Positions 1 through 64,000 of a DNA stretch of 64,000 nucleotides are shown piece after piece (position 1 is the stretch's first letter; every line of letters begins with the position of its first letter). The translations under genes were made by a program, and so were the position numbers. The stretch comes from Burkholderiales bacterium (GTDB taxonomy: Bacteria; Pseudomonadota; Gammaproteobacteria; Burkholderiales; SG8-39): the NCBI GenBank assembly GCA_041617635.1, contig JBFJOO010000013.1:1761-65760 (forward strand). Direction: 5' to 3'. A model generated the notes under the pieces. The model did not search any database, was not told the origin of the DNA, and worked only from the letters and a program-made list of their open reading frames with translations.

Positions 1-678
1 GCAGCCATCGCGGCCCTTCGCGCGAAGCGAGCGCCGCTTGCGGCCGTGGAGGGCTTCGTGCGCCAGATCCTCGGCTGGCGCGAGTTCGTCCGCGGCGTGT
101 ACTGGCGGAACATGCCGGCCATGCGAGAGGCGAACCACTTTCGCCACCGGCGCGCCCTGCCGAAGTGGTACTGGACCGGCGCGACCGCAATGCACTGCAT
201 GCGCGAGACGATCGGTCAGACTCTCGACCACGGCTACGCTCATCACATCCAGCGTCTGATGATCACCGGAATGTTCGGGCTCATCGCCGAGCTCGATCCG
301 AAGCAGGTCGCGGACTGGTATCTCGCGGTCTACGTCGACGCGGTCGAATGGGTCGAGCTGCCCAACGTGGCCGGGATGGCGCTCTACGCCGATGGCGGCC
401 GCTTCACGACGAAGCCCTACGCCGCAAGCGGCGCCTACGTCAACCGAATGAGCAACTACTGCGCGGGTTGCCGCTACGATCCGAAGCAGCGCACCGGTGC
501 GAGCGCCTGTCCGATGACCGTCCTGTACTGGAACTTTCTGGAACGCAACCGGGCCGAGCTCGCCGCGCAGCCCCGAACGGCACTGATGGTGCGCAATCTT
601 GCGCGGCTCTCCGAAACCGAACGCGCGGCGATTCGACGGCACGCGCGCACGTTGCTCGCGAACCTGGATTCCCTGTAG
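1..678 (+). CDS. Cryptochrome/photolyase-family protein, Fe-S bacterial type (FeS-BCP / CryB / PhrB-like). Only the C-terminal part is present; the 5' end lies outside the window.
   Basis: Frame 1 is open from the window edge to TAG at 676-678. The product carries photolyase-related C-terminal motifs (GYAHHIQRLMITG, WVELPN) and a C-x2-C-x12-C pattern (NYCAGCRYDPKQRTGASAC). That spacing matches three of the four [4Fe-4S] ligands of the FeS-BCP clade. Confidence 0.8.
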   Translation, partial: AAIAALRAKRAPLAAVEGFVRQILGWREFVRGVYWRNMPAMREANHFRHRRALPKWYWTGATAMHCMRETIGQTLDHGYAHHIQRLMITGMFGLIAELDPKQVADWYLAVYVDAVEWVELPNVAGMALYADGGRFTTKPYAASGAYVNRMSNYCAGCRYDPKQRTGASACPMTVLYWNFLERNRAELAAQPRTALMVRNLARLSETERAAIRRHARTLLANLDSL

Positions 679-699
679 GGCGGCGCAGCGCGCGCCGGA

Positions 700-1833
700 C
701 TAGATGATCCGCTCGCCGAATTTCTTGAGCGCCGGAGCGGCGATCGTCAGCCCCAGCCCGGGCTGTTCCTTCAGCTTGAGGATGCCGTTCGCGATCTTCG
801 GCGGATCCTCGAAGAGCTCGGCCTGCAGGGGGTCGCGCTCCGGGTCGGTGAAGGACTCGACGATGCATCCCGCCGGGCTCGCCGCGACGATGTGCGCGTG
901 GATGAAGCAGTCGTGGTGCGGCGCGACCTGCACGTGGTTGAGCTCGCAGAGCGCCGCGAGCTTGCGGCCCTCGGTGAAGCCGCCCATCATCGTGCAGTCG
1001 AACTGCAGGATCTGGATGGCCTGCTCGTCGATGAGCGCGCGGCAGCCGTAGCTCGTGAGCTCGCTCTCGCCCGCCGAAAGCGGAATGTCGGTCCGCTGCG
1101 CGAGCAGCTTCAGCTCGCGGCGGTCGTCGGCCCAGCGCACCGGCTCCTCGAGCCAGCGGGGCCGCAGCGGCGCGAGCAGGCGCGCGCCCTCGATCGCGGT
1201 AGCGAGGTCCCAGGCGCGGTTGACGTCGATCATCAGGTCCTTGTCCGGGCCGATCACCTCGCGGACCACCGCCATGCGCGCGATGTCCTCCGCGAGCGGC
1301 GCGCCGCCGACCTTGCCCTTGAAGCCCTGGTGGCCCTGCTCCTTCAGCATCTGCATCTCGTCGCGCAGCTCGGCCATGTCCTTGCCGTCGCGGTAATAGG
1401 CGCACGTGACATAGCACGGCACCTCGCTCCGGTAGCCGCCGAAAAGCCGGTAGAGCGGCAGACCCGCGACCTTCCCGATGATGTCCCACACCGCGATGTC
1501 CACCGCGGCGGAGATGCGCACGATCGCCTCGCGCGACCAGCCTTTCTCGTGCGCGACACGCTGGGAGGTGAGCGCGAAAAGCCGCTCGTAGAGCCGCTCC
1601 GGCGCGAGCGGATCGGCACCGACGACGAGCTCGCCGATACCCGTGCGGAACGCGTGGATGGCCGCCTCGATCGGCGTGTAGCTCGTGGCGAGCCCAATGC
1701 CCTCGACGCCTGCGTCGGTTCTCAGCCGCACGAGAATCTCGTTGGCCTTCGGCACCTTGAAATGGCTGACCCAGTGCGGCCGGCCCTCGTCCGGCGCGCG
1801 CAGGATGTGGACTTCGAGACTCGAGATCTTCAT
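700..1833 (-). CDS. Enolase-superfamily enzyme (mandelate racemase/muconate lactonizing enzyme family)
   Basis: The ORF is 377 aa with an N-terminal capping domain and a TIM-barrel pattern typical of MR/MLE proteins (GVEGIGLATSY, KGKVGG, IDVNRAWD, LEEP, SAGESE). Confidence 0.85.
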   Translation of the reverse strand: MKISSLEVHILRAPDEGRPHWVSHFKVPKANEILVRLRTDAGVEGIGLATSYTPIEAAIHAFRTGIGELVVGADPLAPERLYERLFALTSQRVAHEKGWSREAIVRISAAVDIAVWDIIGKVAGLPLYRLFGGYRSEVPCYVTCAYYRDGKDMAELRDEMQMLKEQGHQGFKGKVGGAPLAEDIARMAVVREVIGPDKDLMIDVNRAWDLATAIEGARLLAPLRPRWLEEPVRWADDRRELKLLAQRTDIPLSAGESELTSYGCRALIDEQAIQILQFDCTMMGGFTEGRKLAALCELNHVQVAPHHDCFIHAHIVAASPAGCIVESFTDPERDPLQAELFEDPPKIANGILKLKEQPGLGLTIAAPALKKFGERII

Positions 1834-2006
1834 AACGGATCGCCTTGGGAGGCCGCAGGGCTGCGTGCCCGGCGGCGTAGGCTATCACCAATCGCGCGCG
1901 GGAAGCCCGGCGAGCGACCGCGGAATCGCGCACGCCCCGGTATCACGCTGGCTATAATTGCAGGTTCGCGCCTTGTGCCGCGTGTCCCGCCGGCGATGAC
2001 CTCAAC

Positions 2007-2315
2007 ATGAGCTACTATCAGCATCACGTCTTCTTCTGCTGCAACCAGCGCGAAGCGGGCGAGACCTGCTGCAATGATCGCGGCGCGAAGGACATGCGCG
2101 CCTACGCCAAGGATCGCGTCAAGTCCCTCAAGCTGAACGGCCAGGGCAAGGTGCGCATCAACACCGCCGGCTGCCTCGACCGCTGCGAGGAAGGGCCCGT
2201 CGTCGTCGTGTATCCCGAGGAGATCTGGTACACCTACGTCGACAAGTCCGACATCGACGAGATCATCGAGGAGCACTTGGTGCACGGGCGCATCGTCGAG
2301 CGCCTGCGCATATGA
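2007..2315 (+). CDS. Thioredoxin-like [2Fe-2S] ferredoxin
   Basis: The ORF is 102 aa and shows the Cys pattern HVFFCCNQ...CC...AGCLDRCEEGPVVVVYP typical of this small ferredoxin family. Confidence 0.8.
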   Translation: MSYYQHHVFFCCNQREAGETCCNDRGAKDMRAYAKDRVKSLKLNGQGKVRINTAGCLDRCEEGPVVVVYPEEIWYTYVDKSDIDEIIEEHLVHGRIVERLRI

Positions 2316-2959
2316 CGCGAACCCCGCAGGAGCACGTCCTCATAGCGGGGCCCGCCGGAAAGATCGAAGCAGTCGTCGAGCATCCGGCGGTGTTCCCTGC
2401 GGACGGCGTATCGGAAGGCATACGCGGCATCGCGCTGGTCTGTCACCCGCATCCGCTGTTCGGGGGAACGCTCACCAACAAGGTCGTCGCCACGCTCGCG
2501 CGCGCGTTCGTCGAGCTCGGCTACGTCGCGATCCGGCCCAATTTTCGCGGCGTCGGCAAGTCGGAGGGAACGCACGACCACGGCGAGGGCGAGACCGAGG
2601 ACATGCTCGCGGTCGTCGCCTACGCCAAGGACCGCTTTGGCGAGGTGCCGCTCGCGCTCGCGGGCTTCTCCTTCGGCAGCTACGTGCAGTCGCGTGTCGC
2701 GCAGCGCGTGCCTCCGGAGCGGATGGTGCTGGTGGGCACGGCCACAGGGGACCTCGGCGAGCGGAAGTACACCACCCCGAGCGTGCCGGGCGAAACGATC
2801 GTCATCCACGGCGAGGTCGACGATACCGTGCCGCTCGCGCGCGTGCTCGACTGGGCGCGCCCGCAGGAGCTGCCGGTGATCGTGATTCCCGGCGCCGACC
2901 ATTTCTTCCATCGGCGGTTGCACATCCTGCGCAACATCGTGAAGGGGAGCTGGCACTGA
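2312..2959 (+). CDS. Alpha/beta-fold hydrolase (COG2945-like)
   Basis: The ATG overlaps the ferredoxin stop (ATGA at 2312-2315). A nucleophile elbow (GFSFGS) and a C-terminal PGADHFF histidine motif are present. Confidence 0.75.
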   Translation: MTRTPQEHVLIAGPAGKIEAVVEHPAVFPADGVSEGIRGIALVCHPHPLFGGTLTNKVVATLARAFVELGYVAIRPNFRGVGKSEGTHDHGEGETEDMLAVVAYAKDRFGEVPLALAGFSFGSYVQSRVAQRVPPERMVLVGTATGDLGERKYTTPSVPGETIVIHGEVDDTVPLARVLDWARPQELPVIVIPGADHFFHRRLHILRNIVKGSWH

Positions 2960-2973
2960 ACGATCCGCGCCCG

Positions 2974-3924
2974 GTGATCGCGCGCGATACCGCAGCCGGT
3001 GCACGCGCCGACGGCACGGTGCTCGACGTGCGCGGCCTGCGCAAGTCGTACGGCGCGCAGGAGGTGCTCGCGGGCGTCGATTTCGCCCTCCGGCGCGGCG
3101 AGTGCTTCGGCCTGCTCGGGCCAAACGGCGCGGGCAAGACGACCACGCTGCGCCTCGCGCTCGGCCTCATCTCCCCGGACGCCGGCGCGATCGAGGTGCT
3201 GGGCGAGCCTGTCCCGGCGCGCGGGCGCGAGGCGCGCATGCGGATCGGCGTCGTCCCGCAGATGGACAACCTCGATCCCGATTTCACGGTGGTCGAAAAC
3301 CTGCAGGTATACGGTCGCTACTTCGGCATCCGCGACGACGTGCTGCGCGTTCGCATTCCGGGCCTCGTGGACTTTGCCGGGCTTGCCGGCCGCGCCGACT
3401 CGCCGATCGCCACGCTCTCGGGGGGGATGAAGCGCCGGCTCACGCTGGCGCGCGCGCTGATCAACGACCCGGACGTGGTGTTCATGGACGAGCCGACGAC
3501 CGGGCTCGATCCGCAGGCGCGCCACCTGATCTGGGAGCGGTTGCGCCGCCTCACCGCGCAGGGCAAAACGATCTTGCTCACTACGCACTTCATGGAGGAG
3601 GCCGAGCGGCTCTGCAACCGGCTGGTGATCATGGATCGCGGCCGGATCATCGCCGAGGGCGCGCCGCGCGAGCTCGTGCGCCGGCACATCGAGCGCCACG
3701 TGATCGAGGTGCACGGCGACGGCACGGACACCTGGACGGAGCGCACGGGCCGCGCGCTCGCGAGCCGCATCGAGCGGGCCGGCGACACCGTCTTCTGCTA
3801 CGCGACCGAAGACGCGGCGCTGCTCGCGAGCCTGGAGCGCGAGCCGGAGCTGCGCTACCTGCACCGACCCGCGAACCTCGAGGACGTGTTTCTCAAGCTG
3901 ACGGGACGAGAACTGCGGGACTAG
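2974..3924 (+). CDS. nodI: ABC-2 exporter ATP-binding protein, NodI-like
   Basis: GTG start. Walker A is GPNGAGKTT, the signature is LSGGMKRR and Walker B is VVFMDEPTTGLD. The block VVPQMDNLDPDFTVVENLQVYGRYFG is characteristic of NodI-type proteins. Confidence 0.8.
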   Translation: MIARDTAAGARADGTVLDVRGLRKSYGAQEVLAGVDFALRRGECFGLLGPNGAGKTTTLRLALGLISPDAGAIEVLGEPVPARGREARMRIGVVPQMDNLDPDFTVVENLQVYGRYFGIRDDVLRVRIPGLVDFAGLAGRADSPIATLSGGMKRRLTLARALINDPDVVFMDEPTTGLDPQARHLIWERLRRLTAQGKTILLTTHFMEEAERLCNRLVIMDRGRIIAEGAPRELVRRHIERHVIEVHGDGTDTWTERTGRALASRIERAGDTVFCYATEDAALLASLEREPELRYLHRPANLEDVFLKLTGRELRD

Positions 3925-3935
3925 GATCCGATGCG

Positions 3936-4727
3936 ATGATCTCGACCGCCCTGACGCTCTCGCCGCCGCGCCTCTCGTGGCGCTTCACGGCCGTCTGGCG
4001 CCGCATGTTCCTCGTCTGGCAGAAGCTCGCGGTGCCCTCGATGCTCGGCAACCTGGCCGATCCGATGATCTACATGCTCGGCTTCGGCTACGGCCTCGGC
4101 AAGCTGCTCCCCGAAGTGGCGGGCGTGCCTTACATCGTGTTCCTCGCAGCCGGGACGGTGTGCTTCTCGACCATGAACAGCGCGACCTTCGAGACTCTCT
4201 ACTCCTCCTTTTCGCGCATGCAGGTGCAGCGCAGCTGGGACGCGATGCTGAACGCGCCGCTCGCGCTGGAAGACGTCGTGCTCGGCGAATGCACGTGGGC
4301 GGCGAGCAAGTCGTTCCTCTCCGGGATCGCGATCCTGCTGGTCGCCGCGGCGCTCGGGCTGCTCGAGAGCTGGCTCGCGCTCTGGGTCCTGCCGCTCATT
4401 CCGCTGATCGGATTCGCGTTCAGTGCGCTCGGGCTCGTCGTGACGGCAGTCTCGCCGTCGTACGATTTCTTCATGTACTACTTCACGCTGTTCATCACGC
4501 CGATGGCGATGCTCTCCGGGGTCTTTTTCCCGGTCGACCAGCTGCCCGCAGGGATCCAGATCGTTTCCCACGTTCTGCCGCTCACCCACGCCACCTCGCT
4601 CGTGCGGCCGCTCTTGCTCGGCGAGATTCCTCCGGACATCGCGCTGCACCTGGCGGTGCTGATCGCCTATGGCGCAGTAGCCTTCTACGTTGCGCTCGTC
4701 CTGTTCCGCCGCCGGTTGCTCTCCTAG
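3936..4727 (+). CDS. nodJ: ABC-2 type transporter permease, NodJ-like
   Basis: The ATG lies 11 nt after the nodI stop. The product is about 263 aa, multi-TM and hydrophobic with ABC-2 permease character. In the ORF track it appears only as the tail of a longer artefactual frame. Confidence 0.75.
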   Translation: MISTALTLSPPRLSWRFTAVWRRMFLVWQKLAVPSMLGNLADPMIYMLGFGYGLGKLLPEVAGVPYIVFLAAGTVCFSTMNSATFETLYSSFSRMQVQRSWDAMLNAPLALEDVVLGECTWAASKSFLSGIAILLVAAALGLLESWLALWVLPLIPLIGFAFSALGLVVTAVSPSYDFFMYYFTLFITPMAMLSGVFFPVDQLPAGIQIVSHVLPLTHATSLVRPLLLGEIPPDIALHLAVLIAYGAVAFYVALVLFRRRLLS

Positions 4728-4881
4728 TGTCGCGTTGCGGAGGTATCTTGTCGAAAAACCGCGCCGCAAGCGCCAGGTCGATTTTTCTCGAGGCACTTCA
4801 GTTGCCGCACGCGTACGCACCTTCGAGCGCCGACAACAGAGCCCGTGGCCCTCGAGCTACCTCCGGAAGGCGACACTAGCC

Positions 4882-5301
4882 ATGCTCTGGATCAAGGCCC
4901 TGCACATCATCTTCATGGTCACTTGGTTCGCCGGCCTCTTCTATCTCCCGCGCCTCTTCGTGTACCACGCGCTCGCCGACCCGGCGGACGGCACGAGCAT
5001 CGCGCGCTTCAAGGTGATGGAGCGCAAGCTCTACTTCGGCATCATGACGCCGGGCGCGGTCCTGACGATCGCGTTCGGGACCTGGCTCTGGCTCGGCTAC
5101 GGCTTCGAGGGCGGTTGGCTCTGGGCGAAGCTCGCGGTGGTGGCGGCGATGATCGTCTACCACCTGTGGTGCGGCAAGCTGGTGCAGGACTTCAAGGCGG
5201 ATCGGAACACCCGGTCGCACGTGTGGTTCCGCTGGTTCAACGAGGTGCCGGTGCTCTTCCTCTTCGTCGCGGTGATCCTCGTCGTCGTGAAACCATTCTA
5301 G
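4882..5301 (+). CDS. hemJ: Protoporphyrinogen IX oxidase HemJ (UPF0093/CopD-like membrane protein)
   Basis: An internal ATG at 4882 gives 139 aa starting MLWIKALHIIFMVTWFAGLFYLPRLFVYH, the characteristic HemJ N-terminus. Four TM helices are predicted. Confidence 0.85.
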   Translation: MLWIKALHIIFMVTWFAGLFYLPRLFVYHALADPADGTSIARFKVMERKLYFGIMTPGAVLTIAFGTWLWLGYGFEGGWLWAKLAVVAAMIVYHLWCGKLVQDFKADRNTRSHVWFRWFNEVPVLFLFVAVILVVVKPF

Positions 5302-5504
5302 CCCGCGGGCGTCGACCATCCACGCGGGCAGTGTCTTGCCCTTGGCGAGCGGTGCAACGCGGGACTTCAGGTCATTGGGGAGACGGCGGGTAGGGCGGGC
5401 CAGGATCAGCTCGGGTGAATATGCGCCGGTTATGCAGGAGGTGACCATTGCGCATGGATCGGCAATGCCATCGCGGCGGAGAATGGCACCAGGAGGTGCG
5501 GCCC

Positions 5505-5711
5505 ATGGTCCCCACGAGCTTGATGCTCATCGTTTCCGGAATCGTCTGCATTTTGCTAACCTTCTATGCAATTCGCCAGATAAGGCCGCGCGCAGGAGAA
5601 CCCGAAGCGGCATGGACGGCCTCGGACGCGCTCAGCACCACTGTCATCCTGGTTCTGATGACTCTGTTCATCGCCGGCGTCGGTTTGATTCTGAAGGGCA
5701 TCCTCGACTGA
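5505..5711 (+). CDS. Small two-TM membrane protein (hypothetical)
   Basis: An AGGAGG lies 8 nt upstream of the ATG at 5505. The 68-aa product has two hydrophobic helices. Codon usage here is visibly more AT-rich than the surroundings. I recognise no homology. Confidence 0.4.
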   Translation: MVPTSLMLIVSGIVCILLTFYAIRQIRPRAGEPEAAWTASDALSTTVILVLMTLFIAGVGLILKGILD

Positions 5712-5915
5712 GGATCCGGAGCGCAGACGGCGCACCGCCCGGGCAGAGGCGCAGGCCGGCTGCGCGGGCTCTCGGGGGCCCGCAACCGCCAGGACGGTTC
5801 GAGCCTCGGGGCCGGGCCGCTTAGGACCGCATTCCTTTTTCCGCTCGGCCGCGACCGGGCGCTTGACCCGCCACATCCTGCGCGGGCACGATCCGTTGCG
5901 CGCCGGACTCGTCCG

Positions 5916-7493
5916 ATGCGCAAGTTCCGGGCCGCGGCGATCGTGGGAGAATCCTCGTCATCGGCGGCTCTCGCTCCGGGCGTCACCGATGGTGGTTCCT
6001 TGCGCCTTGCCCCCTACCTGAAGAGCACTTTGACCGTCGCGGTGGTCGGCGTGGCCGCACACGTGCTGACGCTCTTCGTGCCGCTGCCGCACGTGCCGGT
6101 GCTGTTCCTTGCCGCAGTGGTCATCAGTGCCGCCCGCTGGGGGCTCGGGCCGTCGCTGCTCGCCGCCTTTCTGAGCGTCGTCGCCGGCAGCTACTTCTTC
6201 TACTCACCGATCTACAGCTTCCACGTCGCCAACCCGCAGGATCTCGTTGACCTTGCGATGTTCATTATCGTGGCGGCGCTGACGAGCCGTCTTGCCGCAG
6301 GGGTGCGCGCCCAGGCCCTCGAGGCGAAGCGCGGTCAGGCCGTGATCGGCGGGTTGCATGCCTTCAGCGAGCGCCTGGCGGCAAGCGCCGCCCCTGCTGA
6401 TCTCAGCGCGTCGATCCTGGAGCATCTCGCACCCGTGATCGGCCGGCCGATTCATCTCCTGCTGCCCGACACCGCGGGTCTCGCCGTCGCGGCGTCGGAC
6501 AGCAGCGCGAACCCGCCACCCGCGGAGGTTCTCGCCGCGGCCGATCGCGTGATGACCGGACGTGAGGCGGCGGCGCTCCCGGGCTGGCGCATCGCGCCAC
6601 TGCCGACCGCGCAAGGCGTGGTGGGTGTGGTCGTGGCCCGACAGCCGCAAACGGGGCCCGTTTCGCCGTTCGACGCGGACTATGCCAAGGCGCTCCTCGC
6701 GCAGGCGGCGCAGGCGATCGAGCGGGCGCGCCTGAGCCGGGAGATCGCCGATGCTCGCGTCAAGGCGCAGGGCGAGGCGTTGCGCGAAGCGTTGATCAAT
6801 TCCGTGTCGCACGACCTGCAGACGCCACTCGCGGCAATCCTCGGTTCTGCCACGGTGCTCGAGTCCCTCGGTGATGCGGGTGACCCGGGCGCACAGCGCG
6901 AGTTGGTGACGACGATCCGTGAAGAGGCCGAGCGGCTCGGAAGCTATATCGGCAACGTTCTCGATCTGACGCGCATTCGCTCTGGCCAGATCGCGCCTCG
7001 CCTGGAGCTGGTCGAGTTGTCGGATATCATAAACGGCGCATTGCGTCGCAGAGAGAAGGTGCTCGCTGGCCACTTGCTGCACGTGGAACTGCCGCCCGAT
7101 CTCCCGATGCTGCAGCTCGACCTGTTCCTGATGGAGCATGCGGTCATGAACGTGCTTGATAATGCGGCGAAGTACTCGCCGGGAGGCTCGCGGGTCAGCA
7201 TCGTCGCGTCGGAGCAGGAAGGCGAGGTCGTGCTGGACATCGCCGACTGCGGCAGCGGCGTACCCGCGGAGGACCTCGAGCGGGTCTTCGACGCCTTCTA
7301 CCGTGGTAATGCGCACGCCGGCGCGGCGGCCGGCAGTGGCCTCGGCCTCGCAATCTGCCGTGCATTCGTGACGGCGAATGGAGGCTCCGCGACGATGATC
7401 AGCGCCGGGAGTGGGCGAGGCGCAACGGTGCGCCTGCGCATTCCGGTCCCGGCGGGTGCTGACGCGACGGTGGATCCGACGACCGATGAATGA
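5916..7493 (+). CDS. Sensor histidine kinase, KdpD C-terminal-like (DUF4118 membrane domain + GAF-like + HisKA + HATPase), lacking the N-terminal KdpD/Usp sensor module
   Basis: A DUF4118-type TM block is present (LFLAAVVISAARWGLGPSLLAAFLSVVAGSYFFYSP...DLAMFIIVAALTSRLA). The H-box is NSVSHDLQTPL, and N/G boxes are present (VLDNAAKYSP, DCGSGVP, GSGLGLAICR). At 525 aa it is much shorter than the roughly 890 aa of full KdpD. The exact start is uncertain. Confidence 0.8.
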   Translation: MRKFRAAAIVGESSSSAALAPGVTDGGSLRLAPYLKSTLTVAVVGVAAHVLTLFVPLPHVPVLFLAAVVISAARWGLGPSLLAAFLSVVAGSYFFYSPIYSFHVANPQDLVDLAMFIIVAALTSRLAAGVRAQALEAKRGQAVIGGLHAFSERLAASAAPADLSASILEHLAPVIGRPIHLLLPDTAGLAVAASDSSANPPPAEVLAAADRVMTGREAAALPGWRIAPLPTAQGVVGVVVARQPQTGPVSPFDADYAKALLAQAAQAIERARLSREIADARVKAQGEALREALINSVSHDLQTPLAAILGSATVLESLGDAGDPGAQRELVTTIREEAERLGSYIGNVLDLTRIRSGQIAPRLELVELSDIINGALRRREKVLAGHLLHVELPPDLPMLQLDLFLMEHAVMNVLDNAAKYSPGGSRVSIVASEQEGEVVLDIADCGSGVPAEDLERVFDAFYRGNAHAGAAAGSGLGLAICRAFVTANGGSATMISAGSGRGATVRLRIPVPAGADATVDPTTDE

Positions 7494-8199
7494 TGCGCGG
7501 CCGAGAATCCTGGTCGTGGACGACGAACCGCAGATCCGCCGGTTCCTGCGCTTGGGCCTCGAGAGTCACGGTTACGCCGTCCTCGAGGCCGCGAACGCCG
7601 ACAACGCCCTGCGCACCGCGGTCGCGGCGCAGCCGGAGCTGATCGTCCTCGACCTCGGCCTGCCGGATCGCGAGGGATTCGATGTGCTGGGTGCCCTGCG
7701 CGAGTGGTCACGCGTACCGGTGCTCGTGCTGTCTGTGCGGAGCCGGGAGGACGAGAAGGTTCGCGCGTTCGACCTCGGTGCCGACGACTATGTGGTCAAG
7801 CCGTTTGGCATGGCAGAGCTGCTCGCGCGCATCAAGGCCGCGCTGCGCCGCCGGGTCGAGCGCGAGGCGCCGAAGCCGATCTTCCGCGTCGGCGAGCTCG
7901 AAGTCGATCTGGTCCGCCGCCTGGTGCGCGTGAACAATGCGGACGTCCGGCTCTCGCGCATGCAGTACCGCCTGCTCCAGATCCTGGTGTCGAATGCGGG
8001 CAAGGTCGTCACCCATCACCAGCTGCTGCACGAAGTCTGGGGCGCGGTGCATCATGACGACGTCCAGTATCTGCGCGTATTCATCCGGAAGCTGCGCCGC
8101 CGCATCGAGGCCGATCCGGCGCGGCCGCAATATCTCCTGACGGAGCTCGGCGTCGGCTATCGACTGCGCGCGCCGGATCAGCTCGGCAGTCCTCCGTGA
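7486..8199 (+). CDS. OmpR-family response regulator, KdpE-like
   Basis: The start overlaps the kinase stop (ATGAATGA). The receiver motifs are ILVVDDE, LDLGLPD and KPF. The winged-helix C-terminus (LLHEVWG...YLRVFIRKLRRRIEADPARPQYLLTELGVGYRL) closely resembles KdpE. Confidence 0.85.
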   Translation: MNDARPRILVVDDEPQIRRFLRLGLESHGYAVLEAANADNALRTAVAAQPELIVLDLGLPDREGFDVLGALREWSRVPVLVLSVRSREDEKVRAFDLGADDYVVKPFGMAELLARIKAALRRRVEREAPKPIFRVGELEVDLVRRLVRVNNADVRLSRMQYRLLQILVSNAGKVVTHHQLLHEVWGAVHHDDVQYLRVFIRKLRRRIEADPARPQYLLTELGVGYRLRAPDQLGSPP

Positions 8200-8256
8200 G
8201 CGCAACATCCGCGCGAGGCCGCTGGCTATCCGACTTCGCCGCGGCGCTCGGGCTGC

Positions 8257-8404
8257 GACCTGGCTCTGGCTCGGCTACGGCTGCGCGGGCGGTTGGCTCT
8301 GGGCGAAGCGCGCGGTGGTGGCGGCGATGATCGTCTACCCCCACGAGGTGCCGGTGCTCTTCCTCTTCGCCGCGGTGATCCTCGTCGTCGTGAAACCGTT
8401 TTGA
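8257..8404 (+). pseudogene. Decayed duplicate of the hemJ 3' end
   Basis: Positions 8257-8338 align with hemJ 5079-5160 with about 4 mismatches. Positions 8344-8404 align with hemJ 5241-5301 with about 4 mismatches and end in a stop. The intervening ~80 nt of hemJ are missing, and there is no start codon or 5' part. Confidence 0.85.
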
Positions 8405-8418
8405 TCCGTTCGTGACCC

Positions 8419-10050
8419 TCAGCGCTGCTTGACCTGCTTGAGGAGCGCGTTGCCTTTCACGGCCAGGCGGTTGTAGTCGCGGGTCAGCGCTTCGTACGCC
8501 GCGACGGCGCGATCCAGACCGCGCACGTCGCCGCTTTCCAGCTCCCCGATCTGATGCACCCGCGTGTTCACCATCTGGACCTGTAGTTCACGCAGATCCT
8601 TCGAGACCGCGAAGATCTGCGCAAGCGTCTCGCTCGCCCGGCGTCGCGCGAGATCCCGGTACGGAATCGTGGTGTCCGCAACGAGGCTGCGCGCCTTCGC
8701 AGCGTTCTCGCGCGCGACGGCGAGATTCCGGGCTTGGATGCCCTGCCCCGACCGGTCCAGGTACGCGATGCTTTCGTTGACGGTCTGGACGATGGACTCG
8801 AGATTGCGAATGACCGGGTTCAGCTCGAGCATGCGCTCGAGGAGCTGCTCGAGCTGCTGCTCGTTCACTACCGCATAGGCGCGCCCGCCCAGGGCCTCCG
8901 CGAGGCTCTGGAGCTCCGCCAGGTCCCGCGCCGTGATGCCCACCCCGACGATCTCGTATTCGGGCTTGATCTTGCGGTTCGCCAGTCGCTCCCGCACGAT
9001 CTCCGCGCCCTGGCGCCTGAAACACTCGTCGGTGCCGCCGGTGATGATGAGCACGCTCTTGTTGACGCCTTCGAATCGGGCGGGATCGTCGAAATCGTAG
9101 GCCGCATTGATGACGGCATCGACGAGCGTTCGCTGGCCGCGTGTCTTCACCTGTTTCACGCTCTCGCGGATGATCGGACCATTGTTCAGGCTGAACCCGA
9201 CGACGAGCTCGGAAGCCGTTCCATCGCATGCGCCGCCGAAGTGCCGGTACGCCAGGTTGTCGCGATCGGCGTGCTGGCGCCCGAGCACGCTCGTGAGCGC
9301 CCGCCTGGCGACGTCCAGCCGGGTGGTGTCGGTGAACGGGCTCTCCATGTCCGACGACCGGTCGAGGATGATCTGGGTGTTCTCCTGCACCTTGCCGTCG
9401 GCGACGACGCTGCCGGTCTCGACGCTCTTCGCCGCCCTGCCGATCGCCTCGCGGAGTCCCTCCGCCGTGGACGCGGTGTAGTAGCCTCCGCCGGCAAGAT
9501 CCGCGATACGTCGCAGCACCATCGCCTCCTCCGGCTTCAGGATGTCGAAGCCGACCACGTGCACCGCGATGCCCCGCTGCGCGTGGAGTCGTTGCGCGAC
9601 CTCGGCCGGATCTCGATTGCAGGTCTCCTTGCCGTCGGTCAGCAGAATGATCGCCTTCTCCCCGGCCGCGGCGGAGAGCTCGTCGGCCGCGGCCTCGAGC
9701 GCCGTCGCGATCGGCGTAGCCCCGCGGGTGCGGATGGCGCTGATCCCGGCGAGCAGCGCGGCGCGGTCCAGTGGCGCCAAGGCGACCACGCGCTCGATAT
9801 CCTTGCAGTCGCGCTCGCGACGGCCTCCGTACACGTACAGGCCCGCGTTGATGCCGGTCGCCGGCAGGGTCTTGATCAGGTCTTGCAGCGCGTCGCGCAC
9901 CGCGTCGAAGCGGGTCTGGCCTTCAAGAGCCGTGCGCATCGACGCGGAAGCGTCGATCACGAACACGACGTTCTTCGCGCCCCAGGTCGGCGGCGCGAGA
10001 AGCAGGGAAAGCAGGAGCAGCGGTACTGCGACTGGAATCCTGGTGGTCAT
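8419..10050 (-). CDS. Secreted tandem von Willebrand factor A (vWA) domain protein with a C-terminal coiled-coil region
   Basis: AGGAGG lies 7 nt upstream of the ATG. A Sec signal peptide is present (MTTRIPVAVPLLLLSLLLAPPTWGA). The first vWA domain has an intact MIDAS motif (VFVIDASASM ... LLTDGKETC). The second has a degenerate MIDAS (ILDRSSDM ... IITGGTDEC). The last ~150 aa are heptad-like and helical. Confidence 0.8.
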   Translation of the reverse strand: MTTRIPVAVPLLLLSLLLAPPTWGAKNVVFVIDASASMRTALEGQTRFDAVRDALQDLIKTLPATGINAGLYVYGGRRERDCKDIERVVALAPLDRAALLAGISAIRTRGATPIATALEAAADELSAAAGEKAIILLTDGKETCNRDPAEVAQRLHAQRGIAVHVVGFDILKPEEAMVLRRIADLAGGGYYTASTAEGLREAIGRAAKSVETGSVVADGKVQENTQIILDRSSDMESPFTDTTRLDVARRALTSVLGRQHADRDNLAYRHFGGACDGTASELVVGFSLNNGPIIRESVKQVKTRGQRTLVDAVINAAYDFDDPARFEGVNKSVLIITGGTDECFRRQGAEIVRERLANRKIKPEYEIVGVGITARDLAELQSLAEALGGRAYAVVNEQQLEQLLERMLELNPVIRNLESIVQTVNESIAYLDRSGQGIQARNLAVARENAAKARSLVADTTIPYRDLARRRASETLAQIFAVSKDLRELQVQMVNTRVHQIGELESGDVRGLDRAVAAYEALTRDYNRLAVKGNALLKQVKQR

Positions 10051-10154
10051 GAGGCGACCTCCTTTTCTGCAGATTGCAGTCCGCGAAGCGGCACGACGCG
10101 CGGATCATGCGGGCCAATGGGCGGCGCGCTTCGCGTCGACACTAGCCCAACTAC

Positions 10155-11474
10155 TCAGTCGCGGATCTCTTTCGCGCAGCGAAAGCCGATGGTATCTCTC
10201 CTGGTCTCGGGGGTGGCTGCGTACCGGTAGGCGGCCCTCAGCTCGGAAGCGTCGGAGCTCCAGTCGCCGCCGCGGACGGCGCGCATCGCGGGCGAACCCG
10301 CCGCCGATCCGTTGAAGGGATTCGCGCCCGCGGGACGCGTGTAGAAATCGCGGTCGTACCAGTCCCGTACCCACTCCGCGACGTTCCCCGCGAGATCGTA
10401 CACGCCGTGGGCGCTGCGGCCCGCCGCGTAGGCGCCGACCGGCGCGCGCTCGGAATGCCGGTCGTCCTGCGACTTGTCGCGCCATTCTTTTGCGCAGTTC
10501 TGGTCGCAGAAATTGGCGCGCGTGCCGCCGGGCGGGTCGTCGCCCCACGGGTAACGGCGCTTGCCTCCGCCGCGGGCGGCCATTTCCCACTGTGCCTCGC
10601 TGGGCAGGACCTTCCCATGATGCCGGCAGTACGCGTCCGCCTCCTGCCACGTGACTCCGATGACCGGGTAGTCCGGATTCTTGGCCGGCGCCGACTGCGG
10701 AGTGCCGGGGGTTGCCGCTTTCGCGAACCGGTGGAAATCGGCTTCCGTCACTTCGTGCCGGTCGATGTAGAACGCATCCAGCGCCACCTCGTGGTCGGGA
10801 CGCATCGGCTCCATCCAGGTCGGAGACAGCGTGGGATGGGCCTTTAACGCGCTCGCGTACGCGTCCCTGACTTCCTCCGCAGTGCTCCCCATCGTGAACT
10901 TGCCGCCCGGGATCAGCACCATGCCGGTCGGCGCGGCATCGTGGAGGATCCGGTACGCAGAGATTCCACCCGCCACCAGCACCAGCCCGAGCACCGCCGC
11001 GATCGCATAGCGCGTCGCCAGGCGCAGACGCCGGAACCGCGCCCACCATCCGCGCTCGACGACGGGTTCCGGGGGCGGCTGCTCGAGCCGCACCGCGATC
11101 GACTCGAGGAGCTCCTGAAAGCCGGGATGGCTCAGTTCCCCGGACCAGTTCACGAGCGAGGCGGACTTGATGCGCTCGAACGGCATCGGCGGATCGACGG
11201 CGTCGATCTTCACCGGAATCAGGACGCTGCGCATGCGTCCCTGCTCCGCCTCCGAGAGGACCCAGTCGCTCTCGAGCGCCGCTCGCGACCAGACGACGAC
11301 GACGCAGCGGGCCGTGCCGAGCTCCCTGCGAATCTCGGCATCGATTCGCCGCCCCGGCCCGATCTCCCGATCCCACCATATTGACCAGCCCGGCTGGTGC
11401 TTCTCGAGCGTTGCGACGAGCCGCTCGACCCAGCGCCGGTCCTTGCTCGAGTAGCTGACGAAGATGTCGCTCAT
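10155..11474 (-). CDS. Membrane protein with an N-terminal TIR domain, a single TM helix and a C-terminal FGE-sulfatase (SUMF1/PvdO-like) domain
   Basis: A TIR_2-type N-terminus is present (DIFVSYSSKD...CVVVVWSRAALESDWVLSEAEQG). Arg-rich flanking sequence (RGWWARFRRLRLATR) precedes the TM helix YAIAAVLGLVLVAGGISAY, which predicts N-in topology. FGE-domain motifs follow (MVLIPGGKFTMGS, PVIGVTWQEADAYC, LPSEAQWEMAARGG, YDLAGNVAEWVRDWY, RAVRGGDW, IGFRCAKE). Confidence 0.8.
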   Translation of the reverse strand: MSDIFVSYSSKDRRWVERLVATLEKHQPGWSIWWDREIGPGRRIDAEIRRELGTARCVVVVWSRAALESDWVLSEAEQGRMRSVLIPVKIDAVDPPMPFERIKSASLVNWSGELSHPGFQELLESIAVRLEQPPPEPVVERGWWARFRRLRLATRYAIAAVLGLVLVAGGISAYRILHDAAPTGMVLIPGGKFTMGSTAEEVRDAYASALKAHPTLSPTWMEPMRPDHEVALDAFYIDRHEVTEADFHRFAKAATPGTPQSAPAKNPDYPVIGVTWQEADAYCRHHGKVLPSEAQWEMAARGGGKRRYPWGDDPPGGTRANFCDQNCAKEWRDKSQDDRHSERAPVGAYAAGRSAHGVYDLAGNVAEWVRDWYDRDFYTRPAGANPFNGSAAGSPAMRAVRGGDWSSDASELRAAYRYAATPETRRDTIGFRCAKEIRD

Positions 11475-11542
11475 CGGGACCGCCGGTAGCCTCGCGACGT
11501 TATCGTGAAGCCTTTCTCACGGAGCATTCCTCGCGCGCGGCA

Positions 11543-12811
11543 TCACGGCGTCTGATCGGCATGCACCGCGGTCGCCGGATACTCGGGACGGATGTCGAAT
11601 CGCAGCAGGCGTTGGGCGGTGCGCAACGCGCTTTCCGCATCCTCGGGGCGGTTCGCGCGCGCGAAAATGAATCCGAGATAGCTTGCCCCGTCGGGCGGTG
11701 GCGCGACGATCTGGCCGACGTGGGCCGCGATGGTCACGCCCGTGACGCCCGGCACCGACTGCGCCGCAGTAAGGCCCTCGATCCCGAGATAGATGCCGCG
11801 TCGTGGAACGGGGATCATCATCACCCCCGTCGCATCGTTCGCCCCATCCGCGCCTTGCACGGGGCGCGCCTCGCCAATCGCCTGGCGCAGGATCAGCTCC
11901 TCCAGCGTCATGCCCAGGGTGTGCGTGAGCATCCGCCCGCACAGCCCGCCAATCGAGCGCGGCGCGACTTCCAGCATCCAGATCCCCCGGTCGTTGATGC
12001 GCATTTCGGCGTGGATCGACCCGGTCACCAACCCGGCGGCGCCGCACGCCCGCGCCACTTCCCGATGGATGCGGTGCTGACTCTCGTGCGGCAAGCGGGA
12101 CGGCGTGACGTAGATGGTCTCCTCGAAATAGGGCCCGTCGAGGGGATCGGGTTTGTCGAACAGGGCGAGGACGTTCAGGCGCCCGCGCTCCAGTGTGCCC
12201 TCCAGCGCGTACTCGCGACCCGGAACGAACTCCTCGATGACGAGGCCCAGTTCCCGGGCGTCGCGGTCGGCCCGCGACTGGATCGCACGCACCCAGTTCA
12301 CGGCCCGCACGAGCGCGTCCGAATCATCGGCGCGGATCACGCCGCGGCTGGCCGACAATCGGCGCGCCTTCACCACCACGGGAAACTGCAATCCATCCAA
12401 TGGTGTGCGTGGATCCGCTCCGGTCGGCAGATGCCGGAATCCGGGGCACGGCAAATCGTGCTTTCGCAGCAGTTGTCGGAACGCGAGCTTGTCGCGCACC
12501 TGCCGCACTGCGTGGACGGCGTTTCCCGGCAGGCCGAGACGCTCCGTCAGCAGCGCCGCGAGCTCCACACCCGAATCATCGACCGCGAGCACGGCATCGG
12601 CGCGGCCGTCGATCTCCCGCAGCACGGTGTCTGCCGCCTGCTCGGGCCGGTCGAAGTGGAGCGCCATGATAGGCGGCAGGCCCCAGGAGGGGGCGAGCTG
12701 GTGACAGTAGTCGGCCGCAGCCACGATCGCCACGCCCAGCTTCCGCGCGGCGGCGAGAAAATCGTCGTTGCGGTAGCTCGACGTCGGCAGCAGCAACAAG
12801 ACGCGCTTCAC
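11543..12811 (-). CDS. ATP-grasp domain protein (carboxylate-amine/thiol ligase type)
   Basis: GTG start 9 nt after the radical SAM stop. The product is 422 aa with an ATP-grasp pattern (DKLAFRQLL, FPVVVKARRLSASRGV, VIEEFVPGREYALEG, HAEMRINDRGIWMLEVAPR). Confidence 0.75.
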   Translation of the reverse strand: MKRVLLLLPTSSYRNDDFLAAARKLGVAIVAAADYCHQLAPSWGLPPIMALHFDRPEQAADTVLREIDGRADAVLAVDDSGVELAALLTERLGLPGNAVHAVRQVRDKLAFRQLLRKHDLPCPGFRHLPTGADPRTPLDGLQFPVVVKARRLSASRGVIRADDSDALVRAVNWVRAIQSRADRDARELGLVIEEFVPGREYALEGTLERGRLNVLALFDKPDPLDGPYFEETIYVTPSRLPHESQHRIHREVARACGAAGLVTGSIHAEMRINDRGIWMLEVAPRSIGGLCGRMLTHTLGMTLEELILRQAIGEARPVQGADGANDATGVMMIPVPRRGIYLGIEGLTAAQSVPGVTGVTIAAHVGQIVAPPPDGASYLGFIFARANRPEDAESALRTAQRLLRFDIRPEYPATAVHADQTP

Positions 12812-12820
12812 GGTTTCGAC

Positions 12821-14278
12821 TCAGAAAGATTGCAGCTGCGATTGGGTGGGCTCCGCGCAGCAGTACCACGGCTCCGACAATCTCGGGATCGGCGACCCAA
12901 GATCCGCGGCGAGCTCCGGCGCCTCGCGCCCGGCCACCGCGTGCGCCGCGCGCCAGATGGCTGCGAAAGCATCGCGGCGCGCGAGCCCCTCTTGTTCGCT
13001 GCGCGCCACGCTTTCCTGCAATGCCTGCTGCAGACGGTCCACCCGCGGATCGGAATGGCGCCACCGATAGCCGAGAAGCTCGGGATCGAAAGCCACCAGC
13101 TTCTCCCCGAAGCCGGGCAGCTGCAGGAGGTAGGAACCCTCCGGCACGAGCAGCCGGATGGTGAGCTGCACCGGAGGAACGCTTTCCACGAGCTCGAGCA
13201 TGACGAGCCGCTCCAGCAAGGCGATGTAGCCCTCCAGCGTCGTCCACGGCGTGAACGCGACGAAGGTCGGGGCAAGCGCGATGCCGGCTGCGCGGGCGAG
13301 CGCCACCGCCCGGTCGAAGTCGCGACTGGTGTGGTTCTTCGCGAGGAGGCGCAGGACGTCGTCGTCCACCGCCTCCACCGCAGTGGTGATGAACAGGCAC
13401 CCGCAGCGTCGCAATTCGGGCAGGAGATCGGCGTGATCGATGAGGTGCTGGACCTTGATGGTCGCGTCGAACGTGACCTCGGGAAACGCATCGTTCAAAG
13501 CGCGAACCAGCTTGAGCGCATGGGTGGGACCGTTGAAGAAATCCGGGTCGCCGAAGGAAATATGGGTGGCCCCTTCGCTCACCTGCTGCGCGATGTCCTG
13601 CATCACGACGTCCGCCGGGACGATCCGGAACTTCCCCTGGTACACGGGAACCACCGGGCAATGGCGGCACAAGTGCTTGCAGCCGCGGCTGCCCTCGGCG
13701 AATCCGACCATGCGCGTCGATCCGCCCGGCAGCACGAGATGGGCATAGCGCGAGAGCTTTGGCAGGACGCTGCGGTCCGGCACCGCGAAGTGAACCTTCC
13801 CCAGACTGATGACCGGCTCGCTCTGGGTCGTTGCCGCTTCGCCGGCGCGGAGTCGCTCGCACAGGGAAAGCAGCGCCGGCTCCAGTTCGCCGCCGAGCAC
13901 CGTGCTCACGCCCAGCGCCCGCAGCCGTGCCTCGTTCATGGGCGCATAGAGCCCGTAGACGCAGATGTGCGCGCCCGGCGCGAGCCGCCGGATGCGCGGC
14001 AACGCCTCGATCGCAATGCGCGTGGCCGTGTGCATCCCGACATAGATCGCCACCAGGCGCGCGCCACGCAGGGTTTCGGGATCGAGCTTCTGCAGTGAGA
14101 GATCGAGACAAGTCACCGCGAACTCCGCGCGCTTCAGCCACGCAGCAGGTTCCGCCAATGCGAACGGCTGCCGTCCCAGCTCGTACGGATTGATGAGAAC
14201 GACCCGGAACGAATCGTTCGCCGTGGCCGGGCGCGGACCGACGCGGGACAACGTTGCTGGGGAAAGCGGCTTGTTCAT
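12821..14278 (-). CDS. Radical SAM protein with a B12-binding-like N-terminal domain and a C-terminal CCAEP tail (CUAEP/CCAEP-tail radical SAM family, as I recall the family name)
   Basis: The CxxxCxxC cluster motif is GSRGCKHLCRHCPV. A Rossmann-like N-terminal domain is present (VVLINPYELGRQP...). The C-terminus is ...EPWYCCAEPTQSQLQSF, with the two Cys encoded TGC TGC. Confidence 0.75.
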   Translation of the reverse strand: MNKPLSPATLSRVGPRPATANDSFRVVLINPYELGRQPFALAEPAAWLKRAEFAVTCLDLSLQKLDPETLRGARLVAIYVGMHTATRIAIEALPRIRRLAPGAHICVYGLYAPMNEARLRALGVSTVLGGELEPALLSLCERLRAGEAATTQSEPVISLGKVHFAVPDRSVLPKLSRYAHLVLPGGSTRMVGFAEGSRGCKHLCRHCPVVPVYQGKFRIVPADVVMQDIAQQVSEGATHISFGDPDFFNGPTHALKLVRALNDAFPEVTFDATIKVQHLIDHADLLPELRRCGCLFITTAVEAVDDDVLRLLAKNHTSRDFDRAVALARAAGIALAPTFVAFTPWTTLEGYIALLERLVMLELVESVPPVQLTIRLLVPEGSYLLQLPGFGEKLVAFDPELLGYRWRHSDPRVDRLQQALQESVARSEQEGLARRDAFAAIWRAAHAVAGREAPELAADLGSPIPRLSEPWYCCAEPTQSQLQSF

Positions 14279-14342
14279 ACCCGGTCGTGCGCAGCGCCCG
14301 CGTGACGGCTGGCGCTATGAAAAGTGGCGCGCGGCGCTCCGG

Positions 14343-14756
14343 CTACTTCGATTTCGGGCGCTGCGCGTACGGCGCGGGGCCCGGCTCGCGACTCGCCTTG
14401 GCCTCCGCCAGGCGCTTGAGATAGGTGCGCCACATCTCCTCCTGGTGCAGGCCGTATTCGTACAGCAAATCCCAGGAGTAGATGCCGGTGTCGTGGCCGT
14501 CCGAGAAGGTGAGCTGGATCGCATAGCTCCCGACCGGCTCGATCTGGGTGATCTCGACGCTTCGCTTCCCGGCCTGCAAGACCTCCTGCCCCGGCCCATG
14601 GCCACGCACTTCGGCAGACGGCGAATAGACCCGCAAGAACTCGCACGGCAGCGTGAAGGTCTTGCCGTCCGCGAACGAGATCTCCAGCACCCGCGACTTC
14701 TGGTGCAGCTTGATGTCGGTAGGTTGGGGCGTTTCGGTATCCATGCTTCCGTCCAA
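14343..14756 (-). CDS. DUF971 family protein (gamma-butyrobetaine hydroxylase-like N-terminal domain)
   Basis: The ORF is 137 aa and has the pattern LEISFADGKTFTLPCEFLRVYSPSAEV...YAIQLTFSDGHDTGIYSWDLL typical of DUF971. Confidence 0.7.
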   Translation of the reverse strand: MDGSMDTETPQPTDIKLHQKSRVLEISFADGKTFTLPCEFLRVYSPSAEVRGHGPGQEVLQAGKRSVEITQIEPVGSYAIQLTFSDGHDTGIYSWDLLYEYGLHQEEMWRTYLKRLAEAKASREPGPAPYAQRPKSK

Positions 14757-14819
14757 CGGTGCTCGCGCGGCGCGCGGGTGGGTCGCTCGCCGCTATACGC
14801 GCTTCACGACCGCGCGCGA

Positions 14820-15098
14820 CTACTTTTTCTGGGTGGGCGGGACATAGCCCGAGGCAACGTCGGCGCCCCCGCCGAAGAAATACTTCTCCGTCTGCTGCAT
14901 GAGGTAGTCGCGCGCCTTCTTGTCGGCGAGGTTGAGCTGGTTCTCGTTCACCAGCATCTTCTGGTGCTCGAGCCACTGCTTCCAGGACTCCTTCGACACG
15001 TTCTCGTAGAGCCGCTTGCCGAGCTCGCCGGGCAGCGGCGGAAAGTCGAGCGCTTCGGCCTCGCGCCCGAGCTTGATGCACTTGACCATGCGCGCCAT
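14820..15098 (-). CDS. yggX: Oxidative-damage protection / Fe(2+)-trafficking protein YggX
   Basis: An internal ATG gives [52 protein letters not shown], a classic YggX sequence. Confidence 0.85.
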
Positions 15099-15326
15099 GT
15101 TTGGACTCCACAAGATCCCACGACCTCAATCGCCGCATTCCGCAGTCGTTGCGGTTACGACATCTCGTCTACCCAGTATAGCAACGCGCTTCCTGAACCA
15201 CCTAGCAGCTAGGGCGCGATCACCCTTCCTGCAAGCAGGGGAAAGGCGCGACACGCCGGCCCTCGCTTGAACATCGTGAGTGCCCAGCGCACACTCTGCC
15301 CACGGGCCCAACGGTCAGGACACGTC

Positions 15327-15971
15327 ATGCCGGGCAGAGCGGAGCGCTGGCTCGAGACATCGGATGTCGTACCGATGTTCCCGACCCTGGTCTGGAAGTT
15401 CCAGATCAAGCGCGACTTTCGCCAGGCGATGGATGCCGACATCCTGAACGCGCTGGCTGCGATCCGGGGGAAACTCCCGCTGCTCGCGCCGGGTGAGGGT
15501 TGGCAGTCGGAACAGCGCCTGCACGAGCTTGCGGCGTTCGAGGCGCTCACGATCTGTGTACGCGACGCGGCCGCGAGCGTGCTCCGGTTCCTGCGCATCG
15601 AGTCCGGCACGCTGAAGATCACCGGTTGCTGGGCGAACGTGCTCGCAGCCGGCGCAGCGCATCGCGCGCATAGCCATCCGAACAACTTCCTGAGCGGGGC
15701 CTACTATCTCGCCACGCAAACCGGCGCGGACACGATCAACTTCCACGATCCGCGGGCCCAGACCACCGTGCTGCGGCCGCCGGTGACGGCGCTCAGCGCC
15801 GAGAACACCGACCAGGTCGTGGTGCGCGTGACGAACGGCGCAATGCTGCTTTTCCCTGCTTGGCTATGCCATTCGGTCGATGCCAACCGCAGCAGCGACG
15901 AGCGAACGAGCATCAGCTTCAACCTGATGTTCGCGGACTTTGCCGAGGGCTTGAGCGCACCGCTGTGGTGA
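15327..15971 (+). CDS. TIGR02466-like putative 2OG-Fe(II) oxygenase family protein
   Basis: The product is about 214 aa with CWANVLAAGAAHRAHSHPNNFLSGAYY and FPAWLCHSV motifs, which resemble that conserved hypothetical family. The start was chosen at the internal ATG 15327. Confidence 0.55.
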   Translation: MPGRAERWLETSDVVPMFPTLVWKFQIKRDFRQAMDADILNALAAIRGKLPLLAPGEGWQSEQRLHELAAFEALTICVRDAAASVLRFLRIESGTLKITGCWANVLAAGAAHRAHSHPNNFLSGAYYLATQTGADTINFHDPRAQTTVLRPPVTALSAENTDQVVVRVTNGAMLLFPAWLCHSVDANRSSDERTSISFNLMFADFAEGLSAPLW

Positions 15972-16114
15972 TGCCGGTTCTCTGCCGGATCGCCGACCGC
16001 GCGACGCCCGACGGGTATTTCCCGATGGCTGAAGGTGGATTAATTTGCTAGCCTCGCTCCGGACAGCAAAGGGAGGAGACCCGCGCGGCGGCAACGTGCG
16101 CCGGGGGACAATCG

Positions 16115-17260
16115 ATGGCCGACTCCGCGCCGACGCGGATCCGCGACCCCGAGATCGACGCCGAGACGGGCGCGGACGGCACGCGCACCATACGGCTCGG
16201 CGGAGCATGGGACATCCGCGCGCTCGAGACCCGAACGCGCGCGCTGGGCGGTGAGCTCGCGGCGTTTGCCGCGCGTGACGCCTGGGACCTGACCGGCATC
16301 GAGCGCCTCGATCACGTTGGCGCGCTGCTCCTCTGGCGCGCGTGGGCAAGGCAGCGTCCCGAGCGGCTGCGGCTCGCACCCGCGCAGGAGCTCTTCTTCG
16401 AGAACCTCGCCCATGCCGACGAAGGGGAGGCCACCGCGCGTCGCCGGTCGCTGCTCGACCCGCTCGCGGCCCTCGGGCGCCGCGCGCTCGGCGTCTGGGG
16501 CCACCTCGTCCGCATCGTTCGCCTCGCCGGGCAGGTCATCCTCGACGGTGCGTGGGTGATCGCCAACCCCTCGCGCGGGCCCTGGCGCGAGCTGTCGGCG
16601 ACGATCCACCGGGCGGGCGCGCAGGCGCTCCCCATCACCGCGCTCGTCGGCTTTCTCATCGGGATCGTGTTGAGCTATCTTTCCTCGGAGCAGCTGCGCA
16701 CGTTCGGCGCCGGCATCTACGTCATCAACATCGTCGGCATCGGGATCATCCGCGAGCTCGGACCGGTGCTCGCGGCGATCCTCGTGGCCGGTCGCTCCGG
16801 CTCGGCCATCACGGCGCAGCTCGGCGTGATGCGGGTGACCGAGGAGCTCGACGCGCTCAGGGTGATGGGGATTCCTGCTGGCGTCCGGCTCATCCTGCCG
16901 AAGGTCGTCGGGCTCGCGATCGCGGTGCCGCTCCTGGTGGTGTGGACCAGCGCGGTCGCGTTGATCGGTGCGATGCTCGCGGCGCGCCTCGAGCTGGACA
17001 TCAGCTTCACCCTGTTCATGCAGACGCTGCCGGTCGCGGTGCCGACCGCGAACCTCTGGCTCGGGCTGGTGAAGGGCGCCGTGTTCGGCGCGCTGATCGC
17101 GCTGACCGCTTGCCACTATGGCCTGCGGATCCGGCCGAACACCGAGAGCCTCGGCGCCGGCACCACGCAATCGGTGGTGACCGCGATCACGATCGTGCTC
17201 ATCGTCGACTCGCTGTTCGCGGTCGCGTTCTCCCACATCGGACTCGAGCTCCGTGGCTGA
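16115..17260 (+). CDS. MlaE-family ABC transporter permease with an N-terminal STAS-like extension
   Basis: The MlaE core is present (ITALVGFLIGIVLSY...ELGPVLAAILVAGRSGSAITAQLGVMRVTEELDALRVMG), preceded by an extension of about 110 aa. Confidence 0.8.
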   Translation: MADSAPTRIRDPEIDAETGADGTRTIRLGGAWDIRALETRTRALGGELAAFAARDAWDLTGIERLDHVGALLLWRAWARQRPERLRLAPAQELFFENLAHADEGEATARRRSLLDPLAALGRRALGVWGHLVRIVRLAGQVILDGAWVIANPSRGPWRELSATIHRAGAQALPITALVGFLIGIVLSYLSSEQLRTFGAGIYVINIVGIGIIRELGPVLAAILVAGRSGSAITAQLGVMRVTEELDALRVMGIPAGVRLILPKVVGLAIAVPLLVVWTSAVALIGAMLAARLELDISFTLFMQTLPVAVPTANLWLGLVKGAVFGALIALTACHYGLRIRPNTESLGAGTTQSVVTAITIVLIVDSLFAVAFSHIGLELRG

Positions 17261-18125
17261 GCGCAGGATCGACAAGTCGGCGGAGATTCCTCGGCCCGGG
17301 CCCGGCGCGGAGTCCCCGGGAAGATTGACCGCGCGCGCGCGGACTCCGGAACGACCCGTCATCGCCGTCAAGGGCCTCTGGACCGAGTTCGACACCCACG
17401 TCGTCCATCGCGGCATCGATCTCGAAGTCGATGCCGGCGAGATCCTCGCGCTCGTCGGCGGGTCGGGTAGCGGCAAGACGACACTCCTCCGGCAGATGAT
17501 CGGGCTCGAGCGTCCGAGCCGCGGCAGCGTGGAGGTTTTCGGCTTCAACCTGCGGCAGGCTCCGACGGCGATCCGCGCGAAGATCCGCAAGCGCTGGGGC
17601 GTGCTGTTCCAGGAGGGCGCGCTCTACAGCGCGCTGCCGGTCTACGACAATCTCGCGCTTCCTCTGCGCGAGCTGCGCACGTTCGACGAGGACTTCATCC
17701 GCGACATGGTGCTGCTCAAGCTCGACATGGTGGACATCGAGCGGCGCCACGCCCACCGGATGCCGTCCGAGCTCTCCGGCGGGATGGTGAAGCGCGTCGC
17801 CCTCGCGCGCGCGCTCGTGCTCGAGCCGGAGCTGCTGTTCCTGGACGAGCCAACTGCAGGACTCGACCCGGACCGCAGCGAAAGCTTCGTCACGCTGCTC
17901 GCGTCCCTTCGCGAGCGGCTGGGGCTCACCGTCGTCATGGTGACACACGATCTCGACACGCTGGTCTCGCTCGCCGACCGTGTCGCAGTGCTATTCGCGG
18001 GCGAGCTGATCACGCTCGGCACCGTGTCGGAAGTGGTGCGTGTCGATCATCCCTTCATTCACAATTTCTTCGGCGGCGATCGGGGCCAGCGCGCATTGAG
18101 CGTGCTGCAGCCGCTTGCCCGCTAG
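17253..18125 (+). CDS. ABC transporter ATP-binding protein (MlaF-like)
   Basis: The GTG start overlaps the permease stop. Walker A is GGSGSGKTT, the signature is LSGGMVKR and Walker B is LLFLDEPTAGLD. Confidence 0.85.
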   Translation: MAERRIDKSAEIPRPGPGAESPGRLTARARTPERPVIAVKGLWTEFDTHVVHRGIDLEVDAGEILALVGGSGSGKTTLLRQMIGLERPSRGSVEVFGFNLRQAPTAIRAKIRKRWGVLFQEGALYSALPVYDNLALPLRELRTFDEDFIRDMVLLKLDMVDIERRHAHRMPSELSGGMVKRVALARALVLEPELLFLDEPTAGLDPDRSESFVTLLASLRERLGLTVVMVTHDLDTLVSLADRVAVLFAGELITLGTVSEVVRVDHPFIHNFFGGDRGQRALSVLQPLAR

Positions 18126-18144
18126 GGGAAACCGGGAGAACAAG

Positions 18145-19080
18145 ATGGAAAACAGACCCTATGCGCTGGCCGCGGGATTCTTCGTGCTGCTCCTCTGCGT
18201 CGCGCTCGTCGCGAGCGTGCTCTGGCTCAACCGCGACGAACGCGTGGGCGGAGTGCCCTACGTGGTCACGACGACCCGCGCCGTCTCCGGGCTCAAGGTC
18301 GAGGCGCCGGTACGCTATCGCGGCGTGGACGTCGGCAAGGTCGAGACCATCCGGTTCGACCCGGGCGAGCCCGGCCAGGTCGTGATCGGCATCACGGTCG
18401 ATCCGGACGCGCCAATCACGCGCAGCACCTACGCGCAGCTCGGTTTCCAGGGCGTCACCGGGCTGTCGTTCGTGCAGCTCGACGACGCCGGCGCCGCGCG
18501 CGTGCCGCTTGCGACCTCGGCCGATCTGCCGGCACGCATCCCGATGCGACCGTCGTTGTTCGACACGGGCGAAGGACTGGTCGCAGCGTTCGGCGAGGTG
18601 GTCGACAGCATGAAGAAGCTGCTCGACGACGACAACCAGAAGGTGCTCATCGGCACACTTGCCCGGTTCGACGCCGCCGCCGCGCAGGCGACGCAGCTCG
18701 CGGCGAGCCTGGAGCCGGCCGCGGCGTCGCTCGCACCGCTGCTCGCCGATGCGCGCGCCGCGGTGAAGGACGCGCGAAGTGCGGTGAAACGCGCCGAGGA
18801 CATGGTCGAGTCGATGTCCAGGCTCGCCGCGCAGCTCGAGGAGCGCGCGCCGGCGCTCGGCCAGGTCGGCGACAACGCCGCCGATGTCGGCGCGGCGGCA
18901 CGCGCGATCAACAACGAGACCCTGCCGCGACTGAACGCGCTTGCCGACGAGCTGCGACGCGAGGCGCGCGTGCTGGACCGGGTGCTGACCGGGTTGGCCG
19001 ATCAGCCCCATAGCCTCGTGTTCGGTCCGCCGCCGCCGCGCCCGGGTCCTGGCGAGGCCGGCTTCGAGGCCGGGCGCTGA
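18145..19080 (+). CDS. MCE/MlaD-family substrate-binding protein
   Basis: An N-terminal TM anchor is followed by an MCE domain (GLKVEAPVRYRGVDVGKVETIRF) and an Ala-rich helical C-terminus. Confidence 0.8.
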   Translation: MENRPYALAAGFFVLLLCVALVASVLWLNRDERVGGVPYVVTTTRAVSGLKVEAPVRYRGVDVGKVETIRFDPGEPGQVVIGITVDPDAPITRSTYAQLGFQGVTGLSFVQLDDAGAARVPLATSADLPARIPMRPSLFDTGEGLVAAFGEVVDSMKKLLDDDNQKVLIGTLARFDAAAAQATQLAASLEPAAASLAPLLADARAAVKDARSAVKRAEDMVESMSRLAAQLEERAPALGQVGDNAADVGAAARAINNETLPRLNALADELRREARVLDRVLTGLADQPHSLVFGPPPPRPGPGEAGFEAGR

Positions 19081-19082
19081 CC

Positions 19083-19673
19083 ATGCGCAGGCTCGCGCTT
19101 ATCGGCGTCGCGCTCGCGCTCGCCGCGTGCGTCAACGGTCCGCCGCCGCGGCCGATCGAGTACGACTTCGGCCCCGGCGCGGCGACGCGGGAGGACTCGC
19201 CGCGCCTGCGACGCGAGATCATGGTCGCGGGCGTGACTGCGCCCGCATGGCTCGACTCGCCCGCGCTCATCTACCGCCTCGCATATCGCAATGCGTCGCA
19301 ACCCCAGGCGTACGCCGAGAGCCGCTGGGTCGCGCCACCCGCGGAGCTCTTCACCGCGGAGCTCCGTCAGCGGCTCGCCGCCACGACCCGCAGCGGCGTG
19401 CTCGCGCCAGCCGACGGGGTGCGCACCGCGGTGACCCTGCGCGTCGAGCTGCTGGAGTTCAGCCAGGTGTTCGATGCGCCCGATCGCAGCCATGCGCTCG
19501 TCCGTGTGCGCGCGGCGCTCGTCGCTGACGGACGCCTGGTTGCACAGACGAGCTTGAGCGCCGACCAGCCGGCCGCGAGCGCCGACGCCGCGGGTGGCGC
19601 TCGCGCGCTCACCCTGGCCGTCGATGCCGCGATCGACCGGCTGATCGGCTGGACTGCCGACGCGCTCAAGTGA
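19083..19673 (+). CDS. ABC-type transport auxiliary lipoprotein (DUF330/PqiC-like)
   Basis: A lipobox is present (LALAAC). The gene lies 2 nt after the MCE gene, in the position typical for the lipoprotein component of Mce-like systems. Confidence 0.65.
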   Translation: MRRLALIGVALALAACVNGPPPRPIEYDFGPGAATREDSPRLRREIMVAGVTAPAWLDSPALIYRLAYRNASQPQAYAESRWVAPPAELFTAELRQRLAATTRSGVLAPADGVRTAVTLRVELLEFSQVFDAPDRSHALVRVRAALVADGRLVAQTSLSADQPAASADAAGGARALTLAVDAAIDRLIGWTADALK

Positions 19674-19691
19674 CGCGGGTCTACCGCCCGC

Positions 19692-20381
19692 CTACCGCTT
19701 TGCGCGTTTGCGGGCGGCCTTCTTCTTCGGCGCGTTCTTGAGCTCGGTCTTGGAGAAGTACCAGTCGGCCGTCTCGTAGCCGGCCTTGACACGCGTGTCG
19801 GCGTCGGTCGTCGTCGCGGGCGCCGGCACGATGACTTTCTCGCCCGGTTTCCAGCCTTCCGGCGTGGCGACCGCATGCGCGTCGCTCGTTTGCAGCGCCT
19901 CGAGCAGCCGCAAAAACTCCTCGACGGAGCGGCCGTTCGTCATGGGATAGTAGACGAGCGCGCGGATCTTGCTCCCGGGGTCGATGAAGAAAGTCGCGCG
20001 CACGGTCGAGGTGTCGCTCACTCCGGGCTGGATCATTCCGTAATCGTGCGCCACCTGCATCGAGAGGTCCTCGATGATCGGGAACGGAACGTCGACGCCG
20101 AACTTTTCCTTGATGTTCCGGACCCACGCGATGTGCGCATAGTTGCTGTCGATCGACAGTCCGAGCAGCTCGCAGTTGAGCGCACGGAACCGTGCGTGAT
20201 TGCGCGCAAAGGCGATGAACTCGGTCGTGCAGACCGGCGTGAAATCCGCGGGATGCGAAAAGAGCACCAGCCACTTGCCCCGGTAGTCCTCCAGCGACCG
20301 CGGACCATGCGTCGTCTTCGCCGTGAAGTCGGGCGCCAGCTCGCCGATGCGCGGCAGTCTCGTTTTCCAGACATTCTCCAT
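19692..20381 (-). CDS. Peroxiredoxin (1-Cys Prx6-like)
   Basis: The peroxidatic Cys motif is present (WLVLFSHPADFTPVCTTE), and the protein shows Prx-like similarity over its full length. Confidence 0.85.
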   Translation of the reverse strand: MENVWKTRLPRIGELAPDFTAKTTHGPRSLEDYRGKWLVLFSHPADFTPVCTTEFIAFARNHARFRALNCELLGLSIDSNYAHIAWVRNIKEKFGVDVPFPIIEDLSMQVAHDYGMIQPGVSDTSTVRATFFIDPGSKIRALVYYPMTNGRSVEEFLRLLEALQTSDAHAVATPEGWKPGEKVIVPAPATTTDADTRVKAGYETADWYFSKTELKNAPKKKAARKRAKR

Positions 20382-20401
20382 TACGCGCTCCCTCGATCGA
20401 T

Positions 20402-20818
20402 TCAGTCCTTGAACCGGGCAATGATCTCCGGCGGGATGATGCCCGCCCGCAACCCTTCTGGATCGTGCGGATCACGCAGCCCCCACACCCGCACTTCCTG
20501 CCCCTCGACGATGATCCGTCCGTTGTTGTGCACCCGATGCTCGACGATGAACACCTTGCTGCGCCACTCGCCGACCCATGTCTCGAAGACTATCGTGTCG
20601 CCGAATCGCGCAGGACCCATGAATTTCGCCGACGCATCGACCAGCGGCACGCCCGCCATCCGGTATTTCGGATACATCTCCGGCCACGGCAGCCCGCGCT
20701 CGCGAAACATGCGCTCGGTGGACCGATCGAACCAGTCGAAGTAGCGCGGGTAAAAGACGATGCGCGCGGGATCGCAGTCGGCGAAATCGACGACTACTTC
20801 AAGGCGTGACGGAGTCAT
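20402..20818 (-). CDS. Acyl-CoA thioesterase, 4HBT/YbgC-like hotdog fold
   Basis: An internal ATG gives 138 aa. The motif VVDFADCDPARIVFYPRYFDWF is typical of this family. Confidence 0.7.
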   Translation of the reverse strand: MTPSRLEVVVDFADCDPARIVFYPRYFDWFDRSTERMFRERGLPWPEMYPKYRMAGVPLVDASAKFMGPARFGDTIVFETWVGEWRSKVFIVEHRVHNNGRIIVEGQEVRVWGLRDPHDPEGLRAGIIPPEIIARFKD

Positions 20819-20975
20819 CTGCTCACGGGTTGCGTGCCGGCGCGCCGGCGGGCGGGACGTGCTCGACTTTACCGCCCCGCGCCGACGCCGCCAAGCAGGG
20901 GCTTCGGCCACGCACCTTACGCAGCATTGCCCATTCCCTGTGACCAGCGTAGATTCGCCGGTCGAGCGCCCAATC

Positions 20976-22757
20976 ATGAAACGAGAGAAAGCCGCCAACC
21001 GACCACGCCATGACCAGCCCGCGCCCACGCCGGCCGGTGGCGGCGTGTGGGGCAGCGACGCAATCGCGGCGGCGCTTCGCGCGCTGGAGATCCCCTATCT
21101 CGCGCTAAATCCCGGCGCGAGCTATCGCGGCCTGCACGACAGCATCGTCAACCATCTCGGCAACACGCAGCCGCAGATGCTGCTCTGTCTCCACGAGGAG
21201 AGCGCCGTCTCGATTGCGCAGGGATATGCGAAGGTCAGCGATCGCATGATGGGCGTGGTGCTGCATTCGAACGTCGGATTGATGCATGCCACCATGTCGA
21301 TCTTCAATGCGTGGTGCGATCGCGTTCCCGTGCTCGTCCTGGGCGCAACCGGGCCATGGGACGCCGCCCGGCGCCGCCCATGGATCGACTGGATCCATAC
21401 CGTTTCCGACCAGGGCGCGCTCGTCCGCGACTACACGAAGTGGGACAACCAGCCCGCGTCGGTGCCCGCCGCCTACGAAGCGCTGCTGCGCGCCGTGCAG
21501 ATCGCGGATACCGCGCCGCGCGGGCCGACCTACGTGAATCTCGACGCCGCGCTGCAGGAGACGAAGCTCGATGCGCTTCCGCCACTTCCGGAAATCACGC
21601 GGTATCGCGCGCCCGATCCGGTGATGCCGGCGCCGCACCTCGTTGAGGCCGCCGGGCAGCTGCTCTCGAAGGCGAAAAATCCGGTCATTCTCGCGGGCCG
21701 CGCATCGCGTGGCGAGCGCGGCTGGCGGGAGCGCGTGTCGCTCGCCGAGAAGCTCCAGGCTCAGGTGCTCACGGATCTCAAGATGGCAGCGGCGTTTCCA
21801 ACCGATCATGCGTTGCACGCCGCGCCGCCCGGAGTCTTTCTCGATCCGGCGGCGGCGGAGGTGCTGCGCGGCGCGGACGTGGTGCTCGCGCTCGACTGGA
21901 CGGATCTCGCCGGTACGCTCAAGCAGGCATTGGGCGAGGCGCCGGTCGAAGCGAGGATCATCCGCGTGTCGCCCGACGCCCACGTTCATCGCGGCTGGAG
22001 CATGGATTACCACGGGTTGCCGCCCGCGGACATCTACCTCATGTGCGAAGCGGATGCCGCGGTGCCCGCGCTGCTCGCGGCGGTAAGACCGCGCAAGCCC
22101 GCGCGTGCGCGCGCGCCGAGCGCAAGCCCAGCTGTCGCGTCCGATGTCGTCTCGATCCGGGGGCTCGCGCAGGCGCTCGACGTCGCCACCCGGGATGTCG
22201 AAGTCTGCCTCACCCGCCTACCGCTCGGGTGGAACGGCGAGTACGCGCATTTCCGGCATCCGCTCGACTACATCGGTCTGGAAGGCGGCGGCGGCGTGGG
22301 CGCCGGGCCGGGCATCACCGTCGGCGCGGCGCTCGCGCTCAAGGGCACCGGCCGCCTGCCCGTCGCGATCATGGGCGACGGCGACTTTCTCATGGGATGC
22401 ACCGCCCTCTGGACGGCGACGCACTACCAGTTGCCCTGCCTGATCCTGGTCGCGAACAACCGATCCTTCTTCAATGACGAGCTGCACCAGGAGCGGGTGG
22501 CAAGAGCGCGCGGACGCCCAGTCGAGAACCGGTGGATCGGCCAGCGCATCGACGAGCCGGACATCGATATCGCGATGCTGGCACGCGCGCAGGGCGCCGA
22601 AGGGATCGGCCCGGTCGCGCGCATCGAGGAGCTTGCGCCGGCGATCGCGCGCGGCGTGCGCCTCGCGCAGGGCGGCGCGGTGTGCGTCGTCGACGTGCGG
22701 GTGCTGCCCGGGTACGACACCAACCTCAGCGGCTCCCAAAGCGCCCACAAGCGTTAG
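20976..22757 (+). CDS. Thiamine pyrophosphate-dependent enzyme (acetolactate synthase-like family; substrate unknown)
   Basis: A TPP N-terminal domain is present (LHEESAVSIAQGYAKV...). The C-terminal TPP/Mg motif is GDGDFLMGCTALWTATHYQLPCLILVANN. The start was set at the MKREK ATG and is uncertain. Confidence 0.75.
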   Translation: MKREKAANRPRHDQPAPTPAGGGVWGSDAIAAALRALEIPYLALNPGASYRGLHDSIVNHLGNTQPQMLLCLHEESAVSIAQGYAKVSDRMMGVVLHSNVGLMHATMSIFNAWCDRVPVLVLGATGPWDAARRRPWIDWIHTVSDQGALVRDYTKWDNQPASVPAAYEALLRAVQIADTAPRGPTYVNLDAALQETKLDALPPLPEITRYRAPDPVMPAPHLVEAAGQLLSKAKNPVILAGRASRGERGWRERVSLAEKLQAQVLTDLKMAAAFPTDHALHAAPPGVFLDPAAAEVLRGADVVLALDWTDLAGTLKQALGEAPVEARIIRVSPDAHVHRGWSMDYHGLPPADIYLMCEADAAVPALLAAVRPRKPARARAPSASPAVASDVVSIRGLAQALDVATRDVEVCLTRLPLGWNGEYAHFRHPLDYIGLEGGGGVGAGPGITVGAALALKGTGRLPVAIMGDGDFLMGCTALWTATHYQLPCLILVANNRSFFNDELHQERVARARGRPVENRWIGQRIDEPDIDIAMLARAQGAEGIGPVARIEELAPAIARGVRLAQGGAVCVVDVRVLPGYDTNLSGSQSAHKR

Positions 22758-22781
22758 CACAACGCGGCGGGCCGGCGAATC

Positions 22782-23579
22782 ATGCTTGCGGTCGAGAGCG
22801 TCACGAAGCGCTTCACCACGCCGGAGGGCACCCTGTCCGCGCTCGAAGGCGTGGGGCTCGACGTGCCGAAGGGGCGCTTCGTCGCGCTCATCGGGCCGAG
22901 CGGCTGCGGCAAGTCGACGCTCTTCGGCATCATCGGCGGGCTCGTCGACGGCTACGAGGGCCGCGTGCTGATCGACGGTCACGCCATCGACGGCACGCAT
23001 CGCGACGTCGGCATGGTCTTCCAGGAGGAGTCGACGTTTCCCTGGCTCACCACGATCGAGAACGTCGCGTTTCCGCTCGACGTGACCGCGATGCCGAAGG
23101 CGGAGCGCCTCGAGCGGGCGCAGAAGCTGCTCGCCCTCGTGGGCCTGGAGGGTTTCGAGCACCGCTTCCCCGCCGAGCTCTCGGGCGGGATGCGCCAGCG
23201 CACCGCCATCGCGCGCACGCTCGCGATCGAGCCCAAGCTTCTGCTCATGGACGAGCCGTTCGGCGCGCTCGACGAGCAGACCCGGCTCCTGCTCGGCGAC
23301 CAGGTGCTGCGCATCCACCGCGAGCTCGAGCAGACGACGCTCCTCATCACGCACAGCATCACCGAGGCCGTGCAGCTCGCCGACCAAGTGCTCGTGATGA
23401 CGTACCGCCCGGGACGCATCAAGCGCGTCGTCGAGATCGATCTGCCCCGCCCGCGCTCCTCGGAGATCGTCTCCAGCCCCGAGTTCGGCCGGCTCGTCGC
23501 GACGATCTGGAACGACCTGCGCGAGGAGGCCTCGCGCGGCATGAAGGACTTCGAATCACACGCGCGCGTGGGGCGCTGA
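22782..23579 (+). CDS. ABC transporter ATP-binding protein (NitT/TauT family)
   Basis: Walker A is GPSGCGKST, the signature is LSGGMRQR and Walker B is LLLMDEPFGALD. Confidence 0.85.
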   Translation: MLAVESVTKRFTTPEGTLSALEGVGLDVPKGRFVALIGPSGCGKSTLFGIIGGLVDGYEGRVLIDGHAIDGTHRDVGMVFQEESTFPWLTTIENVAFPLDVTAMPKAERLERAQKLLALVGLEGFEHRFPAELSGGMRQRTAIARTLAIEPKLLLMDEPFGALDEQTRLLLGDQVLRIHRELEQTTLLITHSITEAVQLADQVLVMTYRPGRIKRVVEIDLPRPRSSEIVSSPEFGRLVATIWNDLREEASRGMKDFESHARVGR

Positions 23580-23618
23580 GACCCCCGGCGCATCCATGCA
23601 ACGCCAAAGGAGGAAGCC

Positions 23619-24578
23619 ATGAGAACAATGCTCGGCAAGATACTGGTTTGCGCCGCGGCCGCGGCGCTGACCGGTCACGCGACTGCGCAGGACCAGGTGC
23701 GCGCAGCAGTCGGCCAGCGGGGCAACTGGGACACGCTCATCATCTCCCAGGGTACCGAGGCCGGGATCTTCAAGCGCGAGGGCATCGAGGTCGCGATCAC
23801 CTGGACGCGGGGCGGCGCCGAGACGCTGCAGGCGGTGATCACGGACAGCGCGGATGTGGCGATCGCGAACGGGATACTCGGGGTGATCGGCGCGATATCC
23901 AAGGGCGCCCCCGTGCGGATCGTGAGCTCGGAGATGACCGGCGCGCCGGACATCTACTGGTACGTGAAAGCCGACAGCCCGATCAAGTCGATGAAGGACA
24001 TGGACGGGAAAACGATGGGCTACTCGCGGCCCGGGTCGTCCACCAATCTCGTCGCGCTGGCGCTCGGCGAGTATTTCAAGGTCAAGCCGAACCTCGTTTC
24101 GACCGGCGGCATTCCCGATACGCGCACCCAGGTCATGTCGGGCCAGATCGACGCCGGCTGGGCCGTGCCGCACTTCAACTTCGACCTGGTCAACGAGGGG
24201 AAGATTCGCATCATCACGCGCGGATCCGACGTGCCGGACTTGAACGAGCAGGCGGTGCGCGTCAACGTGGCGAGCGTGAAGTTCCTCACCGACCGGCGTG
24301 ACGTCGCGCGACGGTTCATGAAGGCCTACCACGAAAGCCTCGAGTGGATCTACGCGAACCCGGACAAGGCGACCGAGTTCTACGCCGCGTTCAACAAGAT
24401 CTCGCCCGCGATCGCGAAGCAGACCTACGAAAGCTTCCCGAAAGCGGCGCTCGCGCCTTGGCCGGTGAAAGGGCTCAAGCAGAATCTCGACGACGCGGTG
24501 GCCAACAAGCAGCTCGCCAAGCCGGTCTCCGAGGCCGAAGCGCAGAAGATGCTGTTCGATTTCGTCTTCCAGCCCTGA
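23619..24578 (+). CDS. ABC transporter periplasmic substrate-binding protein (NMT1/THI5-like)
   Basis: A signal peptide is present (MRTMLGKILVCAAAAALTGHATA), and the gene sits between the ATPase and the permeases. Confidence 0.7.
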   Translation: MRTMLGKILVCAAAAALTGHATAQDQVRAAVGQRGNWDTLIISQGTEAGIFKREGIEVAITWTRGGAETLQAVITDSADVAIANGILGVIGAISKGAPVRIVSSEMTGAPDIYWYVKADSPIKSMKDMDGKTMGYSRPGSSTNLVALALGEYFKVKPNLVSTGGIPDTRTQVMSGQIDAGWAVPHFNFDLVNEGKIRIITRGSDVPDLNEQAVRVNVASVKFLTDRRDVARRFMKAYHESLEWIYANPDKATEFYAAFNKISPAIAKQTYESFPKAALAPWPVKGLKQNLDDAVANKQLAKPVSEAEAQKMLFDFVFQP

Positions 24579-24592
24579 CGGCGGGCGCGCGG

Positions 24593-25342
24593 GTGAGCGG
24601 GTCCGTGCGTGCGGCGATCGCGGGGCTATGCGGGGTCGCCGGCGCGGCGGCCCTGCTCGAGCTCGTCGTGCGTGCGGGGTGGATCTCGCCGCTGATCATC
24701 TCGCCGCCGTCCGCCCTCCCGGCCGCGTTCGGCAAGCTCTGGGAGGAAGGCTTCATCGTGCGGCCTTTCGCGCTCACGATCGGGCAGGCGTTCGCCGCGA
24801 CCACGGCGGCGGCGCTGGTGGGAGTCCCGTGGGGCTACTGGTTGTGGCGGCGCCCGTTGCTCGGCGCCGCCTACGAGCCGTGGATCGGCGCGGCGTTCGC
24901 TGCGCCGACGATCCTGCTCTTTCCGCTCTTCCTGGTGCTGTTCGGGCGCGGCTACGCCACGACGATCTTCGTGGGATTTCTCGCGGCGGTGATCCCGGTC
25001 GTCCTCAAGACGCGCGAAGCCTTCATCGGCGTCCCGCGGGTGCTGATCGATGTCGGGCGCAGCTTCCACCTCTCGGACACCGCGCTCCTGCGGCGCATCG
25101 CGTTTCCCGCGGCGGTGCCGGGCATCTTCACCGGATTGCGGCTCGCGCTCATCTACGCAATGGTCAACATCATCGGCATGGAGTTCCTGATCGATTTCGG
25201 CGGGCTTGGCCGGATCGTGTCCGAGATGTATTTCCGCTACGAGATTCCCGGCATGTACGCGGCGATCCTCTTGATCGTCGCGGTGAGCTGGATGTTCCTC
25301 GCCGCACTCGCGCGGCTCGAGACATGGCTGAGACCGCGTTGA
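24593..25342 (+). CDS. ABC transporter permease (NitT/TauT family)
   Basis: GTG start. A BPD-type permease core is present, with an EAA-like loop (VLKTREAFIGVPRVLIDVGRSFHLS). Confidence 0.75.
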   Translation: MSGSVRAAIAGLCGVAGAAALLELVVRAGWISPLIISPPSALPAAFGKLWEEGFIVRPFALTIGQAFAATTAAALVGVPWGYWLWRRPLLGAAYEPWIGAAFAAPTILLFPLFLVLFGRGYATTIFVGFLAAVIPVVLKTREAFIGVPRVLIDVGRSFHLSDTALLRRIAFPAAVPGIFTGLRLALIYAMVNIIGMEFLIDFGGLGRIVSEMYFRYEIPGMYAAILLIVAVSWMFLAALARLETWLRPR

Positions 25343-26124
25343 CGCGTTCCGGACCGCCGAGCGCACCGGCCCGTGCACGCATTCTGCGTACGCGCGTCGC
25401 AACGGTCGCAGTCGTCGCGCTCGCCTGGGAGATCGTGGCGCGCTCCGGATGGCTGTACCAGGATGTGGTGCCGCCGCTCGCGAAAGTGGCGCTGGCGTTC
25501 GCGACGCTGGTCGCCACGCCGGCGACCTATCACCACCTCGGCGTGACCGCGTTCGAGGTCCTGACGGGCTTCGTGCTCGGCTTCCTGGCGGGCGTCGCAT
25601 TCGGCGTGCCGATGGGCGCGCGGCGGCTCTTCGGCGACGCCGTCGGCCCGTACGTGGACGGGCTCGCGACGGCGCCGAAGATCATCTTCCTGCCGATCGC
25701 GATGCTCGCCTTCGGGATCGGCATCGCGTCGAAGATCGCGCTCGCCGCGCTCTCGGCGTTTTTCCCGGTCGCGATCAACACCGCCGCCGGCGTGCGCCAG
25801 ATCGATCCGGTGCTGGTCCGGGTCGGGCGCAGCTTCCGCCTCACCGGCTGGCAGATGGCGACCCGGATCTACCTTCCGGCCATGCGCCCCGCGATCGTCA
25901 CGAGCATGCGGCTCGGGTTCGGGCTGGCGGTGGTCGGCACGCTGCTCGGCGAGATCAAGCTCGCCAACGCCGGCCTCGGCTTTCTGGCGAACGAGCACTA
26001 CAGCAACTTTCGGATTCCCGAGCTTTACGCGGTGCTGCTCCTCGTCTTCATCCTGGCCGTCGGCACCAACAGCCTGATGAGCCGGCTGGGGCGGCGCGGC
26101 GCTGTCAGAGCGCCAGCAGGGTGA
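25324..26124 (+). CDS. ABC transporter permease (second subunit, NitT/TauT family)
   Basis: The ATG overlaps the preceding permease by 19 nt. An EAA-like loop is present (INTAAGVRQIDPVLVRVGRSFRLT). Confidence 0.75.
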   Translation: MAETALTRSGPPSAPARARILRTRVATVAVVALAWEIVARSGWLYQDVVPPLAKVALAFATLVATPATYHHLGVTAFEVLTGFVLGFLAGVAFGVPMGARRLFGDAVGPYVDGLATAPKIIFLPIAMLAFGIGIASKIALAALSAFFPVAINTAAGVRQIDPVLVRVGRSFRLTGWQMATRIYLPAMRPAIVTSMRLGFGLAVVGTLLGEIKLANAGLGFLANEHYSNFRIPELYAVLLLVFILAVGTNSLMSRLGRRGAVRAPAG

Positions 26125-26226
26125 CAGCGTGGACAGCGTCGGTTCGTGAGCGTACCCTCCTCGCGCCAAGCCGGGAGGCCGAAGCAAAGCACCGAAGCAA
26201 ACTTAGATAACAATGAGGAGACTGGG

Positions 26227-26736
26227 ATGACACGTATGGTAATGGGAGCAGCCCTCGCGCTGGCGGCTGCGCTGACGGTCGGCGGGCCCGATGCCGCATA
26301 CGCGCAGCAGAAAAACGCCAAGAAGATGTCGGCGGAGGCGAAGCGCGGCAGGTATCTCGTGCAGATCGGCGGCTGCAACGACTGTCACACGCCGGGGTAT
26401 GCGGAGAGCGCCGGCAAGGTGGACGAGAAGCTGTGGCTCACCGGCGACATCCTGGGCTGGCGCGGCCCCTGGGGCACGACCTACGCCGCGAACCTGCGGC
26501 TTGGCGCGGAGAAGATGAGCGAAGCGGACTGGATGAAGCGCGCGCGCTCCGCGCTGCGCCCGCCGATGCCGTGGTTCAACCTGCGCGACATGTCGGACGC
26601 GGACGTGCGCGCGATCTACCACTACCTCAAGTATGCGGGTCCCGCCGGCAAGCCGGCCCCGGATTACCTCCCGCCGGACAAGGAGCCGGCGCCGCCGTTC
26701 GTAACGTTCCCGGCACCACCGCCGGAGAAGAAGTAA
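26227..26736 (+). CDS. c-type cytochrome (monohaem, periplasmic)
   Basis: GAGGAG RBS. A signal peptide and a single CNDCH haem-binding motif are present. Confidence 0.75.
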   Translation: MTRMVMGAALALAAALTVGGPDAAYAQQKNAKKMSAEAKRGRYLVQIGGCNDCHTPGYAESAGKVDEKLWLTGDILGWRGPWGTTYAANLRLGAEKMSEADWMKRARSALRPPMPWFNLRDMSDADVRAIYHYLKYAGPAGKPAPDYLPPDKEPAPPFVTFPAPPPEKK

Positions 26737-26743
26737 CACGGTT

Positions 26744-26784
26744 GCGGCCGGCCGGTCCGCGGCCGGCCGCTCCGGGTTTCCCGG
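26744..26784. terminator. GC-rich hairpins between convergent cytochrome c and MetE-like genes
   Basis: An 11-bp perfect stem (GCGGCCGGCCG / CGGCCGGCCGC, 5-nt loop) is followed by CCGGG-TTT-CCCGG. There is no clear U-tract. Confidence 0.4.
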
Positions 26785-26800
26785 AACCGGGCGCGGCGCA

Positions 26801-27919
26801 TCAGGCCGCCGCGCCCCAGACCTCCGACGCCACTTCGACCACGAGCGCGAGCTTGCGGCGCTGATCGTCCTCGGTGAGGCGGTTGCCCGCCGCGGTGCTC
26901 GCGAATCCGCACTGCGGCGAGAGGCACAGGTCCTCGAGCGGGACGTACTTCGCCGCCGCCTCGATGCGGCGCTTGAGCGCGTCCTTCGATTCGAGCCGCG
27001 GCGTCTTGGTCGAGATCAGTCCGAGCACGACTTTCTTGCCTTTGGGCACGAACCGCAAGGGCGCGAAATCACCCGCGCGGTCCGTGTCGTACTCGAGAAA
27101 GAAGCCGTCCACCTGAGTCTCGTTGAATACCGCCTCGGCCACGGCGTCGTAGCCGCCCGCGGCCATCCACATGCTCTGGTGATTGCCCCGGCAGGTGTGC
27201 ATGGTCACCGCCAGCGAGGGCGGACGCTCGGCGATGAGCGAGTTGATGACGCGCGCGTACTGCGACGGCAGCCGCGCCGGATCCTCGCCGTCGCGACGCA
27301 CCTGCGCGCGGATCGACTCGTCGCACAGGCAGGCGAAAGACACGTCGTCTATCTGCAGGTACGTGCACCCGGCTGCCACGAGATCCCGGATCTCCGCGCG
27401 ATAGGCGCGGGCGATGTCGCCCCAGAACTCGTCCATGTCCGCGTACGCGTCCGGGTTCACCACCCGTCGTCCGCCGCGCATGTGGAGGTAGGTCGGTGCC
27501 GGGATGCAGAGCTTGGCCGTTCGCGTGGCCACGGATTTGAGATAGTTGAAGTGATCGACCATTACCGGTCGCGTCCGGCGCACCTTGCTCTTCACGACCA
27601 TCATCGAGCGCGTCTCGGCCGTGCTGCCATCCTCGCCCTTGAACTGGATCGCGTAGTTCGACTGGGTGGCCACGATGCCCTCGAGGCCGGTGAGAAAATC
27701 GACGTGCCAGAAGGCGCGGCGGAACTCCCCGTCGGTGACGGCCGGGAGACCAGCTTCCTCCTGCAACGCCACCACATCCCGAATGCACCGGTCTTCCACG
27801 ATCTTCAGCTCGGGCGCGCTCATGCGCCCCGCTTGCGCCGCATCGCGGGCCGCGTGAAGCTCCGCGGGCCGCAGCAGGCTCCCCACGTGATCGGCGCGAT
27901 ACGGTGCGCTTTTCGTCAT
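26801..27919 (-). CDS. Cobalamin-independent methionine synthase II family (MetE C-terminal-like) protein, paralogue A
   Basis: The product is 372 aa starting MTKSAPYRADHVGSLLRP. Zn-ligand motifs are present (TMHTCRGN, LSPQCGFAS). Confidence 0.75.
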   Translation of the reverse strand: MTKSAPYRADHVGSLLRPAELHAARDAAQAGRMSAPELKIVEDRCIRDVVALQEEAGLPAVTDGEFRRAFWHVDFLTGLEGIVATQSNYAIQFKGEDGSTAETRSMMVVKSKVRRTRPVMVDHFNYLKSVATRTAKLCIPAPTYLHMRGGRRVVNPDAYADMDEFWGDIARAYRAEIRDLVAAGCTYLQIDDVSFACLCDESIRAQVRRDGEDPARLPSQYARVINSLIAERPPSLAVTMHTCRGNHQSMWMAAGGYDAVAEAVFNETQVDGFFLEYDTDRAGDFAPLRFVPKGKKVVLGLISTKTPRLESKDALKRRIEAAAKYVPLEDLCLSPQCGFASTAAGNRLTEDDQRRKLALVVEVASEVWGAAA

Positions 27920-27954
27920 GACGATCCCTCCGGGTCTGCCGCGCGGCGCACGCC

Positions 27955-28425
27955 TCACGGCGCGAGCGTCAGGGTTTCCTTGTTCCCGAAGCCGCGCGTG
28001 TTGTCGATGAGAGTGATCCGCTCCGCGCGAAGGGCATAGAAGCCCGCCTTGGCGTAGGCTGCGCGCAGCGCTTCGGGTCCGCGTGCGAGCTCGGCCAGGA
28101 AAGCGTACCGCGTTTCCATCAGCGAACGGGCACGGGCCACGTCCAAGGTGGCGGAAAGGCGTGCCGCTCGGCCTGCGAGCTGCAGCCCGCGGATCATGCG
28201 GAAGTCGGTGTAGTCGGGCGCGATGGTCGCCGCAATCTCGCCTGCCGCCTCGAGCTCCCGGGAGTGGCGCGTCGCCGGGTCCGAGGTCCAGTACAGGGTG
28301 AAGCCCTCTCGCGCGTACATGAGCGAAGCGGCATGCGGCGTGCCGTCGGCGCCGGTGGCGATCGTCATGACGTGATGCGCATCGAGAAACGCCTCGATGC
28401 GCGCGGCGAGCGTGTCATCCGCCAT
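27955..28425 (-). CDS. Pyridoxamine 5'-phosphate oxidase-family (FMN-binding split-barrel) protein
   Basis: The ORF is 156 aa, and HVMTIATGADGTPHAASLMYAREGFTLYWTS is typical of PNPOx-like proteins. Confidence 0.65.
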   Translation of the reverse strand: MADDTLAARIEAFLDAHHVMTIATGADGTPHAASLMYAREGFTLYWTSDPATRHSRELEAAGEIAATIAPDYTDFRMIRGLQLAGRAARLSATLDVARARSLMETRYAFLAELARGPEALRAAYAKAGFYALRAERITLIDNTRGFGNKETLTLAP

Positions 28426-28433
28426 CGTCCGGA

Positions 28434-29648
28434 TCAGTTGAATGCGCCGGCGGATTCGTGCGCGGCATACTCGTCCGCGCGCATGCCGAGGAGCTCACGG
28501 AACACCTGCTCCGTGTGCTCGCCGAGGAGCGGCGCGGCGCGGGTGATCTCGCCGGGCGTCTCGGAAAGATCGAACGCCGGAAAGCAGCAGGCCTGCTCGC
28601 CGAACACGGCGTGCGGACGGTTGCGCCACAGCGCGCGCACGGCGAGCTGCGGATCGGCGAAGAGGTCCGCGACGTTGCTGACCTGGTGCGCGTGCACGCC
28701 GGCGGTCTGCAACCGCTCCGCGGCGGCGGCCGCGTCCTGCCCGCGGGTCCACGCTTCGAGCTCCGCTTGGAGCGCCGCCGCGCTGGCCTGGCGCGCCGCA
28801 AGTGTCGCGTAGCGCGATTCGGCCGCGAGCTCGGCCCGGCCCATCACTCGGCACAGCGACGCAAACTCCGCATCCGACCAGCACGAGAGCGCGATCCATG
28901 CGCCGTCGCGCGCCGGATATGCGCCGTGCGGTGCCGCATCGGGATCGGAATTGCCCGCACGCTCGGCGATCGCGCCCGAGCGGTGGTACTCGAGGAGCGG
29001 GCCGGCGAGAAACATCAACCCGCACTCGTACTGCGACACGTCGATGTAGGCGCCCTGACCGGTCTCGCGCCGCCGCTCGAGCGCCGCGAGCACGGCGGAC
29101 GCGCCCAGCGACGAGGCGATGAAGTCGATATACGGCCCGTACAGCAGCATCGGCGGGCCGTCGGGCAACCCGGTGAGGTTGCACATGCCGGCGAGCGCGG
29201 TGAGCTGCGAGCCGAACCCCGGTGTGTCGGCGCGCGGTCCGGTCTGACCCATGTTGCAGGTGGAAAGCATCACGAGCCCGGGACGCGCCTGCGCGAGCGT
29301 CTCGTAGCCCAACCCGACGCGCGCCATCACGCCGGGGCGCATGTTCTCGATCACGACATCGCCCCATTCGACCAGCCGGCGCGCAGCTGCAAGACCGTGC
29401 TCGTTCTTGAGGTCCACCGAGACGCCCAGCTTGGAATCGTTGAAGTGGGCGAAGCAGCCGCTCGCGTTGATCCCCGGTCTCCCGTCCTGGAACGGCGGGT
29501 ATTGCAACCGGAAGCCGTCCGGGCGTGCCTTGGACTCCACGTGCACGACGGTCGCGCCGTAGTTCGCGAGCACCTTGCCGATGTGCGGCCCAGCGGCGTA
29601 GCTGCCGAACTCGACGACCTTGACGTCCGCAAGCGCGTGCGCGCTCAT
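28434..29648 (-). CDS. Class III (CaiB/BaiF) CoA-transferase, subunit 2
   Basis: The internal ATG at 29648 overlaps the upstream CoA-transferase stop (ATGA). Family motifs are VKVVEFGSYAAGPHIGKVLANYGATVVHVE, ENMRPGVMARVGLGYE and a conserved Asp region (YIDFIAS). Confidence 0.8.
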   Translation of the reverse strand: MSAHALADVKVVEFGSYAAGPHIGKVLANYGATVVHVESKARPDGFRLQYPPFQDGRPGINASGCFAHFNDSKLGVSVDLKNEHGLAAARRLVEWGDVVIENMRPGVMARVGLGYETLAQARPGLVMLSTCNMGQTGPRADTPGFGSQLTALAGMCNLTGLPDGPPMLLYGPYIDFIASSLGASAVLAALERRRETGQGAYIDVSQYECGLMFLAGPLLEYHRSGAIAERAGNSDPDAAPHGAYPARDGAWIALSCWSDAEFASLCRVMGRAELAAESRYATLAARQASAAALQAELEAWTRGQDAAAAAERLQTAGVHAHQVSNVADLFADPQLAVRALWRNRPHAVFGEQACCFPAFDLSETPGEITRAAPLLGEHTEQVFRELLGMRADEYAAHESAGAFN

Positions 29649-30778
29649 GCGCGCTTCGCCTGCTTCGCGGGCGCCGCAGCCACGCTGCCCGGCCGGAGCG
29701 CGGCGCGCACGCCGTCCACGATCGCGAAGCTTCCGCAGTGGCGCTCGGTGCGGCCATCGGGGCCGGTAGCGTCCTGCCAGAAACCACGCGCCGCGAGCTG
29801 CGGATCGGCCGCGGTGTCGGCGACGTTGGCCACGGGGTAGCCTAGCATCTCGCGCCGGTGCCCTTCCTCGAGGAACTCCCGCTTGCTCACCCCCGAGAGG
29901 AAGCGGGCGATCGGCGCCTCGATCGCATCGACCTCCTCTTGCGTGACCCCGGTCGGGTCCCACCGTCCCCAGTCGATCGCGGCGAGCGCGCCGAGCTCCG
30001 CGCCGCGGCCACGCATCCACGCCACGAGTTGCTCGTTCGTGCGCCGGCCGGCGACCCCGCCATAGAGAATGAAGTTGATGTAGCCGTCACGGCACGGCCA
30101 GAAGACACGGAACCGCGCGCCGGTCACCGAGCGCCCGGTGATGTACGCCCCGGCGCGCGTGGGGGTCTGGCCCAGCATGCTGACGAACGCAGGCGCGTGC
30201 GAGATCGCGGTGATCACCGCGGCTTGCGCCGACACGTCGACCAGTTGCCCGCGACCGCTGGTCGCGCGGTGGTGCAGCGCTACGAGCGCGCCGATCGCAG
30301 CCTGCGCACCCGTCCACGCATAGGATTGCGGCGCGCTCACGCGGAGCGGCGTGGCGTCGGGTTCGCCGGCGAGCGACATCGCGCCGCTCGCCGCCATGAG
30401 CTCGATGTCGCTAGCGCGCCAGCCGGCTTTCGGACCGGCGAGGCCGAAGGGGGTGATCGCGACGACGACCAGCCGCGAATTGAGCGCCGACAGCCGGGCG
30501 TGGTCGTGGCACTGTGCCGCGGCGGTCCCGGGAACCGGCGTTGCAAGCAGGATGTCGCTCCGCGCCGCGAGCGCATCGAACTTGACGCGGTCCTCCGCGC
30601 GCTCGAGATCGAGCTCGGCGCGCGCCTTGTTGACATTCAGCGCGCGCCACTCGGCGGCGGAAATGTCCGCGCCCGGTGCTTCGATCTTCGTGACCTCGGC
30701 GCCGAGATCCGCCAGCAACCGACCTGCGAGCCAGCCAAGCCGATCGGTTGCATCGAGGACGCGGCAACCGGACAGCAT
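29645..30778 (-). CDS. Class III (CaiB/BaiF) CoA-transferase, subunit 1
   Basis: The product is 377 aa with CRVLDATDRLGWLAGRLLADLGAEVTKIE and other family motifs. Confidence 0.8.
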   Translation of the reverse strand: MLSGCRVLDATDRLGWLAGRLLADLGAEVTKIEAPGADISAAEWRALNVNKARAELDLERAEDRVKFDALAARSDILLATPVPGTAAAQCHDHARLSALNSRLVVVAITPFGLAGPKAGWRASDIELMAASGAMSLAGEPDATPLRVSAPQSYAWTGAQAAIGALVALHHRATSGRGQLVDVSAQAAVITAISHAPAFVSMLGQTPTRAGAYITGRSVTGARFRVFWPCRDGYINFILYGGVAGRRTNEQLVAWMRGRGAELGALAAIDWGRWDPTGVTQEEVDAIEAPIARFLSGVSKREFLEEGHRREMLGYPVANVADTAADPQLAARGFWQDATGPDGRTERHCGSFAIVDGVRAALRPGSVAAAPAKQAKRA

Positions 30779-30805
30779 GTCGCGATTCCCCTGCGGCCGA
30801 ACTTG

Positions 30806-32383
30806 CTAGCGCCCCGTCTGCGCGAGCGAGAGCACCCAGCCTTCCATGCGCGCACGCGCCTTGGCGACGTCGTCCTTCGAGAAGAAATCCTCCGGCTTCA
30901 CCTTGTCGACCGGATAGACCGGGCGGTGGAAATCCTGCTCGTAGCCGAACGGCACCGTCGCGTCGATCCCCATCCCGCCCTCGAACTCCGTGTTCGAGGC
31001 GGTCCAGGCCTTGTCGCCCGCCGTCATGCGCTCGGCCGGCATGAAAGTCTGGCCGCGCCCGCCCGGGATCGGGTTGAGGATGTCGGTCCGCGGATTCACG
31101 CGCGTGGTGAGGCACCACATGATGTCGTCCATCGAGTAGATGTCGACGTCCGGGCTCACCGCGATGGCGAGGCGCATGCCCTGCGAGCACGAGAGGATCG
31201 CGGAGAGGAAGTTGCGCTGCCAGCCTTCCTCGATCTGGTTGCGCTTCTTCACCTGGATGATGCAGCCGCCCCAGTCGGTCATGCAGTAGGGAATGTGCAC
31301 GTCCTGGACGATGCCGGGCTGCAAGCGCTCGCAGAGCTCGAAGATCGCCGCCTCGCGCACCGTCGTATCGATGTTGTTGTCGTCGAAGGTGTGCACGCCG
31401 AGCGGAAAGATCACGGGCCTCGACTCGGGCTTGCGCATCGTGATCGCGCTTACGTGGAAGGTCGGGGCTTTGTAGGCCTTGCCCATGTAGCCGGCCCACT
31501 CGGGGTGGAAGAAGGTCTTGCCCTGCACGCCCGCCTTCTCGGACTCGGCGGTCTCGTAGCGCTTGTCGCGCGGGTGGATGTGGCCTTCGAGGACGTATTC
31601 CGAGTCGGCGAGCGCATAGGCGTCGACTGTGCGTGCCTTCACCAGGCGAATCGGCGCGCCCTGCACCGCGCCGGCGACGCCGATCTCGTCGCAGCCCTTC
31701 GGCAGGATCACGTAGTCGAACCCGGCGCCCGCCAGGAGCGTGCAGGCAGGCGGCACGCCGAAGCACATGGTGATCGGGATCGGCTTCTCGTCCTTGTAAT
31801 GCTTGGTGATGACCTGCCACATGTGCGAGCCGGGCGAGATCTGGAACGTCCCGACGTTGCCCCAGCGGAAGTTCATGCGGTTGTAGCCGAGGTCCGAGCC
31901 GCCGTCGAAGTAATCGCCGGTGACGCAGCGAATGGCCGACCCGACCGTGAGCTCCGGCTCGAGCGCGGTGTGGCGGATCGCCGTGATCCACTTGTTGACG
32001 TCGAGGTCGTCGGTGATGACGTGCTCCTGGCAGGGCGCGTCCTTCTGCGCGATCTCCACCGGCTTGAGCGGGCGGGTGAGCGCGCGCGCGAGCTTGCGCG
32101 TGCGGTCGGTCGGGCCGTCCCAGCCGAAATAGCGGTCCACGATCCGCATGTCGGCGAAGAGATTGGTGATCGCACGCGCGTGCGGCTTGCCCTTCACCTT
32201 GTTGAAGAGCATCGGCAGGCTGCCGTCGAAGTGCTTCTGCAGCCCGGTGATCTCGAGGTCGGGGTCGACTTCCTTGTCGGTCTCGATCAGAAGCCCCTCG
32301 GCGCGCAGCCATTCGATGACGGCGCGCAAGCTGGTGATGTCCCGGGTCGCCCCGGTGGAGACGGGTTTCATGACGCTGCTCAC
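30806..32383 (-). CDS. UbiD-family (prFMN-dependent) decarboxylase
   Basis: AAGGAGGA lies 7 nt upstream of the GTG at 32383, and that GTG overlaps the ubiX stop (GTGA). UbiD-like motifs run through the roughly 525-aa product (ITNLFA, YNRMNFRWGNVGTFQISPGSHMW, CFGVPPACTL, DIMWCLTTRVNP). Confidence 0.8.
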   Translation of the reverse strand: MSSVMKPVSTGATRDITSLRAVIEWLRAEGLLIETDKEVDPDLEITGLQKHFDGSLPMLFNKVKGKPHARAITNLFADMRIVDRYFGWDGPTDRTRKLARALTRPLKPVEIAQKDAPCQEHVITDDLDVNKWITAIRHTALEPELTVGSAIRCVTGDYFDGGSDLGYNRMNFRWGNVGTFQISPGSHMWQVITKHYKDEKPIPITMCFGVPPACTLLAGAGFDYVILPKGCDEIGVAGAVQGAPIRLVKARTVDAYALADSEYVLEGHIHPRDKRYETAESEKAGVQGKTFFHPEWAGYMGKAYKAPTFHVSAITMRKPESRPVIFPLGVHTFDDNNIDTTVREAAIFELCERLQPGIVQDVHIPYCMTDWGGCIIQVKKRNQIEEGWQRNFLSAILSCSQGMRLAIAVSPDVDIYSMDDIMWCLTTRVNPRTDILNPIPGGRGQTFMPAERMTAGDKAWTASNTEFEGGMGIDATVPFGYEQDFHRPVYPVDKVKPEDFFSKDDVAKARARMEGWVLSLAQTGR

Positions 32384-33030
32384 GATGCTTCCTCCTTGGA
32401 ACTCTTGGATTTGCTGGGACTGCCGGTCTTGGCGGAACTGGCCTTGTGCCGAGCACCCGACTCGCGGCGCATCTCGCCGCTCCAGCGCTTGGCGAAATCG
32501 ACCGCGATGCCGAACTGGTCGAGCATCCGCGCGACGATGTGGTCGACCATGTCGTCGAGCGTCTGCGGCTGGTTGTAGAACGCTGGCATCGGCGGCATGA
32601 TGGTCACGCCCATCCGTGCGAGCTTCAGCATGTTGTCGAGATGCACTTCCGAGAGCGGCGTCTCGCGCACGAGCAGCACGAGCTTGCGGCGCTCCTTCAA
32701 GATCACGTCGGCGGCCCGGTGGACCAGATGATCCCCGGTGCCATGCGCGACAGCTGCGAGCGTGCGCACCGAGCAGGGCGCGATCACCATCCCGTCGGTG
32801 AGGAACGAGCCGGACGACAGCGCGGCCCCCATGTTGCCCTGCTCGTGACAGACCGTGGCGAGGTCGCGCACCTGCGCCAGCGTGTAGGGCGTCTCGTGCT
32901 CGATCGTCTGCAGTCCCCACTTGCTGATGACCAGGTGGGACTCGACCGAAGCTTCCCGCAGGGCTTCGAGCAGCCGGATGCCGAAGATGGCACCGGTCGC
33001 GCCGGTGATGCCGACGATCAGGCGTTGCAT
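32380..33030 (-). CDS. ubiX: UbiX-family flavin prenyltransferase
   Basis: The sequence MQRLIVGITGATGAIFGIRLLEAL...VIAPCSVRTLAAVAHG...VLLVRETPLS is classic UbiX/Pad1. It carries an unusual Ser/Lys-rich C-terminal tail of about 30 aa. Confidence 0.85.
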   Translation of the reverse strand: MQRLIVGITGATGAIFGIRLLEALREASVESHLVISKWGLQTIEHETPYTLAQVRDLATVCHEQGNMGAALSSGSFLTDGMVIAPCSVRTLAAVAHGTGDHLVHRAADVILKERRKLVLLVRETPLSEVHLDNMLKLARMGVTIMPPMPAFYNQPQTLDDMVDHIVARMLDQFGIAVDFAKRWSGEMRRESGARHKASSAKTGSPSKSKSSKEEAS

Positions 33031-33112
33031 GGGCGTATCATGTGTCCGCTATCCGGAACGGGCCGGGCGGTTGCCGGAACCGCCGCCGCTCCGAGCAGAT
33101 TTAGCCGCAACC

Positions 33113-33127
33113 TTGCCCCCGGGGCAA
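33113..33127. promoter_or_regulatory. Perfect 15-nt palindrome TTGCCCC-C-GGGGCAA in the ubiX/iclR divergent intergenic region (candidate operator)
   Basis: The palindrome is seen directly. It lies 30 nt upstream of the IclR-type gene ATG and about 85 nt upstream of the ubiX start. Confidence 0.3.
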
Positions 33128-33156
33128 CCGCGCGGCGGCGAAAACCATTCCAGGAT

Positions 33157-33996
33157 ATGGAACAGCGAGCCGTCCGTCCCCGACGTCAAGTCGCGCGCCC
33201 GGCACGCGAGCCGGGCGCATCGGCGCGCGGTTCGGGCACCCAGACCATCCAGCGCGCGGTGGCAGTGCTGCGCGTGATCGCCTCGCGCGGCCACGCCGGG
33301 CTGCGGCTCGCCGAGATCGCCCGCCACACGCGCCTCGAGCGACCGACGGTGCATCGCATCCTGAAATGCCTTTGCGAAGAGGGGGTGGCGGCACAGGACA
33401 CTGCGACGCGCCGCTATCACCTCGGTCACCTGGCGTTCGAGCTGGGTCTCGCCGCCGCGCCCCAGTTCAGCCTGCGCGAGCTTTGTGCCCGGCCGTTGAC
33501 GCGGCTTGCCGAGCAATCGGGGGATACGGTGTTCCTGACGGTGCGCAGCGGCTACGACACGGTGTGCATCGACCGGCGCGAAGGCTCGTTTCCCATCAAG
33601 GCGCTGCTGCTCGACGTGGGCACGCGCCGGCCGCTCGGCGTGGGCGCCGGCGGGCTCGCGCTGCTCATGCCGCTCGCGGACGATGCCATCGACGAGATCC
33701 TGCAGGCGAACGCGACACGCCTCGCCGCCTACGCGGGGCTCACCGTGCCGCGCCTCGCCGCGCTGGTGAAGCGCGCCCAGGCGATGGGCTACGCGCTGAA
33801 CGACGTACATCACACCCGCGGCGCCCTCTCGCTCGCGCTGCCGATCCGCACGCGCTTCGGCGACCCGTTCGCCGCCATCAGCATCGGCGCGATCGAGAGC
33901 CGCATGACGCCCGCGCGTCAGGCGGAGCTCGTCACGACGCTCAAGAACGAAGTGGAGGACCTGGAGCGCGTGCTCGCCGGCAAAGCCGCGCTGTGA
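33157..33996 (+). CDS. IclR-family transcriptional regulator
   Basis: An N-terminal wHTH is present (IQRAVAVLRVIASRGHAGLRLAEIARHTRLERPTVHRILKCL), followed by an IclR effector domain (PLGVGAGGLALL). Confidence 0.85.
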   Translation: MEQRAVRPRRQVARPAREPGASARGSGTQTIQRAVAVLRVIASRGHAGLRLAEIARHTRLERPTVHRILKCLCEEGVAAQDTATRRYHLGHLAFELGLAAAPQFSLRELCARPLTRLAEQSGDTVFLTVRSGYDTVCIDRREGSFPIKALLLDVGTRRPLGVGAGGLALLMPLADDAIDEILQANATRLAAYAGLTVPRLAALVKRAQAMGYALNDVHHTRGALSLALPIRTRFGDPFAAISIGAIESRMTPARQAELVTTLKNEVEDLERVLAGKAAL

Positions 33997-33999
33997 GGA

Positions 34000-35196
34000 T
34001 CAGGCGGTCAACGCGGCGCCGTTCAACGTGACCTCGACGCGACCGGGCAGCGCGCTCCGCAGCGCCGCGTGAAGGTAGCACGTGTTCTCGGCCACCTCGA
34101 GCAGCGACTGCATCACCTCGTCCGGTTCGTCGGCGTTGAGGAAGACATGCGTCTCGAACGGCGCCGCGTCGGCGCGGGACGAGAAATCCTCCGCGCGGCC
34201 CGTCACGCTGAACCGGTTCGTCTGCACGACGCGCATGGCATGAACCCTGTGCTTGCGGTGCTCGATGTAGCGACCCATCTGAGTCATGTAGCAGAAGGCC
34301 ACGCCGGCCGCGGCGAGCGCGAGCGGCGTCGGCGCGCGCCGCGGCGCGGGGCGCGGGTCGGCGAGCAGCCGGAAGCGGGCACCGGGCGAGGCGGGCAGCA
34401 CGGTCGCCGCGACGGTGCCCGCCGGATCCACGACCTCGCTCGTGCCGCGAACGATGATCGGCACGAACCCTTCCGGCGCGATGAGCTTCGGCCGCTGGTC
34501 GTTCGGGTCCGGTTCGAGCCGGGTGATGATCGGCTCCGGTCCCTCCGATCCTGCGAGGGGCGCCGGCGCCTTGCGGTGCGCGAGAAACGGATCGACCGCA
34601 TCGCGGGAGGTGGCCGACGCCACGCGCTTGACGGGACAGCGCCGGCCGTTCACGTACAGGGCGAAGACGTTGACGAGCGGCGTGGCGAATGCCGCATGAA
34701 CGGGCGAGGCGGCCAGCGCCGCGTCGAGCACGCGCGTCACCTGCTCCCGCGCCGCGGATGACCGCGCGGCAACCCGGACCGTTACCGGATCCGCCGTCCC
34801 CTTGCCGGTCCCCTTGAAGAACGACCCGCTGAACGTGTAATGGTTGTCGAGCGCGGCGGACAGGCTGTCGAAGGCAACGCCGTGCGCGCGACCGATCGTG
34901 AGCGCCCGTTGCAGAAGATCGGCATGCAGCGCGGCGTTGAAGAACGCGAGCGGAAACGGCGCGAGATCGGTGCCCTTCAGGTTCGGACCCTCGTCGCACA
35001 CGAGGCGCCAGGCGTCGCCGCCCTCCCCCTCGGTCACCAGGGCCTCTTTCTGATGCCTGACGAGCGAGCGCGCCTCCACCCGAATGGTGGCGTCGCCGGC
35101 CCCGCCGGTGAGGACTGCGCTCGGGCGCGCGCCGCGGGCGACCTGGAAGGCCAGCGGATACCCGGAGCTTTCGATGGACTCTGCGCGGTTGCTCAT
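34000..35196 (-). CDS. Hypothetical protein with two OsmC-like repeats
   Basis: The product is 398 aa from the internal ATG. Two segments resemble the OsmC/Ohr fold signature (GPNLKGTDLAPFPLAFFNAALHADLL and PTPLALAAAGVAFCYMTQ). This assignment is tentative. Confidence 0.45.
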   Translation of the reverse strand: MSNRAESIESSGYPLAFQVARGARPSAVLTGGAGDATIRVEARSLVRHQKEALVTEGEGGDAWRLVCDEGPNLKGTDLAPFPLAFFNAALHADLLQRALTIGRAHGVAFDSLSAALDNHYTFSGSFFKGTGKGTADPVTVRVAARSSAAREQVTRVLDAALAASPVHAAFATPLVNVFALYVNGRRCPVKRVASATSRDAVDPFLAHRKAPAPLAGSEGPEPIITRLEPDPNDQRPKLIAPEGFVPIIVRGTSEVVDPAGTVAATVLPASPGARFRLLADPRPAPRRAPTPLALAAAGVAFCYMTQMGRYIEHRKHRVHAMRVVQTNRFSVTGRAEDFSSRADAAPFETHVFLNADEPDEVMQSLLEVAENTCYLHAALRSALPGRVEVTLNGAALTA

Positions 35197-35280
35197 GCTG
35201 CTCCCCGAAGATTCGCGGCTCTGGCGGTTCGGCGAGCCGCGCGAGTGACGTATGATGCCACGCAAACGGAGGCTCTCGAG

Positions 35281-36282
35281 ATGAGCGGATTGCGTGCGGC
35301 GGTGATCGGGCTGGGCTGGTGGGGCAAGTACATCGTCGAGCGGCTCGCCGGCAGCGCCGAGCTACGCATCACCCATGCCGTCGACATGAACGAGGCGGCC
35401 GTGGCGGAGTTTGCCCGCGAGCACGGCCTGGTTCTGCGCAAGTCCATCGACGCCGTGCTGGAGGATTCAGCGGTCGACGCGGTGCTCGTGGCAACGCCGC
35501 ACAGCACCCACGAGTCGCTCGTCATCGCCGCAGCAAGCGCGGGCAAGCAGGTGTTCTGCGAGAAGCCGCTCACCCTGACCGCCGCGAGCGCCGAGCGGAT
35601 GCTCGCGGCGTGCGACCAAGCCGGCATCGTGCTCGGCATCGGCCACGAGCGACGCTTCGAGCCGGCGATGGAGGAGATCGCCGGAATGATCACCGCGGGG
35701 CGCCTCGGCCGGATCCTGCACGTGGAGGCCAACGTCAGCCATGATCTCTTCGCGCATGTCGACGCGACCAACTGGCGCGTCGGGGAGGCGGACGCGCCGG
35801 CCGCGGGCATGACCGCGCTCGGAGTGCATCTCACGGATCTCTTCATTTCGTACGCCGGGCGCCCGAAGTCGGTGCGGGCGCGCACTGCGCGCGTCCTGCC
35901 GGACGCGACCGGAAAAGATCACCTGTCGATCTGGCTCGACTTCGAGTCGGGCACAACGGGCACGATCACCTCGCTTGCGGCGACGCCTTTCTACGGGCGG
36001 CTGACGGTCTTCGGCGGACAGGGCTGGGCAGAGGTGCAGGAGCGCGCGAACGTGGACAAGGAGCTTCCGAGCGAGCTCGTGGTGAGCGATGCGTCCGGCA
36101 AGCGCACCGCGAAATCCTTTCCCGCGGCCAAGACCGTGCGCGCGAACCTGGAATCGTGGGCGAAGGCGGTGGGCGGCAAAGCGAAGTATCGATACACGCG
36201 CGAGCAGTTGCTGGACAACGTGCGCGTGCTCGATGCGGTCGTACGCTCTGCGAATGCCGGCGGCACGCTGATAGCGCTCTGA
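35281..36282 (+). CDS. Gfo/Idh/MocA-family NAD(P)-dependent oxidoreductase
   Basis: Rossmann motif LRAAVIGLGWWGKY and the family motif VFCEKPLTL are present. Confidence 0.8.
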   Translation: MSGLRAAVIGLGWWGKYIVERLAGSAELRITHAVDMNEAAVAEFAREHGLVLRKSIDAVLEDSAVDAVLVATPHSTHESLVIAAASAGKQVFCEKPLTLTAASAERMLAACDQAGIVLGIGHERRFEPAMEEIAGMITAGRLGRILHVEANVSHDLFAHVDATNWRVGEADAPAAGMTALGVHLTDLFISYAGRPKSVRARTARVLPDATGKDHLSIWLDFESGTTGTITSLAATPFYGRLTVFGGQGWAEVQERANVDKELPSELVVSDASGKRTAKSFPAAKTVRANLESWAKAVGGKAKYRYTREQLLDNVRVLDAVVRSANAGGTLIAL

Positions 36283-36308
36283 GCGCGCCGCACGCGCAGG
36301 CGATTCCC

Positions 36309-37466
36309 ATGAGCCAGGCGATGTTCGCCACCTGTCCGCGCGGGCTCGAGCCGGCTCTTGCGAGCGAGCTCGAAGCCTGCGGCGCGCGCGACGCGCGCGC
36401 GGTCGGCGGCGGCGTTCACTACACCGGCGATCAGGCGGTCTGCTATCGCGCCAACCTCGAGAGCCGCATCGCCTCGCGCATTCTGCTGCGCGTGGCGCAG
36501 GCGCCGTACCGCACCGAGCAGGACGTGTACGAGGCCGCGCATGCGGTGCGCTGGTCCGACCGGTTCGACGTCGGCTGCTCGATCCGCGTGGACGTGAGCG
36601 CGATCCGCTGCCCGCTCAAGAGCCTCGAGTTCGTGACGTTGCGCGTCAAGGACGCGGTCTGCGATCGCTTTCGCCTCGACGCCGGCAGCCGCCCAAACGT
36701 GGACACGCGCGCGCCGGATGTCCGCATCCACGCCTTTCTGGACGAGCGCAACGTCACCCTGTATCTCGACACCTCGGGCGAGCCGCTCTGGAAGCGCGGC
36801 CTGCGCGGCGCGACCGGCGAGGCGCCATTGCGCGAGAACCTTGCCGCCGGAATCATCGCGCTCTCCGGTTGGCGCCCCGACGAGCCGTTCTTCGACCCCC
36901 TGTGTGGCAGCGGGACGATCCTCGCCGAAGCGGCGCAGATCGCGCTCGGCATCGCGCCCGGGAGCCGGCGCGCCTTCGCGTTCGAGCGGCTGCGGGGTTT
37001 CGATGCGGCGCTCTGGCGGGAGCTTCGCGAGGCGGCCAGCGACCGCGCAACCGATGCGCCGAAGCCCGCGATCTTTGGCGCGGACCGCGATCAGCACATT
37101 CTGGAGAGCGCGCGATCCGCGCTCGCGCAGACCGGGTTGTCCGAAGCCGTGTCACTCCAGCGCGCGGACGTGCTCGAAGTCGGTGCGCCCGCGCCGGGCG
37201 GCGTGATGGTCACCAATCCGCCGTACGGCGTGCGCGTCGGGGAGGACGCCGAGCTTGCGGCGTTCTACCCGAAGCTCGGCGACGCGCTGAAGGCGCGCTT
37301 CGCCGGCTGGCGTTGCTACATTCTGACCGCCGATCTGCGGCTCGCGAAGCTGATCGGGCTCAAGGCCTCGAAGCGCACGCCGCTTTTCAACGGGCCGCTC
37401 GATTGCCGGCTCTTCGAGTACCGGATCATCTCCGGATCGATGCGGCGACCCGCCAGCGAAAGCTGA
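36309..37466 (+). CDS. THUMP-domain class I SAM-dependent RNA methyltransferase (RlmL N-terminal-half-like)
   Basis: The sequence shows FATCPRGLEPALASELE..., a THUMP region, the SAM-binding motif DPLCGSGTILAEAA and the catalytic NPPYG motif. Confidence 0.8.
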   Translation: MSQAMFATCPRGLEPALASELEACGARDARAVGGGVHYTGDQAVCYRANLESRIASRILLRVAQAPYRTEQDVYEAAHAVRWSDRFDVGCSIRVDVSAIRCPLKSLEFVTLRVKDAVCDRFRLDAGSRPNVDTRAPDVRIHAFLDERNVTLYLDTSGEPLWKRGLRGATGEAPLRENLAAGIIALSGWRPDEPFFDPLCGSGTILAEAAQIALGIAPGSRRAFAFERLRGFDAALWRELREAASDRATDAPKPAIFGADRDQHILESARSALAQTGLSEAVSLQRADVLEVGAPAPGGVMVTNPPYGVRVGEDAELAAFYPKLGDALKARFAGWRCYILTADLRLAKLIGLKASKRTPLFNGPLDCRLFEYRIISGSMRRPASES

Positions 37467-37560
37467 CTCGCGAACGTTCGGCGCGCGCGGTTTGACTTGC
37501 CCCCAATTGGCAGTACCATCACTCGCGCAAAGACCAGCGATTCCTTGAGGAGGAGAAACC

Positions 37561-38628
37561 ATGATGCAACGCCGCAATCCGCGCGCACCTGCTGCATTTG
37601 CAGCGGTCGTGCTCGCTGCGCTCGCGGGCGCCGTCGCGCCCACGGTCGCCCAGGCCCAGACGCAGGAGCTCAAGCTCGCCCACTTCGTCGTCCCGCAGCA
37701 CCCGTACTCGAAGTTCCTGCAGGAATGGGTCGACCTGATCGAGAAGAAGTCGGACGGCAAGATCAAGATCGCGATCTTCCCCAACGGCCAGCTGGGCCCC
37801 GCCCCACGGATGTACGACATGGCCCGCACCGGGCAGGCGGACGTCACCTGGTTCGTTCACGGATTCACTCCGGGCCGGTTTCCCCTCACCGACATCTCGA
37901 ACATGCCGTACCTCTTCGGCAGCGGGGAGATCGGCTCCAAGGTGCTGAACGAGCCCGAGATCCGGGCCATCCTCGACAAGGAGCATCCGGGCGTGCACGT
38001 GATGCAGCTCTACACGCACCAGCCGGGCAACGTGAACACGGCCTCCAAGCCGATTCACACGGTCGAGGATCTGAAAGGCCAGCGGATTCGTTTCGCCTCG
38101 CCCGCCGTGCGCGAGTTCATCGCCCAGCTCGGCGGAACGCCGGTCGGAATGCCGTCGCCCGAGATCGTCGAGAACATGCAGAAAGGCACGCTCGACGGCG
38201 CCTTCATCGACTACGGCGGCGCGGGCATCGCGTTCCGGATGGGACCGGTGACCAAGTACACGACCGAGCTGTATGCCTATGTGATCAGCTTCGGCACGGT
38301 CGTCAACCAGCGCACGTGGGATGCTCTGGGTCCCGCGGGCCAGAAGATCCTGACCGACGCCATGGAAGAGCTGGGGGGCGGAGCGGAGGCCGGCCGGCGC
38401 TTCGACAGCATCGACACGCCGGGCAAGAACGCCATGATCAAGGCCGGCACGCAGATCATTGCCCTGACGCCGGAGGAGAATGCGAAATTCCGCGCGGCGG
38501 GGGCTGCGGTCACCGAGCGCGTCCTCGCCGATCTCGAAAGCAAGGGAATGCCGGCCAGGAAGATCTACAAGCTGATGCAGGATTACGCCGCGAAGGCCGA
38601 GAAGACGTCCAAGTCCTTCTGGAAGTAG
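37561..38628 (+). CDS. TRAP transporter substrate-binding protein (DctP family)
   Basis: A signal peptide precedes a DctP-type core (ELKLAHFVVPQHP..., GQRIRFASP). Confidence 0.8.
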   Translation: MMQRRNPRAPAAFAAVVLAALAGAVAPTVAQAQTQELKLAHFVVPQHPYSKFLQEWVDLIEKKSDGKIKIAIFPNGQLGPAPRMYDMARTGQADVTWFVHGFTPGRFPLTDISNMPYLFGSGEIGSKVLNEPEIRAILDKEHPGVHVMQLYTHQPGNVNTASKPIHTVEDLKGQRIRFASPAVREFIAQLGGTPVGMPSPEIVENMQKGTLDGAFIDYGGAGIAFRMGPVTKYTTELYAYVISFGTVVNQRTWDALGPAGQKILTDAMEELGGGAEAGRRFDSIDTPGKNAMIKAGTQIIALTPEENAKFRAAGAAVTERVLADLESKGMPARKIYKLMQDYAAKAEKTSKSFWK

Positions 38629-38632
38629 CCGC

Positions 38633-39166
38633 GTGCCCGGCGATCGACCGGATCGATTGCGCGCACGCCTCGAGTGGGCCGCCCGGCCGTTCGGCTGGGT
38701 GGCCGTTGCCGCGCTCCTCTTCATGATGCTGCTGACGACGGTCGCGGTGTTCGCGCGCGCCCTGTTCGGGATCGAGGTGTTCGGCGTCGTGGACATGATG
38801 GAGATGGCGCTCGCAGTGTGCATCTTCGTCGCGCTGCCCGGTGTGTTCCTGCGCGACGAGCACATCACCGTCGCTCTCGTCGACTCGCTCCGGTCGGTGC
38901 GGCTCACGTTCGCGCTGCGCCTCGCCGGGCTCGCGCTCAGCCTCGCGTTCATCGTGGTGACGCTCGTCGAGATCGTGCCGCCCGCGCTCGACAAGTACCG
39001 CTACAACGAGGGCACGATGACGCTGCAGCTCCCGCGCTGGTGGCAGGCGGTGCCCATCGCCGTCGGATTCGGCTGCTCGGTGATCGCCGTCCTCGCGGTC
39101 GCCTGGCGGCTCGTGCGCGGCGGACCCAAGCGCGCGCTCGAGCTGCCCGCCCAGGACGCAGACTGA
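38633..39166 (+). CDS. TRAP transporter small permease (DctQ family)
   Basis: The ORF is 177 aa with four TM helices and lies between the DctP and DctM genes. The start codon is uncertain. Confidence 0.7.
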   Translation: MPGDRPDRLRARLEWAARPFGWVAVAALLFMMLLTTVAVFARALFGIEVFGVVDMMEMALAVCIFVALPGVFLRDEHITVALVDSLRSVRLTFALRLAGLALSLAFIVVTLVEIVPPALDKYRYNEGTMTLQLPRWWQAVPIAVGFGCSVIAVLAVAWRLVRGGPKRALELPAQDAD

Positions 39167-39172
39167 CCCTCG

Positions 39173-40480
39173 ATGTCGAGCGAGCTCATCGGCCTCGCCG
39201 GCTTGGCCGCGCTCATCGTGCTCGTCCTCGCGCGCGTGCCGTGCGCGGTGGCGCTCGGGATGGTCGGCTTCGTCGGCTACGCCGCGGTGGACGGCTGGCG
39301 ACGGGCGCTGATCGCGGTCGGCAGCGTCCCCTTCGAGATGGCGGAGAAGTACACGCTCACGGTGGTGCCGCTCTTCGTCCTCATGGGCGCGGTCGCCGCG
39401 CGCGCCGGCATGTCGAGCGAGCTCTACCGCGCCGCGAACGCGCTCTTCAGCGGCCTGCGCGGCGCGCTTGCCATGGGAACGATCGGCGGTTGCGCGGCTT
39501 TCGGCGCGATCTGCGGCTCCTCGCTCGCGACCACCGCGACCTTCGCGCGCGTGGCGGTGCCCGAGATGCGGAACCACGGCTACGACCTGCGCCTCGCCAC
39601 CGGCGTGGTCGCGTCCGGCGGCACGCTCGGCATCCTCATTCCGCCATCGATCATCCTGATCATCTACGCGCTCTTCTCGGAGCGCAGCGTGCCGGAGATG
39701 TACGCCGCGGCGCTCTTCCCGGGTGTCGTGCTCACGGCGCTGCATATCATCGCCATCGCGCTCATCGCGCGCCTGCAGCCCAGGCGCGTGCCGAAGGAGC
39801 CCGGGGTGCCGTTCACCGCACGACTGCGCGCGGCCGGATCGCTCTGGAAGATGGCGCTCCTTTTCGCGGTCGCGGTGGGCGGCATCTACGCCGGGATCAT
39901 GAGCCCGACCGAGGCTGCGGCGGTGAGCGCCTTCGCGGCGATCGTCATCGCGTTCGTCACGTGCGACTTCGGCCGGCGCGAGCTCGGCGCCGCGCTGATG
40001 GAGACCGTGTGGACGACCGGCACGCTCTTCTTCATCGCGCTCGCGGCGTTCCTGTTCGGCTACTTCATGGTGCTCACCCAGTTGCCGGTGACCGTCGCGA
40101 CCTGGGTGAAGGGCCTGGACGTGCCACCCTGGACGGTCATCCTCATCCTGGTGTTCGTCTACGTCGTGCTGGGATGCTTCCTCGACTCGCTCAGCATGAT
40201 CGTGGTGACCGTCCCGGTGTTCCTGCCGCTCGTGCAGGCGCTCGGCTACGATCCGGTCTGGTTCGGGGTGCTCGTGGTGGTGGTGGTCGAGATGGGACTC
40301 ATCACGCCTCCGGTCGGGCTGAACATCTTCGTCTTGCGCGCGCAGCTGCCCGACATACCGCTCGGCACGATGTTCCGGGGGATCGGGCCGTTCCTCGCCG
40401 CGGACGTGGCGCTGGTGTTCCTCCTCTTGGCCTTCCCAGCGCTCGCGCTCTGGCTGCCGAAGGCGCTCAATTTCCTCTGA
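39173..40480 (+). CDS. TRAP transporter large permease (DctM family)
   Basis: A 435-aa polytopic membrane protein with DctM-type motifs (GGTLGILIPPSI, VGLNIFV). Confidence 0.85.
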   Translation: MSSELIGLAGLAALIVLVLARVPCAVALGMVGFVGYAAVDGWRRALIAVGSVPFEMAEKYTLTVVPLFVLMGAVAARAGMSSELYRAANALFSGLRGALAMGTIGGCAAFGAICGSSLATTATFARVAVPEMRNHGYDLRLATGVVASGGTLGILIPPSIILIIYALFSERSVPEMYAAALFPGVVLTALHIIAIALIARLQPRRVPKEPGVPFTARLRAAGSLWKMALLFAVAVGGIYAGIMSPTEAAAVSAFAAIVIAFVTCDFGRRELGAALMETVWTTGTLFFIALAAFLFGYFMVLTQLPVTVATWVKGLDVPPWTVILILVFVYVVLGCFLDSLSMIVVTVPVFLPLVQALGYDPVWFGVLVVVVVEMGLITPPVGLNIFVLRAQLPDIPLGTMFRGIGPFLAADVALVFLLLAFPALALWLPKALNFL

Positions 40481-40483
40481 CGC

Positions 40484-41581
40484 CTAGTTGCTCCCCCACA
40501 CCTCGCGCGCAACCTCGACGATGCGCTCGAGCTTGCGCCACTGCTCGTCCGTCGTCAGCTTGTTGCCGTGATGCGTGCTCGCGAAGCCGCACTGCGGCGA
40601 GAGGCACAGGTTCTCCAGCGGAACGAACTTCGCGGCCTCGTCGATGCGCCGCTTGAGGTCGTCCTTGCTCTCCAGGGTGCCCGATTTCGAGGTGACGAGC
40701 CCGAGCACGACCTTCTTGCCCTTCGGCAACAGCCGGAGCGGCGCGAAAGTTCCGGCGCGCTCGGTGTCGTACTCCATGAAGTAGCCGTCGACGTTCGTGG
40801 AGAACATCGCCTCGATGACCTCGTCCTGGTAGCCGCCCGCCGCGAACCAGGTGCTGCGGAAATTGCCCCGGCAGGTGTGCATCGTGACCGTCATCCCAGG
40901 CGGGCGCTTGGCGAGCGCCCCGTTGATCGCATCGGCGTACGCGCGGTGCAGCGTCGCCGGATCGTCGCCGTGGTTGCGGAAATTCTCGCGCACCTTGTCG
41001 TCGCAGAGATACGAGAAGCTCACATCGTCGAGCTGCAGATAGGTGCAGCCCGCGGCGGCGATGTGGCGAATCGCCTCGCGATACGCCAAAGCCGCGTCGA
41101 CCCAGAACTCGGCGAGATCCGGATAGGCTTCCCGCGAGATGGCATTCCGCCCGCCGCGGAAGTGCAGCGTTGCCGGCGCCGGAATACAGAGCTTGGGGGT
41201 CTTCTTGACGACCGACTTCAGGAACTCGAAATGATCCGTCATGATCGGCTGCGTGCAGCGCACCTTGCCGGTCACGCTCGCCATCGGCGGCACATCCTCC
41301 GCCTGGAAGGTCATGCCCTCCACCTTGGTCAGCGTGACACCCTCGAGCTGCTTCACGAAGTCGAGATGCCAGAAGTCGCGGCGAAACTCCCCGTCCGTGA
41401 TGCCCTGAAGGCCGAGGGCTTCCTGCTTCGCGACCGCCGCGCGGATGGCGCGATCCTCGATGGCCTTCAGCTCGCCCGGCGGCAACGTGCCCGCCTTCGC
41501 CTTGGCGCGCGCCTCCTGCAACTCGGGAGGACGCAGCAGGCTGCCGACCTGGTCGGCGCGGTAGGGGGGTTTAAGAGTCAT
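40484..41581 (-). CDS. Cobalamin-independent methionine synthase II family (MetE C-terminal-like) protein, paralogue B
   Basis: The product is 365 aa starting MTLKPPYRADQVGSLLRP and carries the same Zn motifs (TMHTCRGN, LSPQCGFAS). By eye it is more than 50% identical to the 26801-27919 product. Confidence 0.75.
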   Translation of the reverse strand: MTLKPPYRADQVGSLLRPPELQEARAKAKAGTLPPGELKAIEDRAIRAAVAKQEALGLQGITDGEFRRDFWHLDFVKQLEGVTLTKVEGMTFQAEDVPPMASVTGKVRCTQPIMTDHFEFLKSVVKKTPKLCIPAPATLHFRGGRNAISREAYPDLAEFWVDAALAYREAIRHIAAAGCTYLQLDDVSFSYLCDDKVRENFRNHGDDPATLHRAYADAINGALAKRPPGMTVTMHTCRGNFRSTWFAAGGYQDEVIEAMFSTNVDGYFMEYDTERAGTFAPLRLLPKGKKVVLGLVTSKSGTLESKDDLKRRIDEAAKFVPLENLCLSPQCGFASTHHGNKLTTDEQWRKLERIVEVAREVWGSN

Positions 41582-41607
41582 GACCGGGATCTCCCGAAGT
41601 TGATGAG

Positions 41608-42144
41608 CTAGTCCTGTGGCGATTTCTCGTGCAGCCAGGCGGCCTGACGCGGTGCGCGCTTCGTGCGGCTCCACTCCTGGAGCATCGCGTCGCGCACGCC
41701 CACGAGCCGCTCGGTCAGCTCCGGTGTCATCGTGTCGACCGTCAGCTCCAGCCGGTGGCCGTTCGGATCGAAGAAGTAGATCGACTTGCAGATGACGTGA
41801 TCGGTCGGCCCGATCACCTCGACGCCGTGCGACTTGAGCTTCGCCTTGTAGACGAGCAGCGTCTCCTCGTCGGACACGCGCAACGCGAGATGCTGCACCC
41901 ATGCGGGAGTGTTCTCGTCGCGACCCATCGGCGGCGACTCCGGTACCTCGAAGAACGCGACATAGCTGCCGTCGTCCATCCGGAAGAAGACATGCATGTA
42001 CGGCGACACTTCGCCGGTGCTCGGCACGCGGTCCTCGGCAACCGCCATGGCGTACTCGAGGCCGAGGATCTTGGTGTAGAAGTCGGCGGTTTCGCGCGCG
42101 TCCTTGCACCGGTAGGCGACGTGGTGCAGCGACTTGATATCCAT
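41608..42144 (-). CDS. VOC-family protein (glyoxalase/extradiol dioxygenase fold)
   Basis: The sequence LHHVAYRCKDARETADFYTKILGLE...VQHLALRV...SIYFFDPNGHRLEL shows typical VOC metal-ligand spacing. Confidence 0.75.
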   Translation of the reverse strand: MDIKSLHHVAYRCKDARETADFYTKILGLEYAMAVAEDRVPSTGEVSPYMHVFFRMDDGSYVAFFEVPESPPMGRDENTPAWVQHLALRVSDEETLLVYKAKLKSHGVEVIGPTDHVICKSIYFFDPNGHRLELTVDTMTPELTERLVGVRDAMLQEWSRTKRAPRQAAWLHEKSPQD

Positions 42145-42227
42145 GGCGTCCCTCCTCGCGCCATTCCCGCCGTGGCACGCGTGGCGAAGCGCGCGGGCAT
42201 TCTAGCACCGCGCTGCGCGAACCAGCG

Positions 42228-42506
42228 TTAGAGACCTTGCAAGCCCGTGCCTTGCAGGAGCAGGGAGCACTCCGGATCCGTCTCGCGCAGCCTGAGCAGC
42301 GCACTCTCGATCTGGCTCCAGTCGTGGACGCCGCCGCCGTGGGCCTCCATCCCCTGCGCGAGCTTCTCCCGGCACCTCTGCAGCTCGGACGTGCAAGAGT
42401 GATGGAGCGCCCCGGCCAGTGGCGTGCGCTCCCAGCTGCCGCTGACTCCCGGCGACGTGGCGAGCAATGCCGCTGCAAGGCCTGCGGCGATCCCATCGAT
42501 TCTCAC
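42228..42506 (-). CDS. Hypothetical small protein (92 aa)
   Basis: AAGGAGGA lies 4-5 nt upstream of the GTG at 42506. The N-terminus is hydrophobic (IDGIAAGLAAALLATSPGVSG). I recognise no family. Confidence 0.4.
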   Translation of the reverse strand: MRIDGIAAGLAAALLATSPGVSGSWERTPLAGALHHSCTSELQRCREKLAQGMEAHGGGVHDWSQIESALLRLRETDPECSLLLQGTGLQGL

Positions 42507-42663
42507 GCGGTCCTCCTTAGCGCAGAGTCCGTCGGCGCGTCGTTGCGCCAACGCATGACGCCAAGCGTACTCGCTGGGCGCCGCGCGGTCTGCGTTCCAG
42601 CGCACCGAACGGATGTGGAATGTGCACCCTCGGCAGGCGCTCGCGCCGCCGCACCCAGAATGC

Positions 42664-42694
42664 AAAACGCCCGCAGCGTTGCCGCTGCGGGCGT
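42664..42694 (-). terminator. Rho-independent terminator downstream of the small secreted-peptide gene
   Basis: A perfect 12-bp stem (ACGCCCGCAGCG / CGCTGCGGGCGT) with a 4-nt loop is followed on the minus strand by TTTT. Confidence 0.7.
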
Positions 42695-42764
42695 CGTGCA
42701 GACTGCGCAAGGCCAGAGTTTTGGGACTGCCTCCTGGGCCGTGCTCGTCTTCCGCGGCGTGCGC

Positions 42765-42974
42765 TCAGTTCGACGCCACGCCACTGGTTCCGGCGTACCA
42801 GAACGTGTCGTTCGCGTTCGGGCTGCCGATCAGGCGCTGGTCCGCCTGAACGTTGAAGGTGATCTCGGCGCCGCCCACTTCGGGCATGAGGTACAGCGGA
42901 TCGGCATCGGCGAGGGCAAACGGGGCAACGGCGGCCAGCGCGACACCAGCGATCAGACCATGAAGTTTCGACAT
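42765..42974 (-). CDS. Small secreted protein/peptide (69 aa precursor, hypothetical)
   Basis: AAGGAG lies 7 nt upstream of the ATG. A signal peptide is present (MSKLHGLIAGVALAAVAPFALA, with a predicted cleavage site after ALA). The mature part of about 47 aa is acidic and Gly/Asn-rich. A terminator lies 70 nt downstream. Confidence 0.6.
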   Translation of the reverse strand: MSKLHGLIAGVALAAVAPFALADADPLYLMPEVGGAEITFNVQADQRLIGSPNANDTFWYAGTSGVASN

Positions 42975-43230
42975 TTTGCTGCTCCTTTGAGTAAGAGTGG
43001 TTGAGGTATCAGCGCCTGTTTCCGAAACCCTTGTAGCGCAGTGCTGATGGAGCGTATCTTCGCGCCGCCCGCAGGGAAAATCAGTGACCGGTGACGGTCC
43101 GGATTTGTGAACCCTGCACACTCGGCATCCGGATTGGGCCACGTTGGGAGGCGAGGGATGGGCGACGCACCCCGGCGTATGATCCCGGGAATCGTCTCCC
43201 GCGCCGGCTGACCTGCTACAAGTAGCGCTT

Positions 43231-45090
43231 ATGTCGAAGATCGAGTCCATGCCTGCAAGCGGCGCCGAGTCCGCGTGGAGCGAGTTCTGGAACGCGCAGC
43301 TCGCCTCGCACCTCGCCGCATTCTTCGCGTCCGCCGATCGCGCGGCGCTCGCCGAGCTGCAGGCGGACGCGGAATGGGTCTCGCTGCGTGGTGGCGACGT
43401 CCTCTTCCGCCGCGGCGATCCCGGGAACGCCGCGTACACCGTGCTGTCCGGGCGGCTGCGCGTCGTCGACGACACCGCGGGCGAGCGGGCGCTGAACGAG
43501 GTCGGCGCCGGCGAGATGCTCGGCGAGATGGCGCTGCTCTCGGCGGAGCGGCGCTCGGCGACGGTGCTCGCCGTGCGCGACTCGCTGCTGGCACGGCTTC
43601 CGGAGGCGGCCTTTCATCGCCTGATCGAACGGGAGCCGGCCGTGCTGCGGCGAATCAGCGCGATGCTGAGCGAACGGCTGCGGAAAGGGAGCGCCGGAGA
43701 ACGGCGTGGCAGATCGGTGGTTCAGACGCTTGCCGTCGTGCCCGCCGGCGCGGGTCCCGGCGCCGCGGCGTTCGCGCATCGCCTGGCCGAAGCGCTCAGG
43801 CCGCTTGGCGGCACTCTCCACCTCGACGCCAAGCGCGTCGATCACGCGCTCGGGCGTGACGGCATCGCGCGCTGCGCAGAGCAGGACCCGGCGAGCCGCC
43901 GCCTCGTGCAGTGGCTGAACGAGCAGGAGCTCGCGCATCGCTTCGTGGTCTTCGAGGCCGATCCGCTGCTCTCCACCTGGACCGAGCGGGCCGTTCGCCA
44001 GGCCGATCATGTCGTGTTCGTCGCCGACGCCGCGGCGCCGCCGGAGCCCGGCGAGGCCGAGCGGGCATTGGCCGCGCGCTGGCGCACCGGGCGCGCCCCA
44101 CGCCGGAGCCTCGTCCTCCTGCGCGACGGTGGCACGCCTGGCGGCACTGCCGCCTTCCTCGCGACCCGGGAGGTGGACTGCCACTACCACATCGACCTGG
44201 GCCGGACCGCGGATCTCGCGCGCCTCGCGCGTTGTCTCACCGGTGCGGGCGTCGGGCTGGTGCTCGGGGGCGGAGGTGCGCGCGGCTTCGCGCACCTCGG
44301 CGTTCTGCGCGCGCTCGCCGAAGCGGAGATTCCGATCGACTGGGTGGGCGGGACCAGCCTCGGCGCGATCATCGCCGCGCTCGTCGCGCAACGGCTATCG
44401 TCCGGCGAGGCGCTCGCGCAGTGCAAGGAGCAATTCTCCGCGCTGAAGGATCCGACCTTCCCGGTCGTCGCGTTGCTCGCCGGCCGGCGGATTCGCGCGA
44501 AGCTCGCGCGCGTATTCGGCGCTGCGGCGATCGAGGATCTGCCGCTTCCGTATCTGTGCGTTTCCACCAACCTCTCGCGTGCCGCGCAGACGGTGCACGA
44601 GCGCGGTCCGCTGGTGCGCGCGATCAGCGCAAGCATCGCGCTGCCGGGGATCCTGCCGCCGGTGAGCCTGGGCGGTGACCTGCACGTCGACGGCGGGCTG
44701 CTGAACAACCTGCCGATCGACGTGATGGCCGCGAAACCGGAGATCGGCACCGTGCTCGCGGTCGACGTGAGCGCCGAGGTCGAGATGCGCGCGCCGTCGG
44801 ACCGCGCGCTCGAGACGTCCGGGTGGCGCATGCTCTGGGACCGGATGCATCCCGGGGCGGCGCGCACCGAGGTGCCCTCGATCATGAGCCTGCTCACGCG
44901 CAGCGCGCTGGTCGCAAGCGTCTACTGGTCCCGCGAGCGGCACGCTGCCGAGGCGGCGAGCCTCTATCTGCGCATTCCCATGGCCGATTTGCGCCTGCTC
45001 GCCTTCGAGCGGATCGACGAGATCGTCGCGCGCGGCTACGAGGCTGCGCGCGGCGCGATTAATGCGTGGTCGGAGGGGCGTCCCCGCTGA
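43231..45090 (+). CDS. Cyclic nucleotide-binding domain + patatin-like phospholipase protein (NTE-like)
   Basis: A CAP-type cNMP domain is present (RGDPGNAAYTVLSGRLRVV...GEMLGEMALLSAERRSATVLA). The patatin oxyanion hole is GLVLGGGGARGFAH, the nucleophile is GTSLGA and the Asp of the dyad is in VDGGLLNNLP. Confidence 0.85.
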   Translation: MSKIESMPASGAESAWSEFWNAQLASHLAAFFASADRAALAELQADAEWVSLRGGDVLFRRGDPGNAAYTVLSGRLRVVDDTAGERALNEVGAGEMLGEMALLSAERRSATVLAVRDSLLARLPEAAFHRLIEREPAVLRRISAMLSERLRKGSAGERRGRSVVQTLAVVPAGAGPGAAAFAHRLAEALRPLGGTLHLDAKRVDHALGRDGIARCAEQDPASRRLVQWLNEQELAHRFVVFEADPLLSTWTERAVRQADHVVFVADAAAPPEPGEAERALAARWRTGRAPRRSLVLLRDGGTPGGTAAFLATREVDCHYHIDLGRTADLARLARCLTGAGVGLVLGGGGARGFAHLGVLRALAEAEIPIDWVGGTSLGAIIAALVAQRLSSGEALAQCKEQFSALKDPTFPVVALLAGRRIRAKLARVFGAAAIEDLPLPYLCVSTNLSRAAQTVHERGPLVRAISASIALPGILPPVSLGGDLHVDGGLLNNLPIDVMAAKPEIGTVLAVDVSAEVEMRAPSDRALETSGWRMLWDRMHPGAARTEVPSIMSLLTRSALVASVYWSRERHAAEAASLYLRIPMADLRLLAFERIDEIVARGYEAARGAINAWSEGRPR

Positions 45091-45167
45091 TCGCGTAGGG
45101 TGTCGCAGCCCGAGCACTTCACGCTGCGCGGCCGCCTTGGGCGGCTCGTCGAGCACCCCACACGACT

Positions 45168-45198
45168 GGGGCGCGGCGGCCGCGCGCCGCCGCGCCCC
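45168..45198. terminator. GC-rich hairpin between convergent patatin-like and pilU genes
   Basis: A perfect 12-bp stem (GGGGCGCGGCGG / CCGCCGCGCCCC) with a 7-nt loop. There is no U-tract on either strand. Confidence 0.35.
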
Positions 45199-45207
45199 AT
45201 GCCTCGC

Positions 45208-46347
45208 TCAGGAGGAGATCGAGAGGTGATCGATCCCCTGCGTGATGTCGCGATTCTTCGCCTCGGTGGAATGCAGCTTGATGGAGAGACGCAGGTCGTT
45301 CACGCTGTCGGCGTTACGCAAGGCGTCCTCGTAGGTGATGATGCCCGTGTCGTACAGGTCGAAGAGGTGCTGGTCGAAGGTCTGCATGCCGAGCTCGCGC
45401 GAGCGCTTCATGATCTCCTTGATCTCGTGCACCTCGCCCTTGAAGATCAGGTCGGAGATGAGCGGCGAGTTCAGCATGACCTCCACCACCGCGATCCGGC
45501 CCTTGCCCTCCTTCCGCGGGACGAGACGCTGCGAGACCATCCCGCGCAGGTTCAGCGAGAGGTCCATGAGGAGCTGCGGGCGCCGCTCCTCGGGGAAGAA
45601 GTTGATGATCCGGTCGAGCGCCTGGTTCGCGCTGTTCGCGTGCAGCGTCGCCATGCAAAGGTGGCCGGTCTCGGCGAAGGCGATGCCGTAGTCCATCGTC
45701 TCGCGGTCGCGGATCTCGCCCATCAGGATCACGTCCGGCGCCTGGCGCAGGGTGTTCTTCAGCGCGATGCCCCAGCCCTCGGTGTCGACGCCGATCTCGC
45801 GCTGGGTGATGATGCAGTTCTGGTGCGGGTGCACGTACTCGACCGGGTCCTCGATCGTGATGATGTGCCCGTAGGAGTTCGCGTTACGGTAGCCCACCAT
45901 CGCGGCGAGCGACGTCGACTTTCCCGAGCCGGTCGCGCCGACCATGATCACCAGGCCGCGCTTGGTGAGGGCGACTTCCTTCAGCACCGGCGGGAGGTTG
46001 AGCTCCTCGAAGGTCGGAATCTTGGCGTTGATCGTCCGCAGCACCATGCCGATCGAGCCCATCTGCACGAACGCGTTGACCCGGAAGCGGCCGATGCCGG
46101 CCGGGCTGATCGCGAAGTTGCACTCCTTGCTCGATTCGAACTCGGCGGCCTGCCGGTCGTTCATGACCGAGCGCACGAGGTCCTGGGTGTGCTGAGCGGT
46201 GAGCGGCTGTTGCGACACCGGGGTCACCTTGCCGTCGACCTTGATGGCCGGCGGAAAGCCGACCGTGATGAAGAGGTCCGACGCCTTCTTGGTGACCATC
46301 AGCCGCAGAAGGTCGTTGATGAATTTCGATGCCTGGTCTCGTTCCAT
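45208..46347 (-). CDS. pilU: Type IVa pilus ATPase PilU
   Basis: The sequence LLRLMVTKKASDLFITVGFPPAIKVDG... is PilU-like. Walker A is GATGSGKST. The gene lies directly downstream of pilT. Confidence 0.85.
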   Translation of the reverse strand: MERDQASKFINDLLRLMVTKKASDLFITVGFPPAIKVDGKVTPVSQQPLTAQHTQDLVRSVMNDRQAAEFESSKECNFAISPAGIGRFRVNAFVQMGSIGMVLRTINAKIPTFEELNLPPVLKEVALTKRGLVIMVGATGSGKSTSLAAMVGYRNANSYGHIITIEDPVEYVHPHQNCIITQREIGVDTEGWGIALKNTLRQAPDVILMGEIRDRETMDYGIAFAETGHLCMATLHANSANQALDRIINFFPEERRPQLLMDLSLNLRGMVSQRLVPRKEGKGRIAVVEVMLNSPLISDLIFKGEVHEIKEIMKRSRELGMQTFDQHLFDLYDTGIITYEDALRNADSVNDLRLSIKLHSTEAKNRDITQGIDHLSISS

Positions 46348-46441
46348 GGTCTACCTCGCTCCAGGGACGCGCAACGCGCCCATTATGCGCCTCGTCCGGT
46401 CGGTTGGAATCCCCGCCGTGGGGTGGGCGGGGGCTTGCCGC

Positions 46442-47485
46442 TCAGCCGATGAAGGCGTCCTTGTTCTGCGCGCGCGCGCGGGCTTCCGCAACGGTCACCA
46501 CGCCGCGCTTCACGAGCTCGGTCAGGTTCTGGTCGAGGGTCTGCATGCCGAGCTGCTGGCCGGTCTGGATCGCAGAGTACATCTGCGCGATCTTGTTCTC
46601 TCGGATCAGGTTGCGGATGGCCGGCGTGCCGACCATGATCTCGTGCGCCGCCACGCGGCCCTCGCCGTCCTTCGTCTTCATCAGAGTCTGCGCGATCACC
46701 GCGCGCAAGGACTCCGAGAGCATGGCCCGCACCATCTCTTTCTCGGCGGCGGGGAACACGTCCACGATCCGGTCGATCGTCTTGGCCGCCGAGCTCGTGT
46801 GCAGCGTCCCGAACACCAGGTGGCCGGTCTCGGCGCCGGTCAGCGCGAGGCGGATGGTCTCGAGGTCGCGCATCTCGCCGACGAGGATGACGTCCGGGTC
46901 TTCCCGCAGCGCGCTGCGCAGCGCGTTGGAGAACGAGAGCGTGTGCGGGCCGACCTCGCGCTGGTTGATCAGGCACTTCTTGCTCTCGTGCACGAACTCG
47001 ATCGGGTCCTCGATCGTGAGGATGTGGCCGTGCTCGTTCTCGTTGATGTCGTTCACCATCGCCGCAAGCGTCGTGGACTTTCCGGAGCCGGTCGGGCCGG
47101 TCACGAGCACGATGCCGCGCGGCTGCTTCGCGATCTCGGCGAAGATCTTCGGTGCATTGAGCTCCTCGAGCGTGAGCACTTTCGAGGGAATCGTCCGCAT
47201 CACGGCGGCCGCGCCGCGGTTCTGGTTGAAGGCGTTCACGCGGAAGCGCGCGAGCCCCGGCACCGCAAACGAGAAGTCGCACTCCAGGTTCTCTTCGTAC
47301 GCCTTGCGCTGCGCGTCGTTCATGATGTCGTACACCATCGCGTGCACGTCCTTGTGCTCCATCGGCGGCAGGTTGATGCGCCGCACGTCGCCGTGCACGC
47401 GGATCATCGGCGGCAGGCCGGACGAGAGGTGGAGGTCGGACGCTTTGTTCTTGACGACGAAAGCGAGCAGCTCGGTGATATCCAT
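46442..47485 (-). CDS. pilT: Type IVa pilus retraction ATPase PilT
   Basis: The N-terminus MDITELLAFVVKNKASDLHLSSGLPPMIRVHGD is classic PilT. Walker A is GPTGSGKST, and the AIRNLIRE motif is present. Confidence 0.9.
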   Translation of the reverse strand: MDITELLAFVVKNKASDLHLSSGLPPMIRVHGDVRRINLPPMEHKDVHAMVYDIMNDAQRKAYEENLECDFSFAVPGLARFRVNAFNQNRGAAAVMRTIPSKVLTLEELNAPKIFAEIAKQPRGIVLVTGPTGSGKSTTLAAMVNDINENEHGHILTIEDPIEFVHESKKCLINQREVGPHTLSFSNALRSALREDPDVILVGEMRDLETIRLALTGAETGHLVFGTLHTSSAAKTIDRIVDVFPAAEKEMVRAMLSESLRAVIAQTLMKTKDGEGRVAAHEIMVGTPAIRNLIRENKIAQMYSAIQTGQQLGMQTLDQNLTELVKRGVVTVAEARARAQNKDAFIG

Positions 47486-47602
47486 ATAATTCTTCCCTGG
47501 TTGTGCGGCGGGGTGGCGCCGGAATTCCGATCTGGGTTCGGGGTTGTTATCGAGCCGAAATCTTCCTGTAATTCAGTCGGTTCCCGTGCGAACCTGAGAA
47601 TT

Positions 47603-48289
47603 ATGAACACAATCGCTACGAACCTACAAGGCGTAAATTCCCGGATCGTGCAGAGTGCGCGGGGGGCGGGTCGCGACCCCCGTGACATAGTTCTCGTGGC
47701 GGTGACCAAGACGTTCGGGCCGGACGCGATACGCGCCGCCCACGCGGCGGGTCAACGCGACTTCGGCGAGAGCTACGCGCAGGAGGCGCTCGAGAAGATG
47801 CCCGCGCTCGCCGACCTGGATCTCGTCTGGCACTTCATCGGCCCGATCCAGAGCAACAAGACCCGAGCGCTCGCCGAGTCCTTCGCCTGGGTGCACTCGG
47901 TCGACCGGCTGAAGATCGCGGAGCGGCTCGCGGCGCAGCGACCCGCAACGATGACGCCGCTCCAGGTGTGCATCGAGGTGAACGTGAGCGGGGAGGCGAC
48001 GAAAGCGGGCGTCGCGCCGGACGAGGTCCGCGCGATCGCGACGGCGGTCGCCCGCCTGCCACGCCTCAAGCTGCGCGGCCTGATGGCGATCCCCGCGCCG
48101 ACCGGGGATCCGGCGCTGCAGCGCAAGCGCTTCGAATCCCTGCGCGACCTGCGCGACGCGCTGAATCGGGACGGCCACGCGCTCGACACCCTGTCGATGG
48201 GCATGTCCGACGACTTCGAGGCGGCGATCGCGGCGGGCAGCACCATCGTGCGGGTGGGGACGGCGATCTTCGGCCCGCGGAAAAAGTGA
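47603..48289 (+). CDS. yggS: YggS-family pyridoxal-phosphate homeostasis protein
   Basis: The motifs VLVAVTKTF, FGESYAQE, WHFIGPIQSNK and LSMGMSDDFEAAI are present. Confidence 0.85.
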   Translation: MNTIATNLQGVNSRIVQSARGAGRDPRDIVLVAVTKTFGPDAIRAAHAAGQRDFGESYAQEALEKMPALADLDLVWHFIGPIQSNKTRALAESFAWVHSVDRLKIAERLAAQRPATMTPLQVCIEVNVSGEATKAGVAPDEVRAIATAVARLPRLKLRGLMAIPAPTGDPALQRKRFESLRDLRDALNRDGHALDTLSMGMSDDFEAAIAAGSTIVRVGTAIFGPRKK

Positions 48290-48382
48290 GGCGGACAACC
48301 GAACCAGTCGCGGCTGCTAAACTGGGCTGCCGGTGCCCCGTGGGAGCCTAGCGGATCGAAGAAACTCAGCGTATGCGCGCAG

Positions 48383-48452
48383 GGGGATATACTAGGGGCT
48401 TGCCCCTTGTTCGTTCTGGGGGATATACAAGGGGCTTTCCCCCCTTGTTCGT
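48383..48452. repeat. Doublet of REP-like palindromic units (GGGGATATAC[A/T]AGGGG - loop - CCCCTTGTTCGT)
   Basis: Two adjacent units (48383-48414 and 48417-48452) each form an 8-9 bp ACAAGGGG/CCCCTTGT hairpin. The same unit recurs at 61566-61633. Confidence 0.8.
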
Positions 48453-48533
48453 ACGCCCGGGGTTTTTCTTGCACACTCGTCACTCGAAGTCGCCGTGGCG
48501 GGCATTCTTCATCAGCCTGCTAGCGGAGGGAGC

Positions 48534-49349
48534 TTGAACGTCACATTCATCGGCGGCGGCAACATGGCGACGGCGCTGATCGGCGGCTTGGTGGCGCGCG
48601 GTATCGCCGCATCCGGGATCAAGATCGTCGAGGTGCTGCACGAGGCGCGCGCGCGCCACGCGGAGCAGTTCGGCATCACGAGCGTCGCAACGCCGGCCGA
48701 GGCAGTCCCGCACGGCGACGCGGTCGTGCTGGCGGTCAAGCCCCAGCACATGCGTGATGCCTGCACCGCGCTCGCGCCGCACCTCGCGGACGAGGTCGTG
48801 CTCTCCATCGCCGCGGGAACCCGGCTGGACGACATCGGCCGCTGGCTGGGCGGCAAGACGCGTCTCGCGCGCTGCATGCCGAACACGCCCGCGCTTATCG
48901 GTGCCGGGATCAGCGCAGTTTACGCCCGCCCCGCCGTGGGCCCGGAGCAGCGCGAGGTCGTGCGCACGATCCTCGCGGCAGCCGGCAAGATCGTGTGGGT
49001 CGACGACGAAGGCCTGCTCGATCCGGTGACCGCGCTCTCCGGAAGCGGTCCGGCGTACGTCTTCTACTTTCTCGAGGCGATGCAGCGGGCCGCGGCCGAG
49101 ATGGGTCTCCCGGATGATGTCGGCAAGGCGCTCGCCGTCGAGACGCTGCGCGGCGCGGCCGAGCTTGCCGCGCGGTCGGCCGAACCGGCGTCGGTGCTGC
49201 GCGAGCGCGTGACGTCCAAGGGCGGCACGACGGAACAGGCGCTCGCATCGATGAACGCGGACGGCGTCGGCGACGCCATCGTGCGCGCGATCCATGCCGC
49301 GAACCGGCGCGCGCGCGAGCTGGGCGACCAGCTCGGGAGGGACGCATGA
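48534..49349 (+). CDS. proC: Pyrroline-5-carboxylate reductase
   Basis: The sequence shows VTFIGGGNMATALIGGL..., PNTPALIGAG and VTSKGGTTEQAL. I chose the TTG start at 48534 (GGAGG 4 nt upstream). The ORF is also open from the GTG at 48495. Confidence 0.85.
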   Translation: MNVTFIGGGNMATALIGGLVARGIAASGIKIVEVLHEARARHAEQFGITSVATPAEAVPHGDAVVLAVKPQHMRDACTALAPHLADEVVLSIAAGTRLDDIGRWLGGKTRLARCMPNTPALIGAGISAVYARPAVGPEQREVVRTILAAAGKIVWVDDEGLLDPVTALSGSGPAYVFYFLEAMQRAAAEMGLPDDVGKALAVETLRGAAELAARSAEPASVLRERVTSKGGTTEQALASMNADGVGDAIVRAIHAANRRARELGDQLGRDA

Positions 49350-49909
49350 TCGAACAGATCGCCGAGCTCCTCATCAGGACCGCGTTCGGGCTGGTCACCT
49401 ATCTCGCGCTGGCGCGGTTCTTCATGCAGGCGTTCCGCGCCCCGTTCCGCAATCCCGTCGGCCAGTTCGTGGTCGCGCTGACCGACTGGGCGGTGCTGCC
49501 GCTGCGGCGCGTCGTGCCCACCGCGAGCGGGCTGGATCTCTCGAGCCTGGTGCTGGCGTGGCTCGCAAAACTCCTCGAGCTGCTTGCGCTCTACTCGCTC
49601 GTGGGCGGCGGGCTGGCGACGGCCGGCACGCTCCTCTTCCTGTGGTCGGTGCTCGAGCTCTTCCGCGCGTGCCTCTACCTCGCGATGTTCGTGGTGATCG
49701 TCCACGTCATCACGAGCTGGCTGAGTCCCTACTCCCCGGTCTCGCCGGTGTTCGACGCGCTGACCCGGCCGCTCTACGCCATCTTCCGGCGCTTCATTCC
49801 CACGATCGGCGGCATCGATCTCTCGCCGCTCTTCGTGCTGATCCTGATCCAGATCCTGCTCATCGCGCTCGAGGGCGCGCCCCGCATGATGCTCACGAGC
49901 ATGCGGTGA
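49346..49909 (+). CDS. yggT: YggT-family membrane protein
   Basis: The start overlaps the proC stop (ATGA). Two YGGT repeats with TM helices are present. Confidence 0.8.
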   Translation: MIEQIAELLIRTAFGLVTYLALARFFMQAFRAPFRNPVGQFVVALTDWAVLPLRRVVPTASGLDLSSLVLAWLAKLLELLALYSLVGGGLATAGTLLFLWSVLELFRACLYLAMFVVIVHVITSWLSPYSPVSPVFDALTRPLYAIFRRFIPTIGGIDLSPLFVLILIQILLIALEGAPRMMLTSMR

Positions 49910-50211
49910 GCGGAGCGGCGGCGTCCTGGCTGACCCGCACTCCGACCGGCTGGACGATCGCGGTGCACGTGCAGCCGGGCGCAAAGCGCACCGCGGTCGC
50001 CGGCGTGCATGGTGAACGTCTCAAGATCAGGGTCGCCGCGCCCCCGGTCGAAGGCCGCGCCAACGCAGCAGTCGTCGCCTTCATCGCGGAGCAACTCGGC
50101 ATTCCCCGCACGCAAGTAACGATCGCCCGCGGCCACCGCTCCCGCGACAAGACAATCGAGATCACCGCGCTGGATTGCGACCCGGCGAGGCGTTTGCGGG
50201 AAGGGGGGTAA
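49906..50211 (+). CDS. DUF167 (YggU-like) protein
   Basis: The GTG start overlaps the yggT stop (GTGA). The sequence VHVQPGAKRTAVAGVHGERLKIRVAAPPVEGRANAAVVAFIAEQLGIPRTQVTIARGHRSRDK is typical DUF167. Confidence 0.75.
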   Translation: MSGAAASWLTRTPTGWTIAVHVQPGAKRTAVAGVHGERLKIRVAAPPVEGRANAAVVAFIAEQLGIPRTQVTIARGHRSRDKTIEITALDCDPARRLREGG

Positions 50212-50212
50212 C

Positions 50213-50244
50213 GGGGGGAAACCAGGCGGTTTCCCCCTGTTCGT
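50213..50244. repeat. Degenerate single REP-like unit / hairpin between convergent yggU-like and pyrC' genes
   Basis: A 10-bp perfect stem (GGGGGAAACC / GGTTTCCCCC) with a 4-nt loop is followed by TGTTCGT, the same tail as the REP-like units at 48.4 and 61.6 kb. Confidence 0.55.
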
Positions 50245-50251
50245 GAACTAC

Positions 50252-51532
50252 CTACGCCCGCGCCTCATACGTGACATCACCACCCACGAGGGTATACCTC
50301 ACCTGGCCCGGGAGTTCGTACCCGAGAAAGGGCGTGTTCTTCCCTTGGCTTCGCAGGCCGCCCGCCGTCACCTTCACGTACGCCTCCGGATCGAAAACGC
50401 AGATGTCCGCGGGCGCGCCGACGCCGAGGTGCCCGGCGTCGATCTTGAGAATGCGCGCCGGCTCGCTGGTGACGCGCGCAAGCGCGTCGGCGATCGAGAC
50501 CTGCTTCTCGCGCGCCCACTTCAGCGTGAGCGGCAGGAGGAGCTCGAGCCCGGTCGCGCCCGGCCCCGACTCGCTGAACGGCATCTGCTTCGCGTCGAGG
50601 TCCACCGGGGTGTGATCAGAGCAGATCGCGTCGATCGTTCCGTCGGCAACGCCGGCCTGCAGCGCGTCCCGGTCGCGCAGGCTGCGCAGCGGCGGCACGA
50701 GATGACAGTGCGCGTCGTAGTAGCCGATGTCCATCTCGGAAAGATGCACGTGATGCACCCCGACGTCGCTCGTGATCGGCAGGCCCTCGGCTTTCGCCTG
50801 CCGCACCATGGCGACACCGGTCGCGGTCGACAACCGGCATAGGTGCACGGTCGTGCCGGTCGCGCGCACGAGCTCGAGGATCGTCGCGAGGGCGATCGTC
50901 TCGGCAAACGCGGGAATGCCCGGCAGGCCGAGCCGCGTCGCGACCTCGCCGTCGTGAGCGACGCCTTCGTGCGAGATGAAAGGATCCTGCGCGCGCAGCC
51001 AGACGCTGAATCCCAGGGTCGCCGCGTACTGCAGGGCCCGCCAAAGGACGACGGTATCCTTGATCGGCGCATCGGCCTGCGAAAAGGCAATGCAGCCGGC
51101 GTGCCGCAGCATCGCCATCTCGGCAAGGCGCTCGCCTTCGAGATTGGCCGTCAGGGCGCCGACCGGGTAGACCCGCGCAAGATGCAGGCTCGACGCGCGC
51201 CGCGTGAGCATCTCCACGAGCCCCGGCTCGTCGAGCGGCGGATCGGTGTCCGGCGGGCACGCGAGGGTCGTGACGCCGCCGGCGACGGCGGCGTAGAGCT
51301 CCGAGTCGAGCGTCGCCTTGTACTCCAGGCCCGGCTCGCGCAGCCGCGCCGAGAGATCCACCAGGCCCGGCACGACCGCGAGGCCGGTCGCGTCGATCTC
51401 GCGATCGGCCTTGAACCCGCGCGGTGCGGTGCCGACGCCCGCAACGCGGCCGTCGGCGACGAAGAGGTCGCGCGCGGCGTCCACCCCGTGTTTCGGGTCG
51501 ATCAGCCGGCCGTTGCGGATGTGAATCTTCAT
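50252..51532 (-). CDS. Dihydroorotase-like protein, probably the non-catalytic PyrC' subunit of aspartate carbamoyltransferase
   Basis: It has the amidohydrolase fold and lies immediately downstream of pyrB. The canonical metal-binding DxHxH is replaced by DLSARL (PGLVDLSARLREPGLEYK). Confidence 0.8.
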   Translation of the reverse strand: MKIHIRNGRLIDPKHGVDAARDLFVADGRVAGVGTAPRGFKADREIDATGLAVVPGLVDLSARLREPGLEYKATLDSELYAAVAGGVTTLACPPDTDPPLDEPGLVEMLTRRASSLHLARVYPVGALTANLEGERLAEMAMLRHAGCIAFSQADAPIKDTVVLWRALQYAATLGFSVWLRAQDPFISHEGVAHDGEVATRLGLPGIPAFAETIALATILELVRATGTTVHLCRLSTATGVAMVRQAKAEGLPITSDVGVHHVHLSEMDIGYYDAHCHLVPPLRSLRDRDALQAGVADGTIDAICSDHTPVDLDAKQMPFSESGPGATGLELLLPLTLKWAREKQVSIADALARVTSEPARILKIDAGHLGVGAPADICVFDPEAYVKVTAGGLRSQGKNTPFLGYELPGQVRYTLVGGDVTYEARA

Positions 51533-51539
51533 TCCCGAC

Positions 51540-52508
51540 TCATTCCTCGCCACGGCCTCCGCTGCCACCGCCCAGGATGGACATCACCGCCATGCGCACC
51601 GCGATGCCGAAAGTGACTTGCGGCAGAATCACGGCCTGGCCGCCGTCGGCGACCGACGAGTCGATCTCGACGCCGCGATTCATCGGCCCCGGGTGCATGA
51701 CGATCGCATCGGGCTTGGCGAGCGCGAGCTTGTCGGCCGTCAGCCCGTAGCACTTGAAGAACTCCTGGGCCGACGGTAGCAACGGGCCCTTCATGCGCTC
51801 GTTCTGCAGGCGCAGCATCACCACCACGTCCACGTCGCGCAACCCCGCGCTCATGTCATGGAACACCTTCACGCCGAGCTGCTCGACGCCCGTCGGCAGC
51901 AGGGTCTGCGGCGCAATCGCCCGTACGTCGGGCGTGCCGAGGATGTTCAAGGCATGGATCAGCGAGCGCGCCACCCGCGAGTGCAGGATGTCGCCCACGA
52001 TCGCGACCGACAGCCGCGTGAAGTCCTGCTTGTAGTGGCGGATGGTGTACGCGTCCAGCAGCGCCTGCGTCGGGTGCGCGTGGCGGCCGTCGCCCGCGTT
52101 GATCACGTGATGATGCGGCGCGACGTGCCGGGCGATGAGGTGCGCCGCGCCGCTCGCCGCATGCCGCACGACGAACATGTCGGCGTGCATCGCGGCCAGG
52201 TTGTCGATGGTGTCGAGCAGCGTCTCGCCCTTGGATTGCGACGAGGTGCTGATGTTAAGGTTGATGACGTCTGCGGAAAGGCGCTTCGCCGCGATCTCGA
52301 ACGTCGTGCGCGTACGGGTCGAAGCCTCGAAGAAGAGATTGAACACGCTCTTGCCGCGCAGGAGCGGCACCTTCTTCACCTCGCGCTCCGTCACGCCGAC
52401 GAACGATGCGGCGGTGTCGAGAATGCGCACCAGGTGCTCGCGCGGCAGCCCCTCCACGTTGAGCAGGTGCTGCAGCTCGCCCTTATCGTTAAGCTGCGGG
52501 TTGCGCAT
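51540..52508 (-). CDS. pyrB: Aspartate carbamoyltransferase catalytic subunit
   Basis: The motifs [21 protein letters not shown] and MHPGPMNRG are present. Confidence 0.9.
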
Positions 52509-52512
52509 CCGG

Positions 52513-53013
52513 CTATTTTTCTTCCAGGTGCAGCGAGAGGCGGCCCGCGTCGTCGCGTCGCAGGTCGAGCTTGGCGCCCTTCGGCACCGAGACAGTGGCG
52601 CCGATGAACTGCGCGCAGATCGGCAGCTGCCGCTCGCCGCGGTCCACCAGCACCACGAGCTCGATCGTGTCGGGCCGCCCGTAATCGAAGAGCTCGTTCA
52701 TCGCGCCGCGCACGGTGCGCCCGGTGTAGAGCACGTCGTCCACCAGCAGGATGCGCCGACCGCTGACGTCGAACCGGATCTGGCTCGGCCGCACGTTCGA
52801 GTGGAGGCCGGAGCTCGAATAATCGTCGCGGTAGAAGGAGATGTTCAGCGTGCCGAGCGGCGCCGCGATGCCGAGATCGCGATGCAGGCGCTCGGCGACC
52901 CACGCGCCGCCGGTCTGGATGCCCACCATGACCGTCTCGTCGGTCATTGCAGGCTTGAGGAGCCCGAGAAGGTCCGTGTACACCTTCTCGGCGTCGGGGA
53001 GCGTGGTGCTCAT
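52513..53013 (-). CDS. pyrR: PyrR: bifunctional pyrimidine operon regulator/uracil phosphoribosyltransferase
   Basis: The product is 166 aa with the PRPP-binding motif [13 protein letters not shown] and FYRDD. Confidence 0.85.
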
Positions 53014-53441
53014 CGGGCGACCTCGTCGAGATAGGCCTGCAGGATGACTTGTGCCGCGACCGGATGGGTGAGGTCCTTGTGCCGCCGGCCCCCGCGCCCG
53101 ATTGAACGCAACCGCGACTCGGCTTCGGCCGACGAGTACCGCTCGTCCTGCAGCGTCACCGGCAAACCGAAACGCCCCGCGAGCTGGCGCGCGAAACGCT
53201 CGGCCTTGCGCGTCAGATCGTGCGCCTCGCCTTCGAGTGACAGAGGGAGTCCGACGACCAGCCGCGTCGGCTTCCATTCTGCGATGACTTCCGCGACCGC
53301 CCTGAACCGCTCGGCCGCCGCGCGGGCGTCGATGGTGGCAAGCGGATGCGCCATGCCCACCTCCGTATCGCCTACCGCCACGCCCAGGTACCGCTCGCCG
53401 TAATCGAACGCGAGCAACGTCTCACTCCTCACCGCCGTCAT
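53010..53441 (-). CDS. ruvX: Holliday-junction resolvase-like nuclease RuvX (YqgF)
   Basis: The product is 143 aa and overlaps the pyrR start (ATGA). The motifs [24 protein letters not shown] and DERYSS are present. Confidence 0.85.
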
Positions 53442-53998
53442 GCATGTCCTGCCTCGTCCGACAGGCTGGCGTACGACACGCCGATGAGCTCCATCGCGGC
53501 CGCCATCCGCTCCTCGGCAGGCAGGTCGAAGATGATGTGCTCCTGCGCCTCGACCGTGAGCCAGGCGTTCTGCTGCATCTCGTGCTCGAGCTGCCCCGCC
53601 GCCCAGCCGGCGTAGCCGAGCGTGATCATCAGCTTGCCCGGACCGGTTCCGTTGCCGACCGCCTCCAGGATGTCGCGGGAAGTGGTGAGCGCGATCCCGT
53701 CGCGCACGGGCAGCGACGAGCTCCATTCGCCGGCCGGGTTGTGCAGGACGAAGCCCCGATCGGTCTGGACCGGGCCGCCGAAGTACACGGGAAGCTCGCG
53801 CAAGTCCGCCACCTCGAGCTTGAGGTCGAGCCGCTCGAACAGACCCGCGAGCGTCAGCTCGATCGGACGGTTGATCACGACGCCGAGCGCGCCCTGATCG
53901 TTGTGCTCGCACACGTAGGTGAGGGTGCGGGCAAAGTAAGGATCCACCATCGCCGGCATGGCGATCAGGAAGTGGTGGGTGAGATTGACGGCCCGCAC
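53438..53998 (-). CDS. YqgE/AlgH-family protein
   Basis: The sequence [37 protein letters not shown] is typical of the family. Confidence 0.85.
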
Positions 53999-54099
53999 GC
54001 TGCGCTATTCTACTTTCAAACGCCGGCGGCCGGCGGCCGACAATGCCGCTCGGAATCCTGCAAGATCCGGGTTCCGACGTTTCCTTCTCTTACCGATCC

Positions 54100-55557
54100 A
54101 TGTCCCCCAAATCGAGCGGGTCTGCTCTGGTATGGTTCCGGCGCGACCTGCGCCTCGTCGATCACGCCGCCCTGTCGCAAGCGCTCGACGCGTGCACCGC
54201 CGTGTACTGCGCATTCTGCTTCGACACCGAGATCCTCGACCCTCTGCCGTCCCGCGTGGACCGAAGGGTCGAATTCATCTGGCATTCGGTTCAGGAGCTC
54301 GACCAGGCGCTCGCCGAGCGGGGCGGAGGCCTCATCGTGGTGCATGGGCGGGCACGCGAGGAAGTGCCGCGACTCGCCGCCGCGCTCGGCGTCGCGACGG
54401 TGTTTGCGAACCGTGACTACGAGCCGGCAGCCGGTGAGCGGGACGCGGCAGTGCGCGAGACGCTCGAAGGCCACGGAATCGGTTTCGCGACATTCAAGGA
54501 CCAGGTCGTTTTCGAGCGCGGCGAGCTGCTGACCGGGGCCCGCAAGCCGTTCTCGGTATTTACGCCGTACAAGAATGCGTGGCTGCGCGAGCTTTCCGCT
54601 TCCGATCTCGCCCCGCATCCCGTCGCCGAGCGCCTCGGGCACCTCGCCCGCCCCCCGGAGCGGAAGATGCCGACCCTCGGCGACCTCGGGTTTCGGCGCA
54701 CGAACCTCACCGAGCTGCCGATTCCCACCGGCATGTCCGGCGCGCGCCGGCTCTTCGACGCGTTCGTCGAGCGAATCGGAGAGTACGCGGCGCGCCGCGA
54801 CTATCCGGCGCTGCACGGTCCATCGTATCTCTCGGTGCATCTGCGCTTCGGCACGATCTCGATTCGCGAGCTCGCCGGCCGCGCGCACGCGATCGGCGGC
54901 CGCGGCGCCGAGACCTGGCTCTCGGAGCTCGTCTGGCGGGATTTCTACTTCATGATCCTGCATCACCACCCGCACGTCGTCGGTCATGCGTTCAAGCCCG
55001 AGCTCGAGGAAGTCGCGTTCGACAACCATCCGGAGCGGTTCGCGGCATGGTGCGAAGCGCGCACCGGCTACCCGCTGGTGGACGCCGCGATGCGGCAGAT
55101 CAACCGCACCGGCTACATGCACAACCGGCTGCGCATGGTGGTCGCGTCCTTCCTGGTGAAGGACCTGCATGTGGACTGGCGCTGGGGCGAAAAGTATTTC
55201 GCCGACCACCTCAACGATTTCGACCTCGCCGCCAACAACGGCGGCTGGCAATGGGCCGCGTCGACGGGCTGCGACGCGCAACCCTATTTCCGGATCTTCA
55301 ATCCCGTGACGCAATCGGAGAAGTTCGATCCGGGCGGACGCTTCATCCGTCACTACATGCCGGAGCTCGGCCAGGTATCCAAGAAGTTCATCCACGCGCC
55401 CTGGCGCATGTCGAGCGCCGAGCAGGCCGCGTGCGGATGCGTGATCGGCCGTGACTACCCGCCGCCGATCGTCGATCACGCCGCTTCTAGGAAGCTCACG
55501 CTCGAGCGCTACGAGCGCGCGCGGCGCGTTTCCCGCGAACGCGGGAATGCAGGCTGA
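54100..55557 (+). CDS. phrB: Deoxyribodipyrimidine (CPD) photolyase, class I
   Basis: The sequence shows ALVWFRRDLRLVDHAAL, WRDFY, and TGYPLVDAAMRQINRTGYMHNRLRMVVASFLVKDL...NNGGWQW. The start was set at ATG 54100; the ORF is open from 54043. Confidence 0.85.
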   Translation: MSPKSSGSALVWFRRDLRLVDHAALSQALDACTAVYCAFCFDTEILDPLPSRVDRRVEFIWHSVQELDQALAERGGGLIVVHGRAREEVPRLAAALGVATVFANRDYEPAAGERDAAVRETLEGHGIGFATFKDQVVFERGELLTGARKPFSVFTPYKNAWLRELSASDLAPHPVAERLGHLARPPERKMPTLGDLGFRRTNLTELPIPTGMSGARRLFDAFVERIGEYAARRDYPALHGPSYLSVHLRFGTISIRELAGRAHAIGGRGAETWLSELVWRDFYFMILHHHPHVVGHAFKPELEEVAFDNHPERFAAWCEARTGYPLVDAAMRQINRTGYMHNRLRMVVASFLVKDLHVDWRWGEKYFADHLNDFDLAANNGGWQWAASTGCDAQPYFRIFNPVTQSEKFDPGGRFIRHYMPELGQVSKKFIHAPWRMSSAEQAACGCVIGRDYPPPIVDHAASRKLTLERYERARRVSRERGNAG

Positions 55558-55580
55558 CGGAGTGCTTGCTGGATCCGCGT

Positions 55581-58500
55581 CTACGCGGGGGTGACTCGCG
55601 GCGCAGCGGTGCCGACGAACCCGGTGATGTGGCCGAGCAGCTCTTCTTCCTGGAACGGCTTGCCCAGGTAGACGTTGACGCCGATCTCCTTGGCGTACGC
55701 GCGATGGCGCTCGGCGGTGCGCGAGGTGATCATGATGATCGGGATGTGGCGCAGGCGCGGGTCGCCGCGCACCGCGCGCGTGAGGTCGAAGCCGTCCATG
55801 CGCGGCATCTCGATGTCGACCAGCATCACGTCCGGAACCGTCTCCTGCAGCTGCTCGATCGCGTCCACCCCGTCCTTCGCAGTGAGGACGTGGAAGCCCT
55901 CGCGCGAGAGCAATCGGCCCGTGATCTTGCGCACCGTGAGCGAGTCGTCGACGATCATCACCGTGGGGATGCTGATCACCGGCGCCTCTTCCTGCACCAC
56001 GACCGCCGCGCCCGAGGTGGCGAACGCCATCGGCTCGCGGCCCGCAAGGATCACCGGGTTGATAATGAGGACGATCTCGCCCGAGCCGAGCACCGTCGCG
56101 CCGGTGATGCCGGCGATCCGCGACAGCAGCGGCCCGGTGTTCTTGACCACGATTTCCTGCGCGCCCGCCACTTCGTCGACGTGGATCGCGACGACGTTTG
56201 CGCCGCTGCGCACGAACATGATCGAATGGAACCGCTTCTGCTCGGGCTGGCTGTCGAAGTCGCCGAGCAGGCGCGGCAGGTAGCGGAACGGATAGTTGCG
56301 GTTCTGCCACTGCGCTTCGCCCGACTCGGTGCTGGCGGCGAGCTCGGGCGCCTTGACCTGGCGGACCTGCTCGACCATGACCGCCGGAATGGCGAACCGA
56401 ACCGGGCCGGCGCGCACCAGCACCGCCTGGGTGACGGCGAGCGTGAGCGGCAGGTAGATGAGGAAGCGCGTGCCCTTGCCGAGCTCGGTATGCGTCTCGA
56501 TGCGCCCGCCGAGCGCCGCGGCCTCGCTCTTCACCACGTCCATGCCGACGCCGCGGCCGGCGAGCTGGCTCACCTCGGTGGCGGTTGAGAACCCCGGATG
56601 GAAGATGAAATCCGCGATCTCGGCGTCGGTCGGCGTCTGATCCGGCGCGACGAGCTCTTGCGCGCGCGCCTTCTCGAGAATCCGCGGCAGATTAAGGCCG
56701 GCGCCGTCATCCGACACCATGAGCATGATCTCGTTGCCTTCCTGCCGCACCTCGATCTTGATCTCGCCCAGCTCGGGCTTGCTGCGCTCGATCCGCGTGG
56801 CGGGCGGCTCGATGCCGTGCGCCACCGAGTTCCTGAGCATGTGCTCGAAGGGCGCAGTGATGCGCTCGAGCACCGAGCGGTCGAGTTCCACCTGACCGCC
56901 GCGAATGTCGAGCACCGCGCGCTTGTCGGTCTCCTTGGCGGCTTGCCGCACGACGCGGTACAGACGCTCCGAGACGCTCGCGAACGGAACCATTCGGATG
57001 CGCATCAGATCGGTCTGCAGGCCGCGCGTGAGCCGCGACTGCGCGGAGAGCGCGCCGTCCGCGTCGCCCACCGCGCGCAGGATGTTCTGCTGCACCGTCG
57101 CGACGTCGTTCACGCTCTCGGCCATCATCCGCGTGATTTCCTGGAAGCGCGTGAACCGGTCGAACTCGAGCGGATCGAACGGCGTCTCGACTTCCTGCAC
57201 CTGCGAAAGGCGCGACTGCATCTGGGACTCGGCCTGGATCTCGATCTCGCGCAGCTGCATCCGCAGCCGGTTCGTGTTGTCGGTGAGCTCCGAGAGCGCG
57301 ACTTTCAGCGCGCGCAGCTCGCCCTCGATCCGGCTCCGCGCGATGCTGACCTCGCCCGCCTCGTTCACCAGCCGGTCGATCACTTCCGCGCGCACGCGCA
57401 GCATCGCGCGGGTCTGAGCGGCGGGATCCTGCTCCGCTGGACGTGCTGCGGGCGCTGCGCCGGGGGCACGCGCCGCAGCCGGCGCGGCGAGGGTGACATC
57501 GGCCTCCGGGGCCTCTTCCGCCACCGCCTCGTCGACGGGCTCGACACCAGCGGGCGCAACCGACGCGGGCTCGGGTGGGGCGGGCGCGAGCGCATCGGGA
57601 TGCTGCATGCGCTCGAAAAGCAGCCCCATCCGGTCGTAGGCCGTGTCGAACTCGTCGAACAGCGAGTCGGGAAGCGTCTTGAGCGCGAGCGCGTTCTCGA
57701 CCTTGGTCTCCATCGAGTGGGTCAATTCGCCGAGCGCCATGGCGCCGCACATTCGCGCGGAGCCCTTCAGGGTGTGCAGCACGCGCTGCAGACCGTGGCC
57801 AGCCGCCGCGTTCTCCGGGCTCGCGCGCCAGTCGCGCAGTCCCTGCCCCACCGCCGGGATGAGATCGTGCGCCTCCTCCAAGAAGATCGGCAGCAGCTCG
57901 GGATCGATGTCGTCGTCGAGGCGGCGCTGGCGCCGCTCGACCGGTATTTCCTCGACGGTCACGGTCTGACCCTGAGCGGCCGGCGCGGCCGGGGGGGCAG
58001 GCGGCGCGGCCGGGGCAAGCTCGTCGCGCGGGCTGCGCCGCCGCTCGATGGGTATCTCCTCGACCTTCACATCGAGGGGAGGCGTCGCCACGCTCTCCGG
58101 CGCGGCGGGGAAGGAGACGACATTCCCCGGCGCAGCGGCTGAGCTTTCGGCCTCCGGCGTGAGGGCGGTGAAATCGAGCGCGTCCTCCGCGCCCGCCTCG
58201 CCCGGGAGCGTGAGCGTATCGGCGGACTCGCCCGAGTCGCTGGAGGCAGGCGCATCTGCGGTCGCCTCGAGTCGCGCGACGAGATCCGGGTCCGGGCGCG
58301 GCGCAACACCGCCGGTCACCGCCGCCGCCATTTTTTCCAGACTCGCGTGCGCGTCGCGTGCGACGTCGAGCTCCGCGGCGGCGAGCGGGCGGTCCTGGGC
58401 ACGGTGAAGCATGTGCTCGAGCGAATGTCCGACGGCCCACATGCCGTCGAACCTGACGGTCCCGGCGATTCCGGCCAGCGTGTGTGCGGCGCGCCGGAAA

Positions 58501-61463
58501 TCAACACTCACGGGAGCGCCGGCCTCGGCCGCGCGCAGCGACTGGGCGATCCCGTCCAGATGCTCGCGGGACTCGCTCGTGAAGATCTCGTACAGCGTCC
58601 GCGACAGCTCGACGTCGCCGACGCGCACCGTCTCGTCCGCGCTGTCCGCAGCCGTCGTGTCGGCGGGCAGCAGGTCTTCGATCGGCGGCTCCACTGCGGG
58701 CGGGGCCTGCGGTACCTCCGGCGCGGGGCTCAGCGTCCGCATCGGGAGCGAGAAATCCAGCGAGATCGGCCCGAGCGCCGGCTCTTTCGCCACAGGCCCA
58801 GCGGGCGCGGGGGTCAGGTCCGGACGATCGAACGCGGGCGAATCGACGGAGGGCGCCGGTGTCAGGTCCGGCGCATCGAACGCGGGGAAGTCGATCTCGG
58901 GCGCCGATTCCTGCGGCACGGTGAGTGTCTCGCCGGGTTCGACGGGCTCGGGCGCCTGTTCAATCTCTGGGGACGCAGCCTGGTCCTCCACTGCGGGTGC
59001 TTCGGCTGCCTCGACTGACGCTTCCTCACCTGTCTCGGGCGCCTCGGCCGGCGCGCTGAGCGGCGCGCCGGACTTGACCTGCAGCGCGAGCGCGACGATC
59101 GCGGCCTCGTCGGGCCCCGCGCCGCCGCGCTTGAGATCCTCGACCGCGGCGCCGAAGAAAGACTGTGCCTCGACGACGAGGGTCAGCAGGTCGGGCGTGG
59201 CCGGACGCTCTTCCTCGAGCCACTTGTTCATCACCTGCTCAACCGCCCAGGCGGCCTCGCCGAGGCGGGTCAGGCCGACCATTCGGCCGCTGCCCTTCAA
59301 GGTGTGGAAGCCGCGGCGAATGGTGCGCAGCTCCTCGATGTTGTGCAGCTCGCCGCGCACCTGCTCGACGCTCTGGCCGATGGTCGCGAGCACTTCGCCG
59401 GCCTCCTCGAGGTACACGGCGAGGAGCTCGGCGTCGACTTTCTCGGCGCTCGCACCCACGAGCTCCTCGGTCTTCGGCGAGGGCGCCGATTCGGCGGCGC
59501 CGGGTGTGATCCCTTCGAGCGTTTGCGTGGATACGGGGTCGAAAGTCTTGGCGTCGCTCTTCTTGAGGACCGCGAGCATCTCGGCGACGCGTGCCTCGAG
59601 CGCGCCGTCCGCCGTCAGGCTCGCATCTTTCTGCAGCGCCTGGAGATTCTCCTCGAGCTTGGCCTTGAGTGCCGCGTCGGTCGGCGTCTTCCGCCACTGC
59701 TCGAAGAGCGTCTGGACTTCGCGCTTGCCCTTGGCGAGGCCCGCCTCGACGCTGGCGCTCGCCTGGGAGGTTTCCGCTTCCTCGGCGAGCGCTTCCTTGC
59801 GCTTGCCGATGGGCGTCATGAAGGCGTCGAAATCGGCCTTGCCGTGCTGGAGCGCATCGACATAGAAGCCGAGTCCGGAGAGCGTGCCGGCGACGCGCTC
59901 GAAGTCGGACTGGGCCGGCGCGTAATCAGGCGATGCGAAGCGCTGAATCTCGGCCGCGCACGACGAAAGCGCCGCGGCGGCGCGGTCCTCGTTCAGCATG
60001 GTCAGCGCGCCGAGCACCTGGCGCACCGGCTTGTCGAGCGCGACGAGCTCGGGGCGTTGCGCGGAATCGCGGAAAAACGCATCGAGCGCCTGCTCGACCG
60101 CCCGCAGGCTCGCGTTGATCTCGCCCACGACGTGGCTCATCAGCAGGCGTTCCTGGGCGCGCCGGGACATCTCGTCCAGCACGGGCGCGGCCCCCTCGGG
60201 CATCTTGCCCTGCATCACGCCCTGCAGCCGGCCGCGCATCAGCGCGACCTGCTGCTTGAACTCGTCGCCGAGGCGCGCGTAGTTCTCGGTCGCGTTCTCG
60301 ACCAGCAGCAGCGCGGTGGCGACTTCCATCGCGACTGCGTCGGTCACCTTGTCGGGCGTGTCGCCGAGCCACTTCGCAGTGACCGCGATGTCCGTGGCGA
60401 GCGCCTTCAGCAGCTCGTCGCCCGACTCCGCCGCGCGGGAAGCGAGCTGCCCAGTCTGGTCGCGGAACGCGGCGAGGCTCGCCTGATGCCCGGAGGCGGC
60501 CTTGTTCCAGGCGGTCTTGGCCTGCGCGACGAGCTCGCGCATCGCGCGCACCCCGGGCAGCTGGCCCGAGGATTCCGATTTCAGCTCGAAGCTGCCCGGG
60601 ATCGAGCCGGCGAGCTCGAAGGTCTCCTGGACTTGCCGGAGATGCTCGGTGGCCGGTCGGGCGCGCGCCACCGCGAACAGCGCCTCGCGCAGCAGGCGTT
60701 CGGCGACGTTCGTCGAGCCCTCGAACAGCCGCTTGAGCTGGTGCTCGATGCGGTTGCACAGCCGCATCAGCATCGGGCTGTCGGACATTGCGCGCGCGAC
60801 CATCGCATCGAAGAATCCGAGCGCGACCCACCAGAACGTGCGCTGTGCCGGCACGGTCTGCGCCGCTTCGACGGCCGTGACCGCGGCGCGCATGTCCTCC
60901 GCGCCGGTCGGGTCCTTCTTGATGAGCTTAAGCAACCCGCGTTGATAGCGCGCACGCGCGTCGCGGTAGTGCTGGATCAGCGCATCACCGGTGTGCGCCG
61001 ATGGGGCGCGCTCGCGCCGCGGCGGGCGCCGCGAGATATCCGGGTAGTAAAGATCGACGGGATCCGCCGAGTCCTTGCCGCGCGCCGCGGCGAGATCGCG
61101 GTACACGGCGAAGAGCAGCAGCGGCTGGTTCGGCTCGCCGGCGAGCAGCTGATCCAGGTAGGTGGAGATCGAAGAGTAAGCGCGCTCCGCAGCCGCGACC
61201 ATCTCGGGCTTGGGCGGCTGGCCCGATTTCTCGGCGTCGCTCAGCAGGCCTTCGAGCTCCTCCGAGACGCGCGTGACGCCGTCCAGGCCGACGATCTGCA
61301 GCGCCCCGTGCGCCTGGTGAAAATGCGTGCGGCTGAACTTGAGCTGGGTGGTCTCGGCCGGATTCGCAGCGTACGCGCGCAGGCACGCCAGCGACTTCTC
61401 CAGCGCCTGGTCGATCTCGCCCTTGACCCAGGTCAACGGCCCAATGTCGAACTCACCCGCCAC
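55581..61463 (-). CDS. chpA: ChpA-like hybrid chemosensory histidine kinase of the Pil-Chp system (multiple Hpt domains + CheA kinase + CheW-like + C-terminal receiver)
   Basis: Several Hpt-like motifs are present (FHQAHGALQIVGL, FHTLKGSGRMVGL, AHTLAGIAGTV, LHTLKGSARMCGA). HATPase motifs are HMLRNSVAHGIE and DDGAGLN. A CheW-like domain and a C-terminal REC domain (VMIVDDS...VDIEMPRMDG...KPF) follow. I propose the GTG start at 61463 (GAGGAG 9 nt upstream); the ORF is open to 61535. Confidence 0.85.
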   Translation of the reverse strand: MAGEFDIGPLTWVKGEIDQALEKSLACLRAYAANPAETTQLKFSRTHFHQAHGALQIVGLDGVTRVSEELEGLLSDAEKSGQPPKPEMVAAAERAYSSISTYLDQLLAGEPNQPLLLFAVYRDLAAARGKDSADPVDLYYPDISRRPPRRERAPSAHTGDALIQHYRDARARYQRGLLKLIKKDPTGAEDMRAAVTAVEAAQTVPAQRTFWWVALGFFDAMVARAMSDSPMLMRLCNRIEHQLKRLFEGSTNVAERLLREALFAVARARPATEHLRQVQETFELAGSIPGSFELKSESSGQLPGVRAMRELVAQAKTAWNKAASGHQASLAAFRDQTGQLASRAAESGDELLKALATDIAVTAKWLGDTPDKVTDAVAMEVATALLLVENATENYARLGDEFKQQVALMRGRLQGVMQGKMPEGAAPVLDEMSRRAQERLLMSHVVGEINASLRAVEQALDAFFRDSAQRPELVALDKPVRQVLGALTMLNEDRAAAALSSCAAEIQRFASPDYAPAQSDFERVAGTLSGLGFYVDALQHGKADFDAFMTPIGKRKEALAEEAETSQASASVEAGLAKGKREVQTLFEQWRKTPTDAALKAKLEENLQALQKDASLTADGALEARVAEMLAVLKKSDAKTFDPVSTQTLEGITPGAAESAPSPKTEELVGASAEKVDAELLAVYLEEAGEVLATIGQSVEQVRGELHNIEELRTIRRGFHTLKGSGRMVGLTRLGEAAWAVEQVMNKWLEEERPATPDLLTLVVEAQSFFGAAVEDLKRGGAGPDEAAIVALALQVKSGAPLSAPAEAPETGEEASVEAAEAPAVEDQAASPEIEQAPEPVEPGETLTVPQESAPEIDFPAFDAPDLTPAPSVDSPAFDRPDLTPAPAGPVAKEPALGPISLDFSLPMRTLSPAPEVPQAPPAVEPPIEDLLPADTTAADSADETVRVGDVELSRTLYEIFTSESREHLDGIAQSLRAAEAGAPVSVDFRRAAHTLAGIAGTVRFDGMWAVGHSLEHMLHRAQDRPLAAAELDVARDAHASLEKMAAAVTGGVAPRPDPDLVARLEATADAPASSDSGESADTLTLPGEAGAEDALDFTALTPEAESSAAAPGNVVSFPAAPESVATPPLDVKVEEIPIERRRSPRDELAPAAPPAPPAAPAAQGQTVTVEEIPVERRQRRLDDDIDPELLPIFLEEAHDLIPAVGQGLRDWRASPENAAAGHGLQRVLHTLKGSARMCGAMALGELTHSMETKVENALALKTLPDSLFDEFDTAYDRMGLLFERMQHPDALAPAPPEPASVAPAGVEPVDEAVAEEAPEADVTLAAPAAARAPGAAPAARPAEQDPAAQTRAMLRVRAEVIDRLVNEAGEVSIARSRIEGELRALKVALSELTDNTNRLRMQLREIEIQAESQMQSRLSQVQEVETPFDPLEFDRFTRFQEITRMMAESVNDVATVQQNILRAVGDADGALSAQSRLTRGLQTDLMRIRMVPFASVSERLYRVVRQAAKETDKRAVLDIRGGQVELDRSVLERITAPFEHMLRNSVAHGIEPPATRIERSKPELGEIKIEVRQEGNEIMLMVSDDGAGLNLPRILEKARAQELVAPDQTPTDAEIADFIFHPGFSTATEVSQLAGRGVGMDVVKSEAAALGGRIETHTELGKGTRFLIYLPLTLAVTQAVLVRAGPVRFAIPAVMVEQVRQVKAPELAASTESGEAQWQNRNYPFRYLPRLLGDFDSQPEQKRFHSIMFVRSGANVVAIHVDEVAGAQEIVVKNTGPLLSRIAGITGATVLGSGEIVLIINPVILAGREPMAFATSGAAVVVQEEAPVISIPTVMIVDDSLTVRKITGRLLSREGFHVLTAKDGVDAIEQLQETVPDVMLVDIEMPRMDGFDLTRAVRGDPRLRHIPIIMITSRTAERHRAYAKEIGVNVYLGKPFQEEELLGHITGFVGTAAPRVTPA

Positions 61464-61565
61464 GCCTATCGCACTCCTCTCAAATCCATTCGGTCGCTTG
61501 CGCCGGCACGTGTCTCCTCGACAGCCGGGCAGCAACCATCGCTACTCGCGTCGACCTGGCACGGC

Positions 61566-61633
61566 GGGGATATACAAGGGGCACGCCCCTTGTTCGTCCG
61601 GGGATTTACAAGGGGGATTTCCCCCTTGTTCGT
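61566..61633. repeat. Doublet of REP-like palindromic units (same family as 48383-48452)
   Basis: The units are 61566-61597 (GGGGATATACAAGGGGCACGCCCCTTGTTCGT) and 61600-61633 (GGGGATTTACAAGGGGGATTTCCCCCTTGTTCGT). They lie between the pilJ stop and the chpA start. Confidence 0.8.
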
Positions 61634-61684
61634 TTATCCCGCCCTTGCGTTGAAGTGGCACCACCGCCGATTCCAAGTCAACTT

Positions 61685-63874
61685 CTACTGGAGCTTGAAG
61701 TTGGCGACCGAGCCCTTGAGTTCCTGGGCGAGCTTGGCGAGCTGGCCGATCGAGACCGCGGTCTGCTTCGTGCCTTCGGTGGTCTGGCGGGTGATGTTCA
61801 GGATGTCCTGCATCGACGTCGCCACGACACCGGCGGCCTGCGCCTGCGCCTGCGCGGTGACCGAGATCTCCTCAATCAGCTGCGCGAGCCGGCGCGACAC
61901 CTCGCCGATCTCGCCCAGCGCCTGACCCGCGTTGTCCGACAGGCGCGCCCCGTCGACCACGCCCTGCGTCGATTTCTCCATGGCCGCCACCGCGTCGCCG
62001 GTGTCGGTCTGAATCGTCTTCACGATCGCGCCGATCTGCTTGGTCGCCTCGCCGGAACGCTCCGCCAGTCGCTGCACTTCTTCCGCAACCACCGTGAAGC
62101 CGCGGCCCGCTTCACCGGCCGATGCGGCCTGGATCGCGGCGTTCAACGCGAGCACGTTGGTCTGCTCGGTAATGTCGGAGATCAGCTCGACGATCTCGCC
62201 GATCTGCTGCGAGGATTCGCCGAGCCGCTTGATCCGCTTTGCAGTGTCCTGGATCTGCTCGCGAATGTCGTTCATGCCGGCGATCGAGTTCTGCACCGCC
62301 TCCTGGCCCTTCTGCGCGGCGCCGAGAGACTGGCGCGCAACGCTCACGGACTTCGACGCGCTCGCGGACACCTCGTTAATGGCGCGGGCCATCTTCAGCA
62401 CCGACGCGCTCGCTTCCTGAATCTCGCGCGACTGCTTCTCGGCGGCCTGCAGGAGCTTCACCGACGTCTGCTGGGCGGACTCGGTGGCGTTCGTCACCTG
62501 GGCCGCCGCGCTGTTGATCCGGCCCACCAGGCCCTTAAGCTCCTCGATGGTGTAGTTCACCGAGTCGGCAATCGCGCCGGTGATGTCCTCGGTCACCGTG
62601 GCCTGCACGGTGAGGTCGCCGTCCGCGAGGCTGCCCATCTCGTTCATGAGGCGCAGAATCGCCTCCTGATTGGACTTGTTCACCCGCTCGGCGTCCTCGC
62701 GCAGTCGCTCGCTGTCGTCGCGCCGGCGCCGGTTCTCGTCCAGGTACGACTTGCCGATCATGGCCCCGAACACCAGGACGAGCAGGATCGACAGCGCGAT
62801 GGCCGCGAGGAACAGCGTCTGGTCGCCGCGCGAACCCTGAAAGCGCTGCTCGAGTTCGTTCACGGCGCCGAGCAGCGCGGAAGAGTCCTGCACGACCTGG
62901 GCGCCCGCGCGCTTGGCGTTCACCAGCGGCTGCAAGCTGCCAAGAATCGCGTTGATCGACTGCCGGAAATTTGTGTAGGCGGCGTCGAGCTCGCGGAGCT
63001 TCTCGACCGTCTCGGGATCGCGCGCGGCCGGAATCCGCAGCGTGTCGCTGCCCTTCGTCATCCCCTGCAGGACGTCGCGGAACGTGTTCGAGTCCTTGCC
63101 CAGGAGGAACGTCACCTCCGGGTCGACGACGTCGGAGGCGAGCAGCGTGTTGGCGTTCTTTGCCATCCGCTGGGTCAGCATCACCAGCTGGCCGGCGAGC
63201 GAGATCTCGCGCGACGAGGACTGCGTCTGCAGCTTGAGCGCCGCAACCTGCTCGGCGAGATCGAGCAGCGTGGGGTTGTCGGCGTTGATCGTCTTGACCG
63301 ACTGTCCGAGGGTCACCAGGTTCTTTTCCTGGCTGATCATCAGCCCGGCGCCGCGATTGGTCTTCTCCCAGATCGCCTTCACATTTTCGATCGCCGCCCT
63401 CTCGGATTCCGAGGCGGCGGGCAGCTGCATGCCGCCCACCTCACCGCCGCTGATCAGGGTATTCAGCAGCAAGCCAAACCGCTCGCGGCTGTCGCGCAGC
63501 CGCGCGAAGGACGCGGGGTTGCCTTGCAGGGCCTGCTGCGACTCGTTTGCGATGCGCTGCGAGAGCACCGCCATCTGGCCGGTCGCCGAAATCTGCGAAG
63601 CGTGCTGGGTCGCCCCCTGCAGCTGGAGAAACGTGAGCACAATGGCGGCCACCGCGAACACGACGAGCAGCACCGCCAGCACCTGGGTCTGGCGCGAGAG
63701 CGGCATGCTCTTGAGCTTGGACATGCGCCCGGCAGCGCCGCCGGCGGCCCCTTTCGGCGCGTCGGGCGCCGCCTTGACGGGCCGCTTGGGGGCGGCGACC
63801 TTGCGCTCGGCCGGCTTGGCCTCGGGCTTGCCTTTGCCGAACGGAAGATTGAGTGCGGAAAGCTTGACTGCCAT
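61685..63874 (-). CDS. pilJ: Methyl-accepting chemotaxis protein PilJ-like (type IV pilus chemosensory MCP)
   Basis: After a TM helix comes a PilJ-type periplasmic region ([18 protein letters not shown], and a second [14 protein letters not shown]). A HAMP domain and the conserved MCP signalling hairpin ([38 protein letters not shown]) follow. Confidence 0.85.
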
Positions 63875-64000
63875 GTTACCCCCTAGCACCTCATCTGCAT
63901 CGCGGCCGACCCCCTTGGAACGGAGGCGCGACAGGCCGGACGGGACGCGACGCGATTAACCCCTTTTGAATCGATCGGATGTATCGGCGGCTAGATGCCC

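Follow-up and report, generated by a model that had tools for sequence, protein, structure and literature searches.

The locus

Two genes on the minus strand were found in the part of the window (the whole 64-kb stretch of DNA analysed) considered here. Gene A encodes a membrane protein and gene B, 104 nt downstream of it, an exported one (Table 1); coordinates, strand and spacing of both open reading frames agree with an earlier note on this DNA. The spacer between them showed no unusual structure (fold z-score 0.12).

Table 1. Coordinates in the window of the two genes and of their parts.
Feature	Position	Strand	Basis
Gene A, TIR-TM-FGE/FGS-like single-pass membrane protein (439 aa)	10155..11474	minus	ORF and translation, Pfam, AF2
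Gene A TIR domain, predicted cytoplasmic (aa 1-135)	11070..11474	minus	Pfam TIR_2, profile matches, AF2
Gene A E75 codon, candidate catalytic glutamate (W71-x-x-x-E75)	11250..11252	minus	codon checked, orthologue alignment
Gene A single TM helix (aa 156-174, YAIAAVLGLVLVAGGISAY), Arg-rich stretch before it	10953..11009	minus	hydropathy, AF2
Gene A FGE-sulfatase-fold (FGS/C-type-lectin-like) domain, predicted periplasmic, without the FGE Cys pair (aa 183-435)	10170..10928	minus	Pfam, Foldseek, alignment
A-B spacer, 104 nt, Shine-Dalgarno AAGGAGG ahead of B	10051..10154	minus	sequence read
Gene B, exported tandem vWA and helical-bundle protein (543 aa)	8419..10050	minus	ORF, Pfam, AF2
Gene B signal peptide, predicted (aa 1-24, ...LLLSLLLAPPTWG/A)	9979..10050	minus	hydrophobic h-region, orthologues
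Gene B vWA domain 1, intact MIDAS (D33-x-S35-x-S37, T112, D139); conserved C82, C144	9415..9978	minus	alignment, Pfam, Foldseek
Gene B vWA domain 2, degenerate MIDAS (D230-x-S232, ITGG); conserved C275, C343	8863..9393	minus	alignment, AF2
Gene B C-terminal four-helix region (aa 397-543)	8422..8862	minus	AF2

The membrane protein

Residues 4-112 of gene A were assigned to TIR_2 (Pfam PF13676, E 1e-22, 81.3 bits against a cut-off of 28) and residues 183-435 to FGE-sulfatase (PF03781, E 6e-52, profile positions 3-255 of 255), which bears out the TIR_2-TM-FGE architecture proposed in the earlier note. In the AF2 model (pLDDT 92.7) the TIR region adopts a beta-alpha-beta pattern with pLDDT above 90, and a helix spans residues 152-179. 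Six arginines lie within the 15 residues before the hydrophobic helix 156-174 and one after it. Orthologues of gene A were found at 38-70% identity. The hydropathy peak was present in 10 of 10 orthologues, whose K+R residues around the helix sum to 47 on the N-side versus 23 on the C-side; the N-in topology that had been argued from the Arg-rich N-side of a single helix is in keeping with these data. A single-pass protein, predicted N-in, with a cytoplasmic TIR domain and a periplasmic, non-enzymatic FGE-fold (FGS, lectin-like) domain is strongly supported.

The profile used for the PDB search, built from nine B-paired TIR domains, gave the bacterial NADase TIRs 7uxr, 3h16 and AbTIR 7uwg/8g83 as best matches (E 5e-14 to 1e-11) and was nearer to these than to scaffold TIRs; with the gene A domain as single sequence the top match was the TIR of TLR2 (E 4e-4). 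E75 and E77 had both been put forward as the catalytic residue. The former is invariant in all ten B-paired orthologues and aligns with the glutamate of AbTIR 'kdWtnyEld' and PdTIR 'keWpqkEl', whereas E77 varies and is no longer a candidate. The earlier note had made its idea depend on the TIR score and on this glutamate, and both were found in the domain. A glutamate at the E75 position also occurs in the TIR of TLR2; since it is conserved in non-catalytic TLR TIRs too, E75 is necessary but not sufficient, and is no proof of NADase activity. Judged from its sequence, the gene A TIR is likely an NADase domain.

Foldseek matched the ectodomain to FGE, CalU17, EgtB, PvdO, ToxD, TvpA and PorK, with E 1e-17 to 4e-20 for the FGE structures 6muj, 2q17 and 1y1e. 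Alignment to 6muj, 2q17 and 6s07 placed the catalytic 'LCHDSYC' segment of these enzymes opposite a gap and 'SSDASE' in gene A, and no B-paired orthologue has a cysteine in the former catalytic segment. The missing pair corresponds to the copper-binding catalytic cysteines C336/C341 of human FGE. Their loss had been recognized in the earlier note, and identification of gene A as a formylglycine-generating enzyme (FGE/SUMF1) is rejected, the fold being present but the copper-binding pair absent. The ectodomain fell below every curated NCBIfam cut-off, the best family being GldK (122 bits versus 350), a score on which a PorK/GldK lipoprotein of the T9SS is also rejected. The FGE-fold has a mean identity of 46% among orthologues and its C-terminal segment is conserved. 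Hypervariability was found in neither the A nor the B ectodomain, no DGR was detected, and a search of the 64-kb window for a DGR template/variable repeat gave no repeats involving 10155-10400; in view of the missing 3' repeat and the conserved C-terminal FGS segment, a DGR-diversified FGS/CLec variable protein is likewise rejected.

The exported protein

The N-terminus of gene B contains a signal-like hydrophobic h-region, and its orthologues start with a type-I-like signal or a lipobox (e.g. AVGC, GQGC). Export of the protein, predicted to be soluble or lipid-anchored, is strongly supported, as had been proposed. Pfam found two VWA stretches (E 1e-27), with a VWA domain at residues 27-199, and vWA2 is a second Rossmann-like vWA in the AF2 model (pLDDT 89, pTM 0.83). 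The alignment confirmed one intact and one degenerate MIDAS: the MIDAS columns of vWA1, together with C82/C144, are invariant in 13 orthologues, and two Cys pairs in all are invariant. Foldseek matches of vWA1 included BatB and the anthrax-receptor vWA, and the top matches of gene B were the matrix/adhesin vWA proteins PTMP1, collagen VI and SpaC. A Bat/TerY vWA protein is rejected on the scores obtained (BatA 17 bits versus 380, PRK13685 36 versus 432, TerY E 0.007).

The C-terminal part had been described as a long coiled coil; AF2 predicts instead four long helices (397-439, 443-468, 474-506 and 509-542, pLDDT above 90). Because of the pTM of 0.83 and the compact predicted fold, we read these helices as folding back on one another in a bundle, rather than as one extended coiled coil. 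They form the most divergent folded part of the protein, with 30% mean pairwise identity versus 46-48% for the vWA domains.

Occurrence of the pair

In all 13 distinct contexts with readable upstream DNA (the window and the near-identical relative L001 counted as one), full-length B directly follows an FGE-domain gene of the same strand, and in 12 of these that gene is TIR-TM-FGE. The A-B pair was found in the window/L001, L005, L010-L015 and L023-L025/26; as called, the two genes overlap by a few nt at one extreme and lie about 145 nt apart at the other. The flanks differ in nearly all loci (rSAM/ATP-grasp, YcaO/TfuA, PLD, IS3 and others), so the synteny on which the earlier proposal was to be judged is present. 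Because the pair recurs in unrelated contigs, its adjacency is far beyond chance. Pairwise identities of A and of B are correlated (r=0.92, Spearman 0.72).

The pair is rare and is not the core housekeeping locus that would have counted against the earlier idea: full-length B forms 13 clusters among 5.8e9 proteins, and a set of 185,579 species genomes yielded only two A-B loci. The GC content of the loci extends from 0.45 to 0.68, and no copies were found on viral contigs. In L005 a split B adjoins an intact A, and the split may be an assembly error. Outside this clade TIR-TM-FGE proteins occur without B, with no such partner in L006 and a TPR-patatin neighbour instead in L109, and A can therefore function in other partnerships. 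That A and B make up one horizontally mobile module of two proteins, always inherited together and spanning the inner membrane, is strongly supported.

The effector is exchanged in some relatives. In L016-21 a caspase head replaces the TIR on the FGE partner of a full-length B, and both genes are decayed. P0162 and L022/P0165 carry the vWA2-helical module joined by a TM helix to CHAT and to DUF4062, respectively. vWA1 is present in the 13 loci with an FGE partner and missing in L022, L027 and P0293, the three examined forms that have no FGE neighbour. DUF4062 was reported as an antiphage NADase of TIR-like type (bioRxiv 10.64898/2026.05.01.722283), and its fusion thus connects the vWA2-helical module with an NADase effector for which activity against phage has been described.

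No defence island was found in the window, the neighbours of the pair being an rSAM/ATP-grasp pair, a two-component system and an Mla-like transporter, and neither a tRNA nor an integrase was found near it there. The two-component system, convergent with the pair, adjoins it in the window and in L001 and is kept in no other locus. The PADLOC search that the earlier note had suggested detected no defence system in the window, only partial TIR-domain matches, among them a partial match to the ThsB model (73 aa, E 2e-5). Elsewhere PDC-S01 (E 4e-92) and SoFic (E 9e-31) adjoin the pair in L013, AbiEi/AbiEii is present at L014, and extra TIR genes occur at L014 and L024.

Relation to known systems

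TIR NADases are activated by induced oligomerisation, and known TIR systems sense in the cytoplasm, where nucleotides, Argonaute or phage proteins are the triggers. To the TIR NADase effectors (AbTir, PdTIR, BtTir; Thoeris, CBASS, Pycsar, SPARTA) the TIR_2 domain of A is most similar by profile, and it keeps the WxxxE glutamate; unlike in these, a TM helix tethers it to a domain outside the cytoplasm. A ThsA, cyclase, SAVED or Ago partner is missing beside the pair, and Thoeris is rejected, as neither the surroundings of the pair in the window nor any of the orthologous loci contain a SIR2/SLOG gene. With animal Toll-like receptors A shares a single-pass design, an extracytoplasmic domain of ligand-binding type and a cytoplasmic TIR. 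TLRs are type-I proteins with a C-terminal TIR and an LRR ectodomain, whereas A is type II, with an N-terminal TIR and an FGE/C-type-lectin fold. The analogy drawn earlier is thus valid for the topology and fails for the orientation and for an ectodomain unrelated to LRRs. A TLR homologue is rejected on the FGE-fold ectodomain, the N-terminal TIR and the predicted N-in topology; the reversed orientation, the non-LRR ectodomain and the NADase-like TIR profile make the resemblance one of analogy and not of homologous architecture. The full-length fold of the ectodomain is common to FGE/SUMF1 and to the FGE-fold proteins EgtB, PvdO, PorK/GldK and TvpA (Foldseek E about 1e-20), and A differs from FGE in having no catalytic Cys pair and a TIR fused through a TM helix.

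The module draws on the known TIR/FGS/vWA vocabulary of conflict systems, in a new arrangement. According to earlier proposals, FGS domains act as lectin-like sensors that bind invaders and are coupled to TIR, caspase and vWA (PMC7159879, PMC8195603, PMC13581612). Kaur, Burroughs, Iyer and Aravind predicted conflict systems of the MoxR-vWA ternary type, with VMAP or iSTAND, and of the STAND-FGS type (PMC7159879, PMC8195603). Common to these and to the A-B pair are TIR or caspase effectors, vWA, an FGS always C-terminal to the other domains, the swapping of effectors and the proposed logic, by which binding of an invader molecule to FGS unleashes the effector. Their FGS is described as intracellular (PMC8195603), whereas that of A is placed outside the cytoplasm by the TM helix. 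The ternary systems are built on a MoxR AAA+ ATPase and a VMAP or iSTAND protein (PMC7159879), which the A-B pair lacks, and conflict systems are often coupled to DGR reverse transcriptases, whereas the pair has no RT gene. Also unlike in these systems, the vWA protein is predicted to be Sec-exported and carries the distinctive vWA2-helical module. A MoxR-vWA ternary system is rejected, since no AAA_3/MoxR, VMAP or STAND was found beside the pair in the window, L005, L010, L011 and L023-L025. The earlier statement that no characterised system has this composition must be qualified, as the vocabulary was already described (PMC7159879, PMC8195603), and it holds in so far as the FGS is intracellular there and the ternary systems depend on MoxR. 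The DUF4062 NADase 'Swarozyc', activated as described by a phage portal protein (bioRxiv 10.64898/2026.05.01.722283), is connected to the pair through L022/P0165, in which DUF4062 is fused via a TM helix to the vWA2-helical module, i.e. the C-terminal two-thirds of B. Unlike Swarozyc, this fusion is anchored in the membrane and has its module in the periplasm; it is related to the system in the window but is not that system.

Proposed mechanism and alternatives

We favour the reading that A and B form a two-part envelope receptor, in which a periplasmic FGS-vWA complex would control the clustering, and so the activation, of a cytoplasmic TIR NADase, and give it about an even chance. vWA1 of B would dock via its MIDAS onto the FGS ectodomain of A, an idea that rests on co-occurrence (about 13 loci and three counter-examples). 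The vWA2-helical module may be the extracytoplasmic sensing or oligomerising element, as the same module is fused via a TM helix to CHAT or DUF4062 effectors in relatives. The trigger would be an event at the envelope, with attack by a phage or some other periplasmic ligand from an invader as the most plausible candidates, and would alter the oligomeric state of the B-FGS complex. As one TM helix transmits proximity only, the signal would cluster the TIR domains, which could then hydrolyse NAD+ via E75 and lead to growth arrest or abortive infection. As the cassette encodes no receptor for a signal that the TIR might make, we favour NAD+ depletion over nucleotide signalling.

Chance adjacency of two unrelated genes has nothing in its favour except the commonness of vWA genes and of FGE-fold genes in bacteria; with the same order, strand and tight spacing in 13 distinct contexts, different flanks in nearly all of them and correlated divergence of A and B, its probability is negligible, and the synteny across the 13 contexts led us to reject it. 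A module for adhesion, matrix or envelope signalling outside immunity, with the TIR as a protein-protein scaffold (as in TLRs) or a regulatory NAD-binding domain and not a suicide effector, deserves more attention, although we consider it unlikely. Adhesion is a classical role of domains with vWA and C-type-lectin folds. The matrix/adhesin matches of B, the metabolic and regulatory surroundings in the window with no defence island, the negative PADLOC result and the two-component system beside the pair in the window and L001 all fit such a role. That neighbour is kept at no other locus, however; the TIR profile resembles bacterial NADases more than scaffold TIRs, the swapped partners (caspase, CHAT, the DUF4062 NADase) are effectors of the death type, defence genes adjoin the pair in L013 and L014, and the extreme rarity and patchiness are more in line with an accessory conflict gene than with a structural one.

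Less probable again is that B is no sensor but a periplasmic, antitoxin-like restraint that keeps A monomeric, so that A self-associates and its TIR depletes NAD+ once the supply of B is lost. The release could come from phage shut-off of host translation or secretion, or from degradation or titration of B. Strict pairing and co-evolution fit this equally; the tightly linked order, A then B, resembles that of many toxin-antitoxin-like pairs, the two genes decayed together in L016-21, and an invariant MIDAS in B is consistent with constitutive high-affinity binding. In P0162 and P0165, however, effector and vWA2-helical module are covalently joined in one protein, and a releasable inhibitor therefore cannot work that way; a large, three-domain B exceeds the needs of a simple restraint, and the split B beside an intact A in L005 would be lethal unless the split is an assembly error. 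More doubtful than either is an enzyme-substrate pair, in which the FGE-fold of A would carry out a non-formylglycine chemistry in the periplasm (cf. EgtB, OvoA, PvdO, ToxD, CalU17) on B or another exported substrate, and the TIR would regulate or report it. All of the structures nearest in fold belong to enzymes or enzyme-like proteins, the domain has the whole fold and is well conserved (46% mean identity), and the invariant cysteines of B are possible targets. Against this, the copper-binding Cys pair of FGE is absent, A has the lectin-like half only, without the DinB-like iron domain of EgtB/OvoA, and no curated enzyme family reaches its cut-off; in the DGR variable protein TvpA and in PorK/GldK the same fold serves for binding only, and in STAND immune proteins it is a proposed sensor (PMC13581612).

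We infer that the A-B pair is probably a defence or abortive-infection module. If the two-part envelope receptor is true, the pair ties events at the cell envelope to a cell-stopping enzyme.

Architecture of the TIR-FGE protein

The window has a G+C content of about 68% throughout, and long spurious antisense ORFs are frequent in it; despite these, the ORFs of gene A (the TIR-TM-FGE protein) and gene B (the exported tandem-vWA protein) are genuine minus-strand genes. Pfam TIR_2 was found at residues 4-112 of A (E 1e-22) and FGE-sulfatase at residues 183-435 over the entire profile (E 6e-52). The domains are separated by one hydrophobic helix (residues 156-174), with six Arg in the 15 residues before it and one after. 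In the AlphaFold2 model (60-sequence alignment, mean pLDDT 92.7) the N-domain has a TIR-like beta-alpha pattern, residues 152-179 make up a single long helix, and the C-domain takes the FGE fold, with FGE, CalU17, EgtB, PvdO, ToxD, TvpA and PorK as its Foldseek neighbours; the FGE domain also dominated the matches of the full-length model. All orthologues of A have one TM helix between the TIR and FGE domains, with 47 Lys and Arg residues on the N-side against 23 on the other. The domains, the Arg-rich N-side of the helix and the model support the architecture and topology proposed in the earlier note.

In an alignment with bacterial FGEs, the catalytic 'LCHDSYC' of the enzymes stands opposite a gap and 'SSDASE' in A; the copper-binding Cys pair is therefore absent, as had been noticed previously, and membership of A among the FGE enzymes was rejected on this ground. 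Moreover, A scored far below the cut-off of every curated NCBIfam enzyme family, the best being GldK (122 bits vs 350). The sequence thus strongly supports an N-in protein with a cytoplasmic TIR domain and a periplasmic, non-enzymatic lectin-like domain of the FGE-sulfatase fold (FGS). An insertion specific to the clade, within the FGE domain at residues ~199-225, was considered as the element docking B and rejected: the paired loci L015 and L024 lack it, and several FGE proteins whose context is different or unknown have it.

The TIR domain

The active site was compared by profile-to-PDB sequence alignment, using a profile of nine B-paired TIR domains. The best solved relatives were 7uxr, PdTIR (3h16) and AbTIR (7uwg/8g83), with E from 5e-14 to 1e-11, and bacterial NADase TIRs outranked SARM1, TLRs and plant TIRs. 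Either E75 or E77 had been named as the candidate catalytic Glu. E75, in W71-x-x-x-E75, is matched in the alignment by the Glu of AbTIR 'kdWtnyEld' and is kept by 10 of 10 orthologues; the position of E77 is occupied by D, G or S, and this residue was dropped. The TIR domain of TLR2 carries the same Glu, so that catalysis requires a conserved E75 but is not proved by it. NADase activity of the TIR domain of A is plausible.

The exported vWA protein and its wider family

Gene B begins 104 nt downstream of A, with an AAGGAGG ribosome-binding site in front. Its AlphaFold2 model (pLDDT 89, pTM 0.83) ended in four long helices, which appear to pack on each other rather than to form one extended coiled coil, as had been supposed in the earlier note. 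An alignment of 13 orthologues showed an invariant metal-site motif (MIDAS) in the first domain, vWA1 (D33xS35xS37, T112, D139), a degenerate one in the second, vWA2, and two invariant Cys pairs, C82/C144 and C275/C343. The N-termini of the orthologues are signal peptides or lipoboxes, which together with the Cys pairs fits an exported protein, and a periplasmic location of B is strongly supported. Mean identity is alike for FGE, vWA1, vWA2 and TIR (46-48%), which led us to reject ectodomain hypervariability as a sensor signature; the helical region is more divergent (30%), and this would fit, as weak evidence, a ligand-facing role.

An exhaustive profile search showed that vWA2 and the helical region, the C-terminal two-thirds of B, form a module of their own. 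The same vWA2-helical module occurs in many proteins of 350-400 aa, behind a short basic tail (often KKWY) and one TM helix, and in fusions in which a CHAT protease (P0162) or DUF4062 (P0165/L022) precedes the TM helix. These TM-anchored degenerate-vWA and four-helix proteins (P0153-P0265, the fusions included) make up a large uncharacterised family. DUF4062 was recently reported to be a TIR-like NADase mediating antiphage defence (bioRxiv 10.64898/2026.05.01.722283). The vWA1 domain is present in 13 of 13 cases in which the partner has an FGE ectodomain, and absent from three anchored or fused forms that have no FGE neighbour (L022, L027, P0293).

Features of the window and of related loci
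Feature	Location	Strand	Description
Gene A	10155-11474	-	439 aa; TIR_2, TM helix, FGE-sulfatase
Gene B	8419-10050	-	543 aa; signal-like N-terminus, two vWA domains, C-terminal helical region
ATP-grasp / L-amino-acid ligase	11543-12811	-	PF13535, LAL_C2
CUAEP/CCAEP-tail radical SAM (seleno)protein	12821-14278	-	NCBIfam NF040546, 606 bits; C-terminal ...WYCCAEPTQSQLQSF
2OG-Fe(II) oxygenase and Mla-like ABC system	15267-19673	+	TIGR02466 family; MlaE, ATPase, MlaD, auxiliary lipoprotein
KdpD-like histidine kinase and OmpR regulator	5916-8199		two-component pair
3' end of membrane-protein gene, two copies	5079-5297, 8257-8400	+	95-97% identity, 75-nt deletion
Tandem duplication	45591-47203		1159-nt spacing, 70-78% identity
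Paralogous segments	26895-27260, 40575-40940		13.7 kb apart, 72-88% identity
Short palindromic element, two copies	48383-48442, 61566-61625		'GGGGATATACAAGGGGC' type
Extra TIR-only gene	L014 2312-2701		just upstream of A
Extra TIR-only gene	L024 1313-2302		just upstream of A
Split B orthologue	L005 5508-7267		two ORFs, 349 and 237 aa; break in vWA2
~260-aa secreted protein	L010 4395-5168	-	convergent, directly downstream of B
~260-aa secreted protein	L011 8648-9619	-	convergent, directly downstream of B
~260-aa secreted protein	L014 6800-7585	-	convergent, directly downstream of B
DUF4062 fusion	L022 4088-5725		DUF4062, TM helix, vWA2-helical module
Weak relative of ~260-aa protein	L022 ~6036-6335	-	adjoins the DUF4062 fusion
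Distant TIR-TM-FGE gene and following gene	L109 1773-6022		TPR-S and patatin phospholipase gene in place of B

Occurrence and co-inheritance of the gene pair

The B family is rare: 13 full-length clusters were found among 5.8 billion proteins, about 20 full-length representatives among 1.84 billion cluster representatives, and eleven metagenome loci. The core housekeeping locus that the earlier note had considered is not what was found, B occurring at two loci in the genomes of 185,579 species. The synteny test proposed there came out in favour of the pair: every full-length B relative with upstream DNA has a same-strand FGE-domain gene immediately upstream, the spacing varying between a slight overlap (a few nt) and about 145 nt. 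A TIR-TM-FGE gene holds this position in the window and the near-identical L001, and in L005, L010-L015, L023, L024 and L025/26. The flanks are unlike in almost every locus: L005 has YcaO/TfuA, L023 a kinase fragment, L024 an IS3 transposase and the extra TIR gene, and L025 a PLD-family protein; the window and L001 share radical-SAM/ATP-grasp genes and a two-component system. The G+C content of the loci spans 0.45-0.68, and those hosts that are named are MAGs of Alpha- and Gammaproteobacteria. Over ten loci the pairwise identities of A and of B are correlated (Pearson 0.92, Spearman 0.72). Synteny with differing flanks and the correlated identities therefore indicate that A and B are inherited together as a small mobile cassette; it is no core locus, and chance adjacency is refuted. 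A and B very probably constitute one membrane-spanning functional unit.

The reverse pairing is not strict, as a distant TIR-TM-FGE protein stands alone in L006, another in L109 is followed by a gene other than B, and some TIR-FGE proteins are entirely devoid of a TM helix. The split B orthologue of L005, from an alphaproteobacterial MAG, is either an assembly frameshift or a pseudogene. In L016-L021, soil metagenome contigs, a gene for a signal peptide, a caspase (PF00656) and an FGE domain precedes full-length B; frameshifts were found in both genes, with the same split alignments in L017-L020, and the cassette is either decaying there or subject to recurrent assembly errors. The ~260-aa secreted protein found downstream of B in three loci, absent from the window, gave no Pfam or PADLOC match and may be an optional third component.

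Surroundings in the window

The radical SAM and ATP-grasp genes, the former also matching ArsL-like rSAM (271 bits), lie directly upstream of A on the same strand and are kept in L001 only. Both they and the downstream two-component system were rejected as parts of the module, since no locus beyond the window and L001 has them; the former are probably a separate small-molecule pathway. The two copies of the 3' end of a membrane-protein gene, putatively HemJ-like ('TWLWLGYGFEGGWLWAKLAVVAAMIVYH...'), bracket the two-component pair, which suggests that this pair was inserted at its present place; the second copy falls just past the stop codon of B. The Mla-like stretch is ordinary envelope-lipid transport and has no link to A-B in other loci. 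Structured RNA in the A-B spacer was rejected on a fold z-score of 0.12 and the lack of an Rfam match, and a promoter and terminator scan of the window at 8-15.5 kb performed no better than shuffles.

Comparison with known systems

The nearest described counterparts are the TIR/caspase-FGS-vWA conflict systems that the Aravind group predicted by computation (PMC7159879, PMC8195603), together with STAND immune proteins and their FGE-sulfatase-like sensors (PMC13581612). They share with A-B the domain vocabulary, the invariably C-terminal FGS and effector swapping. However, the FGS of the Aravind-group systems was described as intracellular (PMC8195603), whereas the TM helix of A places it outside; both groups use NTPases (MoxR or STAND) and often DGRs, whereas A-B has no NTPase, RT or repeat; and A-B has a Sec-exported vWA partner with the distinctive vWA2-helical module. 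Thoeris was rejected as there is no ThsA, and tests of membership in MoxR-vWA ternary, DGR, Bat/TerY and PorK/GldK systems were likewise negative. With respect to TLRs, the orientation of A is reversed, LRRs are missing and the TIR is nearer to NADases, which rules out a TLR homologue. Literature searches on TIR with FGE-sulfatase, on SUMF1 with TIR and phage, and on transmembrane and periplasmic TIR yielded no account of the A-B pair.

Proposed mechanism and alternatives

Three regularities emerge from the family. The vWA2-helical module is extracytoplasmic and connected across one TM helix to death-type effectors that proximity activates; the effector is interchangeable (TIR, caspase, CHAT or DUF4062); and vWA1 occurs exactly in those cases with an FGE ectodomain in the partner. 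By Rosetta-stone logic, [TIR-TM-FGS] plus [vWA1-vWA2-helical] may be regarded as the split equivalent of [TIR-like-TM-vWA2-helical], in which case FGS and vWA1 would form the non-covalent joint between A and B. We propose that B would dock on the FGS domain of A through the vWA1 MIDAS and that an envelope-side event would alter the oligomeric state of the complex; a single TM helix passes proximity only, so the TIR domains would cluster, then hydrolyse NAD+ using E75, and the cell would stop growing or undergo abortive infection. Contact between A and B and surveillance of the envelope are plausible, and an envelope-triggered complex that clusters a TIR NADase is, in our judgement, about evenly poised between right and wrong. 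It is tempting to speculate, and tentatively so, that A-B is a transmembrane pattern-recognition receptor, in which a periplasm-facing lectin-like/vWA/helical complex senses an invader or envelope damage and clusters the TIR NADase, and that it is one of a wider undescribed class joining vWA2-helical ectodomains through a TM helix to CHAT, DUF4062 or TIR.

A defence role is suggested by the swappable effector types, the rarity and mobility of the cassette, and the defence neighbours of some loci: in L013 the pair adjoins PDC-S01 (E 4e-92) and SoFic (E 9e-31), L014 has AbiEi/AbiEii, and both L014 and L024 have extra TIR genes. Against it count the metabolic and regulatory neighbourhood in the window, the PADLOC search called for in the earlier note, which on A, B and their neighbours gave partial TIR matches only and recognised no known defence system, and the absence of the pair from viral contigs. 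A non-immune function in adhesion or signalling, with the TIR domain as a scaffold, is the rival to which the first two of these observations are relevant. Another would have B restrain A in the manner of a toxin-antitoxin pair; restraint poorly fits the relatives in which the module is fused to the effector. The FGE fold of A might also be an enzyme acting on B; the complete profile match is to be set beside the absent Cys pair. Carriage by prophages was rejected, as a search of IMG/VR found no B relative and no viral contig with the pair, the matches of A there spanning the FGE domain only.

Significance

To our knowledge, nearly all characterised bacterial immune sensors, every TIR system included, detect infection in the cytoplasm. 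If the proposal is true, bacterial immunity would also include outside-in signalling by a single-pass receptor, with a TIR NADase set off from the periplasmic side, and the logic of animal TLRs would have been reached independently by bacteria. Architectures of the effector-TM-FGE-sulfatase type are very common (TIR, caspase, kinase, trypsin), and a function would be assigned to these as well as to the large family of TM-anchored vWA-helical proteins. With two genes in ~3.1 kb, A-B is small enough for direct testing in a heterologous host. The pair is a compact candidate for outside-in immune signalling and an entry point to the TM-anchored vWA-helical family.
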